From positions 32,087 to 96,086 of the forward strand of contig CALWVF010000039.1 of the NCBI GenBank assembly GCA_944384925.1: a stretch of DNA of 64,000 bases, in the 5' to 3' direction. A model generated the notes under the pieces. The model was not told the DNA's origin. It saw only the letters and a program-made list of their open reading frames with translations, and ran no database searches. The DNA is from an uncultured Clostridia bacterium (GTDB lineage Bacteria; Bacillota; Clostridia; Oscillospirales; Acutalibacteraceae). Position 1 is the first letter of the stretch. Every line of letters begins with the position of its first letter. Below, one piece after another: positions 1 through 64,000 of this stretch. Both the position numbers and the translations under genes were made by a program.

Positions 1-334
1 GGTCTGTATCCAATACAATGTCTGCAACAACTGAATCCGTCGCCCTTATACCATTAATATCAATATTTTGTACATAAACCCCATCAACAAATTCATTCCA
101 ATTAGTCCCAACTAAAACAGAATAAACAGCATTGACTCTGCTTAACTTATCTTTATCTGAATCTGTATAATCATTTGAAGATAGTCCTTTGTTCTTTACT
201 TTATCTACCTTATCATTAAGTGCAGATAATAAATCTAACTGACTTGATATAGTCCCTTTTATTTCACCCCATTTAGCACCAGATGACGATTGACCGACTA
301 CAAAACCACCATAAACATTACAATCCCCCGACAC
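1..334 (-). CDS. Tail-fibre-like protein, N-terminal part only (gene runs out of window)
   Basis: GTG at 334 lies 7 nt after a GGGGG SD. Translation VSGDCNVYGGFVVGQSSSGAKWGEIKGTISSQLDLLSALNDKVDKVKNKGLSSNDYTDSDKDKL... The KGLSxNDYT / AKWGEI motifs are shared with the 1483-1878 paralog and are typical of Firmicute phage fibre N-termini. Confidence 0.5.
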   Translation of the reverse strand, partial: MSGDCNVYGGFVVGQSSSGAKWGEIKGTISSQLDLLSALNDKVDKVKNKGLSSNDYTDSDKDKLSRVNAVYSVLVGTNWNEFVDGVYVQNIDINGIRATDSVVADIVLDTD

Positions 335-345
335 ACCATCACCCC

Positions 346-645
346 CTAATATATATAAGTAATAGTAACACTGGTATTTTCGCAAAATTTAAGTGATTCA
401 ATATCAACTAATCCATAAGCTAATTCAAAAGAGTTTGCTGGCATTAAAAATTCTATTCCGTTTATCATTAACTTAGTCGCTGACGGAGCCGCTATTGCAA
501 TCTTTTTAACAACTAATGGAGAAAAACGTAAAAATGACTTTGGATGCTTTTTTATCTCATTTTCTTTAAAAATTGGAATTAAATCTATATTAGCTTCTAC
601 ACTTCCAAAATAGCTTCCTGCTATACCTACTGCCAAAAATATCAC
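346..645 (-). CDS. Hypothetical phage protein (tail/fibre region)
   Basis: 99-aa ORF, co-oriented and tightly packed with neighbours. No recognisable motif. Confidence 0.4.
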   Translation of the reverse strand: MIFLAVGIAGSYFGSVEANIDLIPIFKENEIKKHPKSFLRFSPLVVKKIAIAAPSATKLMINGIEFLMPANSFELAYGLVDIESLKFCENTSVTITYIY

Positions 646-669
646 ATCCTTTTAATTTATTTTTATACT

Positions 670-1473
670 TTATGGATTACTTCTTTTCCATACTCCATTG
701 TCATTATAATAGCTAATACATGGTTTCCATATTTCATTATCTTTACAATATGGTACACAATTTTTCCAGATGCCTCTATCCATCACCTTTGAAGTGCCGC
801 CAATCACGCCTTCTACAAAAGCAGAGTTTATTCCCACTTCTTTATTACCTGACCATGTTCTAAGCGTAAATTTTATATTTGCCTTAAACCCTGCTTGTGG
901 CATTCCAAATTTTTGATAAATAGAAAGTATCTCATTATCTGAAAATGATATATATGTACCGCTGGAATACCCATACCATCCCTTAAACCATTCATTATTT
1001 ATATCAACATGTAAATCGTGGTTAAATGAATTACTATAAGACATATAACTCACGAAAAAAGGATTTTCAAATATTAATTGTGAGCAATCTAATATAATAC
1101 TCGGTTTTGCAACATCTACATCAATAGAATAATTGTATATATCCCCTGGGCAGCCTTCAGTCGGATAAAGCGAATTTAATCTAAAAAAGAATGATTGAGG
1201 CGTAGTTGTTACCCCATATTTCGCAATACTTAAAGAACCTGATTTAGCTGACCATCTATTAGTGCCTTTGGGAATTAAATCTATACGTTGTCCCAATGAA
1301 TTGTTTTCTCCATATTCTAATGCTACACCATATCCCCACCAGTCATATCCACCCATAGATGATAAAGTATAATTAAAATTAGCAGTCAGAGTACCACCAG
1401 AAATTGAATAATCAACTAATGAAATTACACAAGTTGGTCTAGGGTTTACTCCCATAATAAGGTTTATAGACAT
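670..1473 (-). CDS. Hypothetical phage structural protein (fibre-associated)
   Basis: 267-aa ORF between two fibre-like genes, Trp/Tyr/Gly rich. No enzymatic motif seen. Confidence 0.45.
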   Translation of the reverse strand: MSINLIMGVNPRPTCVISLVDYSISGGTLTANFNYTLSSMGGYDWWGYGVALEYGENNSLGQRIDLIPKGTNRWSAKSGSLSIAKYGVTTTPQSFFFRLNSLYPTEGCPGDIYNYSIDVDVAKPSIILDCSQLIFENPFFVSYMSYSNSFNHDLHVDINNEWFKGWYGYSSGTYISFSDNEILSIYQKFGMPQAGFKANIKFTLRTWSGNKEVGINSAFVEGVIGGTSKVMDRGIWKNCVPYCKDNEIWKPCISYYNDNGVWKRSNP

Positions 1474-1482
1474 ATAATCCCC

Positions 1483-1878
1483 CTAACTGTGCTTAAAGTA
1501 CAAGTCACCGTTTGAACCTCCTGATGGATTTCCAGTACCATGAGTAAATAAAGTAATATTGGAGGATAATGTTTTCCCATTTATCGTTCTAGTTATTGGT
1601 ACTGCTTGAATGTTGCCGGGTGTAACATTGACAACATTATTAGAATCAGGAATTATTAGTGTTCCATTTCCTTTTACCCCTTGTATTGCATTTAATGTCT
1701 TTGTTTTTTCCTCATCTGTATAGTCATTTGTCGAAAGACCTTTACCTTCAATTTTATCAACCTTTTTATCTAATTCATTTTTTAAATCAGTCTGTTCAGA
1801 AATTTCTCCTTCAATTTCACCCCATTTTGCAAATATAGTAAATCCTCCATATATATTGTTATCTTTAAACTCTGACAT
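1483..1878 (-). CDS. Short tail-fibre-like protein (paralog of the N-terminus at 1-334)
   Basis: Probable start is ATG 1878, after AGGAGG; the track start at 1902 lacks an SD. Carries NIYGGF..AKWGEIEGEIS..KVDKIEGKGLSTNDYTDEEK, matching the 1-334 product. Confidence 0.5.
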   Translation of the reverse strand: MSEFKDNNIYGGFTIFAKWGEIEGEISEQTDLKNELDKKVDKIEGKGLSTNDYTDEEKTKTLNAIQGVKGNGTLIIPDSNNVVNVTPGNIQAVPITRTINGKTLSSNITLFTHGTGNPSGGSNGDLYFKHS

Positions 1879-1903
1879 TAAATACCTCCTTAAAATCGTC
1901 ATA

Positions 1904-1934
1904 AAAAAGAGTGGATAAAATCTCCACTCTTTTT
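1904..1934 (-). terminator. Hairpin terminator after the putative tail tube gene
   Basis: AAAAAGAGTGGA / TCCACTCTTTTT stem with a 7-nt loop. U-tract on the minus strand immediately after the stop at 1945. Confidence 0.55.
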
Positions 1935-1944
1935 GATAAACACT

Positions 1945-2700
1945 TTATTTATAAATAGTATAAGTAGCCATGTCAGATGAATTTGTATCCTTTAATAAGT
2001 CAAATTCAATACTAAGCTTCGTTACATTCGCGGCATCCATTGTAATGGTAAAGTCTGATTTTGGCTTACAATTTAAGAAATCAATCTGTACAAATTCATC
2101 AACACCATCAGTTCCCCTAATATATGTGTCACCAATAACCTCAAAGTTTTCTGCAAACTTATTAGCATTAATTTTTAATTGCCTTATCTCTGGTGCGCTC
2201 TTTAAATAGTACACACATACTTTATCTCCCTCTTTAAAGTCAGTTGAGTTAACGGTAATTACCTTATCAGCTATAGAATATTCGCCTTCTTTTGTTTTAG
2301 GGTCTCCAACATTTAATTCCAAGGTATTAGTTATGCCGTCATCATCTAATTTATAGACTTGTAAACTTTCTGATACTGGTGTATCTAACAATGTAATAGT
2401 ATGTGTACTTGACACTGCTAAAGCTTCTCTTGCACAAATATTATTTGTACCCTTTTCAAATTCTGACCCTACTAACATAGAGATTAATTTTAGGTCAAAT
2501 ATTTCAAATTCTAACTTTAAAGTTCCTTCTCTGCCATAATCCCATCTTATTGCATTTACATCCTTCGACTTTGCATAAACATTTGATGCTTTCCACTCAT
2601 TTGTTGAAGTAGTTGCATAGTCCGCATACAAAAATACTTTTCCGTCTGATTTCTTTTTTATAGTTACATTTGCCGAGTCTTTAATACCATATATATTCAT
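1945..2700 (-). CDS. Putative major tail (tube) protein
   Basis: Start taken at ATG 2700 (MNIYGIKD...) after AGAAGGAGGA. About 250 aa, followed by a terminator, and sits between head-completion-sized genes and fibre genes. Assignment is by position only. Confidence 0.35.
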   Translation of the reverse strand: MNIYGIKDSANVTIKKKSDGKVFLYADYATTSTNEWKASNVYAKSKDVNAIRWDYGREGTLKLEFEIFDLKLISMLVGSEFEKGTNNICAREALAVSSTHTITLLDTPVSESLQVYKLDDDGITNTLELNVGDPKTKEGEYSIADKVITVNSTDFKEGDKVCVYYLKSAPEIRQLKINANKFAENFEVIGDTYIRGTDGVDEFVQIDFLNCKPKSDFTITMDAANVTKLSIEFDLLKDTNSSDMATYTIYK

Positions 2701-2744
2701 AAATTTCCTCCTTCTAAATAAAAAATGATTGCTCCCTACAATCA

Positions 2745-3431
2745 TTAATTTACTTTTATCTGTTCTAGCCAATGCTTATTTTCTATCAGTTCCTTTTCCC
2801 CTGATACGAGGAATATATCAAAGCTATCCTTGTATCCTGATTTACTCAATATAGTTTTATAACAATTGCTTATTCTCCATAAGCTCCATGTCATAATTTC
2901 AGACATAGGTATATGATACTCTCCCCCAAATTCACAAACATTTATCATGTCAAAAAGATGCAGTTGATTTTCTGATTCCTTTCTTTTTCTTCCTTTTTGA
3001 ATCTTATCCCAAATCTCTCTTTGCTTTTCAGAAGCAAATTTCGGTATTTTTTCAATTCTTGGTCTTTCTTTTGAATTGATTTTTAAAATTATATCTGAAA
3101 ATTCTTTAAAATTGTTTTTATCAAGATACCCATTATCTATATATAAACGCTTCAAACTTTCGTCAAACCTCATTTCATCAAGTCTGCAAAACTGTTTGAT
3201 AGCTGTTAACAAAATAGGAAGATTATTTTCCATTGTTAATACATCAAAGATTGATAGCTCACCAGTTTGTATAGGTAAGTTAAGTGTTTCTATATTAACA
3301 ATAAAAGGTAAAAGCTGATAATTATACTCTTCAATACCAACTTCTAAAATCTCCGACAATGACGGTTGATATATTTTTATCTTATTAAAAATAATTGGTT
3401 GTTGAGTGATTAATTGCAATCTAATATCCAT
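2745..3431 (-). CDS. Hypothetical phage structural/assembly protein
   Basis: 228-aa ORF in the late operon. No motif recognised. Confidence 0.4.
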   Translation of the reverse strand: MDIRLQLITQQPIIFNKIKIYQPSLSEILEVGIEEYNYQLLPFIVNIETLNLPIQTGELSIFDVLTMENNLPILLTAIKQFCRLDEMRFDESLKRLYIDNGYLDKNNFKEFSDIILKINSKERPRIEKIPKFASEKQREIWDKIQKGRKRKESENQLHLFDMINVCEFGGEYHIPMSEIMTWSLWRISNCYKTILSKSGYKDSFDIFLVSGEKELIENKHWLEQIKVN

Positions 3432-3439
3432 ATCTTCTC

Positions 3440-3937
3440 CTATTTTACACCATAAAAGTCTATAACCTTAAAATTAATACAGCCCCCTATATATCCACTC
3501 CCGTCATCAACCTCTATATCACCTCTAGTTCCAACCTCTAAGTCCCCTATTCCTGTCTCTGAAAACGTCTTTTCAAGTTCATCAATTATAAAATCATATC
3601 TAATCCCATAATCTGTATTTTCAAGACAAATGGGAGTAAGAACATAAAAATATATAATCCCACCTCTATACTTCATACCACTTTTTATGAAGTTAATATA
3701 TCGTGTCGTTATATAAGATTTACTATCTGTAGTAGCTTCAATGTTTTTTATATATGGAAATATTCTTTCCCTAATAAGTTTTGATGGCTTATTTAAAAGT
3801 TCGAGTTGTTGGTCTGAAGGAATCCTTGTAAGAAAATCAGGTGAATCTATAATTAATGCTCTAAGTATATTTTTGTTGCTTAAAATTTCAGCCATAATTT
3901 TATTTTTTATCTCCGTTAGAGTTTGACCCATTATCAA
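3440..3937 (-). CDS. Hypothetical phage structural protein (head-tail joining size class)
   Basis: 165-aa ORF, tightly packed in the late operon. Confidence 0.4.
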   Translation of the reverse strand: MIMGQTLTEIKNKIMAEILSNKNILRALIIDSPDFLTRIPSDQQLELLNKPSKLIRERIFPYIKNIEATTDSKSYITTRYINFIKSGMKYRGGIIYFYVLTPICLENTDYGIRYDFIIDELEKTFSETGIGDLEVGTRGDIEVDDGSGYIGGCINFKVIDFYGVK

Positions 3938-3952
3938 ACTAAGTTCCTCCTA

Positions 3953-4951
3953 TCAAATCAAAGACTTTATAGTAAATATTCTCTCACTTTTAATTTCCTT
4001 ATTTTCTTCCAGTACAGCCTTTAATATAAATTGTTTTCCTACATGTCTTCCATTAGTCCCAGCAGAAATTGTATATTGATTATCGCCATTTGAAAATAGA
4101 CTAGCATAAGTACATTTTGAACCATCCAGGTTAAACAAAGTGACACTTATATTCCCTACCTTAGAATCGTTTGTACTACACGTTAAGTTTAAACTTTCTC
4201 CTAAATATATAGTTGAGACACTAGGCATTATATTTATAATGCTATCGTCCCCGCTGATTGACTTTTGACTTGTGTTTTGTGTTTGGCTATAATAGTTAGC
4301 TATTCCTAATTCAAAATTGTCATCAGGTTCAGGCTTATCATCATTTAATTCAATTACTATAAGTCCTCCATCTATATCTCTTTGAGTTAAATTTTCAAGG
4401 CTTTCAACATTATAACATAACCCATTTATTATAAATCTTCTGCCTATATCCTTCACTCTATTTAAATACCCCAAGTCAGGGCAATACACAGTAAACTTCG
4501 ATGATGAATATCTTAAATAATCATTATCACTGGCATTTATATAATTTCTCGTTCCTACAGTAACAGCACATGGTAATTCTTTTATTTCGCCACTTTTATA
4601 AAACCTTAAAGTATGAACTGATTTAGCAAGTACACCTGTAATAGTAAGCATCTTATTTGTCATTATTTCTGTAACAAACCAAGTACAATCATCAAATGAT
4701 AATATATCCCCTACCTTTAAGTGTTCATTAGGTTTCGTCATTACTTTATAACTTTTTCCACCTATAACATTATTTGTGTCCACGTAATATATTACTTTTG
4801 TACTCTTTCCGTTTAGTAAAACCTCTTTACATGAAACATTGCTATCAAAGTCATACTTAAATGCATTTTTCATAGCAGTAATCTCGGTTTCTTGAACTGT
4901 TCTATTTAGTGAATTGTTTATCAAGCGATAATAAGATATGTCCTTTTTCAT
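3953..4951 (-). CDS. Phage structural protein with C-terminal Ig-like (Big_2-type) domain
   Basis: Probable start is ATG 4951 after AGGTGA. The C-terminal ~90 aa (IMPSVSTIYLGESLNLTC...YTISAGTNG...FILKAVL) has the alternating pattern of bacterial Ig-like domains common on phage virions. Confidence 0.45.
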   Translation of the reverse strand: MKKDISYYRLINNSLNRTVQETEITAMKNAFKYDFDSNVSCKEVLLNGKSTKVIYYVDTNNVIGGKSYKVMTKPNEHLKVGDILSFDDCTWFVTEIMTNKMLTITGVLAKSVHTLRFYKSGEIKELPCAVTVGTRNYINASDNDYLRYSSSKFTVYCPDLGYLNRVKDIGRRFIINGLCYNVESLENLTQRDIDGGLIVIELNDDKPEPDDNFELGIANYYSQTQNTSQKSISGDDSIINIMPSVSTIYLGESLNLTCSTNDSKVGNISVTLFNLDGSKCTYASLFSNGDNQYTISAGTNGRHVGKQFILKAVLEENKEIKSERIFTIKSLI

Positions 4952-4960
4952 AAACATCAC

Positions 4961-5446
4961 CTACAAGCCATACAAGGAATAATCAGTAGTTTTTAGTTTT
5001 CCTGTCAGTCTATCAGTAGCCTCATAGTCTTTTATTCTCTGCATATTATCCGCTTGAACATCTTTATACATATCCATAAATGTTCGTCTTTCATTAGCCG
5101 GACTAAAAGTATTCAAATCCTTTGTGGTAAACCTATTAGATTGAGCTTTTAGCATAGAAATGTCCCTTTCTAAATACTTCTCGAACATTATATCTACAAT
5201 TAAGTCTATTTCAGTTTGAGTCAAGTCCTCATTATGTACATCATTTTGTGTATCATAATTCATAAAATTTATATTAGAGGTGCATTTGAGGAAGAGATGC
5301 GCCAACGCTGACAATAAATATGACTTAGCACGTTCTCTTATTATTTCTTCTGCATCTTCAGGTTTGACATCGTTATACATAAAAAAATCCCTGTCCTTTT
5401 CTAATTTATCAAAGAACAAGGCATAAAAGGTTTCAAACTTTACCAT
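4961..5446 (-). CDS. Hypothetical phage head-completion/connector-size protein
   Basis: ATG 5446 lies 7 nt after GGGGG. About 161 aa, acidic. Confidence 0.4.
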   Translation of the reverse strand: MVKFETFYALFFDKLEKDRDFFMYNDVKPEDAEEIIRERAKSYLLSALAHLFLKCTSNINFMNYDTQNDVHNEDLTQTEIDLIVDIMFEKYLERDISMLKAQSNRFTTKDLNTFSPANERRTFMDMYKDVQADNMQRIKDYEATDRLTGKLKTTDYSLYGL

Positions 5447-5464
5447 TAACACACCCCCAATATT

Positions 5465-6139
5465 TTATTGTATTTTTTTAGATTTACTGCGTTTTGAACT
5501 TGATGTTGAAGCTTCTATATTAGAAGATTTTTCGTCTTTATCGTTCTTTTGTATATCATTAATCTTAAATAGTTGCTTTTTTAATTCTTCTATCTGTTCT
5601 TTTAATATATTTACATCATCGTTATCAGACGAGGTATCAACAGGGTTAATTATAATCTTTGTATTAACAATGCCCCTGCTAAGTTCCTTATACCTCGTTT
5701 CAATAATGCTTTGCACTCTAATTGAAATATCATATGTTCCACACTTCTTTAATTTAGAAAAGACTCCCCTTATCCTTTCAAAGTAACTTACTGTTTTAAC
5801 ATCAATTAACCTTTGCAGTCCTTTTTTAGTAGGATTCAATATGATATTTTCTATGTCCTTTTGAGAAAGTATTAATTGCCATTCTTTAATGCCCAAGCTC
5901 TCATACAGTATATCTTTATCTTCATGCTCGAAAAATAAGTAACCTTCTCTGAATATATTAGAAGTGCTATTAACCACCTTTATTTCCGAGTAAGGAATTA
6001 TTTGTACGGACGGCACACCATTTGTACAAGGTTCAAATTTATAGCTTGTAGCATTAGAATTAACAATAATAGGGCAAGGCATATAATTTAAGACGGTTAT
6101 CATACTCGTATTATCTATAGAACTCAAAATTTCTACCAC
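5465..6139 (-). CDS. Hypothetical phage protein with Lys/Ser-rich C-terminal tail
   Basis: 224-aa ORF directly downstream of the putative capsid gene. Coiled-coil and low-complexity C-terminus. Confidence 0.4.
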   Translation of the reverse strand: MVEILSSIDNTSMITVLNYMPCPIIVNSNATSYKFEPCTNGVPSVQIIPYSEIKVVNSTSNIFREGYLFFEHEDKDILYESLGIKEWQLILSQKDIENIILNPTKKGLQRLIDVKTVSYFERIRGVFSKLKKCGTYDISIRVQSIIETRYKELSRGIVNTKIIINPVDTSSDNDDVNILKEQIEELKKQLFKINDIQKNDKDEKSSNIEASTSSSKRSKSKKIQ

Positions 6140-6153
6140 CTTACAATCAAGAT

Positions 6154-7149
6154 TTATACCAATACTAGCTTAGATATATTTTCAGGTTTAGTGAACATGT
6201 AGCCAAACTCAAAGCCTGTCAGCTTAATTTCTACTACTTCTGATTTATTGTTAAAATCCTCGTACATTCTCAATGCACCACGCATATCAAGCGTACCAAT
6301 TTTATCCGCAAACCCAAAGAGCTTTTTATCAGGCAACGCTGGTATATCATTAACTTTAACAGCAGATGGAATATGCGCTATTCTAGCTCCATTGTAAAAA
6401 TTTATTAGACCATAACGGTTATAGTTATCTTTCATATCATTAGACATAAAGGAAGTTTGACCTGCCATATTAGCTATTTGCTGTGCATAAGCTGAACGGC
6501 ATACAACAAATGGATTTACTCCACGTTCTATAATATAAAGTATTAATGCATTTAAATCAGCCTGGGTAAGTACTGCCCCTGCCGCTCCTATGTATTGTTC
6601 TGTATTAGCCGCAGTTATTAAACTATCTATTGCATCAAATACACTTCTGAACATAGCATTCTTTAGAGCTTCCTCTGCAAACATTGTTAGATTTGAAACT
6701 GTCTTAAAGCCATTTTTACGAAGCTCTGTGTAACGTACTTCTGTTTCTACCTGTTTATGTTGCCACATAGGCTTCATTTCTTTATAGTCAATGTATGATT
6801 TAGGTACATTCCCTCCTTTAGCGGCATCATGTACTATCAAAGTGTTTTTGGGGTCAATAAGTCCCTGTATATCATCAAATTCATCAATTGTACCTCTATC
6901 AAAAAGTTCATCTAATAAGGCATCAGGATAGTCATAAATAACTGGTTCTATTGTCTTTATAACAAAAGCTGCTAATTCATGCTCTGGGTCTGACCCCCTT
7001 TCTCCAATACCTTTAGCCCATGCATTAACAACCTGGGATATCTCTTTTTCCTCTGAATTTAAGGTTTTATTGTATCTTGCTTTAGATGCAACGTGATAGA
7101 CCTTGTTATCATAATCTTCTACAATAGAAGCTATTTCATTTTTTAGCAT
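6154..7149 (-). CDS. Putative major capsid protein
   Basis: ATG 7149 after AAGGAGGA. About 331 aa. Position is scaffold/protease, then a small protein, then this gene. No motif-level proof. Confidence 0.5.
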   Translation of the reverse strand: MLKNEIASIVEDYDNKVYHVASKARYNKTLNSEEKEISQVVNAWAKGIGERGSDPEHELAAFVIKTIEPVIYDYPDALLDELFDRGTIDEFDDIQGLIDPKNTLIVHDAAKGGNVPKSYIDYKEMKPMWQHKQVETEVRYTELRKNGFKTVSNLTMFAEEALKNAMFRSVFDAIDSLITAANTEQYIGAAGAVLTQADLNALILYIIERGVNPFVVCRSAYAQQIANMAGQTSFMSNDMKDNYNRYGLINFYNGARIAHIPSAVKVNDIPALPDKKLFGFADKIGTLDMRGALRMYEDFNNKSEVVEIKLTGFEFGYMFTKPENISKLVLV

Positions 7150-7204
7150 ATTTAAGTCCTCCTTATTTTTATAAAATAAAAAGCTATCCACATTAATGGA
7201 AATC

Positions 7205-7651
7205 TTAATATAAAACCTCTATTTTATATAAATTTTTTACACCACAATCATTTACAATTCCTCTGCATATATATCCTGTTTCATCTGTTGATTTTTTACC
7301 AAGACCATTTGTCCCATAAGTTATATAATCCCCTGATGCAAGTTCCCCTGAAATCTGGTCGGTTGCAAAAACCTCTCCTTTTGTATAAGGTACTAAAACC
7401 ATTCTTTCTCCTGCTTTTACTGTTTCATATGCATCAGTATAATCTGGTCTAATTGTATAAGCACTCCCTAAGTCGCTATTATCTATTGGTTCTTTATCAA
7501 CAAAGAATACTCCATTTACTCCTTCCTTTGAAAGAAAAGACGTTAAACCATTCTCACCTTTTGTCACTGCCATTCCTCTTTTTAATTCAGCATGTGCCTT
7601 ATATGTAGCATCAACACCCTTTTGTGAATTATTAATAATATTTCTAAGCAT
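7205..7651 (-). CDS. Hypothetical head protein (decoration/DUF2190-size class)
   Basis: 148-aa ORF between the scaffold-like and capsid-like genes. Confidence 0.35.
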   Translation of the reverse strand: MLRNIINNSQKGVDATYKAHAELKRGMAVTKGENGLTSFLSKEGVNGVFFVDKEPIDNSDLGSAYTIRPDYTDAYETVKAGERMVLVPYTKGEVFATDQISGELASGDYITYGTNGLGKKSTDETGYICRGIVNDCGVKNLYKIEVLY

Positions 7652-7668
7652 AAAAATTCTCCTTACCT

Positions 7669-9126
7669 CTAATTTCTAATATATTCTTTCACAGAAAATG
7701 TAGATTTAAATTCATTATTCCCTGCAAGATTTATATTTGGTATCTTTTGTTTAAAACATGATGCTTCAATCTTTGATTCACTTTCATTATTTGAAAACTT
7801 ATCAACTAACCTATCAGCAATGATAGACTTAATTCCAACTATATCTAAATTATTAACCATATCTTTTATTTCTTTTGAGTTTTCAATTTCATCTTGCGTT
7901 ATATATCCAGACTTAATAGCATAATCACATAATTTAGTTTTTTCTTTTTCAAGTTCAGTTTTCTTTTCAGCTCTTTCCATCTCATCAATTTTATCTTTAA
8001 AAGGTTTAAGTCTTTCTACTTCATCTGAAAGGGCTTTAATCTTGGTAGACATTTCAATAATTGTATTGTTTTTAGCTTTTAATACATTATCCATTTCTGG
8101 AATAGCAACCGTAAGCTTACAGTTTTGGGGTTCTCCCAATATCAAATCATCATTTTCTATTGAATATGTAACCACTATATAATCAGTGTCTGTCGCTTTA
8201 TAATCCCATTTTCTAATCCAAGCTGTGTTTATATTAGGGAATAGTAAAAATACATCTACACACTCTTTATACTCTTCCTCCCAAGACTGTATTATCTTTC
8301 TTCGCATATCATTGTCTGTTAACTCCGATGCAATCACATTTTCAATATCATCAACTGAATTATTAACCCTATTAATAGCATCTTTTCTACTTTTCCCTTT
8401 TGATGGAATCATATTGTTTTCCTCCCTTATGTTATTATCTATATATAAACTTTTAAAAACGTCATTTGTTAAAGCTTCTGCCAGTAGCAATTCATTGTTC
8501 TTAAAAGAATTATTGTAATTAGCACACTCTAAAGACTCGCAATATTCCACTACTCCAGCATTTGGGATAGCTCCTAATACATTAGAGCCTAGTAATGTAT
8601 TACCTATAAATACTATATCCTCTAGTATTTTGCCCTGTGGTACTTTTCTTGATTTTCTTACACTTATCTCCCATGACGAAGAAATTTGATTCTTTCGATA
8701 CAAATCTTCAAAAACATCAAAGTACTCTGGGAACCTACTTGACCAAAGCTTTGCTTTTATTAAAATACATGCTCTTTCTCGGTCATATCCATTTACCTTT
8801 CTTTTTTCAATCCATGAATCTATTACAGACCCTATAGCTGTTGTTCCAAAAGTTGCTTCAATAACACCATTTTTATTAGCTTTATATCGTAATTCATGAC
8901 CTCCATAATCTATTGGGTTGCCATTCTTATCTTTAATTAATTTTGCCAGTATCGGGAAACCTATAATGCTTTTATAACATTTTTCTCCTACCTCTTTAGG
9001 TATTAGTCTATGGTTTAAATCCCACTCATCTAACACTGAAATTAAAAACGTAGCTATTTTATAATCCTCATAACTAGAAATATCAATAGGTTCGCCGCTT
9101 ACATAAATATTTTCATTCATACTCAT
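7669..9126 (-). CDS. Putative prohead scaffold (possibly protease-scaffold fusion)
   Basis: 485 aa. N-terminal globular half plus a C-terminal long charged coiled coil (KIKALSDEVERLKPFKDKIDEMERAEKKTELEKEK...). Sits upstream of the capsid-like gene. Confidence 0.4.
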   Translation of the reverse strand: MSMNENIYVSGEPIDISSYEDYKIATFLISVLDEWDLNHRLIPKEVGEKCYKSIIGFPILAKLIKDKNGNPIDYGGHELRYKANKNGVIEATFGTTAIGSVIDSWIEKRKVNGYDRERACILIKAKLWSSRFPEYFDVFEDLYRKNQISSSWEISVRKSRKVPQGKILEDIVFIGNTLLGSNVLGAIPNAGVVEYCESLECANYNNSFKNNELLLAEALTNDVFKSLYIDNNIREENNMIPSKGKSRKDAINRVNNSVDDIENVIASELTDNDMRRKIIQSWEEEYKECVDVFLLFPNINTAWIRKWDYKATDTDYIVVTYSIENDDLILGEPQNCKLTVAIPEMDNVLKAKNNTIIEMSTKIKALSDEVERLKPFKDKIDEMERAEKKTELEKEKTKLCDYAIKSGYITQDEIENSKEIKDMVNNLDIVGIKSIIADRLVDKFSNNESESKIEASCFKQKIPNINLAGNNEFKSTFSVKEYIRN

Positions 9127-9160
9127 TCACCCTCTTTCTTAATTTTATTTTTTTATTCTT

Positions 9161-9367
9161 CTACTTTTGCTTCCAAACTATTAACCCACGTACTGCAAGT
9201 AATGTATAGACTGCAAATAAAGCACCTTGTGCATACGCTCCAATTGAAAAATCATAAACCGTCCAGAACATATTTGACCCCAACCAAAGCCAAAAACCTG
9301 TCCTAATCTTCTCTGCGTTTAAAATTGTTCCTGCAAGTGCAACTGCTGATATAACCCACGTAAGCAT
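9161..9367 (-). CDS. Small membrane protein (2-3 TM, PnuC-like repeat; possible holin-like)
   Basis: 68 aa, strongly hydrophobic with Trp-rich ends. Immediately follows an XkdX-family gene. Confidence 0.4.
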   Translation of the reverse strand: MLTWVISAVALAGTILNAEKIRTGFWLWLGSNMFWTVYDFSIGAYAQGALFAVYTLLAVRGLIVWKQK

Positions 9368-9388
9368 AAGTCCAACCCCACTTACACA

Positions 9389-9532
9389 TTATTTTTCTGC
9401 TTCAACAAGCTTTTCGCCTGTTATTTCTTCATATTGTTCCGCTGTAATTACTTTCTTTTCTACTGCTTTTGCTACCATTTGTTTATTCCATAACTTTCGC
9501 TCAAAATTCTTTTTAATTTGTTCATATGTCAT
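9389..9532 (-). CDS. xkdX: XkdX-family phage protein (47 aa, missing from the ORF track)
   Basis: ATG 9532 after AAGGAG. MTYEQIKKNFERKLWNKQMVAKAVEKKVITAEQYEEITGEKLVEAEK. The ITAEQYEEITGE signature is characteristic of XkdX. Confidence 0.8.
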   Translation of the reverse strand: MTYEQIKKNFERKLWNKQMVAKAVEKKVITAEQYEEITGEKLVEAEK

Positions 9533-9546
9533 TTTTCATTTCTCCT

Positions 9547-9873
9547 TTACATATTTACTAGATTTTGATATTCCAAAGCCGCCGCTATCCTTTCTTCGGC
9601 TGTTGGATCTGCTTCTGGAATAGGCGCATTTCTAATTTCTTCTATTTTTGCAATGGCTTCATCCTCTGTTAAAGAAGATTCTATACCCATTTGTGAACGG
9701 ACAGCCGCTAAATTCTGCACTGCAAAACATACTTGCCCTGCTTCATCCGTTTCTATGATATGTGTAAATGTTTCTACTGCTGGGAAAGTTGTTTTTATTA
9801 TTTCCGGCGTTGCTAATTCTCCATTTGGGAACATATACGTTTTTGTGCCTGTGTATTTTTCAATTTTAATCAT
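9547..9873 (-). CDS. Hypothetical fibre-module protein (XkdW-position)
   Basis: 108 aa, between the propeller protein and XkdX. C-terminal PTAEERIAAALEYQNLVNM helix. Confidence 0.4.
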   Translation of the reverse strand: MIKIEKYTGTKTYMFPNGELATPEIIKTTFPAVETFTHIIETDEAGQVCFAVQNLAAVRSQMGIESSLTEDEAIAKIEEIRNAPIPEADPTAEERIAAALEYQNLVNM

Positions 9874-9884
9874 CTTTATTCCTC

Positions 9885-11111
9885 CTAAGATATTGTTGTA
9901 TTCTTTACTTTTACGTAGCCTGTTATCGGTGATGGAACGGTAATTGTTTCAAAAGCTGAGCTTACAGTTGATTCTGCACTCATATTTTGAAACTTATATT
10001 TTGAATCTTTGAATATGGTAAGTTCTGTCATGCTTTCATATGCATCCACTGTGGAATACTTAGAAGAGCTATCAGAACCTCCTCCAAATAAAGCATAATT
10101 CCCTACGCTTGCTCCTGCTAACTCCCATCTTGCTTGACTTAATGCTGTCGTAGTACTCCTAGTTAAGCTAGTGTCATATGCATCTACTACGGGAGTATAA
10201 GTGCCAGATGAACCCCCTGCAAACAAAGCATAATTTCCTGCACTTGCTCCTGCTAAGTTAAACCTTTTTTCACTTAACGCTGTTGGAGTGCTTTTCACTA
10301 AGCTAGTGTTATATGCATCCACTGTTGAATAAATAGTACCACTAATAAATCCCCCAGCGAACAATGCATAGTTTCCTACATTTGCTCCTGCTAAACAATA
10401 CTTCGTTGAACTCAACGCTGTGGATGTACTTCTAGTTAAACTAGTACTATATGCATCTACTGTTGAATAATTAGTAGAACTACTATCCTGAATATGTCCC
10501 CCTGCAAACAATGCATAATCTCCTACACTTGTTGCGGCCAATTCACCTCTTGCTTGACTTAATGATGTCGGTGTACTTCTCACTAAGCTAGTGTTATATG
10601 CATTCACTACAGAAGACCCAATATAAGTACCAGCAGCATATGAAGAATAACCTCCGGCAAATAAAGCGTAATTTCCTACGCTTGCTCCTGCTAAGTTGCA
10701 TCTTCCTACACTTAATGATGTCGGTGTGCTTCTTGTTAAGCTAGAATTATAGGCATCTACTTTGGTATATAATATGTAGCCAGAAGTTGAGCTATAGGTC
10801 AACCCTCCAGCAAACAAAGCATAATCACCTACGCTTGCTCCTGCTAAGGAATACCTTGCTTGACTTAATGTTGTTGTAGTGCTTCTAGTTAAGCTAGCGT
10901 TATATGCATATACGTCTGCATAGGTAGAAGAACCATAACCTCCGACAAATAAAGCGTAATTTCCTACACTTGCTCCTGCTAAGTCGGTCCTTCCTGCATT
11001 TAATGCTGTCGGACTATTAGCTTTCACAAGCGTATTGCCGTCTGGATTATAATTCTCAAATTTAATTGTTGCATATCCTCCACCACGTCGTGATATTATA
11101 GCATTTCCCAT
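9885..11111 (-). CDS. Kelch-like 7-bladed beta-propeller repeat protein (putative receptor-binding/fibre protein)
   Basis: Seven ~46-50-aa repeats of the form LAGASVGNYALFAGG...(S)TVDAYNTSLTRSTPTALSQAR. The GG doublet plus aromatic pattern fits Kelch blades. Confidence 0.6.
   Translation of the reverse strand: MGNAIISRRGGGYATIKFENYNPDGNTLVKANSPTALNAGRTDLAGASVGNYALFVGGYGSSTYADVYAYNASLTRSTTTTLSQARYSLAGASVGDYALFAGGLTYSSTSGYILYTKVDAYNSSLTRSTPTSLSVGRCNLAGASVGNYALFAGGYSSYAAGTYIGSSVVNAYNTSLVRSTPTSLSQARGELAATSVGDYALFAGGHIQDSSSTNYSTVDAYSTSLTRSTSTALSSTKYCLAGANVGNYALFAGGFISGTIYSTVDAYNTSLVKSTPTALSEKRFNLAGASAGNYALFAGGSSGTYTPVVDAYDTSLTRSTTTALSQARWELAGASVGNYALFGGGSDSSSKYSTVDAYESMTELTIFKDSKYKFQNMSAESTVSSAFETITVPSPITGYVKVKNTTIS
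10017..10979 (-). repeat. Seven tandem ~140-150-bp coding repeats (Kelch-like blades)
   Basis: Recurrent DNA strings gcataatttcctacgcttgctcctgctaa / ccctgcaaacaaagcataat, at the period of the protein repeats. Confidence 0.7.
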
Positions 11112-11458
11112 TATCTCACCACCTCCAATTGAATAGGGATTGCTGTCGTTGGCTTATCTTCTAAACATATAGCCGTTATTTGATTTGTCCCTGTTTCTAT
11201 CTTAGAAACACATCCCCATGCTTCAAGTTGTTTTAAAGCTGTGGATTTTGTAGAACTTAATACAGCATCTACTATCGGTACATCTGTACTTGTAATTCCT
11301 GTAACTGTCACTGTTTGTGTATAGGGTGCACTGCTCCCTGTCCATGTCGTTGAAAGACTTGCTGTATATGTTTTTGTAGTTGTATCGGTATTTACAGTCC
11401 TTGTATTAAGAAACCCACATAAATTTTCAAGGGCTTTCGCGGCAGTAGCTACGTTTAT
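11111..11458 (-). CDS. Hypothetical fibre-module protein; start uncertain (GTG 11311, ATA 11458 or ATT 11476)
   Basis: The track ORF starts at GTG 11311. The frame is open for 55 more codons, back to the TAA at 11477-11479, with protein-like sequence (NVATAAKALENLCGFLNTRTVNTDTTTKTYTASLSTTWTGSSAPYTQTV) and no ATG/GTG/TTG. Confidence 0.4.
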   Translation of the reverse strand: MNVATAAKALENLCGFLNTRTVNTDTTTKTYTASLSTTWTGSSAPYTQTVTVTGITSTDVPIVDAVLSSTKSTALKQLEAWGCVSKIETGTNQITAICLEDKPTTAIPIQLEVVR

Positions 11459-11466
11459 TCTGCTTT

Positions 11467-13080
11467 TTAAAACAATTTATTCCTTTCAGAATCATAATCT
11501 TGTTTATCAGATTTATCCCCCTTAGGTCTTCCGGATTCCTTTTTTCTATTTGATTGGGTATAAAAGCTTTCATGTGGTGTAAATACATTGTTCCACCCAT
11601 TTTTATCCTCAAACTCTCTTTGTTTTAGCTCACTTTCAACATTTGCTATTCCCATAATTTCATATGCCTTCTTAATACTGCAATTAAGTTTTGTATACAT
11701 AAACTCCGATAAACTTTTTCTCATTTCAAAGTTTAATACCTCACTGTCAAGTATTCTTATTGTAGGAGACAGTTCTGGATTTAAACCCTTATCTTCCATG
11801 ATAACTTTATAAAATTTATTTATAACTCCCTCGAACTGTTCACCTATTGCATTAATCATTTTCATAAGTGCTTCGATAGCGATATTACATACATTAATAC
11901 TTGAATTATATGAATCCAAAAAAGAAACGCCCAAAGCTGTGAACACCTTTGAGCGATAAAAATTCAGTGTTTTTTCATCTGTTGTCTCAACAGATGGTTC
12001 AACATATTTTACAAAGTCAACCCAATGCTGAGAAGTATATAAAACTGTATCCTGCCTAAAGGCATTAGCTAATTCTTTATGCGCATGTGTAGCTTCTGCA
12101 AAAGCTTTTCTATTGCCTTCACTTCCTCCTAATTCTTTTCTTAGTCCTTGATGAATAATCTTTTTGGATTTTGCTTTAATTGTATTCTCGTCTGCCTTTT
12201 CTATAGTCTCTAACATTAAGGCTGGTTTTAGTGCCTTGAATACTGGACTAAGACCATAAAGTTCATCTAAGTTGTTTACTCTAATTAACCCCACTCTTTT
12301 TGGGTTTAAGGCAACCCATTTTTCTTTATTATTGTATGCATCAACGATTTCTGATGGATAATTGTTTTTTATAATTTCAGACATATCATTAAAAAATAGA
12401 TTTTTACCGTTCTTCTTTTTCCTAGATGATGGTTTAAGTTTTCTTTTTAATTCATCTATATTAAATGCTATTATAGGCTCTCCATTATACATATATTCTG
12501 TTACTTCACATATACCTAGAGGATACTTGTCAATAACATAATTGCCATTGTCATCGTTACGTAAATACAATATGTACGTACCTTCCAAGTAGCTCATGGG
12601 GATACCGTTTCTAAGTAATCTATCTAAGTTTACTTTATTATTAAAATCGTTTATTATATTTTGAATATCAATTGTATTATCTTCAGATGTATTTTGAGGA
12701 ATATTGTTAGGGGCATCTATTGTGTAGTCAGTGCTAACATAATTTTGAATTGATTCATACACTTTACCGATGATGTCATCCTTATTTACATACTGCTTAA
12801 CAAGTGCATTTATTTGTTTCACTTTATTTAAATCATTCTGTGGGTCATTAGCAAGGTTATTAACAAAATCTATAGTAGGGTGTTGTACAGAAGCCGCTTG
12901 ATTATCTAAAAAACTACTATATAACCCTTTTCTATATATGTCCTCATAGTCTTTAATTGCACTTGATAGTATCCTCTTTTCTATTTTTTCCATCTTATCA
13001 TTGTCTATAACGTCTTCTGAAACAGATGTAGCTAATAATACCTCATCTGAATCTGACATTATAACTTTAAAATCTTCCAA
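11467..13080 (-). CDS. Portal protein (putative)
   Basis: 537 aa, TTG start, immediately downstream of the large terminase. Acidic/basic C-terminal tail. Assigned by size and position. Confidence 0.6.
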   Translation of the reverse strand: MEDFKVIMSDSDEVLLATSVSEDVIDNDKMEKIEKRILSSAIKDYEDIYRKGLYSSFLDNQAASVQHPTIDFVNNLANDPQNDLNKVKQINALVKQYVNKDDIIGKVYESIQNYVSTDYTIDAPNNIPQNTSEDNTIDIQNIINDFNNKVNLDRLLRNGIPMSYLEGTYILYLRNDDNGNYVIDKYPLGICEVTEYMYNGEPIIAFNIDELKRKLKPSSRKKKNGKNLFFNDMSEIIKNNYPSEIVDAYNNKEKWVALNPKRVGLIRVNNLDELYGLSPVFKALKPALMLETIEKADENTIKAKSKKIIHQGLRKELGGSEGNRKAFAEATHAHKELANAFRQDTVLYTSQHWVDFVKYVEPSVETTDEKTLNFYRSKVFTALGVSFLDSYNSSINVCNIAIEALMKMINAIGEQFEGVINKFYKVIMEDKGLNPELSPTIRILDSEVLNFEMRKSLSEFMYTKLNCSIKKAYEIMGIANVESELKQREFEDKNGWNNVFTPHESFYTQSNRKKESGRPKGDKSDKQDYDSERNKLF

Positions 13081-13105
13081 ATTCTAACCGCCCCCTTTCA
13101 CTTCA

Positions 13106-14935
13106 TTAAAACTCAATATTAGAAACACATGATTCAGCTTGACAAATATCTTGTTTTTCTATATTTCTTTCAACTGTATCCTGCTTCTTTAATAAATATA
13201 GACCCCATGCACACAAGGCTGTAACGTATGCTCTGTCATCGTTGCAGTTCTTTTTCTTTTCGGGTGATACATCGTATCGGTAACTATTATTAGTACCATT
13301 GTATCTATAAATATTTATAAGCTCCTCGTGCGCAAGTTCTATGTTTTTATAAACTGCTATCTCATCTTCTGATAATTGATATGTGTATGGTTCTTGCTCA
13401 CCCTTGTTATCCTTAAATAAAGTAATATACTCATTATTGTCGTAACCCCCAACAAACTTTATAATACCTAAATTTAAGTATTCAATAAGGGCATCAAACA
13501 TTTGTGTTTTATATTTAGATGGAGATATTAAATTTAAGCAGTTATAAGCATTTGGAAATATCTCTATATATTCTTTTGAAACATCTGTATCAATTAGTCC
13601 CCTATGTTTTTTACCGTTAAAGTCTATCCAATCCTCCATAAAGTAATCAGCTAATATTCCTCCTCCGCCTCCTGAACCAGCATCAACAAATAAATCAATA
13701 GCTTCATAATCAGGATTTTTGCCATTGTATTTTAATATAAACTCTTTTAATAACTGTACTTGTTTAGGAATTTGTAGAGGTTTTTTGTGTTTGGAGTCAT
13801 AAAAAATTCCACAGTTAACAAATGTTCCACACCAACCAACACTTTGCTCATATTTACACTCCATTACTGCATAGGCAGAATTGTCAACCTTTTGTGCTGG
13901 GTCATAGGCTAGAATATATCTTTTCCTTTTAGATTTTTCTTTGTTATCATTATAAAAAACAGGTAAGCTTACAACTATATTTCTCATAAGAGTACTACGT
14001 TTTATTGGTTGATTATCTCCTCCGTTTATTGAAAATTTATTGTAATATTCCCTCATAGCTTTTTCTTTATTTTCCCTCATGGCATTATCAATAGTGGACT
14101 GTGATAACAGTGGCTTTATAGATACACCATTGTACATAGGATGCAACCCCATTTCAGCGTTCATATCACAAACAAAATACTTAGGGTCTCCCATAATCAT
14201 CTTTTTTGACCAGTCTTTATATGCTTTAAAAAAGTATTGGTCAACATCTGAAGCTGAAGAACACATTAATGCTTGATTTGGCATTTGTTTTGGTTCAAGT
14301 TCTGCATTTATGTGGTCACTTACTTTAAAGTCAGACGTAACACTTAAAAATGGAAGTGAATTTTGTATCAATCTCTCATCTAAAAATCCACACTCATCAT
14401 ATACATTTAAATTACTACGTTTTCCTCTTATAGTATCAAAATCGCTGGAAAGACTTGTAATCTCACTGCCATTAAACAAAGAATAATGAAACCCACTAGG
14501 TGCATGAACAATACCATCTTTGTTTGAAACTGATGTTATTAATTCACTGGAAAATAAGTCAGTTAAATCAGGGAAACTTTCAATCTGCCGCTTCATTATT
14601 TTTTCTATCTTCATAAACGACTCTTGGCTCTGTGAGCTTATACCACTTAGGATATAAGAAATATGATTGTTAAACAGAAGTTGTTTTGCCATAACAAAAG
14701 GAGCAACGAGAGTTGTTTTCCCGATGCCCCTTGAACACGCCCAAAGTATAAATTGTTTGTCCCAAGACGATAAAAATATATATTTTTGATTGTCAAGAAA
14801 CTTAAAGCCTATAAATTGCTCAACAAATTTTGTTGGGCTACTTCGACCCCACTGGACTATTTCCGACCACTTTTCATAAAGCTCTAATTTTTTTGAAGTG
14901 ATTTCTCTATTAGTTTTTTGTACATAAAACTCTAT
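13106..14935 (-). CDS. terL: Terminase large subunit (extended 81 codons upstream of the track ORF; apparent ATA start)
   Basis: The in-frame upstream extension encodes ...FILWACSRGIGKTTLVAPFV (Walker A). Walker B-like NVYDECGFLDE. Nuclease-domain acidic motifs ILAYDPA, VDAGSGGGG, CNDDRAYV. Confidence 0.85.
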   Translation of the reverse strand: MEFYVQKTNREITSKKLELYEKWSEIVQWGRSSPTKFVEQFIGFKFLDNQKYIFLSSWDKQFILWACSRGIGKTTLVAPFVMAKQLLFNNHISYILSGISSQSQESFMKIEKIMKRQIESFPDLTDLFSSELITSVSNKDGIVHAPSGFHYSLFNGSEITSLSSDFDTIRGKRSNLNVYDECGFLDERLIQNSLPFLSVTSDFKVSDHINAELEPKQMPNQALMCSSASDVDQYFFKAYKDWSKKMIMGDPKYFVCDMNAEMGLHPMYNGVSIKPLLSQSTIDNAMRENKEKAMREYYNKFSINGGDNQPIKRSTLMRNIVVSLPVFYNDNKEKSKRKRYILAYDPAQKVDNSAYAVMECKYEQSVGWCGTFVNCGIFYDSKHKKPLQIPKQVQLLKEFILKYNGKNPDYEAIDLFVDAGSGGGGGILADYFMEDWIDFNGKKHRGLIDTDVSKEYIEIFPNAYNCLNLISPSKYKTQMFDALIEYLNLGIIKFVGGYDNNEYITLFKDNKGEQEPYTYQLSEDEIAVYKNIELAHEELINIYRYNGTNNSYRYDVSPEKKKNCNDDRAYVTALCAWGLYLLKKQDTVERNIEKQDICQAESCVSNIEF

Positions 14936-14946
14936 AAATCATCACC

Positions 14947-16179
14947 TCAAACTCTTTGATATTTACTCTTATTTAAAATCTCATACTTAGTTTCTAATTG
15001 CTCTATATAACTTTGCATTTGAGAAATTATAGATTTATTGTCATTATTTCTTACTTTCTCTTGTCTGTACTGCTCTTCAAGTTTTGACACTTTTCCTTCA
15101 AGTTCTACTCGTATTTCTCTTAATTCTTTTATCATATCCCATAATTCGGATTCCTGAAGATTAATTTGCTCAATAATTGATTTATGACTTATATCTGCAA
15201 CCTGTTTCATAGATTCAGACGTTTGTATATCATATAAATTAACTTTAGCATCTCTTAGTCCAACCTCTCCAAGCTCTTTTACAATTCCACTTAAAGTCCC
15301 TGCTCCTTTGCTCTTTTGGGTACTGTAGCTAACGCTAATCCCATTATCTTTTGCAAGCCTTAAACAACTTGTGTACAGTTTTTCTTTAGAAGCTACCAAT
15401 GTACTTATTTTATTTGCATTATCTTCAATGTTATCAGGAGAAGCCATCATATTTGTAAAAGTTACGTTTAGTCTTTCAACTTGTCCTAAAGTCTTTACTA
15501 TTTCTATTACAATAAGCCTTTTAAATGGGTCTTCAAGCGTTGAATCATCTAAAAAGCGTATTAACGAGTTAAACAAGAATTTTCGCTCTTTAATTTCATA
15601 AGAAATAAATGGGTCATATCCTAGCATTTTTATACAATCGTTTCGATTAGTAATATCCTCTTCGTTTTCTACATTAGGATTTTCAACTACATTGCCATTT
15701 ATTTTTACTGCTCCCTCACGATACTTTTGCTCCAATAAATCTATATCTAAAAAGTTTGCACTGTCTCCAAAACTCTCCCCATAACCGCTATTAGCCTTAA
15801 AACTATTATATATATTTACGTAAGCAGTAGCGATTGAAACATTCATGCTAAGGCTTTTCTTTAGCGAACCCTCAAATATATTATTCGCATAATATAAGTC
15901 TATTTTTCTGCACAAGTAATACATAGCTAAATTAGTGTCGCCATATTGCCTACACATCTCATTAAACATTTCATTTATACAGTTCTTGCAATACGGAAGT
16001 TTACTCATGTTGTAGTTATAAATAGGATTATGTGATAAGTAAAATGAGTTCGGTTTTCCATTTAGTCCGCATCTAACACATAAAGGTGTACACACTGTTT
16101 GAGGTGTTTTTGTGGGGTCGTTTAAGTCTTTCTTTTTTATGGGCTTTGTTTTGGACGTTCCTTTCGGTCTACCAGCCAT
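14947..16179 (-). CDS. Putative terminase small subunit / DNA-binding packaging protein
   Basis: 410 aa. Basic N-terminus MAGRPKGTSKTKPIKKK, Cys pairs (CVRCG...CKNCI), long C-terminal coiled coil. Directly upstream of terL with its stop overlapping the terL SD. Confidence 0.35.
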   Translation of the reverse strand: MAGRPKGTSKTKPIKKKDLNDPTKTPQTVCTPLCVRCGLNGKPNSFYLSHNPIYNYNMSKLPYCKNCINEMFNEMCRQYGDTNLAMYYLCRKIDLYYANNIFEGSLKKSLSMNVSIATAYVNIYNSFKANSGYGESFGDSANFLDIDLLEQKYREGAVKINGNVVENPNVENEEDITNRNDCIKMLGYDPFISYEIKERKFLFNSLIRFLDDSTLEDPFKRLIVIEIVKTLGQVERLNVTFTNMMASPDNIEDNANKISTLVASKEKLYTSCLRLAKDNGISVSYSTQKSKGAGTLSGIVKELGEVGLRDAKVNLYDIQTSESMKQVADISHKSIIEQINLQESELWDMIKELREIRVELEGKVSKLEEQYRQEKVRNNDNKSIISQMQSYIEQLETKYEILNKSKYQRV

Positions 16180-16193
16180 ATATGTACACCTTC

Positions 16194-16520
16194 TTATTTG
16201 ATATTTTTATCAAACTGTATTTCTTTTAAGGCATTAGTTATATATTTACCTGCTTTAATTACAACCTTATACTTATCAGGCACTTTTATCTTAACTGAAT
16301 TATCCCTAGGGTCTCCCCTTAAATGAGATGGAACAAATTTTGTTAAGATGGTTAAAAAACCTCTATCTTGTATAATGTCTCTATTCTTGACTACTTCTAA
16401 CATAAGATTTTGATATGCATTTAAACAGTATCTACACTTCTCTTGGCTTAAACCTGTTTCTTTAGACATATATTTAATTATGTCATTTTTTAAATATACC
16501 TTATTTATATTTACCACCAC
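16194..16520 (-). CDS. HU/IHF-family (TF1-like) DNA-binding protein
   Basis: 108 aa. Pattern ETGLSQEK...LMLEVV...GF.T......P...RGDPRDN..VKIKVP.KYKVVIKAGK matches the HU fold, including the beta-arm with the R.P motif. Confidence 0.6.
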   Translation of the reverse strand: MVVNINKVYLKNDIIKYMSKETGLSQEKCRYCLNAYQNLMLEVVKNRDIIQDRGFLTILTKFVPSHLRGDPRDNSVKIKVPDKYKVVIKAGKYITNALKEIQFDKNIK

Positions 16521-16642
16521 ACTTTTGTTCTTTATATAGCTTACTTAAATAATTTATTATCATATAGAGTATTTTAAGCTTATTATTGGCTTAGAAAAGA
16601 TTTTTTCTAGGACAATCTATAAATTTCTAATGGTGGTTATTC

Positions 16643-17416
16643 TTATTTAACTTGTTCTCTTTTTTTATTATATTTAATATATTTTTTCTTTACTTTTTCT
16701 TTTGAACAGTCATTACAGTAAATTTGTCTATTTGACAGCTTCCATATCAACTCATTGCAGGTTGTACACCTTATCACCCTTTTATTTTTGCAAACATATT
16801 TCTCCCACCATAGTCCACATGTATTAAATTCATCTACACTTTTAAAGTCAAATTTTCGTGGTGACCCAGTAAAGCTATTATTTAAAAACGATAAGTAAAT
16901 TGACCCTTTATCATTAATAAATATTAATTCATTCGATAGTAACTCATGCAATATATTCACTGTATATGAATTGCTTGCACAGCTGTTCATCTTTTTTAAT
17001 CTGTTAATCCCTATATTAATCCAAAACTTAGATTGATGACTTAGTTCATTAATTTTACTACAGCAAAGTAAGCAAAATAATAATCGCTTTGATTTCGGTG
17101 AGATAGCTAAATTTTTAATATAGTCTAATTCTCCACTTAAAAATTCAATACTCTTTATTTCAAATAGCTTTGCATCCTTTTTATAGGCATTATTAATAGC
17201 CTTTTTTAGTGTTAAATAATAATCTGTTAAATTATAATCACTTATGTTTCTGTTACAAAATTCAATTAAATCATCTTTACAATCTTTTTTACTCATGTTT
17301 TTAAGAAAACGGTTATACTTTGCAAGTATAAATAGCTCCAAGCCCCACTTTTTAGACTGGAACCCATTTGCTATAATCTCCAGCACATACATTTTTTCAT
17401 CTAGGATATTAAGCAT
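16643..17416 (-). CDS. Hypothetical protein with C-terminal zinc ribbon (possible transcription factor)
   Basis: 257 aa. C-terminal RCTTCNELIW...IYCNDCSKE (CxxC-x15-CxxC). Immediately downstream of the RNAP-like gene. Confidence 0.35.
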   Translation of the reverse strand: MLNILDEKMYVLEIIANGFQSKKWGLELFILAKYNRFLKNMSKKDCKDDLIEFCNRNISDYNLTDYYLTLKKAINNAYKKDAKLFEIKSIEFLSGELDYIKNLAISPKSKRLLFCLLCCSKINELSHQSKFWINIGINRLKKMNSCASNSYTVNILHELLSNELIFINDKGSIYLSFLNNSFTGSPRKFDFKSVDEFNTCGLWWEKYVCKNKRVIRCTTCNELIWKLSNRQIYCNDCSKEKVKKKYIKYNKKREQVK

Positions 17417-17436
17417 CTCTATTTTCCACCCTTTAA

Positions 17437-20205
17437 TTAAACTTTTAAATTTTCAATCTTATATTTTTTACCTAGATAATTAATCCTACCATTTTCATCT
17501 TCTATTGGGTATTCTATTGTTCCTCCAGTGTTATAAATTATATTCTCAAATATTTCTTTGCCAAACATTGCAAATAGTATGTCCTTGTTATAATTAACCT
17601 TGTCCTTGTAAAACAAATCAACTAAACAATTTACAATCTTATATGTATTAGAATCCAAGCAAAATAACTTGTTCCTATAAAGTGTATAGATATTAACCAC
17701 ATCATTATTTAAACCGTCATCGTATTTATTCTTTTCATGTGATTTAATAAGTCCTTTTAAAACCCCTCTAAGCTCATCAACTATTGAAGATACCCCCATA
17801 TAAAAAGCTTTATCAAAAGTATTCCCCTCTCTTTTATATAAATCAATAAAATTTATATTTCCTTCTGCCTTTACATTAAATTTAATATCTTTAGATACAT
17901 TTTCCATGTAATGTGACAATACATTCATGGCACTATTATTATCTATAACAGGGCAATGTTTATAATATCTTTTGATAAATTCATCCTGCTCTCTACTTCT
18001 TTTCTCTAAGCACAACACCTCCTTCAAGGTTATTCCCCATCTAGCCTTTGTACTTAACTCATAGTCCTGCCTCCACTTCTTATAATCCTTTCTTACATGA
18101 TTATAAAGATAAATAAAAAAGTATGGATATTTATTGCACAATAAAGAATTGTTTAACGCTTTTCTGCATTTAATCTCTTCACTATCCGTATTTTCAATCT
18201 CATTATACCTATTCCAAATATTAGGGATACCCTTTACAGGTTTGCCTATTTTAGCTTTATCAATTTGAGCAGACTGCATTTTACAAGCCATTCTCATTCT
18301 ATTAAGCAATATGTTATATTCTTTTGTATCACTCGAAAAATTATCCATTAATGTTCTAATTATAGTTGCACAGTTTGTAATTCTTCCTATAATACTCCCA
18401 AATGTAAATTTATCAGCTAATTGTAAATCTCTTTCAGAAAGCACCACCTTATTCGGTTTAGGAGCCTGATATAAAACTGGTAAGTCATCTGAATATGTAC
18501 TTTGAATAATAATTGGTTCACTTGTAGTTGCTAAAATATCGTAGTCAAAGTCACTACCCGCAAACCTTAACGTGTACTCATCATATATATTTGTAATAAT
18601 TCCTGTATAACAATATTTAAACCACTCGTCAAGACTATTATCCTTTTGTAAGTCTACAACCAAATGCTCACTTAAATAAGTAAGCGGTGAACGCATACAA
18701 TCTACTTTTGATACGTTTTTGTTATTCCAATAGCTAGAGTAAAAATGTCCTGATTTTATTAAGCCCTTTACCTCCAATCCACATGCATGTTCCATAAAGG
18801 CAAAGCTATCAGGTACAATGACTTGAAAATTTCCATCAACTAAAATTTTACCCATACAAGCATTGTTAATTTTTGTTTTTATATTTTTGTTTATTTTAGA
18901 CTTTATATATTTGTCATTTAAAAGCTCTTTATTGGCAATTAAACATTTAAGCCAATAGTTTGATGAACCCTTCATAAAATTTTTTAATTTGTCTTCCGTT
19001 AAGCTTGTACCCATTAAAAATAATATTGTATACCAATAATTATCATAAGAGACCCCTTTTAGATATTCTACTGTCTTTAAGCAAAGACTTTTTACTTTAT
19101 TACTGTCTAAATTAAGGGTCTGGATAAATTGATAATTTAATTTAAGGATATCCTTATCCTGCTTTGGTGTAAAAAGAGATACTCCCCAATCAAGCTTATT
19201 CTTTTTACAATTAGCCTTATACTCTTCCAAACTGCCATATGTATTCCAAAGTTTAAATTGACTTTCTGTAAGGATTATATCTATGTCCCTTAAATCAGCC
19301 TTTTTAGTAGTTCCATTCTCATCCTTATAAATCGTTTCAATCTCATAATTATCATTGTTGTAAATCTTACAAAACCTTTGTATGTCAAACACGCTTACCA
19401 TGCCTTTAATCCATGGCGCTCTTATGCACCACTGTGCTGGAATATAATCAAGTTCTAATTCATCCGCCCATTCCTTTGCCTTATGAGGAGTTATAAGTCC
19501 GTTGCCATCAAATAGGTTAAATTCAACAGGGACAGTTTTTCTTTCAATAATATCATCTTCGTCCTTACTGTTTGTCTCCGTAACCCACCACACATCAACG
19601 TCCTTTGTTCTATAGCAGTCTGGAATCACGCAAAAGCGAGGTGCTGTGACCACTTTTGTAGCCGAGCTTGATATACCTAAATATGCATTATATTTAGACG
19701 GTGTAATCGGTATGTCTCTATTCCTTCCATTGTCTAGTCTATTTAACAATTGTTCAGCTATACGTTCTTCAACAAACACAACTCTTGAAGTTCTACCCTG
19801 TGCAGCTGAACACGATACCCTGATATATTTTTTATTATTAACGTATAATCCATTTTGAAAGATATAATCGTAATCTTTATTTGATTCCATAGTAATTACA
19901 GCGTATTCTTCTATAAGCATTGTATCATAGATGTACCTCTGCAAATACTTTACTTTATTCAAATTTTCCTTATTTTTAGCTTGTCTCTTAATTTTGTCTC
20001 TCTGATTATAGTATACTTCTATAGATTGCTTATCATGCTTTTGACCTTTAATGTCCCTTATTAGTCTTAGCATTTGATTATCTGAAAGTGAAATAATCTT
20101 TTTATATTTTAATGCCTCCTCAAAGGAAATGTTTATTTTAAAATTATATTCTTTTAGCCATGAAGAATTAAATTTGTAAACATAAAACTGCCTATTTACT
20201 TGCAT
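17437..20205 (-). CDS. YonO/QDE-1-like single-subunit two-barrel RNA polymerase (putative phage late-gene RNAP)
   Basis: 922 aa. CMRSPLTYLSEH followed 45 aa later by FAGSDFDYDILAT. This parallels the RNPCLHPGD...GSDLDGD catalytic-loop arrangement of cellular RdRP/YonO-type polymerases. The gene heads the late operon. Confidence 0.6.
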   Translation of the reverse strand: MQVNRQFYVYKFNSSWLKEYNFKINISFEEALKYKKIISLSDNQMLRLIRDIKGQKHDKQSIEVYYNQRDKIKRQAKNKENLNKVKYLQRYIYDTMLIEEYAVITMESNKDYDYIFQNGLYVNNKKYIRVSCSAAQGRTSRVVFVEERIAEQLLNRLDNGRNRDIPITPSKYNAYLGISSSATKVVTAPRFCVIPDCYRTKDVDVWWVTETNSKDEDDIIERKTVPVEFNLFDGNGLITPHKAKEWADELELDYIPAQWCIRAPWIKGMVSVFDIQRFCKIYNNDNYEIETIYKDENGTTKKADLRDIDIILTESQFKLWNTYGSLEEYKANCKKNKLDWGVSLFTPKQDKDILKLNYQFIQTLNLDSNKVKSLCLKTVEYLKGVSYDNYWYTILFLMGTSLTEDKLKNFMKGSSNYWLKCLIANKELLNDKYIKSKINKNIKTKINNACMGKILVDGNFQVIVPDSFAFMEHACGLEVKGLIKSGHFYSSYWNNKNVSKVDCMRSPLTYLSEHLVVDLQKDNSLDEWFKYCYTGIITNIYDEYTLRFAGSDFDYDILATTSEPIIIQSTYSDDLPVLYQAPKPNKVVLSERDLQLADKFTFGSIIGRITNCATIIRTLMDNFSSDTKEYNILLNRMRMACKMQSAQIDKAKIGKPVKGIPNIWNRYNEIENTDSEEIKCRKALNNSLLCNKYPYFFIYLYNHVRKDYKKWRQDYELSTKARWGITLKEVLCLEKRSREQDEFIKRYYKHCPVIDNNSAMNVLSHYMENVSKDIKFNVKAEGNINFIDLYKREGNTFDKAFYMGVSSIVDELRGVLKGLIKSHEKNKYDDGLNNDVVNIYTLYRNKLFCLDSNTYKIVNCLVDLFYKDKVNYNKDILFAMFGKEIFENIIYNTGGTIEYPIEDENGRINYLGKKYKIENLKV

Positions 20206-20250
20206 AAAGTACAGCCCCCATAGTTTATATCAGTCATTTGATATCATTTA

Positions 20251-20280
20251 GATTATTACACTGTGTTATATATATCGAAA
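20251..20280 (-). promoter_or_regulatory. Conserved promoter-like motif upstream of the RNAP gene
   Basis: Minus strand reads TTTCGATATATATAACACAGTGTAATAATC, about 45 nt upstream of start 20205. Near-identical motifs occur at 37085-37113 and 38439-38465. Confidence 0.5.
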
Positions 20281-20336
20281 TGTGCAAAAAATAAATTCCA
20301 AAGCTATATATGTAATTATACATAATACAGTTACTA

Positions 20337-21323
20337 TTATTTTGCAGATTCTTGACAGTTACTAACTTTATTATTTTTAGATATATCTAGCAAGTAATTT
20401 GACAACTCTTTTTGTTCAGCTAAATAATTTGGAGGTAATGTAAAGTTATTTGTTTCTTTTAAAAGATTCTTTTCCGCTTGTAAATCAAAAAAACTTATCA
20501 ATCTTTTATTTAATTCAATGCGGTTTTCTTGATACATATTCACTGAATACTTATCACTGTTCACCCGGTTATCCCCATTTACTTTTATACAATAGGAGCG
20601 GTAAAAGTAGTCCCAATCATACTTACTATTAATTAACATATTTACCTTTTTATAATATTGCCTAGATTTAAATACAGAAAACACATCCGCTAAATTCTGA
20701 AAGTCCATATCTTCTAATACTTCACTTTCAATATCAATTATTTTATTTACATCACAAATGTCCGCTTTATATGTTCGATTTGCTTTGATTATCATATAAC
20801 ACTTCTCAAATGATATAATTCCTTTCTTTTGCATGGTTAATAATGCATTTTCAATAACCTTAATAAACTTAGATTTAGTACGACTCAAAAAGTTATTAAT
20901 GCTATATTTATCATAACCCATGCTTTTTAATTCTCTTAAAAGCTTTACATCCATATACCTTTGATTAGCCATTCCGCAAAGTATTATAGTTTGATTTAAG
21001 GTAAGATTTAATTCAAGCTCTTCATTGGTTTCTACATTGTCCTTACAAATAATAGATTCGATATGGTCTAAAAAAATATCCGTTATAAGCTTTTGATAAA
21101 GACTTCTTCCATTATTTATTCTGCCGTCATATTTATTAAGCGGAGGATTATTTATTTTAGTTATTTTTATTCTTTGCCCATTTTTAACATATGCAAAATA
21201 TCTTAGCCATTCTTTAATCTGCGCTTTTTTAGAGTTCGATGTTAATATGGGTTGGTTTAAGTAATTGCATAACTCTTTATAATTCTTAAAAACTTGTCCA
21301 ATCTTCAAATTATTTAAGTTCAT
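20337..21323 (-). CDS. Hypothetical protein
   Basis: 328-aa ORF, divergent from the 21514 operon. No motif recognised. Confidence 0.4.
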   Translation of the reverse strand: MNLNNLKIGQVFKNYKELCNYLNQPILTSNSKKAQIKEWLRYFAYVKNGQRIKITKINNPPLNKYDGRINNGRSLYQKLITDIFLDHIESIICKDNVETNEELELNLTLNQTIILCGMANQRYMDVKLLRELKSMGYDKYSINNFLSRTKSKFIKVIENALLTMQKKGIISFEKCYMIIKANRTYKADICDVNKIIDIESEVLEDMDFQNLADVFSVFKSRQYYKKVNMLINSKYDWDYFYRSYCIKVNGDNRVNSDKYSVNMYQENRIELNKRLISFFDLQAEKNLLKETNNFTLPPNYLAEQKELSNYLLDISKNNKVSNCQESAK

Positions 21324-21513
21324 TTAACCGCTCTCCATATAACCTTATTTAGCATTCATAAATTTATTCCTTCAGGTCTATACCAGACATAATAATATAA
21401 TAATACATATAAACTTTTGTGAAAATCTTTCCTCTTTTGCTCTCTATAGTGCAATATTACACCATTTTTAGAGGTATAGTGATATTAATTATATTTAATA
21501 GGGAGGCAACTCT

Positions 21514-23148
21514 GTGGTGGCATATTTAAATAATTCTGTACACTGGTGTAATAACTGTAAAATACCTATTATTCAGCCTAATATTAAACACTTTAAAAAA
21601 TGTCCTTTATGTGGAGAATATACTAAATATTTAAGTAAGGATTTACGTCCTGTTTTTCCAGAGGAGCGCTTACTGCTTGAATTAATTACTAAAGTAAAAC
21701 CTAATGCATATTCTACTTGTTCCGTTTGGTGTAATGCATCAACATACTATATAAACGGTGAAGCATGTAAACTAAATAACAATATTTTTAAAAATGTAGA
21801 CATAGAAAGAGTGAGAAGTTCTTTTTACAAATATAATAAATCAAACATATATAAATATTTTGACGAATACATGGAGAAGTTTACTATAGCAAATCTAGAA
21901 CATCTAAACTATATAAAATACTTAGCTACTAAGTTTATAATTGATGTATCAAATACATACCCAGACATGTATAAATATATATCATTCTCTGGTGGGAAAG
22001 ACTCAACTGTTGTTGCCGACTTAGTTATAAAAGCTTTAGGTAATACATCTATTCCATATATTTTTTGTGATACTACTCTTGAATATCCCTACACATTAGA
22101 CTACATAAAAAGACTTAAAGAAAACCCAAATATGTTAATAAAGATTGCTAGAAACAAAGAACATGATTTTTACAGTATGTGTGACGATATAGGAGTTCCC
22201 ACAAGAATGAAAAGATGGTGTTGCACTATATTCAAGACAGGAGCAATAAGTAAGCTCCTTAAAGTGCTCTTTGATGACAAAAGGTTAATATATTTTAATG
22301 GTCTTAGAAATTCAGAGTCTAATATACGAAGCAAATATGAAAGCATTAGTTCATCAAGTGAACAAAAAATACAAAACCAAATATCTGTATCTCCAATAAT
22401 AAAATGGAAGGACTATGATGTTTGGCTTTATATTATGAGTGAAAAAATAGACTTTAATTATGCCTACAGATTAGGATTCCCAAGAGTAGGCTGTTTTTGT
22501 TGCCCAAATGGTAGCACTAGAAATGAAATTCTTGCAAAAATATTTTTGCAAGATAAGACAGAAAGATGGTACAAATATTTACTAAACTTTGCGAATAAAT
22601 TAGGGGCTGATAATCCTTATAAATACGTAAATGATGGTCTGTGGAAGTCAAAGCAGGGTGGTAATGGTATAAAATCATACGATGAAGTGTCTATATCGAA
22701 TAAAGTTTGTACAATAGATGAAAACGCTGTCTCTTATAGCATTGGCAAAGATATTACAAATGAATTTTATACACTGTTTATCCCATTTGGAGATGTCAGA
22801 AGAGATTTAGGTAAAAAGCTATTAGATGAAACTTTTGTATTGAAAAATGGAACTCCTATTATTTCTATCCAAATAAAGCCCAATAATATAGTCAAAGTTA
22901 AAACCATGAATGTTAAAGACCATAAATCCCTTCAAAAACAGATAGCATACCAAATAACAAAATACAAGTTATGTCGAAGGTGTTATAAGTGTGAGGCTGT
23001 TTGTCCGAAGAAAGCTATAAGTATAGAAAATAATGAGTACATTATAGATAAAAGCAAATGTATCCACTGTATGTCATGCACAAAGAACGAATACATACAT
23101 AGTGGTTGTTTAATGAAAAAATATTTAAGGGTGAGTGAAGAAAAATGA
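21514..23148 (+). CDS. DndC-like PP-loop ATP pyrophosphatase (PAPS-reductase family) with N-terminal zinc ribbon and C-terminal 2x[4Fe-4S] ferredoxin domain
   Basis: GTG start after GGGAGG. CNNC-x15-CPLC. ISFSGGKDSTVV (PP-loop). MKRWCCTIFK and PRVGCFCCPNGS cysteine motifs. CRRCYKCEAVCP and CIHCMSC...GC ferredoxin motifs. Confidence 0.7.
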   Translation: MVAYLNNSVHWCNNCKIPIIQPNIKHFKKCPLCGEYTKYLSKDLRPVFPEERLLLELITKVKPNAYSTCSVWCNASTYYINGEACKLNNNIFKNVDIERVRSSFYKYNKSNIYKYFDEYMEKFTIANLEHLNYIKYLATKFIIDVSNTYPDMYKYISFSGGKDSTVVADLVIKALGNTSIPYIFCDTTLEYPYTLDYIKRLKENPNMLIKIARNKEHDFYSMCDDIGVPTRMKRWCCTIFKTGAISKLLKVLFDDKRLIYFNGLRNSESNIRSKYESISSSSEQKIQNQISVSPIIKWKDYDVWLYIMSEKIDFNYAYRLGFPRVGCFCCPNGSTRNEILAKIFLQDKTERWYKYLLNFANKLGADNPYKYVNDGLWKSKQGGNGIKSYDEVSISNKVCTIDENAVSYSIGKDITNEFYTLFIPFGDVRRDLGKKLLDETFVLKNGTPIISIQIKPNNIVKVKTMNVKDHKSLQKQIAYQITKYKLCRRCYKCEAVCPKKAISIENNEYIIDKSKCIHCMSCTKNEYIHSGCLMKKYLRVSEEK

Positions 23149-24338
23149 TTATAAATAAATCTATAAACAAAGACAACATAAGCCAGAAAACAAAAATAAA
23201 TAGGAAACAAGCAATAGAAATTATCCTTTCAGGTGGGAATCCATCAAACAAAGCGGTACATAACATTATTAGTAGCGTTTCACAACAAGACTTAGATTTT
23301 ATTTGTATACAGCATAAAATCCTACGTCCTTATATTAATTTCGGGGAAATATACAAATCATGTGAAAATTATGGTAAGGGATTTATCCCTGTTCTTATAT
23401 CTATGATTATAAAAAATAATATAGATTATATTGTTATTGAAAAGGACGGAGAAGAAGTGGATTTAAATTCCAGTATTTTTGAAGATATTGAACTTAATCC
23501 CTCACTCTATACATTAAAATTTATAAGCAATCATAGTCAATATGATTTATATAAAAATATATTTTCAAGGAATGATGATGGACTAAATATATTTTCTAAC
23601 ATAGTTTACGCCATGCAAGCATGGTTTTTTAATTTAAGTAAATATACAATAATCATATCTAAAAGCTATATGGGTCAAGGCAAATTTAATCCTATCAAAA
23701 AAGAAATTACTGAATTTAAATCTTCCTTAAAAGTTCTACAAAATAACCCTTACTATTACATTAGCGAGATTCTCCCACAAATATTTGAAATTGACACGTA
23801 TGCTCAATTAAAAGGTGCAAAAGAATATATTGATTCAACATTGGAAAGTTTAAGAAGTACCCTAGTTACAGACATTTACCACTTATTCCCCACAGGTTTA
23901 AAATCATGGTGTAAAAATCTACCAGAAGTAACTAAACAGAAAATTTTTGAAAATGGTGAAGAATATTTTTTATCTTTATGTAAATCAGATATTTTAAATA
24001 ATGAATTATTAGATAATATAGTAAATTATATTATAGGAATACCAATAGAAAATTGGAATGAGGATACCCCTTTAATATTTTATAATCGTCTTACGGAAAT
24101 CAAAAGTGTTATTGAAAACTCTACAATACAAAATGAAAAAAGCAAGTTTTTAATAAGGTATACACATGATGGTGAAGCAGAAATCTGCAAAGTATTAAAT
24201 ATGCATGATAATTTAGACAAACAAATAAAAGATATGTTTATAAATGATTTTAAAAAGTTATTTAATGATTATGGTAACAGCATATCCCACTCTGATAAAG
24301 TAGGACTAGCATTAAAAATAGCTATGGGGGTAGATTAA
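23145..24338 (+). CDS. Hypothetical protein (operon member, no recognisable domain)
   Basis: 397 aa. ATGA overlap with the upstream gene. No motif recognised. Confidence 0.5.
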   Translation: MIINKSINKDNISQKTKINRKQAIEIILSGGNPSNKAVHNIISSVSQQDLDFICIQHKILRPYINFGEIYKSCENYGKGFIPVLISMIIKNNIDYIVIEKDGEEVDLNSSIFEDIELNPSLYTLKFISNHSQYDLYKNIFSRNDDGLNIFSNIVYAMQAWFFNLSKYTIIISKSYMGQGKFNPIKKEITEFKSSLKVLQNNPYYYISEILPQIFEIDTYAQLKGAKEYIDSTLESLRSTLVTDIYHLFPTGLKSWCKNLPEVTKQKIFENGEEYFLSLCKSDILNNELLDNIVNYIIGIPIENWNEDTPLIFYNRLTEIKSVIENSTIQNEKSKFLIRYTHDGEAEICKVLNMHDNLDKQIKDMFINDFKKLFNDYGNSISHSDKVGLALKIAMGVD

Positions 24339-24342
24339 TAAA

Positions 24343-25476
24343 ATGATTTATTTAGATAATGCTGCAACAACATATCCAAAACCAATGTGTGTTTATGATG
24401 ATGCGGATAAATTTTATAGAGAATTTGGGGTATACCCTGGTCGTGGAAACCATTACATGTCTATGAAAGTAGATAACTTGATTAATGAGACAAGACAAAA
24501 AATATTAAATCTATTTAATGCTCCAATTAATTACAAAGCTGTATTTACTCCATCCGCTACTTTTTCGGCTAATTACATATTAAATGGTTTAAGTATAAAA
24601 GATAATGCAAACATCTATATTTCTCATTTTGAGCATAACTCTATTTTAAGACTGCTAAATAATCTAAAAAAGAGAACAAATATTAATCTATCATTTTTAG
24701 ATGCAAATCGTCAAACTTTGATGTATAATATAAATGAAATTAAAAATCAATTTATAGAATTTAATCCAGATATCGTTATTCTTAACCACGCAAGTAATGT
24801 TTTTGGCAATGTTGCCCCTGCTCTTGAAATATTCAGCCTAGCAAAAAAATATGGTGCTACTACAATACTAGATTGTTCCCAAACATCAGGACTTATAGAA
24901 GTTAATTTAAAACAAATAAAGTCTGATTTTACAATATTCGCAGGTCATAAAACATTGTATTCACCTTTTGGTATCGCTGGTTTTATTATGAATAATGCAA
25001 AGAATATTAAACCATTAATATTTGGTGGGACAGGCTCAAACTCTGCGAGCGCTAACATGCCAAAAACATATCCTGAAAGATTAGAAGCTGGGAGTATAGA
25101 TGTTTATGCGGTTGCTGGGTTATATTCATCTTTGGACTGGATAAATAGAATTGGTATTAATAATATATTAGAAAAAGAATTGTCCCTACATAAAATTGCA
25201 ATAGAACGACTTTCTAAACTAAAAAACGTAAAAATATATGTGCCATTATGCGAACATATAGGGATTATTTCTTTTAATATAAAAGGCTATAATACTGATG
25301 AAGTTGCCTTAATATTAAACAATAATAATATTGCTGTAAGATCTGGATTACACTGTGCTCCTGATGCACATAAATTTGTCGGTACTTTTCCTAATGGAAC
25401 AGTACGAGCATCCTTTAGTTATTTTAATGATGTTGAAGATATTAATATGTTGTTATCTATTTTAAAAAATATATAA
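24343..25476 (+). CDS. Cysteine desulfurase (class V PLP aminotransferase fold, SufS/CsdA-like)
   Basis: 377 aa. YLDNAATTYP N-terminus, FAGHKTLYSPFG (PLP lysine), VRSGLHCAPDAH (catalytic Cys). Confidence 0.8.
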   Translation: MIYLDNAATTYPKPMCVYDDADKFYREFGVYPGRGNHYMSMKVDNLINETRQKILNLFNAPINYKAVFTPSATFSANYILNGLSIKDNANIYISHFEHNSILRLLNNLKKRTNINLSFLDANRQTLMYNINEIKNQFIEFNPDIVILNHASNVFGNVAPALEIFSLAKKYGATTILDCSQTSGLIEVNLKQIKSDFTIFAGHKTLYSPFGIAGFIMNNAKNIKPLIFGGTGSNSASANMPKTYPERLEAGSIDVYAVAGLYSSLDWINRIGINNILEKELSLHKIAIERLSKLKNVKIYVPLCEHIGIISFNIKGYNTDEVALILNNNNIAVRSGLHCAPDAHKFVGTFPNGTVRASFSYFNDVEDINMLLSILKNI

Positions 25477-25502
25477 GAATAAATTATATTGGGGGTAACA
25501 AG

Positions 25503-28500
25503 GTGAAGATTATTGAATCAAATGATATATTTGGAAAAAAAACATCTTCTCTTTTAAAAGAACAACTAGAAGCCTCAAAAAATTTCATTTATATCTCTGT
25601 AGTAAGCAATATATATAACGAAAGATGCAAAACTAATCCATTTTTTAAAAGCTTAGAAATCAACTGTAATACTTTTAAATCTAAAAACGATTTTGAGTCA
25701 TTTATAACAAAACAAGTAAGAAAGCAAAAAAGCTATCTTCCTTTAGTAGACATGTACTTTATTCTAAAAAGATTAATAGATTCCTATTTTAATGAAAATG
25801 AGTCCAAACACACCTTATTTAAAACTTTATATTACAAGTTATTTGAATTATATAAATTTCTTATTTTTCATGATATAGAAAAGATTGATAACGAGACATT
25901 GCAATACATAAAAAAGAAATACTCCGATAGTTATTTTACTATATTTGATATTTATAATAAATATATAGATATAGTCAATCAGATTATTAATTATGTAAAT
26001 TCATGCGAACAAAATCAAATACATTATAAAATTCAAAAATTAAATGTAAGTCTATTTATAAAAAAATCTGAAGCTATACCTTTTAATACCTTTATTTCAA
26101 GGCAAAAAGAAGAAATAAATAACATTTTAAAAAATATTGACACACTATACTTAGATGGTTTTATTGCTTTCAATGATTTTGATAAATATATAATTTCTAC
26201 TGCTCAAAAGCTTAATAAAGAAATTGTATTTATTACTAAGAACCTACATGATGACATTAATTATGAATTTTTATTAAATAATGTTTATGGCTATGGAATA
26301 AATCAAAACATTGAAAATATTATTCTCTCTGAAAATGAAAATGGTACTACTAACAGTATAGATTATGTCAGAAATAATATTTATACACATAACATAAACA
26401 TTTCTCGTGATAAATCAGATTTAATAGATGACGGTGGAATAAACTTTATCTACCCCTTTCTTAATAGAAATGAAGAAATAAAATATATTGTTAATTCTAT
26501 TAGTGAAATAATACAGAAAGAAATTAAAAGTGGAAATGTAGAGCATATTACTGATTTAATAGAAAATGATATTTTAATTGTATCCGCAGTAAATAAAGAT
26601 TTAATGGCTAAACATTTTGATAATCAATTTACAAAAGTAGGATTATTTGTTTTTGATAAAATTCCTGAAGGATTATTTGAAAAGGAAATCGACATTAACA
26701 CATTTAAAAATATTTACTATAACATAAAGGATTTCCTTTCCGATAACGTGTCATACAAAGATGGTACTGCTCTAAATAATCAAGAAAAATTAGTACTATT
26801 TTATAAAGCATTTTTTAGAATAAAAGTACCCACAAGGCTAGATTCATTATTCTCATCTCCTATCTTAGATTTCATATTTCAATTATATAGTATCTCTAAT
26901 GAGGGCATAACCATAGAAAAATTTAAAGCTATTCTTTTTTCAAACTGGTACTATCATGTGGGTATAGATAATATAAAATGGGACACATTCCTGGGTGCAT
27001 TTTGCCAAATAGAGCTATACTTTGAAAATAAAGCATCCCTAAAAGAATGGATAGATGAGATAGTAAGAATAATAAAGCTAAGTGAAAATATAAAAGATGA
27101 TGATAAATATAAATTCCATCCTTTTAATTCTGTATCGCATTATGATTTAAAACAATTACTTAGTATCATGAGAGAGTTAGACTCTCTCTGTGTAATGTTA
27201 TCCTCTGCACCATCGGATTTAAATTCACACATTTCTCTACTCAAAGATAAAATTATCTATTCAAATAGGATGTTTGAATTAGAAGATGATAAACTGACGG
27301 ACTCTCAAAAGATAATAAAAGAGTTTTGCAATATACTTAATAATTTCACCTCTGATTCTTCCGTACAGAACCTTGATTCTGATTTCTTTATAAAACATTT
27401 AAAGAATATATTATCATCCATAGAAGTCGAAGAAGAAAGTAATAAACATAATTTTAATCTACAAATTCAAAATATGCTAAATCTTAAACATTATAAGTAT
27501 GTGTTTTTCATGGGGTTGGAAAATGAAGAATATCCTAGAAAGCATGAAAATATATTTCCATTTAATCAAGACATTATTGATATTATTAGGCTTCTTAAAA
27601 TCAATTCTTATAATATAGACATATATGACCATAATCTTTTGATGGAAAATTTCTTTTTCAAAAATGTACTAGATTTTACTGAAAAACATATTTGGTTTAC
27701 TTGTTCACAATATGAGGGCAAACGTAAAAATCATTTTTCTATATATGCTGAAGAAATTTCTACTTCATTCAATCATGAGCTAAGCTTTACTCCTCCGTAC
27801 ATAGATAAAGAGAATCACAACAGTACTAATATCACAAAATCCAAGACTATTAAAGCTATTGATAAAAAAGTATACCCATTGAAAGAATTGGTTACTTTCC
27901 CCCTTTGTCCAAAGCTATATTATCACTTGTACGTAAACCCTATACCATTATACTATAAAAGTAAAATACATCTTAAAATGTATGCTGAAGCTGTTATGTA
28001 TGCAGACCTAATGGAAAGATTTATGACGTATAATCTTTTAAATAAGAAATGGTACACATCCAATAGTGATGAATCCTTTAAAATACTTGATGATTTATCC
28101 GAAATAAGTATTAATGAAATTAAAAAATACTTTGGTTTTTTGCGAATACCTGACTTTGACCAAATAAAAAAAAGAGTACCTTTTAGAATTAAAAGAATTA
28201 TAGAAGATTACATAATTAAAAATCTTAAATATCATACTTATACCATTGTTAAATCTAACGGCAAAGTATATCCTTGTGGTGGATTCGATGTAAAACTTGA
28301 ATACGATACAGCTATATTCAGCAACGAAAAGGGTAGTAGAAAAATTGACCAAAATAAAATTTTCTTAGACTTTCTTACTTTAAAATGTACTGCCAGAGAA
28401 GTTAAAGAAAAACATTACAAAGACATGTTAAACCTGTTAAATAGTAAAAATAGATATCTTGATAGAATATTTTATGCTAATAGAATGATAAGCAAAATAA

Positions 28501-28706
28501 ATGTTCAGTTTGACAGCAATGTTGATAGGTTTATTAATGGATATGATGGTGGTATAGAACGTGTTGCAAATTTAAGGAAAGATATTCTTATCACTGATTT
28601 TTCTAAGGTGAAACCCTACCCTAGTAACTTTTGTGACTATTGTATTGCTAGAGATATTTGTATGGGAGGAAAAGAGTCACAGAAGGTTGTGGAGGTGATA
28701 GATTGA
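25503..28706 (+). CDS. AddB-like protein: degenerate helicase-like N-terminal region + C-terminal iron-staple PD-(D/E)XK-type nuclease domain
   Basis: 1067 aa. Vestigial P-loop (IFGKKTS). C-terminal Cys tetrad FPLCPKLYYH ... CDYCIARDIC (C-Xn-CxxCxxxxxC), as in AddB/Cas4/Dna2. The catalytic (D/E)xK motif was not cleanly identified. Confidence 0.6.
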   Translation: MKIIESNDIFGKKTSSLLKEQLEASKNFIYISVVSNIYNERCKTNPFFKSLEINCNTFKSKNDFESFITKQVRKQKSYLPLVDMYFILKRLIDSYFNENESKHTLFKTLYYKLFELYKFLIFHDIEKIDNETLQYIKKKYSDSYFTIFDIYNKYIDIVNQIINYVNSCEQNQIHYKIQKLNVSLFIKKSEAIPFNTFISRQKEEINNILKNIDTLYLDGFIAFNDFDKYIISTAQKLNKEIVFITKNLHDDINYEFLLNNVYGYGINQNIENIILSENENGTTNSIDYVRNNIYTHNINISRDKSDLIDDGGINFIYPFLNRNEEIKYIVNSISEIIQKEIKSGNVEHITDLIENDILIVSAVNKDLMAKHFDNQFTKVGLFVFDKIPEGLFEKEIDINTFKNIYYNIKDFLSDNVSYKDGTALNNQEKLVLFYKAFFRIKVPTRLDSLFSSPILDFIFQLYSISNEGITIEKFKAILFSNWYYHVGIDNIKWDTFLGAFCQIELYFENKASLKEWIDEIVRIIKLSENIKDDDKYKFHPFNSVSHYDLKQLLSIMRELDSLCVMLSSAPSDLNSHISLLKDKIIYSNRMFELEDDKLTDSQKIIKEFCNILNNFTSDSSVQNLDSDFFIKHLKNILSSIEVEEESNKHNFNLQIQNMLNLKHYKYVFFMGLENEEYPRKHENIFPFNQDIIDIIRLLKINSYNIDIYDHNLLMENFFFKNVLDFTEKHIWFTCSQYEGKRKNHFSIYAEEISTSFNHELSFTPPYIDKENHNSTNITKSKTIKAIDKKVYPLKELVTFPLCPKLYYHLYVNPIPLYYKSKIHLKMYAEAVMYADLMERFMTYNLLNKKWYTSNSDESFKILDDLSEISINEIKKYFGFLRIPDFDQIKKRVPFRIKRIIEDYIIKNLKYHTYTIVKSNGKVYPCGGFDVKLEYDTAIFSNEKGSRKIDQNKIFLDFLTLKCTAREVKEKHYKDMLNLLNSKNRYLDRIFYANRMISKINVQFDSNVDRFINGYDGGIERVANLRKDILITDFSKVKPYPSNFCDYCIARDICMGGKESQKVVEVID

Positions 28707-30787
28707 AATATACTGATTTAAATAATAATGAAGTTTTATTGACTAATGCACAATTAGAAGTGATAAAAAATGATACATACCCTTTATATATTACTGCCCA
28801 AGCTGGAACTGGCAAAACTGAAACTCTAATTCAAAAAGTTTTATATATCCTTGAACATGATAATAATGCAAGCCTTAAAAATATGGTTATAATCTCTTTT
28901 ACCAATAAAGCAACTGATGAATTAAAGCAAAGGATTTTTTATAGTCTTTATCGTAAAAGCTTATTATACTATAGAGACGGCAAAATAGGCACTGCAAATA
29001 GATTAAAAAATGAAGCATACATGGTTAATATTTCTAATATATCAACTATACATGTTTTCTGTGAAAGCTTATTGCGTGAATATGGGATACATATAAACTG
29101 CTCCCCCACATATAAAACTTCATTATCTTCAATTAAAGTAAATGATATAATCAGTAATATTGTTAGGCAAGCATATTCAAAAGAAAACGTCCAAGAAATT
29201 CCTGAAATAACAATGATATCATTAATATCTAAAATACTCGAATATAATAATAACTGCGGAATATACACAGTTAATAACATATACAGAAATACTCAAACTC
29301 CTCTAGGAAAACTAAGAAGCAAATTTATTGATATATATAATGAAGTTGTTTTGGAACTTGAAAACACTAAGTTAAGCCGGAATCTATTAAGTTTAAATGA
29401 TTCTATTATCAAAACTACTGAACTTCTAAAGAATGAATATGTAAGAGAAAAAGTAAAGTCAAAGTATAAATATATATTTATAGACGAATATCAAGATACA
29501 AATACTCCTCAATATAATTTAACAAAAGAACTAATTGATATAGGTATAAATGTATTTCTCGTTGGTGATGAAAAACAGGCTATATATGAATTTAGAGGTT
29601 CAGGAATAGAGAACTCTAAACAAATGCATAAATACATATCAAAATTCAATAATGTACAATTATCATTAAATGAAAATTTTAGGAGTGACCCAAATGTTAT
29701 AAAAGCTATTAATCATATCTTTACTAGCAATATTAAATTCTATAATAAATTAGTTGGTTTCGACAAATCACCATTATCCATACCAAACTGCAAAGAGATA
29801 TCAGAAGACAACCCTGTATGGATAGATTCAAAAAATAATATAATAGATATAATAAAAAAAATTAAAAAAGAAAAAACCATTAGATGTAATCCTATTAGCT
29901 ATAGTGATATTGCGATTCTTTGCCGTAATAATTATATGATTGACAGTATTGGAGAAGCTTGTAAATCTGCTGGTATCCCTGTAGAAATTATAGGAGGACG
30001 TAGCTTTTATAAAACAAAAGAGGTAATAGACATTTATAAATTTTTTAACTATATCATATATAAGCGTGATGAATATAAAAAGGAACTATATTTAACCGAT
30101 GCATACAATTCATTTATTAATTATGACTGTGGTAACTTTGATGAATTTTTAAACAGCTTATGTGAAAATTCCAAAAACAATTCTGCTAATGATGTAATAG
30201 ATTACATAATTAATAACACCATGCTAGAACAGTATTACATGAATAATAATTCATATCAAGCTATTTCAAATTTATCAAAATTAAGTGCTATAGCGAACAA
30301 TACTTTAAATACAAATTTCACTTCTGCACTTAACTTTTTAGATTTCATAGCAAGGAAAATAAATCATGAAGCCGAAGAGGACGAAGCTCCTATATCTGAA
30401 AACAATAGAAAAAAAGGAGTTGTTTCCTTATATACAATACATAAATCAAAGGGCTTGTCCTTCCCTATAGTAATTATAGCTAACACGGATAAAGCATTAT
30501 TAAATCCAAAGAAATTCCCAAAAGTCATAATGGAATGTAAAGATGGTAAAACAGCAGTCGGATTCAGTGAGACAATTATTGGTAAAGAGGATATACAGTA
30601 TAAAAAATTATTAGATATGCGTATATCAAAACTTATAGAAGAAGAATTACGGTTACTGTACGTTGCTTGCACAAGAGCTAAACATATGTTAGTTTTTTCC
30701 TCTAACACATCTATTGACAAATATGGTCAACAATTACCAGATTCATGGTTAAAATGGATTATAGAATCAGGATATTTTAATACATAG
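28703..30787 (+). CDS. UvrD/AddA-type SF1 helicase (no nuclease domain)
   Basis: Probable TTG start at 28703 (GGAGGTGA SD, TTGA overlap with the upstream stop); the track ORF starts at 28658. Motifs AQAGTGKTETL, FIDEYQDTN, VGDEKQAIYEFRGS, NFRS, TIHKSKGLSFPIV, LLYVACTRAK. Confidence 0.8.
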   Translation: MKYTDLNNNEVLLTNAQLEVIKNDTYPLYITAQAGTGKTETLIQKVLYILEHDNNASLKNMVIISFTNKATDELKQRIFYSLYRKSLLYYRDGKIGTANRLKNEAYMVNISNISTIHVFCESLLREYGIHINCSPTYKTSLSSIKVNDIISNIVRQAYSKENVQEIPEITMISLISKILEYNNNCGIYTVNNIYRNTQTPLGKLRSKFIDIYNEVVLELENTKLSRNLLSLNDSIIKTTELLKNEYVREKVKSKYKYIFIDEYQDTNTPQYNLTKELIDIGINVFLVGDEKQAIYEFRGSGIENSKQMHKYISKFNNVQLSLNENFRSDPNVIKAINHIFTSNIKFYNKLVGFDKSPLSIPNCKEISEDNPVWIDSKNNIIDIIKKIKKEKTIRCNPISYSDIAILCRNNYMIDSIGEACKSAGIPVEIIGGRSFYKTKEVIDIYKFFNYIIYKRDEYKKELYLTDAYNSFINYDCGNFDEFLNSLCENSKNNSANDVIDYIINNTMLEQYYMNNNSYQAISNLSKLSAIANNTLNTNFTSALNFLDFIARKINHEAEEDEAPISENNRKKGVVSLYTIHKSKGLSFPIVIIANTDKALLNPKKFPKVIMECKDGKTAVGFSETIIGKEDIQYKKLLDMRISKLIEEELRLLYVACTRAKHMLVFSSNTSIDKYGQQLPDSWLKWIIESGYFNT

Positions 30788-30887
30788 TTTTTGTTAATGT
30801 CTAACCTTTGTAGCTTTAGCTACAAAACCAAACGGAGTGAACGTATGTGAACGTAGTGCGGTAGAACTGTACATGTATCTAAAAAAT

Positions 30888-30954
30888 AAAAAGAGGACAT
30901 AATTAAGGCATAATATATATATTATATATTTACCCTTAAAGTTGTCCTTTTTTT
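30888..30954. terminator. Long imperfect hairpin between convergent genes (bidirectional terminator)
   Basis: AAAAAGAGGACA...TGTCCTTTTTTT arms with an AT-palindromic loop. A-run on the left and T-run on the right. Confidence 0.55.
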
Positions 30955-30967
30955 ATTTATGCAATTA

Positions 30968-31888
30968 TCATGTGATTTTGCCAATAAATCCATTAACTTT
31001 TCTTTTTAAATTATTTTTTGTTGGTCTGGTATATTTAAATGTTGTTTCGACTGATTTATGCCCTGCAAAATAAGCTATTTCATGAAGTTTTCCATCCTGC
31101 TCCAGTCCGTTTGTACAAAACCAATGCCTTAACTCATGTGGATGAATTTTTTTATTATACCTTTTAAATATCCTATTAATGCCTGATGTAGAAAGTTTAT
31201 CTGATTTTCTACTAATGAATACATATGGTGAATTTACATGCGCTCCATAATTTAATTTATTCCGTTCATTCTTTAGATACTTTTGCAATATCTTAGTACA
31301 CTCCATATCTAAATATACTGTTCTTTGTTTTTCTCCTTTCCCTGAATGTATCACAATTTCTTTTTTACTTAAATTCACATCTTCAAGTTCAATACATGCC
31401 ATTTCTTGTACTCTTAATCCTGTACATGCTAATAAATAAGCCATAGCATAATTTCTTAGATTATTGTCTTTTTTTAAATTACTTAAAAACTCCATTACTT
31501 CCCACTTTTCTACATCTGTAGGATTCAGGTATTCAGTTTGTACTTTTATCATATCTCTTTTTATTATTACTATTTCAACCATTTTTCCTATGTCAATCAA
31601 ATACTCATTATAACGCTTTAATACTGATAGTTTATGATTGATTGTCTTAGCATTTTGACGTAAACTCTCTTTAAGATACCTTTTATATAATAAAATATCA
31701 TCCCTTTTTAAATCTCTAATCATTCCAACATTGTTATACTGCCATTTATAATATAGGTTAAGTTCTATTCCATAGCTTTTAATAGTGTTTTCAGAGTAGG
31801 AATTACTTTTTAAATATTCTGTAAAGCCTCTAATACACCTCATTATGTCTTGATTAACACATGTTTCTATTTTATTATTTGTATCCAA
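30968..31888 (-). CDS. Tyrosine recombinase (XerC/D-phage integrase family)
   Basis: 306 aa. ACTGLRVQE (Arg I), HELRHWF (HxxR), AGHKSVETTFKYT (His/Tyr). Confidence 0.8.
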   Translation of the reverse strand: MDTNNKIETCVNQDIMRCIRGFTEYLKSNSYSENTIKSYGIELNLYYKWQYNNVGMIRDLKRDDILLYKRYLKESLRQNAKTINHKLSVLKRYNEYLIDIGKMVEIVIIKRDMIKVQTEYLNPTDVEKWEVMEFLSNLKKDNNLRNYAMAYLLACTGLRVQEMACIELEDVNLSKKEIVIHSGKGEKQRTVYLDMECTKILQKYLKNERNKLNYGAHVNSPYVFISRKSDKLSTSGINRIFKRYNKKIHPHELRHWFCTNGLEQDGKLHEIAYFAGHKSVETTFKYTRPTKNNLKRKVNGFIGKIT

Positions 31889-31944
31889 TTTCTTATTTAT
31901 ATTATACTTTAGTTTAGGTATAACTATCCCCTCTCATTCTTCAT

Positions 31945-32787
31945 TTAATTTATATCCACTTCCTCTAGCAAATTCTGAACAGCATTTATAACATCGTTCC
32001 ACGTTATATCGCTTGCATAGTTATATTCGTTTCTATACCTCTCCCATAGATTTTTAAGTGTTTCATCATTTTTTATTCTGTTCATATCTAAATCTAAGTT
32101 TGAAAATAAAACACTTGAATTTCTTGCCTCTGACGTAGCTTTTATTGCTTTTGAAAGTAGTTCTTTGTCAATAGTCCCTCCATATATTTTTTGCAGTATG
32201 TAAATATCATAAAAGTCTCTCATTCTTGTATTCGATATATTTCTTGATATTACTGTTTCAATCTTCTCCGCTAATACTGTTTCTAAAGTATAAGCAAGTA
32301 TATGTATTTTTCTTTCTTCAAACAATAGATTAAAACTATATGATATTTCTTTAGGTGTTATTTTATCGCCAGTTGTAACGTCAACTTTAATAGGAATTTT
32401 AATACCATCAAATGTTGTGTCTATAGTTAATCTTAGCCCCGTGTAGTCAGCTTCCTCTCTGATATCTTTTATGTCTCGTACCTTCATCAAAACCCCATCA
32501 TTAACTTGTATTGAAAGAATTTCATCAAACGCTTTTCTAATGGATTCCTCTGTTAATTTATATCCCTTTATTGTTGCATCTAAATCCATAGTTGAACGTG
32601 TGTCTATTCCCACTAATGCGGCTACCAGCATACCACCCTTTAATATAAAGTTTGTTTGATATTTTGATAATGATATTCTTTCAAGTAATCTTTCAAGCAT
32701 ATAGTTCCTCAAAATAATTTGTGCATTTATATCTTTCTCTTTAGCCATGTTGCGTATTATCGCCTTTAGCTGTCTTGATGATTTCAA
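31945..32787 (-). CDS. abiEii: AbiEii/AbiGii-family nucleotidyltransferase toxin (type IV TA)
   Basis: 280 aa. N-terminus LKAIIRNMAKEKDINAQIILRNYMLERLLERIS and FILKGGMLV...STMDLDATI (GG + DxD NTase motif). Confidence 0.8.
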   Translation of the reverse strand: MKSSRQLKAIIRNMAKEKDINAQIILRNYMLERLLERISLSKYQTNFILKGGMLVAALVGIDTRSTMDLDATIKGYKLTEESIRKAFDEILSIQVNDGVLMKVRDIKDIREEADYTGLRLTIDTTFDGIKIPIKVDVTTGDKITPKEISYSFNLLFEERKIHILAYTLETVLAEKIETVISRNISNTRMRDFYDIYILQKIYGGTIDKELLSKAIKATSEARNSSVLFSNLDLDMNRIKNDETLKNLWERYRNEYNYASDITWNDVINAVQNLLEEVDIN

Positions 32788-33407
32788 AGTAATACCTCCA
32801 TGTAATGCCTAACTTGATTTTCTACTCCCATTTTTTTTGCGTATTCAAACAATCTAGGAATATTTTTATTTTTGCTTTTTGAGTATGTTTGAAGTGAGCT
32901 ATTAAAAATACTACTCTCTATCCTACTTCTGCTCCTAACTACATCACAAATGGTTCTCTCCATGTCATATGCTTTAACAATGTTTCCATAAACAGTTTTC
33001 TTTTCTATAATTCCTAAATTGTAAAGTTCTCCTTTTATAGTGTATACCTTTGCTCCATATTTTTTTATCTTAGAGTACCCATACCCTGTTTTAACAGTAA
33101 CAGAATAATGTAAGGGGTCTCTATCTGTTAATTCATGGAGATATAATGCTGTCTCGTGAGAAAAAACAGATTGCTTGTACTTTACTTGAAGTATATACAT
33201 CTCGTCCTCTAAAACATCTGTCAAGACATATATTCCCCTCTCTACACGCTCAATTTCTCCTAATTTAACTAGCTTTGACAAACACTTATCTGAAATATTC
33301 ATCTCTCTTACTTGCCTTGCTAATATTAGTCCATTATTTTCTTTAATCATTCTTCTTAAAAAATCAACTTGATTCAAAAAAATCATCTCCTCTGCGTAAA
33401 TGTACAT
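32784..33407 (-). CDS. abiEi: AbiEi-family antitoxin/transcriptional regulator
   Basis: ATGA overlap with abiEii. N-terminal wHTH GLILARQVREMNISDKCLSKLVKLGEIERVERGIYVL. The true start may be TTG ~33377 after GAGGAG. Confidence 0.75.
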   Translation of the reverse strand: MYIYAEEMIFLNQVDFLRRMIKENNGLILARQVREMNISDKCLSKLVKLGEIERVERGIYVLTDVLEDEMYILQVKYKQSVFSHETALYLHELTDRDPLHYSVTVKTGYGYSKIKKYGAKVYTIKGELYNLGIIEKKTVYGNIVKAYDMERTICDVVRSRSRIESSIFNSSLQTYSKSKNKNIPRLFEYAKKMGVENQVRHYMEVLL

Positions 33408-33419
33408 ATATTAATTTTT

Positions 33420-33485
33420 AAATATGCCTGTTAATTAACATTGTCTGTACACATACATATATTATAAATCAAATATGCCTATTTA
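33420..33485 (-). promoter_or_regulatory. abiE promoter region with two direct repeats AAATATGCCTnTT (candidate AbiEi operators)
   Basis: Copies at 33420-33433 and 33471-33485, flanking a TATAAT (minus strand, ~33462-33467). Confidence 0.45.
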
Positions 33486-33499
33486 CGCAAGAGCGAATC

Positions 33500-33760
33500 T
33501 TAGATAGGCTTTCTTTCATACTTCCAGCCATCTAACAATATTAAACACTTTATATCAATATCGTAAAACTTAGATAGCCTAATCAGAGTAAAGAGGTCTG
33601 GAAGTGTTTTTGAACATTCATAGTAAGTATATGCCGAACGGTCAATCCATAAAAACTTTGCAACTGTAGATTGTGTGATATTATTATTGTCCCTTATCTT
33701 TCTCAAATTCTTTGCCAATTCTTCTTTAGACATTACATATCTTTCTTTATATAATCTCAT
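33500..33760 (-). CDS. XRE-family HTH transcriptional regulator
   Basis: NLRKIRDNNNITQSTVAKFLWIDRSAYTYYE (HTH_3 pattern). The start may be the internal ATG at 33733. Confidence 0.7.
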   Translation of the reverse strand: MRLYKERYVMSKEELAKNLRKIRDNNNITQSTVAKFLWIDRSAYTYYECSKTLPDLFTLIRLSKFYDIDIKCLILLDGWKYERKPI

Positions 33761-33904
33761 TTTTATTTTCTCCTATATAATTTAACTTTTAATTTGCACA
33801 ATGCCATTTTAAGTCTTAATATTAACCTTAATTTATAATTTGCCAATCTAATGAAAAATGTTGTTATTACAATACTAAACGATAGTGATAAAAATTTTAT
33901 TATA

Positions 33905-34498
33905 TTATCCATTACCTTTAATATTTTTTCTAATAGGTGATAAAATGGCTATACCGTTTTCACTTTCAAGAATTGCTGGTGATAATTCATTTGTCTGTGA
34001 CTGTCTAAAAATTATATTCCCGCCTAAAATATCATAACAATTAAGTATGTATTCTGCATTGTATAGGCTTATTCCTAAGTTGTATTGACATGTAGGATAT
34101 TTTCTTCCATATTTAGCTTTATGAATTTTAAAGGCTACTTTTATATCTTTAATATCTACGTTTATTTCGTTATTAGCATTTACATCTTTTAAAACTGTGT
34201 GTAAATCAAGATTTTGTTTTTCATTTTTTGGTAATCCCTCAATTTTATTCTTTAGAATAAATGCAGTATAACCGTCTGAGAAACACTGCTTATCCTGTTC
34301 TTCCCATGTTCCGTTAAATCCTGCAATACACCGCTTTTCTATGTTTTTTATGTACCTTTGTACGGCTTTAAATCGTTTTAATTCTTTGTTGCCTCCTTTT
34401 TCTTTTATAACTTGCCCTTTTATTTCTAATTTAGCAAGTCTTATTATTTCATCAACATTATTATTTGACACTAACTCTAATACTTTACATGCGTTCAT
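33905..34498 (-). CDS. Hypothetical protein
   Basis: 197-aa ORF in the minus-strand operon 35764->33500. Confidence 0.4.
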   Translation of the reverse strand: MNACKVLELVSNNNVDEIIRLAKLEIKGQVIKEKGGNKELKRFKAVQRYIKNIEKRCIAGFNGTWEEQDKQCFSDGYTAFILKNKIEGLPKNEKQNLDLHTVLKDVNANNEINVDIKDIKVAFKIHKAKYGRKYPTCQYNLGISLYNAEYILNCYDILGGNIIFRQSQTNELSPAILESENGIAILSPIRKNIKGNG

Positions 34499-34518
34499 TT
34501 TTATCTTCCCTTTCTACA

Positions 34519-34902
34519 CTAAGCTATTTTATTATTATTTTTATGCCACTTTAGTCCACGTGCTTTGTAAAGTGGCATCCAATGTTCCGAATAAAAATCG
34601 TAACCAGCTCCGTCTATACCAAATAGGATGCCTAAATCATCTTGTTCATAAACTCTAAAACCACATTTTTGCATTATATTAATATTATCTCTTGCCCATT
34701 CTTCATCAATGCTGTCTCCAAAAGTCCATAAAGTTCCCCACATAGGCAAAAAGTTGGTGTATTCATCTTCCGTGTATGTTAATTCGTATATACTATTAAT
34801 GTCATATTTACAAATTTTTTCAATAATGCTATATGGAATAGCATTGAACTCTCTAACCCATTCGTGGGTAGCGTCCTTTATTGTATTTATATTTTTTTGC
34901 AT
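34519..34902 (-). CDS. Conserved hypothetical protein (PMWGTLW...GIDGAGYDFY motif family seen on mobile elements)
   Basis: 127 aa. The motif string LPMWGTLWTF...CGFRVYEQDDLGILFGIDGAGYDFYSEHWMPLY looks like a conserved family, but I cannot name it. Confidence 0.45.
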   Translation of the reverse strand: MQKNINTIKDATHEWVREFNAIPYSIIEKICKYDINSIYELTYTEDEYTNFLPMWGTLWTFGDSIDEEWARDNINIMQKCGFRVYEQDDLGILFGIDGAGYDFYSEHWMPLYKARGLKWHKNNNKIA

Positions 34903-35522
34903 AAAAATTCTCCTTTCAATTTTGAGGCGGTTGTGATATAATAAACATGCAACTGCCTATATTTTAGCTTTTGTTGGTTAATTATTTGCTGTTGTGTCGC
35001 CGTCCACTGGTCGTAACAGTTGGGCGGCATTTTTTTGTCCTTTTCAACCTTGACACTTCCATATTTTGTACGTATTTCATTAAGTGTTGTCTTCCCTTGT
35101 GAACGTGTATGGTCCTCTGGTCTATGCCAACTCCATGCCTTTTTATTTTTACACCACCTAAATTTAAGTTTGGTTAATTCCTTTTTATAACTTTTTGTGT
35201 TACCTGTTATCCATATCCACCTTCCTATGAGTTCTACTATTATACCTTCCATATTTACAAGCATCGACATTATATTTCTAAATTCTTCTGGTGTTTCACT
35301 TACTGGTTTTTTATCTTTGTAAACTTCCCCTTTTGAATTTTTAAATACATTTTTAAGTTGTTTAAAAATTTCATCATACTGTGTATTAATTTGTTTCATT
35401 GTTTCTACTGCATTCTCTTCTTTGCTTACGTCCGGATGATATTTAAAACATAATTCTCTATACGTTTCTTTCAGTTCTTCAATACAAGAACAGTTATTAA
35501 AAAACTCCATTTTTATTTTCAA
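34887..35522 (-). CDS. J-domain (DnaJ-like) protein
   Basis: YRELCFKYHPDVSKEE (HPD motif) within an N-terminal ~60-aa helical domain. The start may be ATG 35510. Confidence 0.65.
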   Translation of the reverse strand: MKIKMEFFNNCSCIEELKETYRELCFKYHPDVSKEENAVETMKQINTQYDEIFKQLKNVFKNSKGEVYKDKKPVSETPEEFRNIMSMLVNMEGIIVELIGRWIWITGNTKSYKKELTKLKFRWCKNKKAWSWHRPEDHTRSQGKTTLNEIRTKYGSVKVEKDKKMPPNCYDQWTATQQQIINQQKLKYRQLHVYYITTASKLKGEFLCKKI

Positions 35523-35542
35523 ATCCTCCTTTCAAGAATATA

Positions 35543-35764
35543 TTAAGCTATTTTCATTTCATCTTCTAAATATTTAGAAAGGTCTTTCGCTTCCTCAAAA
35601 TTATAAAAATACTTTTTATAAGTGTATGTGCTTTGTGTTTGTAGTTTCTTATCCCTTGGTAAGTACTTCCTTTTACTAAATTTCTCCTTAACACTGTATT
35701 CCATTCTAGTACTTCCATCATCCTTTCTGGATAAGACAACAACTAATTCATAGTATTTAAGCAT
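35543..35764 (-). CDS. Hypothetical small protein
   Basis: 73-aa first gene of the leftward operon. Confidence 0.4.
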   Translation of the reverse strand: MLKYYELVVVLSRKDDGSTRMEYSVKEKFSKRKYLPRDKKLQTQSTYTYKKYFYNFEEAKDLSKYLEDEMKIA

Positions 35765-35871
35765 TTTATATTTGTCCTTTCTTGTTTAAGTTTTTATACT
35801 GTAATAAGAATATCAACTGTCGCTCTCCACCGTTTTGGTATCTCTTTATTACATTTATTATTATATACTAT

Positions 35872-35928
35872 CATCAGTATATTGTCAATAATATTAAACA
35901 TAGATAATATACTGATGCGAGTATATTA
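35872..35928. promoter_or_regulatory. Operator-like 12-bp inverted repeat plus third half-site in the divergent promoter region
   Basis: CATCAGTATATT (35872-35883) and AATATACTGATG (35906-35917). Additional GAGTATATT at 35920-35928. Confidence 0.5.
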
Positions 35929-35950
35929 TTTTGTGCAATATATTTAATGT

Positions 35951-35980
35951 TTGACTGCTAATTCTCATTTATGGTATTAT
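35951..35980 (+). promoter_or_regulatory. Sigma-A-type promoter for the 36013 gene
   Basis: TTGACT (35951-35956), 18-nt spacer with TG at 35972-35973, TATTAT (35975-35980). Confidence 0.6.
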
Positions 35981-36012
35981 ACTAACATCACTACATATAA
36001 AGGATGTGTCTT

Positions 36013-36249
36013 ATGGACAAAGAAAAACGAACTAAGGCAAGTACTAAAGCTAAAACTAAATACAATAAAAAAACGTACTCAAGAACAACAATATCACTTA
36101 AACACGACGAAATGGATAAATTAAACTTACACTGTCAAAAGTTTGGTTACAGTAAAAATGGTTTTATTGTGAAGGCAATAGAAGAAAAGATAAAAAGAGA
36201 TGAAGAACAACAGGGTAATGAAATAGGTTGCAAAGATAAAAATGATTAA
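36013..36249 (+). CDS. Ribbon-helix-helix (CopG/Arc-like) DNA-binding protein
   Basis: Start ATG 36013 lies 8 nt after AAGGA. YSRTTISLKHDEMDKLNLHCQKFGYSKNGFIVKAIEEKI fits a strand-helix-helix pattern. Confidence 0.5.
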   Translation: MDKEKRTKASTKAKTKYNKKTYSRTTISLKHDEMDKLNLHCQKFGYSKNGFIVKAIEEKIKRDEEQQGNEIGCKDKND

Positions 36250-36514
36250 CAAGGATTGATATCAATCTAGCAATGTTGTTGAAATTATATTATTAATGTA
36301 TAAATAAGAAAGTACGACAACTTATGATAATATAATTACTTATGTGTCGATAATCTATGTCTCAAAACAAAGTATGTAAATGAAAAAATACATTGAATAC
36401 CATATAATATTAATTATGTTGAATAGCTTTAAAGCTGATAATATCAGTGCTTTACATGGTTTTAAAGGGGGATATTTTTCATAATTTTGCTCTAGAATCT
36501 TTTATATAAAAGGT

Positions 36515-36645
36515 ATAGCTACCCCAACCCAAACACAAACTTATTTTCATTTCAATCAGTCCCCTAACCCAACTACTTAATCATAAAAATAATCCTTATT
36601 TCAATCGAATCTTTAATCGCTGAAATAAGGATTATTTCTTTGTTA
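36515..36645 (+). ncRNA. Candidate small RNA: two C-rich motifs followed by a 17-bp hairpin
   Basis: ACCCCAACCCAAACACAAAC (36521-36540) and CCCCTAACCCAAC (36561-36573). Then a perfect stem 36587-36603 / 36621-36637 followed by a T-rich tail. No ORF with an SD in the 530-bp gap. Confidence 0.3.
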
Positions 36646-36782
36646 TTACATATTAAATTTATAAACCCTGTCATTATCAACTTTATCAAAACTTCTTTTC
36701 CTGCTATAAGCCGACTAAATTTTACACCAGACACCGTATAAAATATAGGTACTATATTATATTATAAAAGGAGTTCGGTCGT

Positions 36783-37073
36783 ATGAAAAATTTAGTCAGA
36801 TATTTTGTTGTTGATGAGAACTTAAATTATCCTGTTCAATTTCTTACATTCCAGATAACTGATGGTACAAGTAGCACGTTATTACAAAGTATTCCTTCTG
36901 AAGATATTAATATAGCAAAAAGGTTATACTCCTTTAAAACACTTGATAAAGCTATAGAATTTGCTAATTTAATGCAACTTCAAAACGATAGACTTATGTT
37001 TGAACATACATTTAATATTCAGAAAGTTATTTTTAACTGTAACAAAACATATATCAAAAATATACGCTTTTAA
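36783..37073 (+). CDS. Hypothetical protein
   Basis: 96-aa ORF after AAAGGAG. Confidence 0.4.
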   Translation: MKNLVRYFVVDENLNYPVQFLTFQITDGTSSTLLQSIPSEDINIAKRLYSFKTLDKAIEFANLMQLQNDRLMFEHTFNIQKVIFNCNKTYIKNIRF

Positions 37074-37084
37074 ATTTTACTTAT

Positions 37085-37113
37085 TTCGACATGTAAAACA
37101 CAATATAATACTG
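37085..37113 (+). promoter_or_regulatory. Conserved promoter-like motif (copy C)
   Basis: TTCGACATGTAAAACACAATATAATACTG, with TATAAT at 37103-37108, ~59 nt upstream of start 37167. Confidence 0.5.
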
Positions 37114-37166
37114 ATATAATCTTTCTATACAAAATAAATTTTTATATATCATAAGGAGGAACAACG

Positions 37167-38237
37167 GTGCAAAAAAAACAGGAAAAAATATTGTGTAAAA
37201 ACGGTCGCTTACCACTAAGTAAAAGGGAGTTTAATGTTGATAAAGAGCTAAAGGAGGAATTTTTATCAGGGAAAACTCAAAGCACTTTAAAACAAATTCG
37301 TGTAACTCTTTTTAAAGTTGATGAAGTTGAATTTAAAAAAAACAAAAAAATATATGACTTTGATTTAACGGAAATTGAAAATATGATTTTAGCAAAATTT
37401 CCCTATAGGTCTTTAAATTCTCTCAACGCTAAAATAAGTCATATAAAGTCCTATATTGATTACTGTGTTCAAAAAGGTTATGCAAAAACAAATAACTGTA
37501 GATTAATAAAAGGACTTGGTAAATATACTGTTGACATCAAAGCAAAAGATTTATACGTTACATATTCTCAATTAAAAGAAGTAACTGAAAAACTTATAAA
37601 TACATCTGATAAATTAATCCTAGAGCTTGCATTTTTAGGATTAACAAAACCAGAACTTGAAAATTTAGAGGAATCTAACATTGATTATGAACATAACACT
37701 ATAAGAGTATCAGACAATGGGGAAAGGGAAAGAACGATAGACCATATTCCAGATGAAGTTATGAAATTGTTAAATAAAAATTGTTTAACTGACTACTATA
37801 TTATAAACAATGGTAAACCTGATAAGCGTAAAATGAACCTTTATTATAATCCTCAAAAGTCACATAAACCCACATATAGAGAACTTAAAAGTGGAAATAC
37901 ACACGTATTTAAACTTACCGTAACTGCAACTAATATTGAACCTCAATCTGGATTTTTCCAAAATCGAATGGCTAACATACATAAATGGACAGGCTGTAAT
38001 TTCACTATTAACACTTTACGGATGTCGGGTATAGCCCACTATACCCTAAATTATAAAAAAGTAAATAACTTAGAAAAACTCAATAACCAGGATTACGCTA
38101 ATATTTACCAACGGTTTTATTATAATGACCCCTTTATTAAAACTTGTAATGGAAAAAGGAAATGTAAAAATGCTGTTTGGGATGTCGTGTTTAGTTTGAG
38201 AAAAACAGTAAAGCTATTATATGGTCAAGATATTTAG
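37167..38237 (+). CDS. Integrase-like protein with degenerate catalytic residues (possibly non-catalytic DNA-binding protein)
   Basis: 356 aa. N-terminal SAM-like/core-binding features (IKSYIDYCVQKGY). LAFLGLTKPELENL where Arg I is expected. NTLRMSG in place of HxLR. Confidence 0.4.
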   Translation: MQKKQEKILCKNGRLPLSKREFNVDKELKEEFLSGKTQSTLKQIRVTLFKVDEVEFKKNKKIYDFDLTEIENMILAKFPYRSLNSLNAKISHIKSYIDYCVQKGYAKTNNCRLIKGLGKYTVDIKAKDLYVTYSQLKEVTEKLINTSDKLILELAFLGLTKPELENLEESNIDYEHNTIRVSDNGERERTIDHIPDEVMKLLNKNCLTDYYIINNGKPDKRKMNLYYNPQKSHKPTYRELKSGNTHVFKLTVTATNIEPQSGFFQNRMANIHKWTGCNFTINTLRMSGIAHYTLNYKKVNNLEKLNNQDYANIYQRFYYNDPFIKTCNGKRKCKNAVWDVVFSLRKTVKLLYGQDI

Positions 38238-38365
38238 TCTTCTAATTGAATATATAAAATATTTCTTTAAATTTTTATAACTACTAAATACTGTTCCTAT
38301 TTTATGATTTAGGGAAGTATTTTTGTATCCATAATATTCCAAAAAATGATACATTCTTTTTATGG

Positions 38366-38397
38366 AAAACAAGATACTAAAGTATCTTGTTTTTTTT
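38366..38397 (+). terminator. Rho-independent terminator
   Basis: ACAAGATAC-TAAA-GTATCTTGT followed by T7. Confidence 0.75.
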
Positions 38398-38438
38398 GCG
38401 TAAAAATTTATAAATCTCATCGACATTATACTGCCTTT

Positions 38439-38505
38439 CCGATATATATAACACAGTATAATATACCCATATACACTTCAATATATAAAACACAATATTA
38501 GCAAT
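38439..38505 (+). promoter_or_regulatory. Conserved promoter-like motifs (copy A 38439-38465; weaker copy 38481-38505) upstream of the replication operon
   Basis: CCGATATATATAACACAGTATAATATA and ATATATAAAACACAATATTAGCAAT. TATAAT at 38457-38462. Confidence 0.5.
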
Positions 38506-38528
38506 TAGTAAAAAGGACGTGATAAGCA

Positions 38529-38720
38529 GTGGTTGAAAAACAATACTCTAAAAGGACATTTGAAAAAATATTAAAAAAGAATGGCTTTGTTTATGTCCGT
38601 TCAAAAGGCTCTCATAACATCTACTACAAGGGATCAATACACATTAGCATCCCTGTTACCAGCTCCCCTAACAAAATGTTAATTAAACGGTTGATAAAAG
38701 AGTACAACCTAGTTGTTTAA
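38529..38720 (+). CDS. hicA: HicA-family mRNA interferase toxin (no HicB partner evident)
   Basis: 63 aa. FEKILKKNGFVYVRSKGSHNIYYKG matches the HicA/YcfA signature (G-S-H). Confidence 0.7.
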   Translation: MVEKQYSKRTFEKILKKNGFVYVRSKGSHNIYYKGSIHISIPVTSSPNKMLIKRLIKEYNLVV

Positions 38721-38747
38721 TGATTACTAAAAGGAGAAATAAAAGTT

Positions 38748-39929
38748 ATGAACAAACAAAGTAAAAGTATGTTAATAAAAAAAGGAATATCCTCTTTTTC
38801 ACTAGTTGGTAATACTAAAATTAATGATTATTCTTTTACAATTGATAAACCATCTAAATCCTCTGATTGGATATACAATTCATTAAATTTAGGTGTTGAT
38901 TGTGGCAACGGCAATGTAGTGTACTCATCTCTAATGGGTGGATATGGAGCAAACAGAAACAATATATGTTATGTTCATGGAAAGGACAAAAATGGAAAAC
39001 CTAACTACAGCAACACATTTCAAATAGATTGGGAGGATAGATTCAATCAAAATATATTAGACAACATTGCAAGTGATTGTTTTATTAAAGTCGGACTTGA
39101 AAAAGATAGCAAAGGACAAAATTTTATAAAGTACTTCCTTTCCCCTTACGATGCTATTGCTTATATAAAAGAACATTTATCATCTGACACTGTTGTAAGA
39201 GTAAACGGTAATTTACAGTATCAGTATTATCGTAGCTTAAATGAGATAAAAGTAAATAAAAATATTACATCAATATACTTATCTAAAGCTGAACCTAAAG
39301 ATTTTAAAGCTGCGTTTGTTCAAACTATTTTACTTGATAGTGACAGTATTGGTAAACCTGAAAAGGATTCTAATACTATACCCATATACGCTTATGTGGT
39401 CGATTACGTTAACAAATTTAATGACCAACAAATAAAGCAGAATGTTGTAATACCTAAAACATTTGAACTAGAAATAAATGAGGACAAGCCTGAACAATTC
39501 ACTAAATTTACCAATAATTTTTTTAAGGTAAAGAAAAAGAACAGTGTTGACTCAATTGTTGTTGAAGGCGAATTTAACGAAGGCATGTCAATTAACACCG
39601 CTACACTAGATGATTTACCAGAAGATATTATTAGTTTAATTGATTGTGGTTATTTAACTAAAGAAGAAGCCTTAGCAAAATACACAACAGGTCAAAAGGA
39701 TAGAAAAATGATAATCAAAAGACCATACATAAAAAAATCCACCGCCCCTGATAATGACAACTCCCCTACCCTGTCTCTTATAAAAGAAACGGACAAGTAT
39801 TCCCTTGATGACCTTGTATTCTTAGAGAATCTTTTAGAAAAGCAAGCTCCTGAACCATATAATGAAGCTGAAATAAATAAAGATGATTCTAATGATGCTG
39901 AATGGTTAAAATCCTTAGGACTTGACTAA
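38748..39929 (+). CDS. Hypothetical replication/recombination-module protein (possibly SSB-like)
   Basis: 393 aa with an acidic C-terminal tail, directly upstream of a Sak4-like ATPase. Function not supported by any motif. Confidence 0.3.
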   Translation: MNKQSKSMLIKKGISSFSLVGNTKINDYSFTIDKPSKSSDWIYNSLNLGVDCGNGNVVYSSLMGGYGANRNNICYVHGKDKNGKPNYSNTFQIDWEDRFNQNILDNIASDCFIKVGLEKDSKGQNFIKYFLSPYDAIAYIKEHLSSDTVVRVNGNLQYQYYRSLNEIKVNKNITSIYLSKAEPKDFKAAFVQTILLDSDSIGKPEKDSNTIPIYAYVVDYVNKFNDQQIKQNVVIPKTFELEINEDKPEQFTKFTNNFFKVKKKNSVDSIVVEGEFNEGMSINTATLDDLPEDIISLIDCGYLTKEEALAKYTTGQKDRKMIIKRPYIKKSTAPDNDNSPTLSLIKETDKYSLDDLVFLENLLEKQAPEPYNEAEINKDDSNDAEWLKSLGLD

Positions 39930-39948
39930 TAATTGGAGGTTAAAAGTT

Positions 39949-41001
39949 ATGGCACGACAATATAAAACAAATGAGGTAAAAGTTGACCTTGCTTCTTATG
40001 TTCATTATTGGAGAGGAATAAAAAAGGTTGGTAAAACAACTCTGTTTAAAGATTTAATAAATAAGTTATATGACGGTGATTTATCAAGAGGTCTACTAAT
40101 AAGCTGTGGAAATGAAAATGGATTTAAAGCCCTTGATGGTTTAGTTTATGATATTGCAGAAGACTGGGATGAACTTGATGAAATTATTACAGACTTAATT
40201 GAAAATAAGTCCGATAATAATTTTGAATTTATATGTTTTGACACCGTTGATGAATTAATTAAAATCGCACAACAAGAAGTAATTAGACTACATAGAAGAG
40301 AAAAAGGCGTACCGCCAAGCGGATTCAATGCTTGCTTTGGTGGATATGGAGAACCTAGAAGAATACTTACAGAACTCATTGACGATATTATGACAAGATT
40401 ATCAAGAGCTGGATATGGTTTAGTTTGGATCGGGCATACAAAATTTAAAGAGATTGAAGAAAAAGACGGAACTAAATATCAATTATTGACTTCAAATTTA
40501 AACACTGACTATGATTTAATTTTCTCTGCTAAAGCAGACATAAATATGCTTATAAACATAGAAAAAGAAATAGACCAGCATAAAATACAAAGTATTCAAA
40601 GATACATGTGGTTTAGGGGTGACGGATTTATTGATGCCGGAGGACGTTTTACTAATATTGATAGCAAAGTTGAATTTTCAGTAGATAATTATATAAACAC
40701 GGTTGAAAAGGCAATTAGAAAATCAATAAAAAAAGATGTAAATGACAGCTACATAGAAGATAAAAAACAGCAAGAAAGAAGTGATAAGGAATCCTATTAT
40801 CAAAAACACAAAGCAGAACTGGTATGTAATAAGGAAAAACTGGTAGAAAAAATAAAATCAGCACTATTAGTTTTAGATAGAGAGAAACAACCTTTAATCT
40901 CAAAAAAGATTAAAGCTCTAAGTATTAATATTAAAGACTTACAAGATAACGATATTAATAAATTAAATGAATTAATGAGTTTCATAGATAGCCAATTATA
41001 G
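39949..41001 (+). CDS. AAA_24/Sak4-like RecA-fold ATPase
   Basis: ATG 39949 after GGAGG. Walker A GIKKVGKTTL, Walker B FICFDTVDE. Confidence 0.6.
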   Translation: MARQYKTNEVKVDLASYVHYWRGIKKVGKTTLFKDLINKLYDGDLSRGLLISCGNENGFKALDGLVYDIAEDWDELDEIITDLIENKSDNNFEFICFDTVDELIKIAQQEVIRLHRREKGVPPSGFNACFGGYGEPRRILTELIDDIMTRLSRAGYGLVWIGHTKFKEIEEKDGTKYQLLTSNLNTDYDLIFSAKADINMLINIEKEIDQHKIQSIQRYMWFRGDGFIDAGGRFTNIDSKVEFSVDNYINTVEKAIRKSIKKDVNDSYIEDKKQQERSDKESYYQKHKAELVCNKEKLVEKIKSALLVLDREKQPLISKKIKALSINIKDLQDNDINKLNELMSFIDSQL

Positions 41002-41062
41002 AAAAGAAAATTATTATACTGCTACTTTATTTTCTATTCAAATACTTTTATAAGGATGTGTA

Positions 41063-41671
41063 ATGTATATGAGTTATTTAAAAAACATTTATAAAATAAA
41101 GAATGATAGAAAGCTTATGTTAACAATACTGACTGTCTTATTAATATTAATATCATCTGCACAGCTTACAATTTGCTTAACTAATAAAGTTAATAAAAGT
41201 AAAAATATTAACAGCTTATTATACGAAACACAAAATATAAATTCATCCTTAATAGATATTAAAAATAATTTGTGCCAAAATAGTGAACCCAAGGTTTTAA
41301 ATAACTCTGAACCTTACCCCTTAACTAAACAACAAAGAGACTATATAGAACAAATAACTATGGGAGAAATGGGCGGAGAAAGCTTTATAGGTCAAATGGC
41401 TGTAGCTCAATGTATTTTAGATATGTCTAGGTATAAAAACATAGACCCAATAGAAGCAATTAAAATTAGTGGATACTGTAAACCCAAAAAGGACGTCACA
41501 GAAAAAGTAAAATGCGCTGTATCTGAAGTATTTGATAAAGGGAAAAGAGTTACATACAGCAGGCTGTTATATTTCTATGCACCACATATTGTGGATAGCA
41601 GATGGCACGAAACACAAAAGTACATTACCACAATAGACGGAGTTAGATTTTTTGATGGCTGGGATAAATAA
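41063..41671 (+). CDS. SleB/CwlJ-type cell wall hydrolase with N-terminal TM anchor
   Basis: Hydrophobic LMLTILTVLLILISSA. MGEMGGESFIGQMAVAQCILD resembles the Hydrolase_2 core. Confidence 0.55.
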   Translation: MYMSYLKNIYKIKNDRKLMLTILTVLLILISSAQLTICLTNKVNKSKNINSLLYETQNINSSLIDIKNNLCQNSEPKVLNNSEPYPLTKQQRDYIEQITMGEMGGESFIGQMAVAQCILDMSRYKNIDPIEAIKISGYCKPKKDVTEKVKCAVSEVFDKGKRVTYSRLLYFYAPHIVDSRWHETQKYITTIDGVRFFDGWDK

Positions 41672-41672
41672 A

Positions 41673-42137
41673 ATGACTGAACAAGAAAAACAAAGCTGGG
41701 CAGAGCTTTGTTTATACGTAAAAAAAGAAATTTTAAATTATGATGACAACATGAAATTTCCAAAATATCTTGCACTAAGACTAAGAGGATTAAAATCAGG
41801 GCAGTTCATAGCCAATAAAAATATTAAAACACAGGCAAATTATAGCTTTGATATCATACTAAAAACTTTTAAAGAATATAGAAACACAATTTTAAATGCA
41901 GTCAGTCAAAAGAACTTTAAGTCAGAACAAAATAAAATTAACTACATTCTAGCTATCATTGAGAGAAATATAAACGATGTTTATTTAAGTGAACAAAAGA
42001 AAGATAAAGTTGAAAGTCAAATAAACATTGATGATTTTAGTCTCTTTATTAATACCCCCGAAGGTTCATCTTTACACAAAAATACAAAAACTAAAAGCCA
42101 AAAAACCTTTGATGCATTAGTAAAGGAGTTGTGGTAG
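41673..42137 (+). CDS. Hypothetical replication-module protein
   Basis: ATG 41673 (MTEQEKQ...) just after the upstream stop; the track start at 41652 overlaps the upstream gene. Confidence 0.4.
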   Translation: MTEQEKQSWAELCLYVKKEILNYDDNMKFPKYLALRLRGLKSGQFIANKNIKTQANYSFDIILKTFKEYRNTILNAVSQKNFKSEQNKINYILAIIERNINDVYLSEQKKDKVESQINIDDFSLFINTPEGSSLHKNTKTKSQKTFDALVKELW

Positions 42138-43636
42138 ATGTGGTATCGCAGAAAAATACTCTATGGGAAAATGAATGCCTTAAAGCAAAAAAGAAGATAT
42201 CAGAAAACTCTTTAGCATCTGAAGCTAACGTATGTGCAATCCTTTGGAAAGAACCAGATTTATATGATATGTATGAATCTTTAGCCTTGGATGACTTTCA
42301 AAATAATTGTTGGAAAGTGTTTTTTGAAATAGGCAGACAAATTATATCTGATGAAAAGAAACATACATTAGACGAATTAACTGTAAGCTTCTACTTAACA
42401 AAACACGATAAATTAAAAGAAAAATATGAAGAATATGGTGGATTTAATACTATAAGCCAAGCTATGGAATATGTAAACACTTCAAATATTGACGGATATA
42501 TTAAAGACCTGTATAAATTCAAGACTCTAAAAACCATGCTATTTTTAGGTTTTCCTGTTGCTAAAAATCTTTCAAAATACATGGATATGACTTTAGAACA
42601 AATATATCAAACATTTGAAGCCATTTTAAATCACACATTTGCCAATGCCCAAATTTCTACCCCCACATATAACGTAGCTGATGGCATATTTGATTTAATA
42701 GAAAGTCTTAATAAAGGGCAGCACTTTGGTTTACCGCTTGACAGCTCAACACTTTTGAATGAACAAATCGCAGGTATTCAAAAAGGACATATATACATGT
42801 TAGGAATGTCGAGTGGTGGCGGTAAAAGCTTTTTAATGTGTCGATGGCTCTTGCCCAGCATAATTAAAGCCAATGAAAAAATTTGCATAATACTTAATGA
42901 AGAAGACTATACCAGAGTACAAACAGAATTACTTATATATTTCGCTAACAATGTTTTGGGCGGAAACATCCATAAGATAACCCTAAGAAACGGTAACTTT
43001 GACGATAAGACAAAAGACTTATTATACCGTGCGGCTGAAGAAATACAAAAGTTAAAAGAAAATCACACAATTACTATTATTTGTCTTGAATCATATAATG
43101 TAGACACTGCAATAAAACACATAAAAAAATATGCTTCCCTTGGCTGTTCATATTTTGTTCTTGATACCTTAAAGCTTAGTAATAATTCCATTGGAGAAAA
43201 CAGTTGGCTATCACTTCAAACTGATGTAGTAAAACTATATGACATTATAAAACCCGCTGGAAAAAATGTAGCTTTATTCCTTACTATGCAACTTGGAAAG
43301 CAAAGTCTTAATCAAAGGTATTTAAACAGTTTTTCCATTGGGGTATCTAAAAATGTAGTTGACGTTGCCAGTTGTTGTCTACTTGCAAGAATGGTTCTAC
43401 CAGATGAAAGAGAAAACCAAAGAAATTCTATAAAGTGTTTCCGTAGAGAAGGAAAAAATGGTCTTACTGAAATACCCTTTACATTAGACACGGATGCAAG
43501 AAAAAATTATCTGTTAATTTTTATTGCTAAGAACAGATTTGGGTATGCTAACAGCTATCAAATTGTCGCTGAAGTTGACTTTAGCACCAACTATTACAAG
43601 GAAATAGGATATGCAAAGGTTTTGCCTGATTTCTAG
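42131..43636 (+). CDS. DnaB-like replicative helicase
   Basis: 501 aa. Walker A MLGMSSGGGKSF, Walker B-like YFVLDTLK, RecA-fold C-terminal half. The start may be GTG 42140. Confidence 0.65.
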   Translation: MVDVVSQKNTLWENECLKAKKKISENSLASEANVCAILWKEPDLYDMYESLALDDFQNNCWKVFFEIGRQIISDEKKHTLDELTVSFYLTKHDKLKEKYEEYGGFNTISQAMEYVNTSNIDGYIKDLYKFKTLKTMLFLGFPVAKNLSKYMDMTLEQIYQTFEAILNHTFANAQISTPTYNVADGIFDLIESLNKGQHFGLPLDSSTLLNEQIAGIQKGHIYMLGMSSGGGKSFLMCRWLLPSIIKANEKICIILNEEDYTRVQTELLIYFANNVLGGNIHKITLRNGNFDDKTKDLLYRAAEEIQKLKENHTITIICLESYNVDTAIKHIKKYASLGCSYFVLDTLKLSNNSIGENSWLSLQTDVVKLYDIIKPAGKNVALFLTMQLGKQSLNQRYLNSFSIGVSKNVVDVASCCLLARMVLPDERENQRNSIKCFRREGKNGLTEIPFTLDTDARKNYLLIFIAKNRFGYANSYQIVAEVDFSTNYYKEIGYAKVLPDF

Positions 43637-43657
43637 TTTGTTAGGTGGTGAATTAAA

Positions 43658-44707
43658 ATAAATGTCACCGAATTAAAACAATTTATTATAGATAATAATA
43701 AGCAAGTAAAAATTCTTGAAGCGTTAAAATGCCATCACATAAGCCAAAAATGTAACCAAATAAGAGCTGCATATCCTGACGGAGATAATACATCGGCAAT
43801 ATGTGTATATTTAGATAGTCTAAAAGTACGCACTTACACTCACAATCAATTCTGCGGTGATATTTTTACTCTTGTCGGAGAAATTTTAGACCTAAACTTT
43901 TCCGCTTCATTAAGATGGGTTCATAAAGTTCTAAATATAAAACAAAATCAATGTAGTTATTTAACTAATAAAGAGGATTTAAAACACCAATTCCTTTCAG
44001 TCTTTACAAAGCATTTGTCTTGCTCTAAGCAAAGCTATAAAGACCAGCAAGTCTATGATGAAAGAATTATAGATAATTATATTCCTGCTTTACATACTAG
44101 TTGGCTAAATGAAGGAATTACCGAACTAACACGCAAAACATTTAACATTCGATACTGTCAAAATAGCAACAGGATAATTATCCCATATAGAAGTATAAAT
44201 GAATATAAAAAGTACATTGGGATAGTTGGCAGAACTACTTGTGATATGTATAAAGAACTTGGTATACCAAAATATTTAGCTATAAAACCATTTCAAAAAT
44301 CCGCTACATTATATGGCTTTATCGAAAACTATAATTCAATTCAAAAAACATCTTATGTAGTTATATTCGAGGCTGAAAAGTCTGTTTTAAAAAGATATAG
44401 TAGATTAGACGGCACAGCTTTAGCTTTAGGTGGACATGCTATTAGTAAAAAACAAATAGAGCTTGTCTTAGGACTAAATGTAGATATTGTAATTGCTTTT
44501 GATAAAGATATCAGTATTCAAGATGTCAGAGCTACATGTGAGAAGCTTTGGCTATACAGAAAAACTTATTATATATATGACAAGTGGGATTTATTAGGTG
44601 ATAAGGACAGTCCTGCCGATTTAGATAATCAAAACTACAAATTCATGCTTGATAATAAAGTTTCTTATAATGAAAGCGAACATAAGAAGTATCTTTCTGG
44701 GAGATGA
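43658..44707 (+). CDS. Toprim-domain DNA primase (extended 119 codons upstream of the track ORF; apparent ATA start)
   Basis: The open frame from 43652 encodes NVTELKQFIIDNNKQVKILEALKCHHISQKCNQIRAAYPDGDNTSAICVY... with no ATG/GTG/TTG before 44015. Toprim E (VVIFEAEKS) and DxD (VIAFDKD). Confidence 0.65.
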   Translation: MNVTELKQFIIDNNKQVKILEALKCHHISQKCNQIRAAYPDGDNTSAICVYLDSLKVRTYTHNQFCGDIFTLVGEILDLNFSASLRWVHKVLNIKQNQCSYLTNKEDLKHQFLSVFTKHLSCSKQSYKDQQVYDERIIDNYIPALHTSWLNEGITELTRKTFNIRYCQNSNRIIIPYRSINEYKKYIGIVGRTTCDMYKELGIPKYLAIKPFQKSATLYGFIENYNSIQKTSYVVIFEAEKSVLKRYSRLDGTALALGGHAISKKQIELVLGLNVDIVIAFDKDISIQDVRATCEKLWLYRKTYYIYDKWDLLGDKDSPADLDNQNYKFMLDNKVSYNESEHKKYLSGR

Positions 44708-46098
44708 TGAGTTTAATGAATGAGATTACAAAACAAACCAGATTTGAAAGTTATTGCAGAACAGATAAATGTAATAGACAAAAAGTCATACTTGAAACTC
44801 TAGGCAATGAACAGCTTACTGCAAGGGAGATATCTAATAGATTAGGGTATAAAGATTTAAATTATGTAAGACCCAGAATTACAGAACTTTTGCAGAAAGG
44901 TGAAATTTTTATCGTAGGTACCAAAATGGATTATCAAACCAATAGAAACGTTGCAGTATATAGTGTGCAAAAAGATACAGCTAGAAGAAAAACACAAGAC
45001 GAAATTAATATTATAAAAAGTAAGCTTGGTATAGAAAGTCTCTGGTCTTGGTCAAGGTATAAAACCTATAAAGACGATAAATTTACATACTACCTAAAAT
45101 ATATTAAGCAAGTTCCACCAGATAGAGCAGATTCTTTATATGCTCCGCTTGGCAACGTCATACATGAAATTATTGAAAATTATCACAATGGGGAACTAGA
45201 TAAATCTGACTTAGTTGATAGATACAAAGAGAAGTTGTATGAACTCTCATTGTTTGGGTACAAGTTTGACCGAAATAATGAAGAAAAAAATCAAACAATA
45301 CATCAAAAGTATGACGAAAATATCAGTCATTTTTTAAGTAACTACACCAAACCAAACTATAAAACTATATTAGAGAAATTTATATTAACTAAAATAACCC
45401 CTAAAATATACTTTCAAGGTTATATAGACTGTATTCATGCTGTTAAAGATAACAACGGTATAGAAATTTGGATTACTGACTTTAAAACATCTTCACTATA
45501 TAAAGGAGATAAAATAAATGAAATGGCAGGACAGCTCTTGCTCTACGCTATGGCTGTTCATCAAAAATCAGGAATGCCCTATGATAGAATACACATACAA
45601 TTTCATTTTCTAAAATATTTAAAATGCACTATAAGGCAACCATCAGGTAAAACAAAAGAAAGAATATTAGAAAGACATAATTATGTTTATTCATTGTCCT
45701 CCAATATAAGAATGTGGCTTAAAAAATCATCAGAAAAACTAAACGATTTACAAATAGAATTAATGCTCCAAAAAGCTATTGATGAAAACAGTTTAGATAT
45801 TCTTCCCGACGATGTAAGGAATAAATTTATTATCAAAAACTGTTATTTAGAAGTAACTTATAGCAGTCAAGATATATATAAATTAAGGCAAGACATTATA
45901 AGCACAGTCACTGAAATAGAAAATAAAATTTCTTTATGTTCGGCAAGCCTTGATAGTATAGATATATATGAAAAAACCTTTTGGCAAGATGTTACTGATA
46001 AAGAAAGTTTCTTTATGGCTAACCTTTCAGAATATAGTGCTAAACTTCATAAACCTTATTTCGAATACCTCTCTAAGAGAAATCAATCCAATATATAA
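44704..46098 (+). CDS. Winged-helix + PD-(D/E)XK (Cas4/RecB-like) nuclease
   Basis: N-terminal wHTH (LTAREISNRLGYKDLNYVRPRITEL). GYIDCIH...WITDFKTSS...QLLLYAMA motifs. Confidence 0.5.
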   Translation: MMSLMNEITKQTRFESYCRTDKCNRQKVILETLGNEQLTAREISNRLGYKDLNYVRPRITELLQKGEIFIVGTKMDYQTNRNVAVYSVQKDTARRKTQDEINIIKSKLGIESLWSWSRYKTYKDDKFTYYLKYIKQVPPDRADSLYAPLGNVIHEIIENYHNGELDKSDLVDRYKEKLYELSLFGYKFDRNNEEKNQTIHQKYDENISHFLSNYTKPNYKTILEKFILTKITPKIYFQGYIDCIHAVKDNNGIEIWITDFKTSSLYKGDKINEMAGQLLLYAMAVHQKSGMPYDRIHIQFHFLKYLKCTIRQPSGKTKERILERHNYVYSLSSNIRMWLKKSSEKLNDLQIELMLQKAIDENSLDILPDDVRNKFIIKNCYLEVTYSSQDIYKLRQDIISTVTEIENKISLCSASLDSIDIYEKTFWQDVTDKESFFMANLSEYSAKLHKPYFEYLSKRNQSNI

Positions 46099-46127
46099 AA
46101 ACTATAAACAAGAAATGGGGTAACCTT

Positions 46128-49100
46128 ATGAACTATATTGTTTATCACCTTCACACCGAGCTAAGTTTACTTGACAGTTGTACGAATCACAAACTATACA
46201 CAGATAAAGCTAAAGAGCTTGGGCAAAAAGCCATAGCATTTACGGAGCATGGCAACATATACAAATGGATTGAAAAAAAGATGTACTGCGACAAGCAAGG
46301 AATAAAATACCTACATGGGATAGAATGTTATATTACCTTTAATGAAAGCAAAAAAATAAGGGACAATTACCACACAATCCTAATAGCTAAAAATTATAAC
46401 GGTGTTAGGGAAATTAATAAATTAGTAAGTACTGCCTCTTCCCCATCTCATTTTTACTATAAGCCTAGAATAACTGTTAGCGAGTTTTTTAATATTTCAA
46501 GCAACGTAATAAAAATAAGTGCGTGCTTAGCTTCTCCTCTTTCTCACAGAAACGATATAGACTTAGACATATATGATAAACTTTGCAGGCACTATGATTA
46601 TTATGAAATACAACCCCATATAAACAGTGAAAGACAAAAGCAGTATAATCTTTATCTTTTAGACTTATCCAGAAAGTATAATAAGCCGCTTATTGCCGGG
46701 ACTGACACTCATAGCATCAACAATTACAAAGCAGAGTGCAGAAGCATACTCCAAAAGGCAAAACACATAGAGTTTGAAGATGAGGATAATTTTGATTTAA
46801 CATATAAGTCTTATGATGAGCTTGTGGATATGTTCAAAAAGCAAGGTGTCTTACCAAAAGCTGTTTACCTTCAGGCTATAGAAAACACAAATGTAATGGC
46901 AGATAGTATTGAAAACTTTAACCTCGACTTCTCTATGAAATATCCAAAACTATATGATGATGAGGAAAAAGTTTTTAAAGAAAGAATTTTAAGTAAGTGC
47001 GAAGACAAGCTAAAGGCAGGGATTATAAAACCTGACAAACGTTATCTTGAAAATATAAAAGAAGAAATACATGTCTTTAAGAAAATAGGTATGATAGGGT
47101 TTATGTTATTTATGTCTGACTTAATGATATGGTGTAGAGAAAACAATATACCGTGTTCGCCATGCAGAGGGTCAGTTGGTGGAAGTACAATAGCATACAT
47201 TACTGATATAACAGACGTTGACCCTGTTAAGTGGAACACTGTTTTTTCAAGATTTGCAAATGAAGACCGAATTGAAATCGGTGACATTGATATTGATATA
47301 GCACCAAACCAGAGGGACTTTGTTTATCAACATATAATAGATGGCTTTGGACAAGACTACACAGCTTATGTATTAGCAATTGGTACAGTCTCTGATAAAG
47401 GAACGATTGATGAAATTGGTCGAGCTTTAAACATTCCTCTAGAGAAAGTAGCAAGTATAAAAAATGAATACAAAACCGACCCCATTAAGACTAAAAATAA
47501 ATATCCTGATTTATTTTATTACTTTGATGGTCTTATAAATACAGCTGTATCTCAATCTGTTCACCCTGCTGGAATTATTGTCTCTCCTATTACTCTACCT
47601 GACCACTACGGAACTTTTTGGAGTGATAACAAGAAAATTATTTGTATTGATATGGAAGAAGCTCACGAGGTTTCACTAGTAAAATATGATATCCTTGCTC
47701 TAAAGAACATTCAAATTATTAATGAAGCCTGCAAATTAGCAAATATTAAATATCCCCTTGCTCATGAGATTAATTGGAACGATGCAAAGGTTTGGGAACA
47801 CATGCTTATATCTCCTGTTGGCATATTCCAATTTGAGGGTGACTACGCATTTTCACTTCTTAAACAATATGTACCTAATAAAATTAATGACATGTCTTTA
47901 GTTAGTGCTAGTCTTAGACCAAGCGGAGCAAGTTATAGAGACAGGCTTATAGCAAAGCAAACTAATAAAAACCCATCCATACAAATAGATGAGCTTTTAA
48001 AGGATAATAACGGTTTTCTTGTGTTTCAGGAGGACACTATAAAATTCCTAAAAGACATCTGCGGATTAACAGGCAGTGAAGCTGATAACGTAAGACGTGC
48101 AATAGGAAGGAAACAAAAGGACAGATTAGATTCAGCCCTTCCTAGTATTTTAGAAGGGTATTGCAATAAATCTGATAAACCAAAAGAAACAGCAGAAAAA
48201 GAAGTTAAAGAGTTTTTACAAATTATCGAGGACAGTTCAAATTACCAGTTTGGATACAACCATTCCACAGGATATAGTATGTTAGGTTATTTGTGTGCCT
48301 ATATACGATACTATTATCCACTAGAATTTACTACAGCTTATTTAAATTGCTCAAATAGCATAGATGATACAAAAAAAGGCATAGAACTTGCAAAAGTACT
48401 AAACATAAAAGTTCTAGATATTAAATTTAAAAAGTCATCGTCAAAATACACACCCGATAAAAACACAAACACAATATATAAGGGAGTATCAAGCATTAAG
48501 TTTTTAAATGATAATGTTGCTGATGAATTATATAAATTATCAAAAAGTAAAAACTACGATAGCTTTATTGATTTACTTGAAGATATCAATAATAAAACCT
48601 CTTGCAACAGCAAACAGCTTGAAATCCTAATAGCCTTAAATTATTTTTCAGACTTTGGCAGTAATGGTAAGTTACTTGAAATTTATAACCTGTTTAAGAA
48701 CCTATATCACCGAAAGCAATTAAAAATATCAGATATTGATGCTCTTAAAATAGATAACAATATAATAAAACAGTTTTCAAAAGTTCAAACAAGTAAGTTC
48801 TATAAGGATATTGATATAAAAGGTTATCTAAAAGAAATATCAATGAAAATAGAGGATAAATCTCTTCCTATAAAAAAACAGATACAAGCAGAAATGGAGT
48901 ATATAGGTTATCCCTTATCAACTGTTACTAATGCAAAAGATAATTATTTTATCGTCTGTAAGTACAAGGTATTTAAAGACAAGTGTAACCCACATATAAT
49001 GCTCTACAGATTATTAAACGGTGAAACCATCAAAACAAAATTCATAAGCAAAGAAAAGTTTACCTATGCCCCATTTGGTTTATACAGTGTTCTAAAGGTT

Positions 49101-49199
49101 ATAAAGTGGGACAAGCAATATAAAACAAAAAACATAAACGGTAAATGGGTAAAAACAGATGAATTAATTCCTATTCTATCTGAATGGGAAGTTTATTAA
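46128..49199 (+). CDS. DNA polymerase III alpha-type (DnaE-like) replicative polymerase
   Basis: PHP domain (YHLHTELSLLDS, FTEHGN), CRGSVGGSTIAY, GDIDIDIAPNQR, HPAGIIVSP. Confidence 0.9.
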   Translation: MNYIVYHLHTELSLLDSCTNHKLYTDKAKELGQKAIAFTEHGNIYKWIEKKMYCDKQGIKYLHGIECYITFNESKKIRDNYHTILIAKNYNGVREINKLVSTASSPSHFYYKPRITVSEFFNISSNVIKISACLASPLSHRNDIDLDIYDKLCRHYDYYEIQPHINSERQKQYNLYLLDLSRKYNKPLIAGTDTHSINNYKAECRSILQKAKHIEFEDEDNFDLTYKSYDELVDMFKKQGVLPKAVYLQAIENTNVMADSIENFNLDFSMKYPKLYDDEEKVFKERILSKCEDKLKAGIIKPDKRYLENIKEEIHVFKKIGMIGFMLFMSDLMIWCRENNIPCSPCRGSVGGSTIAYITDITDVDPVKWNTVFSRFANEDRIEIGDIDIDIAPNQRDFVYQHIIDGFGQDYTAYVLAIGTVSDKGTIDEIGRALNIPLEKVASIKNEYKTDPIKTKNKYPDLFYYFDGLINTAVSQSVHPAGIIVSPITLPDHYGTFWSDNKKIICIDMEEAHEVSLVKYDILALKNIQIINEACKLANIKYPLAHEINWNDAKVWEHMLISPVGIFQFEGDYAFSLLKQYVPNKINDMSLVSASLRPSGASYRDRLIAKQTNKNPSIQIDELLKDNNGFLVFQEDTIKFLKDICGLTGSEADNVRRAIGRKQKDRLDSALPSILEGYCNKSDKPKETAEKEVKEFLQIIEDSSNYQFGYNHSTGYSMLGYLCAYIRYYYPLEFTTAYLNCSNSIDDTKKGIELAKVLNIKVLDIKFKKSSSKYTPDKNTNTIYKGVSSIKFLNDNVADELYKLSKSKNYDSFIDLLEDINNKTSCNSKQLEILIALNYFSDFGSNGKLLEIYNLFKNLYHRKQLKISDIDALKIDNNIIKQFSKVQTSKFYKDIDIKGYLKEISMKIEDKSLPIKKQIQAEMEYIGYPLSTVTNAKDNYFIVCKYKVFKDKCNPHIMLYRLLNGETIKTKFISKEKFTYAPFGLYSVLKVIKWDKQYKTKNINGKWVKTDELIPILSEWEVY

Positions 49200-49214
49200 A
49201 AAGGCGGTAATAAT

Positions 49215-51260
49215 ATGAATAGCCTCAATATTGAACATAACCATATTCGCTCTTTTCTTTCTTCCATTTCTCTTACTGAAAGTCAAATTAATGAGTTAAC
49301 AAGAGAATATCCTAATATAATTGAGCTTTGCATTGAGGATAGAACTAATGAAATAGACCTATCAAAGCTTTATGGAATAGGTAGTTATATAATAAAAGTC
49401 ATTCAAAGAAAAATTAAAAACAGTTATCCTTTAATTAACATTATGAGTGCATTTGGTGGATTACTTGATTACAGAACATCTAGTTTACTTTATTCTAAGT
49501 ATAAAAGCATTAATGAAATACTTAAAAAGATGTCGGAGAACCCATATAAATGTCTTTGTAGTTTAAATGGTATCTCATTTAAAACCGCTGATACTATTTT
49601 ACTTAATATGTCACGAAGATATGAAACTAACAAAAACAATATGATTTATAAAATAAATCCTAATCTTGAAAAATCATATGATAGGTGTTTGCAGGCATTG
49701 TTGTTTATCCTCTCTGAAAATGAACTGGAGGGAAACACTTGCATTAAAGTCTCTTCTCTAAAGACTAAAGTCTCAAATTTAGTACCTGAATGTAAACACT
49801 TTTTAAAGGAAATTTTAGACGCAGTAAAGCATCCTGAATGTATTTACATAAATGAAGAGCTAGGGACTGTTTCAAGAACAATCACATACAACACAGAAAG
49901 AGAAATCGCAAAGCATATAATAAGCGCACTTAAAATTAAATGTAATACATGGATTATAGATACCTCTAAATATAGAAAACTTGATAATCTCACTCTTACC
50001 GATGAGCAAATTAAAACACTTGATATTGTATGTAAAAATAGTATCTCCATCTTAAACGGCAGTGCAGGAACAGGTAAATCGTCTTCTATTCTGGAACTTA
50101 TAAATCTTTTAAAAGGCAATAGAAAAAGTTTTTTTGTATCTGCTCCAACAGGCAGAGCCGCAAAGGTAATAAGTAATTACACTAAATACCCTGCAAGCAC
50201 AATTCATAAATTACTACAATTTAATCCCTCAACTGATAAATTCAAATACGGTAAGGATAATAAGCTAAACTGCGATATTGTGATAGTTGATGAGATTTCA
50301 ATGTGTGATATCTTTCTATTCAATTCATTGTTAAATGCACTTGACTTTAATAAAACTAAACTACTTCTAATTGGGGATAATGCACAGCTTCCCTCAATAG
50401 GAGCCGGAAATGTAATATATGACCTTATTAACTCTGGTTGCGTACCTATTAATTCTCTTAGTACTGTCTTTCGTATGGATAATGGAGGAATACTTACAGC
50501 CGCAACACATGCCCGCAGTTCTACCCCATTTTTAAAATCTACACACAGTCCCCAAATAATTGGAAATGATGAAAGCTATATATTTATTCCGTCATCTGAA
50601 AATGATACTTTGCAAAAGTTAAAAACAGTGTATAAAAAACTTTTGAGGTTTGGTTATCACCCAAAAGATATATTAATTTTATCAGCTTATAACAAAGGTA
50701 ATTTAGGTACTAATATAATAAATAATTTAATCCAGCCTATAGCAAATAGAAACTGTGCACAAAGAAACAAATATATAACACTTACCTTTAAAGGAAATAA
50801 ACCGAAGTTTTATGAGGGCGATTTAGTTATACAAACCAGAAACAATTATAAAGCTAAAAAAACTTGTACGCATTTACAAGACTGCCAGGATACTGTATTT
50901 ATCCCCAACGGTGAAATTGGATTAATAAAAAGCATTGATGATGGCAACATTACAATAGAATTTGATGAAAATGCAGTGACTTACAGTAGGTCAGAATTAA
51001 ATCAAATTAATCTTGCTTACTCTATTTCCATACATAAAAGTCAAGGGGGTTGTGCAAAAGTAGTTTTATTAATCACACCTAAAAGTCATACATTCATGCT
51101 TAATTCAAACCTCTTGTATGTAGCTATAACAAGAGCTTATCAAAAAGTATTTCATTTTGGAGACCCATTAACTATAAATAGAGCCGTAATGAAAAAAATG
51201 GACTTTAGAAGACAAACTTCTTTACAAGACATTTTATTAGGAATCCATCAAGATATATAA
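49215..51260 (+). CDS. RecD/TraA-family SF1 helicase
   Basis: NGSAGTGKSS, VIVDEISMCD, LIGDNAQLPSIGAG, SIHKSQGG, LLYVAITRAYQKV. Confidence 0.85.
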   Translation: MNSLNIEHNHIRSFLSSISLTESQINELTREYPNIIELCIEDRTNEIDLSKLYGIGSYIIKVIQRKIKNSYPLINIMSAFGGLLDYRTSSLLYSKYKSINEILKKMSENPYKCLCSLNGISFKTADTILLNMSRRYETNKNNMIYKINPNLEKSYDRCLQALLFILSENELEGNTCIKVSSLKTKVSNLVPECKHFLKEILDAVKHPECIYINEELGTVSRTITYNTEREIAKHIISALKIKCNTWIIDTSKYRKLDNLTLTDEQIKTLDIVCKNSISILNGSAGTGKSSSILELINLLKGNRKSFFVSAPTGRAAKVISNYTKYPASTIHKLLQFNPSTDKFKYGKDNKLNCDIVIVDEISMCDIFLFNSLLNALDFNKTKLLLIGDNAQLPSIGAGNVIYDLINSGCVPINSLSTVFRMDNGGILTAATHARSSTPFLKSTHSPQIIGNDESYIFIPSSENDTLQKLKTVYKKLLRFGYHPKDILILSAYNKGNLGTNIINNLIQPIANRNCAQRNKYITLTFKGNKPKFYEGDLVIQTRNNYKAKKTCTHLQDCQDTVFIPNGEIGLIKSIDDGNITIEFDENAVTYSRSELNQINLAYSISIHKSQGGCAKVVLLITPKSHTFMLNSNLLYVAITRAYQKVFHFGDPLTINRAVMKKMDFRRQTSLQDILLGIHQDI

Positions 51261-51282
51261 CAATATGAAAGGACGTATAAAT

Positions 51283-51468
51283 ATGAGTTATCCATGCATT
51301 AAACATTGTGACAAAGACTGTGAGTGTTGCTATGAATGTGTTGAACGTAAAAGTGATATTATTTGCGATTACTGTGAAAGTAAAATTTATGATAAGTATT
51401 ACATGATTAAAGGAGAAATCTATTGTAAAGATTGTTTAGAAGATTTATGTGAAAGGTACATAGACTAA
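51283..51468 (+). CDS. Small Cys-rich zinc-binding protein
   Basis: ATG 51283, 9 nt after AAAGGA. Multiple CxxC pairs (CDKDCECCYECV, CDYCES, CKDCLEDLC). Confidence 0.5.
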   Translation: MSYPCIKHCDKDCECCYECVERKSDIICDYCESKIYDKYYMIKGEIYCKDCLEDLCERYID

Positions 51469-51566
51469 GAAAGAAATAACATAATGGAAACCCTCGAATA
51501 TCTAGTGGATAAATAAAAGATTGAAAACATTTAATAAAACATAAATCTTGTCATGAGAGGTGTGGT

Positions 51567-51962
51567 ATGGAAGCTAGTAACTTTAATAATTTGCCTGAAG
51601 TCTTTAACACTGTATTACTTGCAAAATTTATTGGAGTATCAAGGTCTAAGGTTTATGATATGGTGGTAAAAGATAATCTTCCTCATCTTAAACTAGAAAG
51701 AAAAATTATTATTTTTAAGCAACAATTTATAGACTGGTATATGCATAAGAAAATAACCCCATTTAATAAATTAAAAGTTATAGACAATCTCCCCGAAAGC
51801 TTTAGCATTGATATTTTGCATGATACTCTTAGTATATCTAAAAGCAAAGCCTATAACTTAGTCCGGCTAAAAAACTTTCCCCACTGGAACGTAGGAACAA
51901 GAATTATTATTTTCAAGTCTGAATTTGTTGCTTGGATATCATCTTTCTCACACGCAACATAA
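51567..51962 (+). CDS. Excisionase-type (MerR-like HTH_17) DNA-binding protein with two tandem HTH domains
   Basis: Internal duplication: LLAKFIGVSRSKVYDMVVKDNLPHLKLERKIIIFKQQFIDWY versus ILHDTLSISKSKAYNLVRLKNFPHWNVGTRIIIFKSEFVAWI. Confidence 0.6.
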   Translation: MEASNFNNLPEVFNTVLLAKFIGVSRSKVYDMVVKDNLPHLKLERKIIIFKQQFIDWYMHKKITPFNKLKVIDNLPESFSIDILHDTLSISKSKAYNLVRLKNFPHWNVGTRIIIFKSEFVAWISSFSHAT

Positions 51963-52077
51963 TTTGACACACCAAGACAAAAATCATATTATTAATTTTG
52001 TGATACTATATGTTTTTTTATCTTGGTGTAATTTATGTGTTAGTCTACTAATTGCTAACAAAGGAGTCAATTATATT

Positions 52078-53337
52078 ATGTCAAGAAAAAGGTCAAACAG
52101 AGAAGGAACTATAAATCAAAGAAAAGACGGAAGGTGGGAAGCAAAATATTCAATTGATGGTAAAAGGAAATCAATCTATGCTAAAACTCAAAAAGAAGTA
52201 AGAGCATTATTAAAACAAAAATTGAAAGAACTAGAAGAAGCAGAAGCAAAGGGCTGTAAAAATTATCTAGAAAAAAGTAAAACAACTTTTGGAGAATGGC
52301 TTGATATCTGGCTTGAAGATTTTTGTAGAACTACTGTAAGAGCCTCAACTTATTCTTGGTATGAAACATTTGTTAGAGTTCATATCAAGCCATCTCTTGG
52401 CAATTACAAAATGTGCGATTTAACATCAGAGCATTTACAGCAATTACTTAATGCTAAGAAAAGAACACCCGGTAATGAAAGCGCTGAAAGTACTTTAAGT
52501 AACAGAAGTATTGATGGCTTAAAAAGAGTATTGCGTGCTTCTTTACATCAAGCTAGGATACATGGATATATGTTAGCCAATATAATGGAAGGTGTAAAAA
52601 CTGAAAGAATAGATGATGAAGAAATACACTGCTTATCTAAAGAGCAACATATAAAGCTTCACCAAACGGCAAAAAAATGGCAGAAAGAGTGGCCTGCGGC
52701 TTTTAGTGTACTTGTATCTTTGTACACTGGCATGAGGAAAGGTGAAATTCTTGGTCTTAGGTGGTGTGACGTATCATTAGACCCAGTCAGACCTTATATC
52801 CATGTAAAACACACTTTATCAAGACATAAAAACATGGATAAAAATAGTGATAAAAAGACTGTCAGGGAACTATGTCCAACTAAGACAAAACGTTCAAAAA
52901 GAATTATCCCTATTGTCACAGAGCTTTATAAAGATTTTGTTGAATATGAAAAATCACAAATAGAATTAAAATCTAAACATGGTATTGAACATAAAGAAAC
53001 TGATTTTGTTTTTCAAAGTAATGCATTTAAAGAATTTGAACCTCGTAGATTCTATGATAAATATTGTAAAATTCTTGAAGATGCAGGTATATCAGAAGCA
53101 GATTTTCACACATTAAGGCACACTTTTGCAACTAGGGCAACTGAACTTAGTATGGACATTAATTCCTTATCCTCTGTGTTAGGACATGCAAAAAAATCGA
53201 CCACAGTAAACATGTACTGTCATGATTTTGAGGAACAAAAGGAACTAAGCATGAAAAGGATTTTTTATATTAATTCTGATATCCTTGAAAATGGAAATGA
53301 TAATAATTACAGCAGAAATCATCTAACTGTAGTCTAA
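52078..53337 (+). CDS. int: Tyrosine integrase (prophage integrase)
   Basis: ATG 52078 after AAGGAG; the track start at 51925 is an upstream extension. MSRKRSNREGTINQRKDGRWEAKYSIDGKRKS arm-binding N-terminus. LYTGMRKGE, HTLRHTFAT, LGHAKKSTTVNMYCH. Confidence 0.9.
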   Translation: MSRKRSNREGTINQRKDGRWEAKYSIDGKRKSIYAKTQKEVRALLKQKLKELEEAEAKGCKNYLEKSKTTFGEWLDIWLEDFCRTTVRASTYSWYETFVRVHIKPSLGNYKMCDLTSEHLQQLLNAKKRTPGNESAESTLSNRSIDGLKRVLRASLHQARIHGYMLANIMEGVKTERIDDEEIHCLSKEQHIKLHQTAKKWQKEWPAAFSVLVSLYTGMRKGEILGLRWCDVSLDPVRPYIHVKHTLSRHKNMDKNSDKKTVRELCPTKTKRSKRIIPIVTELYKDFVEYEKSQIELKSKHGIEHKETDFVFQSNAFKEFEPRRFYDKYCKILEDAGISEADFHTLRHTFATRATELSMDINSLSSVLGHAKKSTTVNMYCHDFEEQKELSMKRIFYINSDILENGNDNNYSRNHLTVV

Positions 53338-53383
53338 TTGTCGTCAAGTTATTTTATCTTATTGTCGTCAAAATTGTCGTCAA
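53337..53383 (+). repeat. Three direct copies of ATTGTCGTCAA (candidate integrase arm-type sites)
   Basis: Copies at 53337-53347, 53361-53371 and 53373-53383, immediately after the int stop codon. Confidence 0.6.
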
Positions 53384-53520
53384 AACTCAAAAATTTAAAC
53401 TTTTAAAGGCAAATTTGGTATTAGTCTTATCCCTAATTTAAACAAAAACATACATATTAATCCAAATCTTGCAAACAGTAAAAACTGCACCACAATGCGA
53501 TTCATACACATTACGACAAC

Positions 53521-53547
53521 AAAAAACGCTCGGTAATACCGAACGTT
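53521..53547 (-). terminator. Rho-independent terminator of the tRNA operon
   Basis: Minus strand: AACGTTCGG-TATT-ACCGAGCGTT followed by T6, 5 nt after the tRNA-Lys CCA end. Confidence 0.7.
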
Positions 53548-53552
53548 TATTA

Positions 53553-53628
53553 TGGTGAGCCATCGGGGATTCGAACCCCGGACACCTTGATTAAAAGTCA
53601 AGTGCTCTGCCAACTGAGCTAATGGCTC
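53553..53628 (-). tRNA. tRNA-Lys (anticodon UUU)
   Basis: GAGCCATTAGCTCAGTTGGCAGAGCACTTGACTTTTAATCAAG...GGTTCGAATCC...GGCTCACCA. Full cloverleaf, CCA encoded. Confidence 0.9.
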
Positions 53629-53712
53629 ATATTTACTTTTAAAAATAAACTTTAATACAAATTAATTAAGAATAATAAATATATGTACATTCTCAAAATG
53701 CACCTTTTTAAG

Positions 53713-53788
53713 TGGCTGGGATGGCTGGATTCGAACCAGCGCAATGACGGAGTCAAAGTCCGTTGCCTTACCGCTTGGCTACATCCCA
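53713..53788 (-). tRNA. tRNA-Gln (anticodon UUG)
   Basis: TGGGATGTAGCCAAGCGGTAAGGCAACGGACTTTGACTCCGT...GGTTCGAATCC...CCCAGCCA. Confidence 0.9.
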
Positions 53789-53826
53789 ACATATAATCAA
53801 ATTAAAATCCAATTACCTTTAGAACA

Positions 53827-53904
<78 letters not shown>

Positions 53905-53907
53905 ATA

Positions 53908-53984
53908 TGGCGCGCCAGAAGGGACTCGAACCCCTGGCCTACTGCTTAGAAGGCAGTTGCTCTATCCAGCTGAGCTACTGGCGC
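53908..53984 (-). tRNA. tRNA-Arg (anticodon UCU)
   Basis: GCGCCAGTAGCTCAGCTGGATAGAGCAACTGCCTTCTAAGCAGT...GGTTCGAGTCC...GGCGCGCCA. Confidence 0.9.
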
Positions 53985-54025
53985 AAATACAACTAACCAG
54001 CTTGTACTTTTACCTGATTAATTAA

Positions 54026-54099
54026 TGGAGCGGGTGATGGGAATCGAACCCACGCGACCAGCTTGGAAGGCTGGAGTTCTACCATTGAACTACACCCGC
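54026..54099 (-). tRNA. tRNA-Gly (anticodon UCC)
   Basis: GCGGGTGTAGTTCAATGGTAGAACTCCAGCCTTCCAAGCTGG...GGTTCGATTCC...CCCGCTCCA. Confidence 0.9.
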
Positions 54100-54175
54100 A
54101 TATCAACGACGTGTTATATAATACCATATAACTCATCGTTTTGTCAACACCTTTTTGAAAAATTTTTTCTTTTTT

Positions 54176-56437
54176 TTAACAAACTTCTATTTGTATTCCA
54201 TTATCGTATTTTATAACCATTTCTTTAATCGAAGATAAATTGTTTTTTATTAATTTTAATGCTATTTGATTCTCTATTTCTCTTCTTATTACATGTCTGA
54301 TATCTCTTGCACCACTTTTTTGGCCGAAAGATTTTTCAGCTATATAATCAATTATTTTTTCCTCAAATGAAAGTTTTATTCCCTCTTCGCTTAATGACTC
54401 TACATATTCGTTTAACATAATTCTAGCTATTTTTTTAAAATCATTTAAAGTCAACTTTTTGAATACTATAATTTCATCTATTCTGCTTAAAAATTCTGGC
54501 CTTAAAAATTCCGATAATGATTTCATTGCTTTTTCTTTGTTTATTTCATGCTCATCTTTTTCAAAACCCAACGATGCAGCTTTTTTATCACTGCCTGCAT
54601 TCGACGTCATTATTATTACAGTATTTTCAAAGTTCACTACTCTCCCATGAGAGTCTGTTATTTTTCCATCGTCTAATACTTGCAAAAGTATATTCATAAC
54701 ATCTGGATGTGCTTTTTCTATTTCATCAAATAAAATAATAGAGTATGGCTTCCTTCTAACCTTTTCTGTAAGCTGTCCTGATTCATCGTAACCTACATAC
54801 CCAGGAGGAGAACCTATTATTTTTGCAACAGAATGTTTCTCCATAAATTCAGACATGTCTAACCTTATTATTGTTTCTGGAGTGTCAAATAATTCATTAG
54901 CTAGAACATTTGCCAATTCTGTTTTTCCAACCCCTGTCGGTCCAACAAATATGAATGAAACTGGCCGTTTACGTGAATTTATCATAACCCGGCTGCAACG
55001 TATTGCATCTGATAAAGCTTTAACAGCATCATCTTGGCCAACTATCTTGAGCTTAAGTCTATCTTCCATATTAACAAGTTTTTTTAATTGATCTGTACAT
55101 ATTTTAGATGATGGAATTCCTGTCCATAATTCTATAACATGAGATATATCGTCCTCACAAACTTGTGCATTAATAGCCAAAGGTTCTATTTCCTTTACCT
55201 TCTTATCTAACCTTGCTAGTTCACATCTAAGTTCTGCTAATTTTTCATAGTCGATTTCTTCATCTTTAGATGAGATATTTTCCTGCTCGGATTTTATTTT
55301 TTGTATACTTTCCATTGTTTCATCATATTCTTGCAAATTTTTATTTCTTAAAGAAGCGTGTGTGCAAGATTCATCTAACAAATCTATTGCTTTGTCTGGT
55401 AAAAATCTATCATTTATATATCTTTCTGATAAAACAACTATTTTTTTGATTATACTCTCCGGTATAGACACTCTATGAAATATCTCATAATAGTCTTTAA
55501 TACCATTAAGAAGCTCGATTGTTTCTTTAATTGTTGGTTCTCCAATTGTTACTGGCTGAAACCTTCTCTCTAAAGCAGAATCCTTTTCAATATATTTTCT
55601 ATATTCACTAAAGGTAGTTGCACCTATTACTTGAATTTCTCCCCTTGATAATGCAGGTTTTAAAATATTTGCAGCGTTCATAGATCCTTCTGAATCTCCT
55701 GTCCCAACGAGATTATGTACCTCATCTATAAACAATATCACATTCCCAGATTCTTTTATCTCTTCTATTAAACTTTTTATCCTGCTTTCAAACTGTCCTC
55801 TAAATTGTGTACCTGCTACTAAAGAGGTTAAATCAAGTAAATACAATTGTTTTCCCTTCAACCTTATAGGAACATTTCCTTCTGCTATTCTTATTGCCAA
55901 AGCCTCTGCTATTGCTGTTTTACCAACTCCTGGTTCACCTATCAAGCAAGGGTTATTTTTGGTCCTCCTGCTTAATATTTGTATTGTCCTATTTATCTCT
56001 CTATCTCTTCCAATAATTCTATCTAATTTTCCATTTACTGCTTTCTCTGTTAAATTCACACAGTAATTGTCTAAAGTCTTTTTCTTTGATTTTTTTTCTG
56101 ATTTTTTGCCTTTACTTTTAAATTTTTTGTCTATCCCTTCATCATTTTGAGAATCACCTTGAAATAAATTTTGCAAAAATGGAAAAGTTGCAGCACCCCC
56201 AGGTGTAAATTCCTCTGTATCTTGTTGAAACATGTCCATATCCATCAATTCATCAAACTGTTCATGCATTTCTTCAAGATCTTCATCTGATATTCCCATT
56301 TTATCTATCAAACTCGCAATTGGTTTTATTCCAGCTTCTTTAGCACATATTATACAAAGTCCTTCAGGCTTGCTGTCTGAGATTCCATTAGCTAGGAATA
56401 CCACTGCAGGGCGTTTTTTACATTTTGAACAAATCAT
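54176..56437 (-). CDS. clpE: Clp/Hsp100 AAA+ ATPase, ClpE-like (N-terminal zinc finger, two AAA+ modules)
   Basis: MICSKCKK...GLCIICAKE (CxxC...CxxC). GEPGVGKTAIAE and GPTGVGKTELA Walker A motifs. LGF ClpP-docking tripeptide. Confidence 0.7.
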   Translation of the reverse strand: MICSKCKKRPAVVFLANGISDSKPEGLCIICAKEAGIKPIASLIDKMGISDEDLEEMHEQFDELMDMDMFQQDTEEFTPGGAATFPFLQNLFQGDSQNDEGIDKKFKSKGKKSEKKSKKKTLDNYCVNLTEKAVNGKLDRIIGRDREINRTIQILSRRTKNNPCLIGEPGVGKTAIAEALAIRIAEGNVPIRLKGKQLYLLDLTSLVAGTQFRGQFESRIKSLIEEIKESGNVILFIDEVHNLVGTGDSEGSMNAANILKPALSRGEIQVIGATTFSEYRKYIEKDSALERRFQPVTIGEPTIKETIELLNGIKDYYEIFHRVSIPESIIKKIVVLSERYINDRFLPDKAIDLLDESCTHASLRNKNLQEYDETMESIQKIKSEQENISSKDEEIDYEKLAELRCELARLDKKVKEIEPLAINAQVCEDDISHVIELWTGIPSSKICTDQLKKLVNMEDRLKLKIVGQDDAVKALSDAIRCSRVMINSRKRPVSFIFVGPTGVGKTELANVLANELFDTPETIIRLDMSEFMEKHSVAKIIGSPPGYVGYDESGQLTEKVRRKPYSIILFDEIEKAHPDVMNILLQVLDDGKITDSHGRVVNFENTVIIMTSNAGSDKKAASLGFEKDEHEINKEKAMKSLSEFLRPEFLSRIDEIIVFKKLTLNDFKKIARIMLNEYVESLSEEGIKLSFEEKIIDYIAEKSFGQKSGARDIRHVIRREIENQIALKLIKNNLSSIKEMVIKYDNGIQIEVC

Positions 56438-56472
56438 AGCTTTCTCCTTAACAAATTAAATAATTTATAAAT

Positions 56473-57066
56473 CTAAACTTGAGGTGTTTTTTCTATTTCT
56501 TCATCATTCTTTAATATGTCTATAAAAACAAAAAAATACTTAATTAATGCAAATAACATTAATATCATTGTTATAAGCATTAATGTGAGAGTCAATATAA
56601 CATTTTCTATATTCCAAATTGCTTTTAGTGCAACAATTATAATAATAGAAAAATAAAATACAATTGTTGCTAATTTACCATACCATTTAGATGGTGATGG
56701 TGTTTTATGCTTATTTAGCAGAATTACACCTGCAATTAACATAATTAGTTCCTTTATAAATAATATAATCGCTAAAGGCATTATAATCTTAAATTTACTT
56801 CCTATGCAAAATACAATAGCAATCAAGGTCAATTTATCTGCTACAGGATCAATCATTGAACCCAATTTTGTGATTTTGTTATACTTTCTTGCAATATAAC
56901 CATCGAACATATCTGTAATTCCAGATATTGAAAGCAGAATTGCAGAAATAATATACTTATCATTAATAAAGTAATAAACCTCAGGAAATATAAGCAATAT
57001 TCTTATTACAGAAAGCAAATTAGGTATATTTAAATTTTCTTTTAATTTTTCATCAAAATTAACCAT
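56473..57066 (-). CDS. pgsA: CDP-diacylglycerol--glycerol-3-phosphate 3-phosphatidyltransferase (CDP-alcohol phosphatidyltransferase family)
   Basis: NIPNLLSVIRILLIP. DGYIARKYNKITKLGSMIDPVADKL matches D-G-x2-A-R-x8-G-x3-D-x3-D. Confidence 0.75.
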   Translation of the reverse strand: MVNFDEKLKENLNIPNLLSVIRILLIFPEVYYFINDKYIISAILLSISGITDMFDGYIARKYNKITKLGSMIDPVADKLTLIAIVFCIGSKFKIIMPLAIILFIKELIMLIAGVILLNKHKTPSPSKWYGKLATIVFYFSIIIIVALKAIWNIENVILTLTLMLITMILMLFALIKYFFVFIDILKNDEEIEKTPQV

Positions 57067-57083
57067 GTTTTACCTCTCTATCT

Positions 57084-57815
57084 TTAAAGATGAAATGACC
57101 CTGCTAGTTCATATAAAATATTATTGTCATATAAAACCTTAAATAATATTGTAGATTCTATTGTATCGATAGATAAGATTGGTGGAATTTCAGTCATCAT
57201 TGGAATAATTAATTTTATTATAAAAATCACAAATATAAGTAATACTATGCATTTGAATGCTCCAAATACTGCTCCTAAAAATTTATCAATTTGCTTTAAC
57301 CCCGGTAATTTTAATACTGTTCTCATATTTTTGGTTATAATTTTAACAATTGCCATAACAAGCATAAATACTAAAGACATAACTATGACTCTTATAACAT
57401 TAACAATTGCAGGTTTAAGCATATTCGAAAGCTCTAATCCTATGTTACCCTGAGTACTATTTATTACTTGCACAACATAATCTTTTGTTATACCCATGTA
57501 TATAAGCATATTATATAAAATTGCAGGAAAACTTGAAAACATAAATTCTACTTTACGGGTTAAACCGCCAATGCCATATTGATTTATTATGGTGTTAATG
57601 CTTTCTGTAATTTTAACACTTATTATAGACGAATAAACAAAATTTGCAATTATATTAGCAATATATGCAGATAGTATTGTTGCCAATATTGCACCTAAAA
57701 GCCCCACAATAGACTTTATTATTCCACTTTTATATCCAGTTATTATAGATATAACCATTAAAATTACAATAGATAAATCCAAAAGTATACTCATATTTAA
57801 CCCCATTATATGCAA
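57084..57815 (-). CDS. cvpA: CvpA-family membrane protein
   Basis: Multi-TM protein with N-terminal LDLSIVILMVISIITGYKSGIIKSIVGLLG, typical of CvpA. The start may be the internal ATG at ~57794. Confidence 0.55.
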   Translation of the reverse strand: MHIMGLNMSILLDLSIVILMVISIITGYKSGIIKSIVGLLGAILATILSAYIANIIANFVYSSIISVKITESINTIINQYGIGGLTRKVEFMFSSFPAILYNMLIYMGITKDYVVQVINSTQGNIGLELSNMLKPAIVNVIRVIVMSLVFMLVMAIVKIITKNMRTVLKLPGLKQIDKFLGAVFGAFKCIVLLIFVIFIIKLIIPMMTEIPPILSIDTIESTILFKVLYDNNILYELAGSFHL

Positions 57816-57900
57816 AATACATACTGTATTAAAGTATAATATAACATATTTTCTCTAACAATACAACAATTTTTAACAAAATAATATTAACAATAATTAA

Positions 57901-59133
57901 TCACATAAATTTTATTTTTATTAGCCTAACTTCATTTATTCCTAATACATATGCAGATTTTGAAGACAGTAACTGTATTTTTTTTGAATCATTGCCAACA
58001 AAAGCTTTACCCTTTAGCTTACCATTATATGTATATTCATATATGTATCCATCTGATAAAAGTGCTATAACATCATTATTATACGAAATAGAATCAACCT
58101 TTAAATCTGTATTTATATTTGATTTTATATTTCCATATTTATCAAAAATAATTACTTCACAGTTTCTATTGTCTAAAGTAGATGAAAGCGATATTGCAAC
58201 CCCTAAATTAGGATTAACCTCGCAGCAAGTTAATGTCTTATTATTATAAAAATAATCAACTTTTTTATTTTTTCTATATTTTGAAAAACTTATAAGCTTA
58301 TCTCCGATAGCCGCAATAGATTTATCTGAAAAATATTCTACATGAAAAATAAAATCCTCAGGATATTCTAAAATAAACCTTGGCGACTGTTTGCTAAAAT
58401 TAAAAATATATACAGCTGAATTTAAAATCCCATCAACTGACGATATCCCTGATACCACTGCAGATTTTCCATCTTTGCTTATCGCAACATCCGTAACATA
58501 ATAATCAGCAAAATAATACTTATACTTTTCTAGGCCATTCGACGAAAAAGCCACCATTTCTGATAAATATCTATCTGAATCTGTTACAAATACATATTCA
58601 CCCAATGGTGATATAGCTCCAGATACTATATTATTTGATAGATTAATTTTATACAATGTGTCAGTTTTATTTTCTATCTGTGCATCATTTCCTCCGACAC
58701 TATATAAAATTGCTCTATTTCCAGCCGTTTTTAATATTGGTTCACTAATGCTATGTTGTTTGTTCACTAGCTTTTTTCCTTTTTTGTTCATTACAACAAA
58801 CGACGTATCGCTTACCATAGAAATGTAGTCATCTACAACATTAAAATTTCCATTGCTTACTCTATGTCCTGTTATATCAACAGGATATCCTAGCCTCATT
58901 GATTTAATACCTTTTTGGCTAAAGTCTATATTAAAAATAGATAATCTATTTTTGTTAACTATAAAAAAAACAATCATAAAACATAAAAGCAATATTAAAC
59001 TCACTTTTAACATCTTAGAATATATTAAATGTTTAGATTTATTTAAAAATGCCTTATTAAAATGTGTGTTATATTCAGAACTCACACTATCATCTGTTAA
59101 TCTCCTATATTTTTTATGGTAACCCTTTATCAT
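57901..59133 (-). CDS. Hypothetical membrane-anchored protein (beta-rich extracellular domain)
   Basis: 410 aa with a single N-terminal TM (VSLILLLCFMIVFFIV). 4-nt overlap with truA. Confidence 0.45.
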   Translation of the reverse strand: MIKGYHKKYRRLTDDSVSSEYNTHFNKAFLNKSKHLIYSKMLKVSLILLLCFMIVFFIVNKNRLSIFNIDFSQKGIKSMRLGYPVDITGHRVSNGNFNVVDDYISMVSDTSFVVMNKKGKKLVNKQHSISEPILKTAGNRAILYSVGGNDAQIENKTDTLYKINLSNNIVSGAISPLGEYVFVTDSDRYLSEMVAFSSNGLEKYKYYFADYYVTDVAISKDGKSAVVSGISSVDGILNSAVYIFNFSKQSPRFILEYPEDFIFHVEYFSDKSIAAIGDKLISFSKYRKNKKVDYFYNNKTLTCCEVNPNLGVAISLSSTLDNRNCEVIIFDKYGNIKSNINTDLKVDSISYNNDVIALLSDGYIYEYTYNGKLKGKAFVGNDSKKIQLLSSKSAYVLGINEVRLIKIKFM

Positions 59134-59912
59134 TTATAATTCTCCCTATAAAAAACCTTATTAAGGTATAAACCATATGGTACTGCTGTTGGACCAGCTA
59201 ACTTTCTGTTTTTAGCTAGAATTATACTTTCTAATTCTCTACAATTAATTTTTCCTTGCGCCACATGTAATAGTGTCCCAACCATAATTCTGACCATATT
59301 ATATAAAAAACCGTCTGCCTCTACTATTATAGAAATCAAATCACCATCTTTTTCTACCTTGAATTTTTTAATAGTTCTTTCCATGTCTTCTGCTCTTCTA
59401 TTGTCTAAAGTACAAAAAGAAGTAAAATCATGCTTACCAATAAAAGGTTTACATGCTTCATTCAACAACTCAATATCTATAGGATACCAATAATGATACG
59501 CATATCTATTTAAAAATGGATTTCTTATCTTATTATTCCATATTTTATAAACATACTCTTTACCAATACAAGAATATCTTGCATGAAAATCTCTTGGAAC
59601 TATTATGCACTTATTAACTACTATATCCTTAGGTAAAAACCTATTTACAGCCATTTGTAGTCTTTCACATGGTATTTCGTTTTCTATTTTAAAGCTTATG
59701 CAGTACATATTAGCATGTACACCAGAATCTGTTCGACTACAACCTTTTATATCTACACTTTTTCCGATTACTTTTTCTAAAGATATTTGAAATACCTCTT
59801 GTATACTTAACGCATTCTTTTGTATTTGCCAGCCATGATAATTGCTCCCATCATATGAAATACTCATTAATATATTCTTTATTTTACTGTCGCTGGAAAT
59901 TTCATATTGCAA
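59130..59912 (-). CDS. truA: tRNA pseudouridine(38-40) synthase
   Basis: ISYDGSNYHGWQIQ, GCSRTDSGVHA (catalytic Asp), FLYNMVRIMVGTL. Confidence 0.9.
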   Translation of the reverse strand: MQYEISSDSKIKNILMSISYDGSNYHGWQIQKNALSIQEVFQISLEKVIGKSVDIKGCSRTDSGVHANMYCISFKIENEIPCERLQMAVNRFLPKDIVVNKCIIVPRDFHARYSCIGKEYVYKIWNNKIRNPFLNRYAYHYWYPIDIELLNEACKPFIGKHDFTSFCTLDNRRAEDMERTIKKFKVEKDGDLISIIVEADGFLYNMVRIMVGTLLHVAQGKINCRELESIILAKNRKLAGPTAVPYGLYLNKVFYRENYK

Positions 59913-60694
59913 TATACCACCCCAAAAATAAATATTAGTGTTAAAAAAATTGAAAACAAATCTATCATTTTAAATTTTAAAATTCTCATTCTTGTTCTAT
60001 TTTCAGCTCCTCTATAGCAACGGCTTTCCATTGCTGTAGCTAAGTCATATGCCCTTTTAAACGATGATTCAAGCAATGGCACTACTATAGACATTAAAGC
60101 CCTTATTTTAACAAACAAATTTTTATTTTCAAAATCTGCCCCCCTGGATTTTTGTGCATTTATAATTTTTTCTACCTCTTCTATAAGCGTTGGTATAAAC
60201 CGTATTGCTATTGTCATCATCATTGCAATTTCAGAAATATTTATATTAATAAATGCAAAAGGTTTCAATAATTTTTCAACAGCATCTGTTAAATCTGTTG
60301 GTAATGTTGTAAATGTAAAAATTGATGCTAATATAACCAAACTTGTAACTCTTGAGCAAACAAATATGCTATTATTTATTCCAGCATCTGTTATTTTTAA
60401 AAATCCAAATTCAAATATCACTTTACCTCTATCATCAAATAAATTTAATAACCCAGTAAATATTGTAAAAAAAAGAATTATTTTAAAATTTTTCATATAC
60501 AATTTCATCGGTATATTCGAAAGATACATCATTAGAAATACATAAATAAGGGCAATGAATAAAGAAAAATAATTCATAGTATAAAAAATAAATATAATTG
60601 TAATCAACAAATTTAATATTTTTACTCTTGCATCGGTTCTATGTAAAACAGAGTTGGCTGGAAAATACTGTCCTACCGCTAAATCTCTAATCAT
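59879..60694 (-). CDS. ecfT: Energy-coupling factor transporter transmembrane subunit
   Basis: Multi-TM. AQKSRGADF coupling-helix motif. Downstream of two EcfA ATPases. Confidence 0.85.
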   Translation of the reverse strand: MIRDLAVGQYFPANSVLHRTDARVKILNLLITIIFIFYTMNYFSLFIALIYVFLMMYLSNIPMKLYMKNFKIILFFTIFTGLLNLFDDRGKVIFEFGFLKITDAGINNSIFVCSRVTSLVILASIFTFTTLPTDLTDAVEKLLKPFAFININISEIAMMMTIAIRFIPTLIEEVEKIINAQKSRGADFENKNLFVKIRALMSIVVPLLESSFKRAYDLATAMESRCYRGAENRTRMRILKFKMIDLFSIFLTLIFIFGVVYCNMKFPATVK

Positions 60695-61556
60695 TTAACC
60701 CACCATCACACCTAAATAAATTTAGTATTTCTTCTGCACCATCTTTTACACTAAAAACATCCCTTTTCACTCTGTATCCTTCGTTACTTAACTTGAACAT
60801 TATTTTTGTAATCTTAGGAACATCTAAACCAATTCTCATCAGTACATCACCATTTGAAAATATATCTTTAGTTCTATCAAACATCTCTACTCTTCCATTA
60901 TTCATAACCAATACTCTATCTGATATTTCTACAATATCCTCCATATTATGAGAAACTATAACGATAGTGTTTTTTTCCCTACTATGGTAAGTTTTAAGAT
61001 TCTCAATAAAATTTTTTCTTGATAATGGATCAAGCCCCGCAGTAGGTTCATCTAGTACTATTACATTTGGTTTCATTGCCATAACCCCAGCAATTGCAAC
61101 TTTTCTTTTTTCCCCACCAGAAAGCTCGAAAGGAGATTTATCTAATATACTAAAAGGTAACCCTACCATCCTTATACTTTCTATAACTCTATTTTGTATT
61201 TCATTTGGGCCAAGGTTCATATTACATGGACCAAACGCTATGTCTTTATAAACTGTATCTTCAAATATTTGATATTCAGGATATTGAAATACTAGACCCA
61301 CTTTAAATCTTATATCACGAATTTTTTTTGGATTCTTCCATATATCAAGTCCATTGATATAAATACCTCCAGATGTCGGTTTTAGTAAACCATTAAAATG
61401 TTGAACAAGTGTAGATTTTCCTGAACCGGTGTGTCCAATAATTCCTATTATCTCGTTGTCATATATGTCAATATTGATGTTGCTAAGAGCAGTTTTTGGG
61501 CAATTAGTATCTTTAGAATAAATATAAGACAAGTTTCTAATTTCTATCAAAGACAT
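60687..61556 (-). CDS. ecfA2: ECF transporter ATPase EcfA2
   Basis: GHTGSGKST, LSGGEKRKVAIAG, VLDEPTAGLD. Confidence 0.85.
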   Translation of the reverse strand: MSLIEIRNLSYIYSKDTNCPKTALSNINIDIYDNEIIGIIGHTGSGKSTLVQHFNGLLKPTSGGIYINGLDIWKNPKKIRDIRFKVGLVFQYPEYQIFEDTVYKDIAFGPCNMNLGPNEIQNRVIESIRMVGLPFSILDKSPFELSGGEKRKVAIAGVMAMKPNVIVLDEPTAGLDPLSRKNFIENLKTYHSREKNTIVIVSHNMEDIVEISDRVLVMNNGRVEMFDRTKDIFSNGDVLMRIGLDVPKITKIMFKLSNEGYRVKRDVFSVKDGAEEILNLFRCDGGLND

Positions 61557-62392
61557 TCCCTTCCCCCAACAATAGATTTTAAACTTAATATAAATTCATC
61601 CTCATCATATATACCCCTAGGCAAATCGCATCTATTATTCCTTAATATTTCTGTAAGTTCAGTTACTTCCGGAAGGGTAAATTTATGTTCTTTTAATAAT
61701 TCTACATTTGAAAATACTTCTTTAGGCGTTCCTTGAATTAGTATTCTTCCCTTGTCCATCATTACCACTTTATCTGCTAACACAGCCTCATCCATATAAT
61801 GAGTAACCAAAATAATAGCAATTTTTTGCTCTTTATTTAATTTTATTATTGTATCTAATACATCTTTTCTGCTTTTTGGATCAAGCATAGATGTCGGTTC
61901 ATCTAAAATTATACACTCCGGTTGCATTGCTACTATTCCAGAAATTGCAACCTTCTGCTTTTCTCCTCCAGACAACTTATATATTGAACTATCTTTATAT
62001 TTATACATCCCAACAGACTTTAATGAGTCGTCTACTCTTTTTCTTATTTCTTCAGGACTAAGTTGTAAATTTTCTGGGCCAAATGCAACATCTTCTTCAA
62101 CAGTTGCAGCTACTATTTGATTATCTGGATTTTGTTGTACAAGACCTACCTTACATCTTATATTATATTTTTCTTTATTATCAATTGTATTCAATCCATC
62201 TACTGTAACACTTCCATGTGTTGGCATCAGCATAGCATTACATAATTTAGACAAAGTTGATTTTCCAGAGCCATTGCTGCCTAACAATGAAACAAATTCG
62301 CCCCGATTAATGATAAGATTAATATCTGAAAGTATGTAATTTCCATCATTATACTTAAAGTTTACATTATTTATATCAATTAATTTTTCCAT
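61547..62392 (-). CDS. ecfA1: ECF transporter ATPase EcfA1
   Basis: Start ATG 62392 (MEKLIDINN) after GGGGGAGG. GSNGSGKST, LSGGEKQKVAISG, ILDEPTSMLD. Confidence 0.85.
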   Translation of the reverse strand: MEKLIDINNVNFKYNDGNYILSDINLIINRGEFVSLLGSNGSGKSTLSKLCNAMLMPTHGSVTVDGLNTIDNKEKYNIRCKVGLVQQNPDNQIVAATVEEDVAFGPENLQLSPEEIRKRVDDSLKSVGMYKYKDSSIYKLSGGEKQKVAISGIVAMQPECIILDEPTSMLDPKSRKDVLDTIIKLNKEQKIAIILVTHYMDEAVLADKVVMMDKGRILIQGTPKEVFSNVELLKEHKFTLPEVTELTEILRNNRCDLPRGIYDEDEFILSLKSIVGGRECL

Positions 62393-62459
62393 TAAACCTC
62401 CCCCGTCACCCAAGCATGAAATAAAATTTCTTAAATGCAATCAAATATAATCAATAAAA

Positions 62460-63320
62460 TTAACATTCCCATATTGCTGTAGAACCGCTAGGTAATTCTA
62501 ATTTACTCTGCGTTACTTTAAGGCCAATTTCATCGGATGACACTCTTCCACCTCTATTTTTCATAATAACTTCTCCAAGTAAATATGCCATAACTGAAGG
62601 TGAAAGTCCAGTTGTATAAGAGTTTAAAATAAAAAATAAAGCATCATTCGAAAGCAAGGTTTCACAAACCTCTACTAAAGAGAATAATTGTTCTTCAAGC
62701 TTCCATACTTCTCCATTTGGGCCTCTTCCATATGAAGGTGGATCCATAATAATTCCATCATATTTATTTCCTCTTCGTTGTTCGCGTTTAACAAATTTTA
62801 TACAATCATCTACTATCCATCTTATTGGTCTGTCTCTCATATCAGACATCACTGCATTTTCTTTTGCCCAAGCAACCATTCCTTTAGATGCATCCACATG
62901 GCAAACTTCTGCTCCTTCACTAGCCGCTGCTAAGGTTGCTCCACCAGTATATGCAAATAAATTCAGAATTTTTAACTGACGATTTGAACTTTTAATTTTT
63001 CTTTTTATAAACTCCCAATTTGTGGCTTGCTCTGGAAATATTCCAGTATGTTTAAACCCCATCATTTTCAGATTAAACTTTATATCTTCATAACTAATAG
63101 TCCATACTTCAGGCGTACTTTTTTTATTTTCCCAATATCCACCACCCTTATTGGAGCGATGATAAATTGCATCTGCCTGTTTCCAAAGCTTATTATCCCT
63201 CGGTGTGTCCCATATAACCTGTGGATCTGGGCGTATTAAAATAACTTCCCCGAATCGTTCTAATCTTTCGCCTCTAGATGCATCTATAAGTTCATAATCC
63301 TTTAAATTCGATATCCTCAA
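62460..63320 (-). CDS. Class I SAM-dependent methyltransferase (RlmI/RlmK catalytic-domain-like)
   Basis: LNLFAYTGGATLAAA (motif I), IIMDPPSYG (motif IV). Confidence 0.65.
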   Translation of the reverse strand: MRISNLKDYELIDASRGERLERFGEVILIRPDPQVIWDTPRDNKLWKQADAIYHRSNKGGGYWENKKSTPEVWTISYEDIKFNLKMMGFKHTGIFPEQATNWEFIKRKIKSSNRQLKILNLFAYTGGATLAAASEGAEVCHVDASKGMVAWAKENAVMSDMRDRPIRWIVDDCIKFVKREQRRGNKYDGIIMDPPSYGRGPNGEVWKLEEQLFSLVEVCETLLSNDALFFILNSYTTGLSPSVMAYLLGEVIMKNRGGRVSSDEIGLKVTQSKLELPSGSTAIWEC

Positions 63321-63335
63321 TATCTTTTCTCCAAT

Positions 63336-64000
63336 CTAACAAAGTCTTTGTTTTATTAAGCTGGCAACTTCATCTGCCAATGAAGTAATTTTATTATAGT
63401 CTTCTCCCTCTAACATTACTCTAATAAGCGGTTCTGTACCAGAAACTCTTACTAATATTCTTCCAGCATTCCCCAATTGATCTTTTACATATGATATTTT
63501 CTTTTTAATTTCTTCATCCGTATAAAACAATATCTTAGAATCTGAATTTATTTTAACATTAACCATTACTTGAGGGTACCGCTTCATCACTTTAGCCAAA
63601 TTAGAAAGCTTTTCTTTTTTCGATTTAATTATTGATAATAATTGTGCTGCTGTAAGTTGACCATCTCCTGTTGTAGTATAATCTAAAAATATAACATGAC
63701 CAGATTGCTCTCCTCCAAAGTTGTAATCTTCCCTAAGCATATCTTCTAAAACATATCTGTCTCCAACCTTGGTAGATACAAACTTTAAATCATTCTCATT
63801 GCAAAAATTGTTAAAACCCATATTTGTCATAATTGTACCAACAACAGTATCCTTTTTTAATTTTCCTCTTGCTTTAAGATCTTTAGCGCAAATAGCCATA
63901 ATAAAATCGCCGTCAATAATATTACCATTTTCATCAACAGCCAAACATCTATCTGCATCACCATCAAATGCAATTCCAACATCTAGTTTATGGCTTTTTA
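63336..64000 (-). CDS. glmM: Phosphoglucosamine mutase, C-terminal part (gene continues beyond window end)
   Basis: The frame stays open upstream of the track start: ...KSHKLDVGIAFDGDADRCLAVDENGNIIDGD. GEQSGH sugar-binding loop. C-terminal RVSGTEPLIRVM. Confidence 0.9.
   Translation of the reverse strand, partial: KSHKLDVGIAFDGDADRCLAVDENGNIIDGDFIMAICAKDLKARGKLKKDTVVGTIMTNMGFNNFCNENDLKFVSTKVGDRYVLEDMLREDYNFGGEQSGHVIFLDYTTTGDGQLTAAQLLSIIKSKKEKLSNLAKVMKRYPQVMVNVKINSDSKILFYTDEEIKKKISYVKDQLGNAGRILVRVSGTEPLIRVMLEGEDYNKITSLADEVASLIKQRLC

Follow-up and report, generated by a model that had tools for sequence, protein, structure and literature searches.

The gene infC of E. coli and its relatives, which encodes IF3, has a conserved AUU start that limits its translation; this codon is read by the normal initiator tRNA and is subject to IF3 proofreading. 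Hairpins that sequester the Shine-Dalgarno (SD) sequence enforce translational coupling between the coat and replicase genes of the RNA phage MS2 and in many bacterial operons. An engineered penP-lacZ fusion in B. subtilis reportedly had AUA as a translationally coupled restart codon (this is the 1990 work of Peijnenburg et al.). Reported bacterial ATA starts, including the latter, are cited in bioRxiv 10.64898/2026.10.01.756105. In S. aureus, Kohl et al. 2026 (PMC13009471) describe AUA/AUU start codons of ccpN, infC, citZ and cvfC1. Retapamulin ribosome profiling and reporter assays establish there that infC, ccpN and citZ start at AUA; their SDs are strong and extended, their output is about 10-30% of that with AUG, and the AUA of ccpN is conserved in B. 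subtilis (PMC13009471). The “SD++” motifs of the same authors are AGGNAT, AGGNGT, GGGNAT and GGGNGT (PMC13009471).

The window (the whole stretch of 64,000 nucleotides that was analysed) carries an SPbeta-like prophage whose large terminase and primase genes, as we read the sequence, almost certainly begin at a weak ATA behind a strong ribosome-binding site. These starts belong to a known kind, the near-cognate starts of ccpN and infC in S. aureus and B. subtilis; an ATA start is a known, although rarely recognised, means of throttling translation. As in those species, the host is a Firmicute, AUA stands at the position defined by the SD, the SD is strong and long, and the codon is conserved among relatives; by analogy with S. 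aureus, attenuated (about 10-30%) and IF3-sensitive initiation may be expected. In contrast to the genes of Kohl et al., the two genes here encode a phage packaging ATPase and a primase and are known from sequence alone, and the terminase SD is buried in a predicted hairpin that overlaps the upstream stop. The SD++ hexamers are absent from both 20-nt upstream stretches (checked by eye); unlike SD++, the SDs here are complementary to the canonical 16S tail over 8-9 contiguous nt. The likeness to E. coli infC is a conserved near-cognate start, and the host's own infC most likely starts at ATT; however, no autoregulatory logic is evident for the terminase (TerL) or the primase, and the codon is AUA rather than AUU.

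The terminase and primase genes

The features of the terminase locus are as follows.

13106..14935, minus strand: large terminase (TerL, YonF-position) coding sequence, proposed annotation; ATA start, 609 codons and a stop; from the open frame and PHROG 2 and 9
14933..14935, minus strand: terminase ATA start codon; aligns with the ATG of relatives, ATA kept in the relatives L010 and L011
14941..14948, minus strand: terminase Shine-Dalgarno sequence GAGGTGAT; 8 nt complementary to the canonical 16S 3' tail, homologous SDs in relatives
14693..14932, minus strand: N-terminal extension (codons 2-81), missed by gene callers; Walker A inside, purifying selection, invariant columns
14711-14734, minus strand: Walker A motif SRGIGKTT (S69-T76 of P0001), within the extension
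14910..14942, minus strand: short out-of-frame ORF from ATG to TAA (MIYRVLCTKN*); its ATG is within the SD and its stop position differs in L011; rejected as the terminase source
14947..16179, minus strand: YonG-like gene upstream; ends in TGA (14949-14947), which overlaps both the SD and the hairpin 5' arm; Pfam YonG_N on homologous neighbours

The sequence-only reading claimed that the terminase frame is open up to the TGA at 14941-14939, that the part preceding any canonical start holds the Walker A P-loop and contains no ATG, GTG or TTG, and that an ATA follows just past an SD. All of this is borne out by the frame itself. It reads TGA TGA (14944-14939), TTT, ATA, GAG and from 14938 stays open over 610 codons until the stop at 13106; the first in-frame ATG, GTG or TTG is ATG 14692, which lies 82 codons past the stop and 81 past ATA, has no SD, and as a start would remove Walker A (14734-14711) from the protein. 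The spacer between the SD (14948-14941) and ATA (14935-14933) is 6 nt, and ATA lies 9 nt past the last G of the GGAGG-equivalent core, the figure being 6-10 nt for the ATG genes of this genome. Complementarity was scored against the canonical 16S 3' tail; the anti-SD sequence was assumed because the 3' end of the host 16S is absent from the assembly.

The gene matches PHROG 2 and 9 (“terminase large subunit”), its homologs are named terminase and adjoin a portal gene, and a portal gene (phrog_2739) lies directly downstream; the marks of a TerL, i.e., an N-terminal ATPase with Walker A, a profile match and portal adjacency, are all present. The extension holds 12 invariant columns of the 23-sequence family alignment (K17...G73 K74 F81), with R70, G73 and K74 invariant. 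Pfam at default thresholds gave no match for either the terminase or the primase, and the PDB profile search gave no sequence match for the terminase.

The primase gene was said to show the same arrangement, which holds.

43658..44707, plus strand: DNA primase coding sequence, proposed annotation; ATA 43658-43660, 349 codons; PHROG 6444 primase
43643..43651, plus strand: primase Shine-Dalgarno sequence AGGTGGTGA; 6-nt spacer to ATA, the same as in the terminase
42131..43636, plus strand: upstream DnaB-like helicase gene (PF00772); stop TAG 43634-43636, 6 nt before the primase SD

From 43652 the primase frame is open, and no canonical start occurs in it before TTG 44015, 119 codons past ATA.

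Relatives, selection and competing explanations

Three readings were offered initially: genuine AUA initiation, start-codon knockouts and recoding. The first is favoured by the homologous ATG, the conserved ATA, selection, the host genes and the precedent in Firmicutes. We believe that both genes are very probably intact and AUA-initiated, and we extend this judgement, made from the sequence, to the mechanism proposed below.

The check suggested for the terminase was an alignment with related phages, and it was run: the equivalent codon is ATG behind a homologous SD. The proteins P0004 (81% identity), P0006 (62%) and P0007 (50-51%) begin MEF.../MEFYVQKT where the window reads I-E-F-Y-V-Q-K-T; ATG (MEF.../MDF...) occupies the ATA position in these three and in L079 and L080, and ATG is also found in L012. 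At the DNA level the SD (AAGGTGGTGA, AAGGTGGT and GAGGTGGT in relatives), the spacer, the ATG or ATA, and GAN TTT all line up, and the start column is M in 12 of the 22 homologs (alignment A1). In the primase, TTG stands at exactly the same codon in L082, and P0131 and P0137 start there.

The closer relatives come from other metagenomes and keep ATA at a synonymous divergence of 0.4-0.9. L010 (an ENA assembly, 93% amino acid identity) and L011 (a Logan run, 97%) share GAGGTGATGATTT ATA GAG TTT TAT with the window, and the primase ATA is kept in L013. L042, which belongs to the 50%-identity clade, reads GAGGTGGTagt ATA gat ttt and its clade mates have ATG; the change from ATG to ATA thus arose separately in a second terminase clade. 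The terminases of SPbetaL5 and of Staphylococcus SPbeta-like 2 have ordinarily annotated starts. Exact-pattern scans for GAGGTGATGATTTATRGAGTTTTAT in metagenome, genome and viral collections gave no match, the locus had no blastn match among 50,697 phage records, tblastn against the phage records returned only relatives at 23-29% identity, and a search of 200 same-family genomes found no close terminase. A stronger SD that compensates for ATA was considered; this is not clearly so because the ATG-bearing L079 and L080 also have strong SDs.

According to the second reading, ATG>ATA changes inactivated two essential genes, the prophage is defective or domesticated, and the extensions are untranslated. 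Such a change is a single G>A transition, favoured at 30% GC, and N-terminal disruptions do occur in the terminase family (an in-frame TGA in L038, stop-bearing inserts in L040, frame changes in Paenibacillus). However, purifying selection is as strong on the extensions as on the remainder of each gene at dS of 0.4-0.9: dN/dS of the terminase extension is 0.046 (dS 0.56) and 0.065 (dS 0.40) in the comparisons with L010 and L011, compared with 0.035-0.047 in the rest of the gene, and that of the primase extension is 0.15 (dS 0.65) versus 0.11. ATA is retained in three diverged lineages (terminase) and two (primase) despite the one-step reversion, the optimally spaced SD is conserved with it, and the same ATA pattern is seen in host housekeeping genes. 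No stops or frameshifts occur in the 81 terminase and 119 primase extension codons, and the frames are intact in all lineages; a pseudogene would be marked by these and by relaxed selection, whereas the extension dN/dS is 0.05-0.15. The selection on the terminase (about 0.05) and the three lineages contradict this reading, which we consider very improbable.

The third reading places the start at an out-of-frame ATG (14942 in the terminase, 43662 in the primase), from which ribosomes shift into the long ORF. An out-of-frame ATG near both genes and an A6 run in the short terminase ORF speak for it; nevertheless, ATG 14942 is inside the SD (GAGGTGATG) and leaves no usable spacer, and the point at which the short ORF stops varies between the window, L010 and L011 (only 7 codons in for the last). 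Ribosomes would have to shift by +1 in the terminase but by -1 in the primase, yet the SD and ATA are spaced identically in the two genes, and relatives carry ATG or TTG at the ATA position. No known slippery motif was seen; given also the variable length of the short ORF and the opposite shifts required, programmed ribosomal frameshifting was rejected. Recoding in general appears slightly less probable even than the knockouts.

A dedicated initiator-type tRNA with the anticodon UAU, for which ATA would be a cognate start, is a little less credible again. Some tRNAs are missing from the assembly (41 were found), so an unusual one outside it keeps a slight probability. A whole-genome ARAGORN search gave only the three usual CAU tRNAs, including the canonical initiator and a tRNA-Ile2-like CAU, and no UAU anticodon. 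Rfam finds five tRNAs in the window (Lys, Gln, His, Arg, Gly), none of this type, and no tRNA in the 32 kb to its left. ATA here is near-cognate rather than cognate, because no tRNA(UAU) was found, only 2-3 prophage genes use the ATA start, and host genes share it. A reassigned code with ATA as Met was rejected as well: TilS is present in the genome together with the tRNA-Ile2-like CAU, and homologs have I, V or L opposite the internal ATA codons (alignment A1). The decoding of ATA in elongation is standard.

The probability that the start codon was misread in sequencing or assembly, for which only the 40-contig draft state of the genome speaks, is practically negligible, as the same ATA and context recur in independent assemblies of other samples (ERZ27298417, SRR32648381) with many synonymous differences.

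Proposed mechanism and the terminase hairpin

We presume that the host initiator tRNA (anticodon CAU) would pair with AUA with a third-position mismatch, so that the protein would begin with fMet rather than Ile. The long SD (GAGGUGAU; in the primase, AGGUGGUGA) would set AUA in the P site at the normal spacing of this genome. The output would be only a fraction of the AUG level because IF3 would discriminate against AUA, and hence AUA would act as a built-in brake on two enzymes presumably needed in small amounts. We infer initiation at ATA, its efficiency and its IF3 dependence, as well as the coupling considered next, from the nucleotide pattern and its comparison.

The terminase SD and AUA appear to be locked in a hairpin with the following parts.

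14892..14951, minus strand: predicted hairpin sequestering the SD and ATA; folding predictions, pairing kept in relatives
14951-14941, minus strand: hairpin 5' arm UUUGAGGUGAU; fold prediction
14902-14892, minus strand: hairpin 3' arm, an anti-SD mimic AUCACUUCAAA; fold prediction
14938-14926 with 14917-14906, minus strand: hairpin inner stem; fold prediction

The fold has z = -2.8. In all three ATA-lineage sequences (the window, L010 and L011) the SD has a predicted P(unpaired) of 0.01, which is lower than the first percentile (0.028; median 0.46) of the 194 SD+ATG genes of the genome. Across the three sequences the pairing is kept in 66/66 pair cells, and 5/5 substitutions in paired columns preserve it; these are one-sided only (of the G-C to G-U type), with no double compensatory change among the three sequences.

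The closing, anti-SD-like sequence would coincide with codons 13-17 of the terminase, and the stop of the YonG-like gene would lie in the stem. A ribosome that ends the YonG-like gene could thus melt the hairpin and restart 12 nt downstream at AUA. We consider translational coupling the most likely route for the terminase because its SD and AUA appear locked in the hairpin with the upstream stop in the stem; the TerL output would then be set at a constant low proportion of the upstream protein. The conserved hairpin with its anti-SD mimic and the stop in its stem suggests coupled reinitiation, an arrangement that is new here.

The case resembles the B. subtilis fusion in that AUA follows a few nucleotides past an upstream stop in a Gram-positive context, where restart is plausible over de novo initiation; unlike the fusion, it occurs naturally, is conserved and has a predicted SD-sequestering hairpin in addition. 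It would also be similar to coupling of the MS2 type, with the downstream SD base-paired, the stop in the stem, and opening by ribosomes of the upstream cistron; the predicted differences are the near-cognate restart codon and a closing arm that mimics the anti-SD and lies within the coding sequence of the downstream gene. For the primase, no significant hairpin was predicted (z = -0.84, P(unpaired) = 0.28), and coupling is less well supported there because the ribosome-binding site is not unusually structured.

It is tempting to go further and propose that the weak AUA and the anti-SD hairpin form a selected dosing device which keeps the output of TerL (and of the primase) at a fixed small fraction of that of the upstream partner, that it arose at least twice in SPbeta-like terminases, and that the reduced AT-rich Clostridia host uses ATA as a regular fourth start (about 0.5% of genes). 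We offer this only tentatively, as a proposal more apt to fail than to stand; if true, start-codon fidelity would be tuned by lineage and tracked by phages.

Probable ATA starts in the host and gene annotation

In the genome, a 40-contig draft with 30% GC, 1120 open frames have at least 150 codons. The start-less leader is 5 codons long in the median frame, 32 at the 95th percentile and 95 at the 99th; of the frames longer than 300 codons, only those of the terminase, the primase and aroB have a leader of more than 80. Such long start-less leaders exceed chance. The host aroB begins with two ATA codons in place of the ATG ATG of relatives, and in a host GNAT gene the Pfam domain runs from residue 6 after an SD-spaced ATA. 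Genome-wide, ATA is the most frequent of the 61 sense codons behind a strong SD that has no nearby canonical start. Several matches of the genome scan (C7:36734, C1:7262 and C13:7819) resembled antisense shadow frames and were discarded. The results point to a host lineage in which ATA starts are unusually common, and phage packaging and replication enzymes would join the few known genes that a conserved AUA start restrains, with a coupling mechanism suggested for the terminase (a stop codon in the SD hairpin and restart of the ribosome at AUA).

For annotation, the consequence is that ATA-start genes lose their N-terminus and are called too short, because standard gene finders accept only ATG, GTG and TTG. 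The called lengths are 528, 593 or 502 aa for the terminase in three assemblies, 230 or 212 aa for the primase and 261 aa for aroB. Since the shortened products lack the ATPase P-loop or whole domains, completeness and pseudogene calls then make intact phages and pathways appear broken.

Start codon position in the terminase and primase genes

Two genes of the SPbeta-like prophage, those of the large terminase (TerL) and the DNA primase, have ATA at the start position, and it is highly probable, judging from the comparisons presented here, that their translation starts at AUA. On the minus strand, the terminase junction reads ...AAAGAGTT, then TGA, GGTGATGATTT, ATA and GAGTTTTATGTACAAAAAACT..., and is preceded by the following gene.

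14947-16179, minus strand: YonG-like gene upstream of the terminase, stop codon TGA at 14949-14947

The terminase frame follows two stops (TGA TGA, 14944-14939), begins with TTT ATA GAG and stays open for 610 codons, to 13106; the portal gene is next downstream. Its first in-frame canonical codon (ATG, GTG or TTG) is ATG 14692, which has no Shine-Dalgarno (SD) sequence. The 81 codons between ATA and this ATG (the extension, left off by gene callers) include the Walker A motif (SRGIGKTT, 14734-14711) and 12 invariant columns of the alignment of 23 family members, and the PHROGs match of the protein, to large terminase, begins within them. Thus the sequence-only reading of a start-less frame with the P-loop in the extension holds on the minus strand. 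The SD GAGGTGAT (14948-14941) can pair over 8 contiguous bases with the canonical 16S 3' tail of bacteria. Its spacer to ATA is 6 nt, or 9 nt counted from the last G of the GGAGG-equivalent core, which is within the range of the ATG genes of this genome (peak 7; 6-10 common).

The claim that the primase repeats this arrangement proved correct: the helicase stop TAG (43634-43636) is followed by AGGTGGTGA (43643-43651), a 6-nt spacer and ATA 43658, with 119 codons from there to the first canonical start, TTG 44015. Start-less leaders in this genome have a median of 5 codons and a 99th percentile of 95; among frames longer than 300 codons, leaders above 80 occur only in the terminase (81), the primase (119) and aroB, and the first two are extreme for this genome.

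The equivalent codon in related terminases is ATG, which answers the question raised by the sequence-only reading. In a graded series of relatives from the protein search, the N-terminus is MEFCIPKT in P0004 (81% identity), MEFFAKTT in P0006 (62%) and MEFYVQKT in P0007 (51%), and the window has I-E-F-Y-V-Q-K-T at the same place. Judging from the DNA of three related loci, the ribosome-binding sites are visibly homologous.

Terminase start regions
Window: GAGGTGATgattt ATA gag ttt
Locus L079: AAGGTGGTGAgtcga ATG gaa ttt
Locus L080: AAGGTGGTatttt ATG gat ttc
Locus L012: ...AAAGAGcaa ATG gaa ttt

For the primase, locus L082 (46% identity) has TTG precisely in place of the ATA (AAGGAAGTGAgatt TTG aac...); the homologs P0131 and P0137 also start there, and relatives at 58-60% identity start three codons earlier.

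Frameshifting from nearby out-of-frame ATGs into the long frames, proposed earlier as recoding from the short frame at ATG 14942, is unlikely. This ATG belongs to the SD itself, the stop of its short ORF differs in position between relatives (in L011, a close terminase locus, it comes after 7 codons), and no slippery site was seen by inspection; the two genes would need opposite shifts, yet their SD-to-ATA geometry is identical.

A special tRNA that reads ATA as a start is another possibility, but no tRNA with a UAU anticodon was found in the genome. It has exactly three CAU tRNAs, namely the canonical initiator (marked by the C1-A72 mismatch and an anticodon stem with three G-C pairs), a tRNA-Ile2-like one and the elongator Met, and it encodes TilS. 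Homologs of the terminase have I, V or L opposite its internal ATA codons and M opposite the first one, so ATA is Ile in elongation. It follows that at the start the normal initiator tRNA must decode AUA, as a near-cognate codon. The five tRNAs of the window (Lys-UUU, Gln-UUG, His, Arg-UCU and Gly-UCC, at 53553-54099 on the minus strand, next to the end of the prophage) are the sole copies of those species in the assembly and hence host genes rather than phage cargo; no tRNAs were found in the 32 kb left of the window.

Conservation and recurrence of ATA

The two closest terminase relatives, L010 (ENA ERZ27298417, 93% amino acid identity) and L011 (Logan SRR32648381, 97%), come from other samples; both have an identical GAGGTGATGATTT ATA GAG TTT TAT and were shortened by gene callers to 593 and 502 aa, respectively. 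Synonymous divergence among the ATA-bearing terminases is large (dS 0.40-0.90), and dN/dS in the 81-codon extension (0.046 and 0.065) is indistinguishable from that in the rest of the gene (0.035-0.047). The primase locus of SRR32648381 retains AGGTGGTGA-N6-ATA; compared with the window, its extension has dN/dS 0.15 at dS 0.65, and the rest of the gene 0.11. These substitution patterns point to a long-standing ATA in the terminase and to translation of the extension.

A further terminase, L042 (ERR12318434, from a clade at 50% identity), reads GAGGTGGTagt ATA gat ttt ttc gta aaa acc, and its clade mates P0007, P0029 and L080 have ATG GAT/GAA TTT at this position. By comparison with them, it is an independent ATG-to-ATA change in the same family; this gene is miscalled too, with the called start inside Walker A.

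In genome-wide scans, all 61 sense codons were considered as SD-spaced candidates, provided that a coding-looking leader followed and that no canonical start with an SD was close by. ATA came out on top, with 8-9 matches.

Candidate ATA and ATT starts (first six in assembly G000, contigs C9-C39; the last in the prophage)
C39:102265-103329, plus, outside the window: aroB, ATA, AAGGGGGtttttATAATAaaaaaa; relatives have ATG ATG AAA AAA
C11:23933, minus: GNAT acetyltransferase, AAGGAGGagtagat ATA; Pfam domain from residue 6
C34:1882, plus: unnamed 162-aa ORF, ATA, less certain
C9:47928, minus: DUF2752 protein, ATA, less certain
C14:37206, minus: radical-SAM gene, GAGGTGATttaac ATT
C27, about 24300, minus: infC, GGAGGTGcttg ATT ATT
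Window 30968-31921, minus: tyrosine recombinase (PHROG 1 integrase), GAGAGGGGATagtt ATA, SD-spaced

As sequence-based cases, aroB (called in the database as 261 aa instead of 354, 93 codons too short) and GNAT are convincing. The genome totals about 7 ATA and 4 ATT candidates among about 1,340 coding-looking frames (about 0.5-0.8% of genes), and by this count the host has unusually many ATA starts. The recombinase ATA 31921 lies 11 codons upstream of TTG 31888, the first canonical start and one that lacks an SD; this ATA may be the third such start of the prophage, but is less certain.

The suggestion that ATG>ATA mutations disabled the terminase and primase, leaving a defective prophage, is contradicted by these data. 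Under a knocked-out start, decay would be expected and a one-step A>G reversion would be available, but neither is observed; the extensions have dN/dS as in the rest of the genes, the change arose independently in L042, and host genes have the same pattern. An assembly error at the start codon is excluded, since ATA is present in three independent assemblies. Genuine AUA initiation, the first of the earlier proposals, is favored by the homologous ATG, the kept ATA, the purifying selection on the extension, the recurrence and the host cases.

A small gene after the portal (11111-11476, minus strand) has 55 start-less codons, and the candidates for its start are limited to ATA 11458 and ATT 11476, the latter with a weak AAAGGA and just past the region of the portal stop; its case is weaker than those of the terminase and primase, and the cassette with it is absent from L011. 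Two host ORFs (C40:2900-3421 and C22:19560-19900, both plus strand) have a good SD and an ATG out of frame with a long coding frame. One, for an XRE-type HTH protein, has an A7 run directly after its ATG; both ORFs may be homopolymer frameshifts or pseudogenes.

Proposed mechanism and known AUA starts

We presume that the long SD would hold 30S subunits and that fMet-tRNA(CAU) would pair with AUA despite a third-position C-A mismatch, initiation being inefficient owing to IF3 proofreading. At the terminase junction, a hairpin is predicted (fold z = -2.8). Its 5' arm UUUGAGGUGAU holds the upstream stop codon and the whole SD, its 3' partner AUCACUUCAAA, an anti-SD look-alike, corresponds to terminase codons 13-17, and AUA is in the inner stem. 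The same hairpin is the minimum-free-energy fold in L010 and L011; the probability of an unpaired SD is 0.01 in all three sequences, below the first percentile of the 194 SD+ATG genes of the genome (median 0.46). Over the three sequences, 66/66 pair cells are standard (45-62% when the partner is slid); 5 of the 10 variable columns are unpaired, and all 5 paired ones keep pairing (G-C to G-U or U-A to U-G). Such conservation, in three sequences with no double compensatory change, is suggestive but not proof. In L079, L042 and L080, GGUGGU is also paired, less tightly, with downstream ACCACC or ACCACU. The primase ribosome-binding site, folded and compared with the genes of this genome, is not unusual in structure.

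The closed hairpin would bar free initiation, and ribosomes terminating at UGA 14949-14947 would open it and restart 12 nt downstream. From the predicted fold, we incline slightly towards such coupling of TerL to the upstream gene. The packaging ATPase would then be made in a low, constant proportion to the upstream protein, and the primase likewise in proportion to the helicase. Work by Peijnenburg in 1990 is said to concern AUA as a restart codon in B. subtilis.

In S. aureus, retapamulin profiling placed the starts of infC, ccpN and citZ at AUA; these have strong extended SDs, reporters gave about 10% (up to 30%) of AUG, and B. subtilis shares the AUA of ccpN (PMC13009471). A 2026 preprint (bioRxiv 10.64898/2026.10.01.756105) cites a few reports of ATA starts in bacteria, Peijnenburg 1990 among them. 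The published S. aureus and B. subtilis data make the proposed mechanism plausible, and as a kind of regulation, AUA starts with a strong SD are already known from Firmicutes, if rarely recognized. Both the S. aureus genes and the present ones are from Firmicutes with AUA behind a strong SD; what is new is the genes, phage TerL and primase, and the plausible coupling hairpin at TerL. The main practical weight is in annotation, considering that every gene caller involved shortened these genes.

Unusual N-termini and inserts in the terminase family

One terminase homolog, seen on six gut-metagenome contigs (L038/L039, about 1495-1503), carries an in-frame TGA and then GTG between ...GIEFM and DYQRY..., 2 codons more than its relatives, and is called as 43-aa and 572-aa pieces; readthrough, a split gene and decay are possible explanations. 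Another homolog (L040/L041, about 1415-1430; JGI 3300033802 and SRR8874314) has TAGGTTAACTAG, two TAG stops flanking a GTTAAC site, directly after the conserved QWGR codons; by its appearance this is either an insertion of the stop-linker type or an unusual natural insert. In three Paenibacillus species (L047, L049, L072, about 30 nt before position 1201), the first ~30 terminase codons (...KIEGYLKLA) are in another frame than the rest, the switch being near the QWGR codons; this may reflect programmed frameshifting or, alternatively, a domesticated element whose decay the species share. Immediately after the Walker A GK, the loci L054 and L058 and the proteins P0038, P0056, P0059, P0067, P0105 and P0112 carry an intein-like insert (Pfam LAGLIDADG_3 / Hom_end), and the family products with it are 950-990 aa long.

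Follow-up and report, generated by a model that had tools for sequence, protein, structure and literature searches.

A predicted YonO-type RNA polymerase with a candidate zinc-ribbon partner upstream of a prophage late block

The window analyzed here, a 64,000-nucleotide stretch of contig CALWVF010000039.1, comes from an uncultured Clostridia bacterium whose genome is small (1.46 Mb) and low in GC. On its minus strand, an open reading frame at 17437..20205 (−) encodes 922 uninterrupted amino acids, which we annotate as a single-chain two-barrel RNA polymerase of the YonO family, D-x-D-[YFM]-D subfamily. A first-pass annotation had described this reading frame and a pair of motifs 45 residues apart. 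Translation bears out the description: CMRSPLTYLSEH begins at residue 503 and FAGSDFDYDILAT at residue 548, a start-to-start distance of 45 with 33 residues between them.

Three further features follow on the same strand. The next gene (16643..17416, −) encodes a 257-aa protein, referred to below as the partner, and ends at a non-coding spacer (16521..16642, −). Beyond the spacer lies the gene for a 108-aa DNA-binding protein (16194..16520, −), the counterpart of SPbeta YonN, which we call HU-like because it matches Pfam Bac_DNA_binding (E 5.8e-10). The first-pass reading of a Zn-ribbon protein and then an HU-like protein after the polymerase thus stands, given the C4 motif of the former and the Pfam match of the latter. 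Most of 80 related viral loci have a downstream HU gene in the same orientation (adjacent in 25), and an HU gene also comes after yonO in SPbeta and after the polymerase gene in the Bacillus phage BUCT082. The first clearly late-module gene encodes a YonG-like protein (14947..16179, −), recognized through its 410-aa counterparts in four related loci (L083, L085, L086, and L088); these carry Pfam YonG_N, and the genes after them encode terminase, portal, YonD_N, and YonB. In the window, a weak PHROG match marks the next gene as the large terminase (13106..14946, −). Its frame stays open upstream through an extension containing a Walker A motif (GIGKTT) and lacking ATG, GTG, and TTG codons, as it does in L083. 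The overall order is that of SPbeta and BUCT082: polymerase, (partner), HU, YonK/YonJ/YonG, terminase, portal, YonD, and YonB, with the polymerase upstream of the HU gene and of the YonG/terminase/portal/YonD/YonB block on the same strand.

On its other side, the polymerase gene is preceded by a 131-nt spacer (20206..20336, −) and then by a gene for a conserved 328-aa protein (20337..21323, −; PHROG 36702). This protein is 35-41% identical to proteins of about 335 aa encoded upstream of the polymerase in five relatives (L085, L086, L088, L090, and L091) and unrelated to the 515-aa protein that precedes the polymerase in BUCT082. The spacer holds a possible host-type promoter, TGTAATAAT at 20252-20260. 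A scan of 9-22 kb for consensus sigma-70 promoters and terminators found sites no more numerous than in shuffled sequence, so this promoter is only a suggestion. The polymerase had been described as the first gene of a minus-strand late operon of about 20 kb. That picture needs revision, since the 328-aa gene precedes the polymerase gene in the same orientation, 131 nt away, and the minus-strand block extends for about 45 kb on the contig. What survives is the position of the polymerase upstream of a homologous late block; in SPbeta the YonO-dependent start site itself lies downstream of both yonO and yonN (PMC5467207).

Sequence comparison places the 922-aa protein in Pfam PF05183 (RdRP) with 41.7 bits against a cut-off of 23.8 (E 8.2e-11, aa 105-677), a match found again on searching the contig. 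It also matches PHROG 8308 (E 1e-150) and, by tblastn, SPbeta yonO (E 1e-24, 27% identity, aa 92-652). Searching PDB chains with its sequence returned no match, and the family profile gave RDR2 only, weakly (E 0.3). An AlphaFold (AF2) model (pLDDT 89.7, pTM 0.86) was used for the Foldseek comparison that the first-pass annotation had proposed, and the best matches were RDR2 and QDE-1, with E from 3.8e-17 to 2.5e-12 and TM of about 0.45-0.52 over more than 900 columns. This match of the whole model is to proteins that carry two double-psi beta-barrels in one chain. The RNA polymerase gp64 of phage P32 came next and weakly (E 2.5e-4), the multisubunit beta' chain was far weaker and non-significant (E >= 0.018), and no crAss-like or jumbo-phage RNA polymerase was among the significant matches. 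YonO itself apparently has no deposited structure. Three independent lines, the Pfam family, the similarity to SPbeta yonO, and the predicted RDR2/QDE-1 fold, support the proposal that the protein belongs to the YonO / QDE-1 / RDR two-barrel class. Several of its homologues carry the database label "RNA dependent RNA polymerase."

The residues expected at the active site of such an enzyme are present. In an alignment of 65 homologues, R505, P507, D552, D554, and D556 are invariant, indicating that the motif residues are not chance matches. The three aspartates form the catalytic metal-binding loop D552-F-D554-Y-D556 (18538..18552, −; translation checked), the Asp triad of two-barrel polymerases, and R505-S-P507 (18685..18693, −) is the R-x-P motif assigned to the second, beta'-like barrel by its invariance and by alignment to YonO. 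Likewise invariant are D233-G-x-G236 and R262-x4-K267-G268 (19402..19509, −), the motifs of the first, beta-like barrel, which the family profile sets against "sDGIGKIS...QIRYGGYKG" of RDR2 in a weak match (E 0.3). Alignment to YonO keeps R505, P507, D552, D554, D556, D233, R262, and K267, pairing RSP with RSP and DFDYD with DNDGD. One of the basic active-site positions is Arg, as in RdRPs. The protein also has the R-x-P residues together with the Asp and two basic residues of the other barrel that belong to a published set for two-barrel enzymes (R505, P507, D233, R262, and K267; PMC2919709). Following that work, R505/P507 would be equivalent to R446/P448 of Rpb1, and the remaining active-site residues may be matched to Rpb1/Rpb2 in the same way.

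The fourth position of the metal loop departs from the familiar pattern. A glycine (D-x-D-G-D) is usual there in cellular RNA polymerases, as in QDE-1 (DYDGD) and YonO (DNDGD); the polymerase in the window has Tyr555. Among recognized loops of the 120 closest homologues, this position is Y, F, M, or L and never G. The glycine is also absent from the eight residues called invariant for two-barrel polymerases (PMC2919709). Tyr555 is therefore a subfamily marker and is compatible with membership of the class. The first-pass annotation read the variant DFDYD loop correctly, although it is no peculiarity of this gene: judging by the homologues, a large subfamily normally has Tyr at position 4. In some relatives, the polymerase gene is interrupted by mobile inserts that sit exactly in the metal loop; an Rfam scan of these interrupted genes found no intron family.

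The partner has a helical N-terminal part, a winged-helix-like middle, a C4 Zn ribbon, and a basic C-terminal helix. Its ribbon cysteines (C217, C220, C234, and C237; CTTC...CNDC) and the basic tail KKKYIKYNKKR are encoded at 16706..16768 (−), and the four cysteines are the only invariant columns among 48 homologues. The AF2 model is confident (pLDDT 92.1). Its fold matches are weak and are all to wHTH proteins (best PDB E 9e-3), so that the winged-helix-like domain is a prediction from weak matches; replication-initiator-like and repressor-like winged helices are among them. Pfam has no family that matches the partner, and the family comprises at least 1397 cluster representatives at E<=1e-10. 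Of 80 related viral loci, 78 have a homologue of the partner immediately 3' of the polymerase gene, and the two reading frames overlap or abut in 72 of 79. Within a database of 3211 ORFs, an HMM of the Zn ribbon finds the C-terminus of YonO (aa 794-837, E 4.6e-8), the sole long protein matched there, through a shared SNxxKYCxxC pattern and basic tail. On these sequence grounds the partner's ribbon is homologous to YonO's own C-terminus. The same HMM matches the C-terminus of the phage D-1873 polymerase, to which the ribbon is fused, while in c-st, PMBT24, and MT835481 it resides on a separate protein. Paired CxxC motifs occur in the tail of none of 81 polymerases of the 922-aa type. A complete fusion of polymerase and partner is found in the 1173-aa protein P0246, which could be an artefact of gene calling or sequencing. 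The idea that glycine or an aromatic residue at loop position 4 tracks a fused or a separate ribbon was rejected: PMBT24 combines DFDGD with a separate partner.

The spacer after this gene pair (16521..16642, −) is a candidate for a late promoter or a regulatory site. It contains the box AACCACCATTAGAA at 16625-16638 (−), unique in the window, the inverted repeat CCTAGAAAA/TTTTCTAAG at 16590-16611 (−), and a TATATGATAA-type motif at 16552-16569 (−). This module, a ACCACCNTTAGAA box and then a TATGA-type motif, is conserved and non-coding. The AACCACCATTAGAA box occupies the same place in relatives L083, L084, L086, L089, and L091; in SPbeta it is found at the stop of yonO. A TATGA motif is shared across the family, and clade comparison shows a variant of its own in the clade of the window, where the family matrix scores the copy poorly (2.4 bits) and picks out the expected site neither in the window nor in its close clade. 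Because the clade has its own variant, the promoter proposal is weaker for the window than for the family. RNA folding of the spacer is no better than that of shuffled sequences (z -0.58), which makes an intrinsic terminator or a structured RNA unconvincing here. From its sequence conservation, we infer that the module (ACCACCATTAGAA box, inverted repeat, and TATGA-type motif) may be a site of late transcription start or control. In SPbeta, two TCATTTATGA(A/G)GG copies lie in the interval from yonN to yonK. For this phage a start site has been published at genome position 2225998 of strain 168 (PMC5467207). The start-site primer sequence is absent from the species-representative genomes, and only the primer-extension amplicon could be placed on the SPbeta phage record.

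Taken whole, the locus is probably explained as the YonO-type DNA-dependent polymerase of an SPbeta-like prophage, acting with the 257-aa partner and serving the late block downstream. The 922-aa protein would be the catalytic subunit, with an active site built as in YonO, QDE-1, and RDR2: one barrel would give D233 and R262/K267, and the other R505-x-P507 and the Mg-binding D552-x-D554-x-D556 loop. By analogy with SPbeta, it would transcribe the structural and lysis genes that follow in the same orientation (YonG-like protein, terminase, portal, tape measure, and more). YonO provides the one analogy for a DNA template. It is a processive DNA-dependent RNA polymerase needed for 37 SPbeta late genes (PMC5467207), and the gene in the window occupies the place of yonO, heading a homologous structural block. 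Both facts weigh against an RNA-dependent RNA polymerase that makes antisense or double-stranded RNA instead of transcribing phage DNA. Such an enzyme would fit the eukaryotic RdRPs RDR2 and QDE-1 as closest solved structures and the name attached to the Pfam family and to several homologues, but QDE-1 too takes DNA templates (PDB 7y7r and 7y7t), and we consider this reading improbable. We give almost no credence to the view that the change from Gly to Tyr abolished catalysis and left a non-enzymatic relic or structural protein. Its one attraction is that the loop glycine is the usual residue of cellular RNA polymerases, QDE-1, and YonO. Against it, the three aspartates and the other active-site residues do not vary among the 65 homologues, the 120 closest ones as a rule have an aromatic or hydrophobic side chain at position 4, full-length proteins are kept over hundreds of clusters, and the mobile inserts of relatives target the metal loop, which is typical of essential conserved sites.

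The favored reading, a DNA-dependent polymerase for the late genes, leaves room for different roles of the partner. Most likely the enzyme would consist of two proteins, the polymerase and the translationally coupled 257-aa protein. Strong support for the earlier suggestion that the Zn-ribbon neighbor and the polymerase act together comes from the adjacency of their genes, which is nearly universal, and from natural fusions of two kinds. The partner is the best candidate for an initiation factor of YonO-type polymerases and may supply DNA binding or initiation specificity. Alternatively, the polymerase might be self-sufficient, and the partner an unrelated DNA-binding regulator or a packaging or replication protein that shares only the operon and a common Zn-ribbon fold. 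In purified form YonO can elongate on its own (PMC5467207), Zn ribbons are common, and the initiator-like and repressor-like winged helices among the partner's fold matches would suit such a protein. The ribbon similarity is specific, however, extending to SNxxKYCxxC and the basic tail and recovering YonO by HMM; the pair stays linked and coupled in 78 of 80 loci over a range of 37-64% polymerase identity; and there are three independent forms of fusion (YonO, D-1873, and P0246). We therefore regard self-sufficiency as unlikely, if less so than an RNA template. A broader proposal is that YonO-type polymerases are generally two-component, with a winged-helix and Zn-ribbon factor for initiation or promoter specificity, in the role of sigma, TFIIB, or TFE, that reads the ACCACCNTTAGAA box, inverted repeat, and TTATGAnAG motif after the gene pair, and that SPbeta has reduced this factor to a fused Zn ribbon. 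We offer it tentatively, as possible and somewhat more apt to fail than to hold.

The polymerase itself is of an already known kind, YonO-type, and that outcome was expected. The locus falls in a sister subfamily that is much larger and numbers hundreds of sequence clusters, drawn from Bacillota prophages and from gut and soil viromes. Its polymerases nearly always come with a small protein for which no curated family exists. Proteins now named "RNA dependent RNA polymerase" or "hypothetical" can be better annotated as a result, and the split or fused ribbon and the downstream DNA module are testable leads on initiation by two-barrel polymerases. How YonO recognizes promoters was posed as an open question in 2017 (PMC5467207); the two-component proposal, if true, answers how it finds its promoter.

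To our knowledge, YonO is the only characterized bacterial or phage member of this group and the only studied minimal single-chain relative of cellular RNA polymerases. Other phage two-barrel enzymes, namely gp64 of P23-45/P32, the crAss-like virion polymerase, and the multisubunit enzymes of AR9/phiKZ, likewise let phages transcribe their genes independently of the host polymerase but belong to other lineages without detectable sequence similarity. QDE-1 (2J7N) and RDR2 (7RQS and 7W82) share the fold over nearly the whole chain and the DG.G, R-x4-KG, and DxDxD motifs; they differ in being only 12-14% identical, in serving RNA silencing on RNA or ssDNA, and in having neither a Zn-ribbon partner nor a phage context. 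Much closer is UAW07825 of BUCT082, a "hypothetical protein" that is 45% identical over its full length and has DFDYD. BUCT082 also shares the arrangement of polymerase, partner (34% identical, E 9e-30), and HU gene. Grouped with UAW07825 are "RdRP-like" proteins of about 920 aa from Bacillaceae prophages, all uncharacterized. Compared with this type, the clade of the window, with metagenomic relatives 59-64% identical, carries a distinct version of the cis-elements downstream. SPbeta YonO differs in sequence (27% identity over aa 92-652), in length (839 aa versus 922 aa), and in its loop (DNDGD versus DFDYD). Its ribbon is part of the polymerase chain, whereas that of the window belongs to a separate 257-aa protein with an extra helical/winged-helix part of about 200 aa, and the non-coding spacer of 1.7 kb that precedes the SPbeta late genes and contains an ncRNA has no equivalent in the window. 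The two systems nevertheless share the Pfam family and two-barrel active-site residues, a gene position before the HU gene and the homologous block (YonG, terminase, portal, YonD, and YonB), an associated module of Zn ribbon and basic tail, and the 13-mer ACCACCNTTAGAA at the end of the gene unit.

The 922-aa protein at 17437-20205 (minus strand), whose ORF is open for 922 codons, had been read by the first-pass annotation as a YonO/eukaryotic-RdRP-like single-subunit RNA polymerase. In profile searches, Pfam RdRP (PF05183) matches residues 105-677 with 41.7 bits (gathering cut-off, 23.8 bits), and PHROG 8308, of unknown function, matches with E 1e-150. By tblastn, similarity extends to 39 phage records. 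The best match is Bacillus phage BUCT082 (45% identity, full length), while yonO of SPbeta and its relatives match residues 92-652 (27% identity, E 1e-24 to 1e-28); Clostridium phages c-st and D-1873 and Enterocloster phages are also among the matches. The AlphaFold2 model, built on an alignment of 65 homologues, has a mean pLDDT of 89.7 and a pTM of 0.86. Its top PDB fold matches are RDR2 from maize and Arabidopsis and QDE-1 (E 3.8e-17 to 2.5e-12; TM ~0.45-0.52 over >900 columns). Next comes the phage P32 gp64 RNA polymerase (E 2.5e-4), and the beta' chains of multisubunit RNA polymerases rank below it at non-significant values (E ≥0.018). This comparison with the QDE-1 class, which the first-pass annotation had called for, returned no primase-polymerase or other competing fold from the PDB. 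Because profiles, direct similarity and fold are three independent lines that agree, we place the polymerase in the YonO/RDR-type two-barrel family, as originally proposed. YonO-like proteins of Firmicute phages and prophages have been on record since 2003-2010 (PMC2919709), YonO itself was characterized in 2017 (PMC5467207), and many members of the present subfamily are already databased under automatic names.

The active site is intact. Residues 503 and 548 are the first positions of CMRSPLTYLSEH and FAGSDFDYDILAT, respectively, so the reported spacing of 45 residues is right from start to start, with 33 residues between the motifs. In translation, the RSP triplet lies at 18685-18693 (-) and the DFDYD loop at 18538-18552 (-). 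D233-G-x-G236, R262, K267-G268, R505, P507, D552, D554 and D556 are invariant across the 65-sequence alignment and in comparison with BUCT082 and YonO. In a family-profile alignment the first of them pairs with RDR2 'sDGIGKIS...QIRYGGYKG', a weak match (E 0.3) at the expected motif. Residue by residue, the invariant positions would correspond to the set described for every two-barrel RNA polymerase: three Asp, one Asp, an Arg, a Pro and two basic residues (PMC2919709).

In a three-way alignment, DFDYD of the window's polymerase stands opposite DNDGD of YonO, so the substitution of Tyr for the usual Gly was read correctly. It is, however, the hallmark of a large subfamily rather than a private change: the loops recognised among the 120 closest homologues (44-64% identical; pattern unmatched in 17 sequences) follow D-[FYWK]-D-[YFML]-D, with Gly in none. 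The wider phage family contains both states, Gly and non-Gly, at position 4, PMBT24 having DFDGD and D-1873 DVDGD. Loss of catalysis through the loop change, which would make the protein an inactive relic, is very unlikely given that every catalytic residue is invariant. It is also less likely that the polymerase works as an RdRP than as a DNA-dependent enzyme, a property that we take from the YonO literature (PMC5467207).

In several relatives, the polymerase gene is interrupted (L073, L074, L076, L092 from c-st, L094 from MT835481, L065 and L072). The break falls exactly in the catalytic D-x-D-x-D loop in five of them (query aa ~549-556) and in the conserved QIDKAK motif in two (aa 649/650). 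The inserts measure 0.27-1.3 kb, one encoding a 230-aa HTH protein, and look like self-splicing introns or other homing elements; Rfam returned no match to an intron family.

The most informative result of the analysis is the 257-aa partner, encoded at 16643-17416 (-) and carrying a C-terminal CxxC...CxxC. Of 80 related IMG/VR loci (polymerase identity, 37-52%), 78 have the gene for a homologue directly after that of the polymerase; of the other two, one is a truncated contig. The two ORFs overlap or abut in 72/79 cases (-29 to +14 nt, often a 4-nt overlap), an arrangement that suggests translational coupling; the gap in the window is 20 nt. The partner evolves fast, with 22-31% identity to most relatives, and its sole invariant columns in 48 sequences are C217, C220, C234 and C237. 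A profile search of 1.84 billion cluster representatives found 2174 relatives (1397 at E ≤1e-10), nearly all matches listed being 240-330 aa long, and a Pfam search found no family covering the protein.

The same module occurs fused to polymerases. A Zn-ribbon HMM made from partner homologues (their final 61 alignment positions, with no SPbeta sequence included) matches YonO residues 794-837 (E 4.6e-8), and YonO is the only long protein it matches among 3211 ORFs. Pairwise BLAST of YonO and the partner gives 46% identity over 37 residues, including ...SN..KYC..C...KY.KYNKKR. A paired CxxC is absent from the final 60 residues of all 81 polymerases of the 922-aa type. The module is likewise fused to the polymerase in Clostridium phage D-1873, whereas c-st, PMBT24 and gut phage MT835481 have it on a distinct protein of ~240-280 aa; that of c-st, CST177, is annotated in its record as 'YonO-homolog (C-ter only)'. 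P0246, a 1173-aa library protein, joins end to end a DWDYD-type polymerase (first 914 residues, 40% identical to the window's polymerase) and a full-length partner (residues 920-1168, 29% identical to the window's partner), an arrangement that may reflect a lost stop codon or a gene-call artefact. Adjacency and these fusions bear out the earlier pairing of the polymerase with its Zn-ribbon neighbor, which we conclude is a dedicated partner.

In the partner's AlphaFold model (pLDDT 92.1), a helical N-terminal part is followed by a helix-helix-helix-strand-strand unit at residues ~107-175, then by the Zn ribbon and by a long basic helix at the C-terminus. Its PDB fold matches are weak (best E 9e-3), yet they are consistently winged-helix DNA-binding proteins: MarR, CRP/FNR/PrfA, MAGE/Nse3, a plasmid initiator and the MotA activation domain. 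Strong matches in BFVD are family members only. Whether YonO requires a factor to find its promoter was left open by Forrest et al. (PMC5467207), and a putative DNA-binding initiation or specificity factor is a plausible role for the partner; a role independent of the polymerase is less likely. In the literature, within incomplete coverage, we found no description of the partner, of a Zn ribbon that is either split off or fused, or of a promoter motif for YonO.

The window belongs to an SPbeta-like prophage. The polymerase had been called the first gene of a ~20-kb minus-strand late operon, but a gene for a 328-aa protein (20337-21323, -) stands 131 nt ahead of it, and the block runs ~45 kb on the 121,840-bp contig, including a 2102-aa tape-measure-sized ORF. 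The 328-aa protein is 35-41% identical to ~335-aa proteins upstream of the polymerase in five related contigs. Downstream, the Zn-ribbon protein is followed on the same strand by an HU-like 108-aa protein (16194-16520; Pfam Bac_DNA_binding, E 5.8e-10), as first noted, and then by a YonG-like protein (14947-16179), the large terminase (13106-14692, with an upstream extension at 14693-14946), the portal (11467-13080) and virion proteins, all on the minus strand. Counterparts in close relatives carry the recent Pfam families YonG_N, YonD_N, YonB, YomX_C and YonJ_N, named for SPbeta late proteins; the synteny is that of the SPbeta late block. With the HU proteins of the window, SPbeta and BUCT082 as queries, an HU gene turned up ≤5 kb downstream of the polymerase, on the same strand, in most of the 80 loci (adjacent in 25), a linkage that is real but looser than that of the partner. 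Helicases, an exonuclease and a large DNA polymerase occupy the plus strand at 21.5-53 kb.

Several features of these loci deserve mention in their own right. The terminase frame is open for ~81 codons 5' of its ATG, and this extension (14693-14946, -) holds the Walker A motif (GIGKTT) without an ATG, GTG or TTG; a GAGGTGA Shine-Dalgarno sequence is followed 7 nt later by an ATA. A ~90%-identical contig (L083) shares this layout, which is therefore not a sequencing error of the assembly. The apparent right end of the prophage holds a five-tRNA cluster (Lys, Gln, His, Arg, Gly; 53553-54099, -), possibly carried by the phage or marking the attachment site, with a Lon-like protease gene after it; genes beyond the cluster look like host genes. 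The source genome is small (1.46 Mb, 40 contigs, rated 99.98% complete) and nonetheless bears this prophage with its ~45-kb late block. A few genes upstream of the polymerase, relatives encode ~300-aa tyrosine-recombinase-like proteins with Pfam MrpR_C_cat, the SPbeta master repressor type (L086 6980-7873, L090 983-1882, L091 922-1821); a counterpart might be among the window's two integrase-like genes (30968-31888, -; 37167-38237, +). In c-st, a RAGATH-18 RNA motif (64 bits; L092 9456-9516) lies directly upstream of the HU-like gene, downstream of the polymerase and partner genes and an IS element.

The packed minus-strand block has only two true gaps, 20206-20336 and 16521-16642. Comparison of the latter across seven same-clade contigs revealed three shared elements: a box, ACCACC(A/T)TTAGAA, just past the partner stop codon (16625-16638, -); an AT-rich inverted repeat (16590-16611, -); and, ~40-50 nt further on, a TATGA-type motif, CTCTATATGATAATAAAT (16552-16569, -), whose form in relatives is TTAATGAGAGATATAT. 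The window holds a single copy of the 13-mer ACCACCNTTAGAA (0.14 expected when one mismatch is tolerated). Of 91 loci, just L083, L084, L086, L089 and L091 carry it, in the same relative place each time, together with SPbeta, whose yonO stop codon it overlaps (L001 8195-8207). The partner's stop codon in the more distant viral loci is overlapped or followed by a GC-containing hairpin (AACCCTTG...CAAGGGTT type), after which come a T-rich tract and a motif whose consensus is TTATG[AG][AT]A[AG]G. When both strands of each ~14.7-kb locus were scored with matrices made without close relatives, a site ≤160 nt after the partner gene was the locus best in 22 of 63 loci and in the top ten in 46; position alone predicts ~0.5%, although the loci are related, so this gives no clean probability.

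The TATGA-type motif is a reasonable candidate for a YonO-type late promoter. Within 13.6 kb of SPbeta there are exactly two copies of TCATTTATGA(A/G)GG (L001 8958 and 9115). Set against the primers that its authors list for mapping the P_YonO start site (L001 8988-9011 and 9204-9229), one copy lies within the amplicon and the other 18 nt before it. The candidacy is weakened because the pattern was derived post hoc from the same data, the SPbeta position available is that of the mapping primers rather than of the exact start, the window's own copy fits the family matrix poorly (2.4 bits), and the predicted RNA fold of the 16521-16642 spacer is not significant (z -0.58).

We propose that the polymerase and partner would be made earlier, from a unit with the 328-aa gene, for which a host-type promoter is only a suggestion. 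Together they would form a two-protein enzyme whose transcription begins at the conserved spacer or close by and covers HU, the YonG-like gene, the terminase and the remainder of the ~45-kb structural block. Late-gene dependence in this scheme is borrowed from SPbeta, where YonO is a processive DNA-dependent RNA polymerase without which 37 late genes are silent (Forrest et al., PMC5467207). There yonP, yonO and yonN (HU) come in this order and are separated by a 1.7-kb spacer from yonK and the late genes beyond it. YonO-dependent transcription begins ahead of yonK and of an unannotated ncRNA, at a point past yonO and yonN (PMC5467207), which puts the polymerase gene outside the unit it transcribes. 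The description of the polymerase as heading the late operon thus holds for its position just upstream, but in SPbeta the gene is not within the transcribed unit.

Follow-up and report, generated by a model that had tools for sequence, protein, structure and literature searches.

Organization of the operon and its carrier

The window analysed here is the whole 64-kb stretch of DNA (64,000 nt). Five coupled genes lie on its plus strand from 21514 to 30787, and their ORFs and motifs were re-read. Gene 1 (21514-23148; GTG start, 544 aa) encodes a predicted SspD-type sulfurtransferase. Gene 2 (23145-24338; 397 aa) encodes a putative homologue of the SspC/BrxC C-terminal tail, and gene 3 (24343-25476; 377 aa) a predicted SspA-type PLP-dependent cysteine desulfurase. 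Gene 4 (25503-28706; GTG start, 1067 aa) encodes an AddB/RecC-like protein with a nuclease-like C-terminal domain, and gene 5 (28703-30787; 694 aa) a UvrD/PcrA/AddA-like SF1 helicase. GGGAGG lies 7 nt upstream of the gene 1 GTG. Genes 1 and 2 share an ATGA overlap (23145-23148), and a 4-nt gap precedes gene 3 at 24343. The 26-nt gap between genes 3 and 4 carries TTGGGGGT, followed by the GTG at 25503. At the gene 4/gene 5 junction, GGAGGTGA is followed by a TTGA overlap at 28703-28706. Direct reading of these junctions confirmed the tightly coupled operon of the original prediction and its coordinates, and every motif quoted there for genes 1, 3, 4 and 5 was present. The gene 5 start at 28703 (694 aa) agrees with an independent NCBI gene call, whereas the mechanical ORF list places it at 28658.

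The neighbours of the operon are encoded on the minus strand on both sides. A 190-bp intergenic region (21324-21513) separates gene 1 from a minus-strand phage gene of 328 aa, and it had been described as a divergent promoter region. The length and the orientation of the neighbours held, but a promoter-consensus scan gave 78 sites against 77 expected, which is not above chance. Since such a scan is uninformative in this AT-rich DNA, the promoter is presumed from its position only. The long hairpin reported at the operon end is real: it spans 30884-30961, has an A-run and a T-run on its flanks, and folds at -28.9 kcal/mol (z = -7.15), which 0 of 200 shuffles equalled. It is likely a bidirectional terminator, shared by the operon and the recombinase gene that converges on it.

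The window also encodes a portal protein, a YonO-like RNA polymerase, a DnaE-type polymerase, recombinases and AbiEi/AbiEii. This gene content suggests a large clostridial-type phage, SPbeta-like or c-st-like. The operon lies in its mobile-element cargo region adjoining AbiE, as had been proposed. The phage context of the supposed prophage location was also borne out. The window has no host flank, and the carrier may be a prophage, a free phage or a phage-plasmid.

The sulfur genes and the SspC tail

Gene 1 carries SGGKDS at 159, RWCC at 234 and GCFCCP at 326. It has two further features that the original prediction did not list: an N-terminal CxxC...CxxC, which is Zn-ribbon-like, and a C-terminal 2x[4Fe-4S] ferredoxin motif. 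Pfam returned PAPS_reduct (6.4e-32) and Fer4, and PADLOC returned BrxP (6.6e-81), SspD (1e-15) and DndC (1.8e-11). The BrxP match covers positions 21-517 of 779, and gene 1 lacks the DUF4007 part. Identity to SspD of canonical operons, which are ordered sspD-sspB(DUF4007)-sspC(BrxC-PglY_N)-sspA, was 47-48% over 98% of the length. In the comparison with DndC, the score against TIGR03183 was 41 bits (cut-off 290), and the scores against uncharacterised archaeal PRK13795 models were far under their cut-offs. The enzyme had been called DndC-like. Its PP-loop, its motifs and its place in the PAPS-reductase family stand, but the DndC type was rejected in view of the PADLOC scores and the identity to SspD. 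By homology, gene 1 is a predicted PP-loop ATP pyrophosphatase of the SspD/BrxP clade.

Gene 3 was correctly recognised as a PLP cysteine desulfurase. It matches Aminotran_5 (3.4e-77) and scores 390.5 bits on TIGR01977, above the cut-off of 377, with GHK at 201 supplying the lysine and SGLHCAP at 334 the HCAP cysteine. PADLOC matches were SspA (6.7e-30) and DndA (2.1e-29), and identity to SspA of canonical loci was 39-42%. The homologies of genes 1 and 3 support the predicted sulfur core of the phosphorothioation type, and the catalytic motifs of these writer genes are kept in all lineages compared.

Gene 2 had seemed unrecognisable, and it has no match in Pfam, NCBIfam, PADLOC or PDB. However, a profile from 7 lineages aligned over positions 2-394, end to end, with residues 746-1199 of the 1202 residues of SspC (198 bits, E = 9e-54 at Z = 1e9). 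BLASTP against SspC gave 97-186 bits. On this evidence gene 2 is a putative free-standing homologue of the SspC/BrxC C-terminal tail, without the AAA+ ATPase. In BrxC, this tail is described as a wHTH and coiled-coil region (PMC12839542). An assignment to SspB was rejected (hhalign probability 0.6%). AlphaFold models of genes 2 and 4 had a pLDDT of 42 and lend structural support to neither gene.

DndB/D/E, SspB/C and DndFGH/SspE had all been held absent. The SspC tail is in fact present as gene 2, while SspB, the SspC AAA+ body, DndD/E and SspE are missing. In tblastn searches of the whole 64-kb window, two SspB sequences gave nothing significant and SspC residues 1-745 gave no match; no operon protein contains DUF4007, and the window has no PLD homologue. 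SspB is a DUF4007 DNA-binding/nicking protein. SspC is a ~1200-aa ORC/Cdc6-type AAA+ ATPase (BrxC-PglY_N) with a C-terminal tail, and its canonical Walker A reads GPYGKGKS. In every canonical writer, DNA recognition falls to SspB and ATPase activity to the AAA+ body of SspC. Because both are missing, the system would be a reduced Ssp writer consisting of SspD, the SspC tail and SspA.

The AddAB-like pair

Gene 4 itself has no direct database match, including in Pfam, NCBIfam and PADLOC. It has LCP at 801 and CDYCIARDIC at 1044 and no Walker A. Its "iron-staple" cysteines (C802, C1044, C1047 and C1053) are invariant or near-invariant among 53 family sequences. The canonical (D/E)xK nuclease motif is not evident in the family, with the lysine in only 17 of the 53 members. 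A search with the family profile found 135 representatives. Among 36 distant relatives, 18 matched PDDEXK_1, seven matched addB_Gpos (TIGR02773; best 3e-11) and five matched cas4. The family aligned with this distant subgroup at an hhalign E of 1.4e-38, and the subgroup profile reached B. subtilis AddB (3u44_B) at 4.7e-14 and RecC at 0.0067. These matches, transitive throughout, suggest an AddB/RecC-like, Walker-A-less helicase-like scaffold. Since the support is transitive and the catalytic (D/E)xK is not evident, the C-terminal domain is best called "nuclease-like". The AddB-like nuclease first proposed thus keeps its cysteines and its chain to AddB/RecC, but not a direct match or an evident catalytic motif. 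The five-gene form without PLD may have no active nuclease.

Gene 5 contains AQAGTGKT, DEYQD, GDEKQAIYEFR and VACTR, and matches UvrD-helicase (2.7e-51) and UvrD_C (3.3e-33) in Pfam. Its partial matches to addA_Gpos (210 bits against a cut-off of 708), recB and pcrA were all far under the cut-offs. In PADLOC, it matched GajB-type UvrD helicase profiles (1.7e-46). The 694-aa protein consists of helicase domains only, with a complete motif set, which agrees with the UvrD/AddA-like helicase without a nuclease domain that had been predicted. It is the sole P-loop motor in the operon.

Relatives and gene neighbourhoods

At least seven diverged lineages carry homologues of all five genes in synteny, with differing flanks or mobile elements. 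Their order is the same and the genes overlap or are closely spaced; outside the lineage of the window, some copies lie on elements that are not phages or in a chromosomal context. Identities to the window genes were 49-81% for gene 1, 27-80% for gene 2, 48-85% for gene 3, 31-86% for gene 4 and 36-88% for gene 5, and pairwise divergences were correlated between genes (Spearman 0.51-0.85). The five genes are therefore one conserved module, which bears out their expected co-occurrence. The neighbourhoods come from a sample of 12 gene contexts and one genome scan and are not a census.

A sister variant adds a PLD nuclease to the five genes, and this partner matches the PLD domain of the NgoFVII restriction endonuclease (7.8e-10). 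In Thermosyntropha lipolytica DSM 11003, one array encodes, in this order, PLD, the AddB-like and UvrD-like proteins, SspD, SspB, full-length SspC with Walker A, and SspA. Comparable arrays occur in Herbivorax sp., a Tissierellia MAG and Clostridium sp. UBA3947, with the Ssp set mostly present up to the contig ends. The (PLD)-AddB-like(-UvrD-like) module thus adjoins Ssp writer genes in four reference genomes, and in T. lipolytica SspABCD is complete. Because the writer there is already complete, the PLD/AddB-like/UvrD-like trio would be an add-on. For the helicase-nuclease, the original prediction had not chosen between a role in writing and one in restriction. The position of the module in the four genomes is as expected for a restriction arm and favours that reading, and a shared motor is still compatible with it.

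In relatives with broken genes, three breaks were found in gene 4 or gene 5, and genes 1-3 were intact. A toxic arm would give this pattern, but genes 4 and 5 account for 57% of the coding length, so that the chance of all three breaks falling there is ~0.19, which is not significant. AddB-like/UvrD-like pairs of the gene 4 family also stand alone (L022, in a housekeeping context, and L016/17), so the pair need not depend on phosphorothioate (PT).

Comparison with known systems

As the original prediction supposed, the five-gene combination appears undescribed, with no match in PADLOC 2.0 or in the searched literature. The joining of Ssp parts to an AddAB-like pair appears to be a rare variant of PT-based defence. 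Ssp systems place PT on one strand, at a short motif such as C(ps)CA, and SspA is dispensable in some hosts. The operon resembles SspABCD-SspE/SspFGH in its SspD-type and SspA-type proteins, in the SspC C-terminal tail and in the presumed logic of a writer with an effector arm. Like Firmicute ssp operons, it opens with sspD, and it shares with them the kind of recombinase-bearing element on which it travels. Unlike SspABCD, it has neither SspB nor the SspC ATPase body. The known arms are SspE, a DUF262-type NTPase/nickase, and SspF with a Walker A, SspG and the FtsK-like SspH (PMC8092258). The arm here would instead be the AddB-like/UvrD-like pair, with PLD in one variant; no operon protein matched SspE, SspF, SspG or SspH in PADLOC. 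Wang et al. (2021) found that 83.9% of sspBCD modules have neither SspE nor SspFGH and predicted further restriction partners (PMC8092258).

BrxP of BREX type 4 is the best PADLOC match of gene 1. BREX type 4 (BrxP-BrxC-PglZ-BrxL) has been shown to make PT. An extra domain and the 4Fe-4S ferredoxin extension are common to gene 1, BrxP and some SspD proteins, and gene 2 corresponds to the BrxC/SspC tail. In contrast to BrxP, gene 1 has no fused DUF4007, and full BrxC, the phosphatase PglZ and BrxL are all absent from the operon. A 753-aa AAA+ protein encoded at 54176-56437 was considered as BrxL and rejected; it matches PDC-M37B/DolB instead. The double-strand PT systems DndABCDE-DndFGH, PbeABCD and DndI share the core of a desulfurase with a PAPS-reductase-family enzyme and, in concept, a writer with a PT-aware restriction arm. 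They differ in that the DndC match is weak and no DndB, DndD, DndE, DndFGH or Pbe protein is found here; DndD is an ABC/SMC ATPase.

The pair of genes 4 and 5 resembles AddAB, RecBCD and AdnAB in combining a UvrD-family motor with a helicase-like scaffold that ends in a nuclease-like C...CxxCx5C domain, and its profile chain reaches AddB and RecC. AddB combines helicase-like domains with a C-terminal nuclease of the RecB family, which bears a 4-Cys Fe-S iron staple, and in AddA a UvrD-type motor is fused to a nuclease domain at the C-terminus. However, gene 5 lacks the AddA/RecB nuclease domain, gene 4 shows neither a Walker A nor an evident (D/E)xK, and direct AddA/AddB model scores were absent or far under the cut-off. 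The two genes stand with PT genes on mobile elements and do not form a housekeeping repair locus. Gene 5 also recalls Gabija (GajA-GajB) and other UvrD-helicase defence systems, but the operon has no GajA (OLD/TOPRIM nuclease) and the GajB match reflects only the common UvrD fold.

Proposed mechanism and alternatives

We believe, with a probability of about 0.5, that the operon is a mobile, Ssp-derived PT defence that works like restriction-modification, marking self and attacking unmarked DNA. Gene 3 would draw sulfur off cysteine as a persulfide, and gene 1, with its PP-loop and Fe-S motifs, would accept the sulfur and insert it into the DNA backbone. Genes 4 and 5 would form an AddAB-like pair of a nuclease-like scaffold and an active-looking UvrD-type motor. 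As the effector arm, this pair may load onto, unwind and damage or degrade unmarked DNA, and in the sister variant it may act with the PLD restriction-type nuclease. Gene 2 could tether SspD to the helicase pair. Because SspB and the SspC AAA+ body are lost and gene 5 is the sole P-loop motor, we infer that the pair has a second role in writing, in which it handles the DNA for the writer and is driven by ATP. A writer that lacks SspB as well as the SspC ATPase is without precedent, however, so the system may not write PT at all. As cargo of phages and recombinase-bearing elements, the system would shield the carrier cell and the element from other invaders.

The same losses suit an unlikely but weightier alternative, in which the AddAB-like pair replaces the SspB nickase and SspC ATPase and nothing is restricted, the mark being epigenetic or a counter-defence against host nucleases. 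A P-loop ATPase is held essential to the PT-writer core of Dnd, Ssp and BREX-4, and known PT writers are held to need both an ATPase and a DNA-recognising/nicking part (PMC12914056, PMC12707154). Gene 5 is the only ATPase here, the non-canonical motif of gene 4 may serve just to nick or bind, the operon lies within a phage genome, and orphan PT writers are common (PMC8092258). But the module also stands beside complete writers, in which SspB and full SspC are already in place, sister variants add a restriction-type nuclease, and other lineages are not on phages. In another alternative, genes 1-3 would be non-functional or repurposed remnants, with the pair as the only working part, in phage recombination, end-processing or stand-alone defence. 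The missing writer parts and the stand-alone pairs are consistent with this, but we consider it improbable: genes 1-3 are intact with their catalytic motifs across seven lineages whose divergence reaches 27-49% identity, and it is genes 4 and 5 that break. The SspC tail is retained as a full-length ORF conserved end to end, which points to selection and not decay.

A somewhat smaller chance is given to another sulfur chemistry, such as thiolation of DNA bases or of RNA/tRNA, or relay to a small molecule. Both tRNA thiolases and CysH belong to the PAPS-reductase/PP-loop superfamily, and gene 1 does score, far under the cut-offs, on the PRK13795 models. Yet its nearest large family is SspD of canonical ssp operons, the SspC-tail gene, the SspA-type gene and DNA enzymes are encoded with it, and BrxP/SspD-type proteins that share its ferredoxin extension make PT (PMC12914056, PMC12839542). 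Least probable of all is that an Ssp remnant and an AddAB-like pair are unrelated neighbours in a defence island. Defence genes do cluster, AbiE adjoins, and the pair is also found without ssp genes. Against this, seven lineages keep the order and tight spacing between unrelated flanks, the divergences are correlated between genes, and in four genomes the pair adjoins canonical ssp genes.

Structure of the operon

The operon at 21514-30787 (+) of the window comprises five coupled genes: g1 (21514-23148), encoding an SspD-type enzyme; g2 (23145-24338), a homologue of the SspC tail; g3 (24343-25476), an SspA-type desulfurase; g4 (25503-28706), an AddB/RecC-like protein; and g5 (28703-30787), a UvrD-like SF1 helicase. 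The coordinates of these five plus-strand open reading frames in the original prediction were exactly confirmed. The junctions were also as described there: g1 and g2 overlap in ATGA, 4 nt separate g2 from g3, a 26-nt gap with the Shine-Dalgarno sequence GGGGG lies between g3 and g4, and the stop of g4 overlaps the start of g5 in TTGA, with GGAGGTGA ahead of this overlap. The start of g5 at 28703 was backed by an independent NCBI gene call (694 aa), and every sequence motif that had been quoted was present. Minus-strand genes lie on both sides of the operon, with a 190-bp intergenic region at its start. The hairpin claimed at its end was recovered at 30884-30961 (-28.9 kcal/mol, z = -7.15). 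A sigma-70 consensus scan for promoters was not above chance and is uninformative in DNA of 27-30% GC. The divergent gene at 20337-21323 (-) encodes a 328-aa protein that matches phrog_36702 (function unknown) and has no Pfam or PADLOC match; it adjoins the operon elsewhere only in the locus L002. In the other lineages, a divergent 139-aa sigma-70 region-4 protein, a possible regulator, is found in its place.

Homology of the encoded proteins

In the g1 protein, a PAPS_reduct domain is joined by a 4Fe-4S dicluster domain at the C terminus. About ten close relatives share 54-81% identity with it, and beyond these there are thousands of 571-aa proteins with 47-48% identity across 98% of g1. Both of the two 571-aa homologues whose context was examined lie inside canonical ssp operons, in the order sspD, sspB (DUF4007), sspC (BrxC-PglY_N, about 1200 aa), and sspA (Aminotran_5). 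Downstream of these operons, which are on recombinase-bearing elements, are a PLD-SNF2 helicase, a 61-aa gene, and an AAA_23 ATPase. A canonical ssp operon is also present on two 'Bacteriophage sp.' faecal contigs. BrxP has been equated with an SspD-SspB fusion, a ferredoxin-type extension has been described for BrxP and some SspD, and BrxP, BrxC, and a desulfurase are sufficient for phosphorothioate (PT) modification (PMC12914056; PMC12839542). Based on these published features, the identity to SspD of canonical operons, and the PADLOC scores (BrxP 6.6e-81, SspD 1e-15, DndC 1.8e-11), g1 is assigned to the SspD clade rather than being DndC-like, as had been proposed. A midpoint-rooted NJ tree of g1 did not separate a clean clade, and identity tables were used in its place. 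The g3 protein scored above the TIGR01977 cut-off and shares 39-42% identity with SspA of canonical operons.

Direct searches of g2 and g4 in Pfam (to E <= 10), NCBIfam, and PADLOC returned nothing meaningful, and sequence and shallow-profile searches of the PDB returned zero matches. The original prediction recognised nothing in g2. When g2 was compared by plain BLAST with every protein encoded at the canonical loci, the match was to the C-terminal part of SspC. A g2 profile built from seven lineages aligned end to end, over positions 2-394, with residues 746-1199 of the 1202-residue SspC (198 bits; E = 9e-54 even at a search space of 1e9 sequences). Homology of g2 to SspB/DUF4007 was rejected (hhalign probability 0.6%), and g2 has no ATPase domain. 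The matching region of BrxC contains wHTH module(s), a long coiled coil, and a small apical subdomain (PMC12839542), and a review asks whether this BrxC/SspC 'tail' coordinates modification with restriction (PMC12707154). The five-gene form is a natural dissection of SspC/BrxC, in which neither the ATPase ring nor SspB is left and the tail is a separate gene beside SspD. This arrangement suggests that it is the tail that would communicate with the sulfurtransferase or the effector. The AlphaFold2 model of g2, from a 4-sequence alignment, reached a pLDDT of 42.4.

The g5 protein is a UvrD/PcrA/AddA-type SF1 helicase with complete motifs and no nuclease domain, as had been described. The claim that g4 is an AddB-like nuclease held in its first part, through transitive profile links, and 'nuclease' is replaced by 'nuclease-like'. 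An exhaustive search with a g4 profile yielded 135 representatives of its family. Among 36 distant full-length relatives, Pfam PDDEXK_1 was matched by 18 (best 4.7e-7) and UvrD_C by 4, and the NCBIfam models addB_Gpos, cas4, and recC by 7 (best 3e-11), 5, and 1, respectively. The g4 family aligned with its most distant subgroup at an hhalign E of 1.4e-38 over 735 columns, and the profile of that subgroup matched Bacillus subtilis AddB (3u44_B) at 4.7e-14 and RecC at 0.0067. The 3u44_B match spans the helicase-like domains and takes in the DGF..F motif region; the CxxCx5C motif of the subgroup is set opposite that of AddB only in a weak, non-significant C-terminal stretch. With a 53-sequence profile of g4 itself, the PDB gave only a marginal Cas4 match (E = 0.085) at this motif. 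In the same 53 sequences, C802, C1044, C1047, and C1053 show no or almost no variation, no catalytic (D/E)xK is recognisable, and acidic residues are kept at positions 956 and 987 in 46, with the lysine in just 17. No Walker A was found in any g4-family member examined. The AlphaFold2 model of g4 (5-sequence alignment) had a pLDDT of 42.6, and because of this poor quality its Foldseek result, zero matches at E <= 0.001, was disregarded. A word-indexed homologue search returned only 5 relatives for g4, compared with the 135 above, and 4 for g2. An 'orphan' label from such a search alone would mislead; the link between g2 and SspC came from plain BLAST against proteins of neighbouring loci.

Distribution of the five-gene unit

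Co-occurrence of the five genes elsewhere was a check named in the original prediction. Context look-ups, a small sample, found the same gene set in seven lineages: the window, L002, L018, L003-5, L013/14, L001, and L019. The five genes are one unit. L002 is a close relative of the operon in the window. The intact set of L018, from an infant-gut sample, adjoins a decayed serine recombinase and HsdM. The set of L003-5 adjoins a serine recombinase and a sigma-70-r4 protein, and L013/14 has neighbours of these types plus phage lysin and tail genes. The L001 copy, in a chromosomal setting, is rearranged and decayed. In L019 the set has six genes, the additional one, for a PLD nuclease, standing before the g4 position, and L015, on a truncated contig, is apparently of the same type. 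All five proteins are homologous across the lineages (identity to the window 31-86% for g4 and 27-80% for g2), and the pairwise divergences of the five genes correlate (Spearman 0.51-0.85; the pairs are not independent). Close relatives of g4 were absent from the phage collection, IMG/VR, JGI metagenomes, and GTDB representative genomes; genomes in the species-representative scan were recovered only by the more distant PLD-type query. The system is rare, with no close relatives in IMG/VR, JGI metagenomes, or GTDB representatives.

Genes are broken in three of the seven lineages, and in each case it is g4 or g5, with g1-g3 intact. In L003-5 a frameshift splits g4 (984 + 93 aa), in L013 the helicase is split (225 + 430 aa), and in L001 g4 and g5 are fused by an in-frame deletion in which the CxxCx5C cluster and the Walker A are lost. 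This pattern is compatible with a toxic effector arm and is suggestive only, as three events are not statistically significant. P0003 (1695 aa) was rejected as a clean Rosetta-stone fusion of g4 and g5; it is a deletion derivative that has lost, at the junction, both the Cys cluster and the Walker A of the helicase. The UvrD-like helicase at L003:13197-15965, also present in L004 and L005, carries a C-terminal RadC/JAB-like domain (PF04002; 922 aa in total).

The AddB-like/UvrD-like pair beside Ssp writer genes

In distant members of the g4 family, the AddB-like/UvrD-like pair is a portable two-gene module. In L022 the pair stands alone in a housekeeping neighbourhood (23-24% identity), and in L016/17 it lies in a defence island, adjoining an Sp-DndD/AAA_23 pair. 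The most informative result on the role of the pair came from scanning species-representative genomes with PLD-type proteins as queries. Thermosyntropha lipolytica DSM 11003 (L025) has a tight same-strand array of PLD, AddB-like, UvrD-like, SspD, SspB, SspC, and SspA genes. Its SspC is full-length with a Walker A, and its PLD protein matches the NgoFVII restriction-endonuclease PLD domain (7.8e-10). Since this writer is complete, the PLD-AddB-like-UvrD-like trio is an add-on in the restriction-arm position. Three other loci, all cut by contig ends, are consistent with this position. Herbivorax sp. ANBcel31 has AddB-like, UvrD-like, SspD, SspB, and SspC genes. A Tissierellia MAG has the tail end of a canonical Ssp operon (part of SspC, SspA, PLD-helicase, AAA_23), then PLD and AddB-like genes, and Clostridium sp. 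UBA3947 has SspA, PLD-helicase, and AAA_23, followed by the same two genes. Both SspE and SspFGH are absent from 83.9% of sspBCD modules, from which further partners have been predicted (Wang et al. 2021, PMC8092258). The (PLD)-AddB-like(-UvrD-like) module beside canonical SspABCD is a candidate for one missing restriction partner. It differs from SspE and SspFGH, which gave no PADLOC match to the operon proteins and whose published descriptions are different (PMC8092258).

Directly upstream of the T. lipolytica array, on the same strand (L025:485-4885), are genes for a 425-aa coiled-coil protein, an Hsp70-like ATPase (1.3e-40), and a 563-aa protein without a Pfam match; they may be further system components. 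In L016/17, from GCA_017656345.1, the Sp-DndD protein (PF20306) that with AAA_23 adjoins the distant AddB-like/UvrD-like pair has 67 aa. The region downstream of the canonical Firmicute ssp operons L006-L012, L020, and L021 encodes a PLD-SNF2 helicase fusion, a protein of ~61 aa, and an AAA_23/SMC-like ATPase. These neighbours and those in L016/17 suggest that Ssp-associated effector modules form a shuffled pool.

Relation to known systems and proposed mechanism

Judged by sequence, the operon clearly uses parts of Ssp and is a system of the PT kind. It is not a member of any described system compared here. Canonical Ssp has SspB and the SspC ATPase, and BREX-4 has BrxC, PglZ, and BrxL, whereas the operon has none of these. 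Its DndC match is weak and it lacks DndD and DndE of Dnd; unlike AddAB, it has no AddA nuclease domain and no direct AddB score. PADLOC 2.0 has no model for g2 or g4, a UvrD/AddB partner is not mentioned in the comparative PT/BREX papers PMC10853773, PMC12839542, and PMC12914056, and a literature search for this combination, with subscription journals outside its coverage, returned nothing relevant. The view that the combination is not a described system thus stands within these sources.

Homology shows a predicted SspA-type sulfur mobilisation, a predicted SspD-type sulfur insertion, an SspC tail, and a putative AddAB-like pair of helicase and nuclease-like protein. In the reading we favour, at a probability of about 0.5, g3 would mobilise sulfur, g1 would insert it, and the g4-g5 pair would be the effector arm against unmarked DNA and would also take over the DNA handling of the writer, with g2 as adaptor. 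SspB and the SspC ATPase are missing from the five- and six-gene forms, and nothing alike was found elsewhere in the 64-kb window. An ATPase and a DNA-recognising part are held necessary in all known PT writers (PMC12914056; PMC12707154), so the helicase pair probably handles DNA for the writer. The same loss would fit a pair that serves the writer only, a reading we consider unlikely beside the restriction-arm position of the T. lipolytica trio. It would also fit a dead writer, which appears improbable, with the catalytic motifs kept across the lineages. A sulfur chemistry of a different kind is very improbable next to the SspD and SspA homologies, and mere adjacency of the parts, in a set that recurs in seven lineages, can hardly be credited.

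A bolder reading is a third motor solution for PT, which we regard as unlikely. The SF1 helicase and its AddB-like partner would displace the SspC/BrxC ring and the SspB nickase, the detached SspC tail would serve as an adaptor between SspD and this motor, and one machine would write and read PT. Much as AddAB responds to Chi, the helicase-nuclease would translocate and degrade DNA up to nuclease-resistant PT linkages, which would give a 'self' stop signal. If true, this would show the purpose of the BrxC/SspC tail, an open question in the 2025 EcoSal review. The five-gene operon is a small, testable system for how PT writers couple to motors and restriction.

Phage setting

The window is phage DNA throughout, with a portal and a weak large-terminase match. 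It also encodes a DnaE-type polymerase with 45% identity to that of Clostridioides phage LIBA6276, a DnaB-like helicase, a RecD-like helicase, and three recombinases. Directly upstream of the operon, at 17437-20205 (-), is a 922-aa YonO-like single-subunit RNA polymerase of RdRP fold (Pfam RdRP 8.2e-11; phrog_8308 1.1e-150). A Bacillus phage BUCT082 protein shares 45% identity with it, and there are further matches to Clostridium botulinum phage c-st, Enterocloster phages, and SPbeta yonO. By this polymerase, with its eukaryotic-RdRP fold, the element is recognised as a large phage of SPbeta-/c-st-like type. The phage collection contained no close DNA relative of the window. The source contig is 121,840 bp, a size typical of SPbeta-like phages and clostridial phage-plasmids. 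The original prediction spoke of a prophage; phage DNA was confirmed, and because the window has no host flank and the contig is of this size, 'large temperate-type phage' is preferred. The operon is a further case of PT machinery on a large temperate-type phage of low-GC Firmicutes. The 753-aa AAA+ protein at 54176-56437 (-), which is Lon-like, matches phrog_4871 ('ATP-dependent protease'); its identification as BrxL was rejected, the best PADLOC matches being the candidate-system proteins PDC-M37B (3.4e-40) and DolB (8e-37). An AbiEii toxin (8.7e-40) and AbiEi antitoxin are encoded just downstream of the operon at 31945-33407 (-), and a Xer-like tyrosine recombinase gene (30968-31888) is the sole gene in between.
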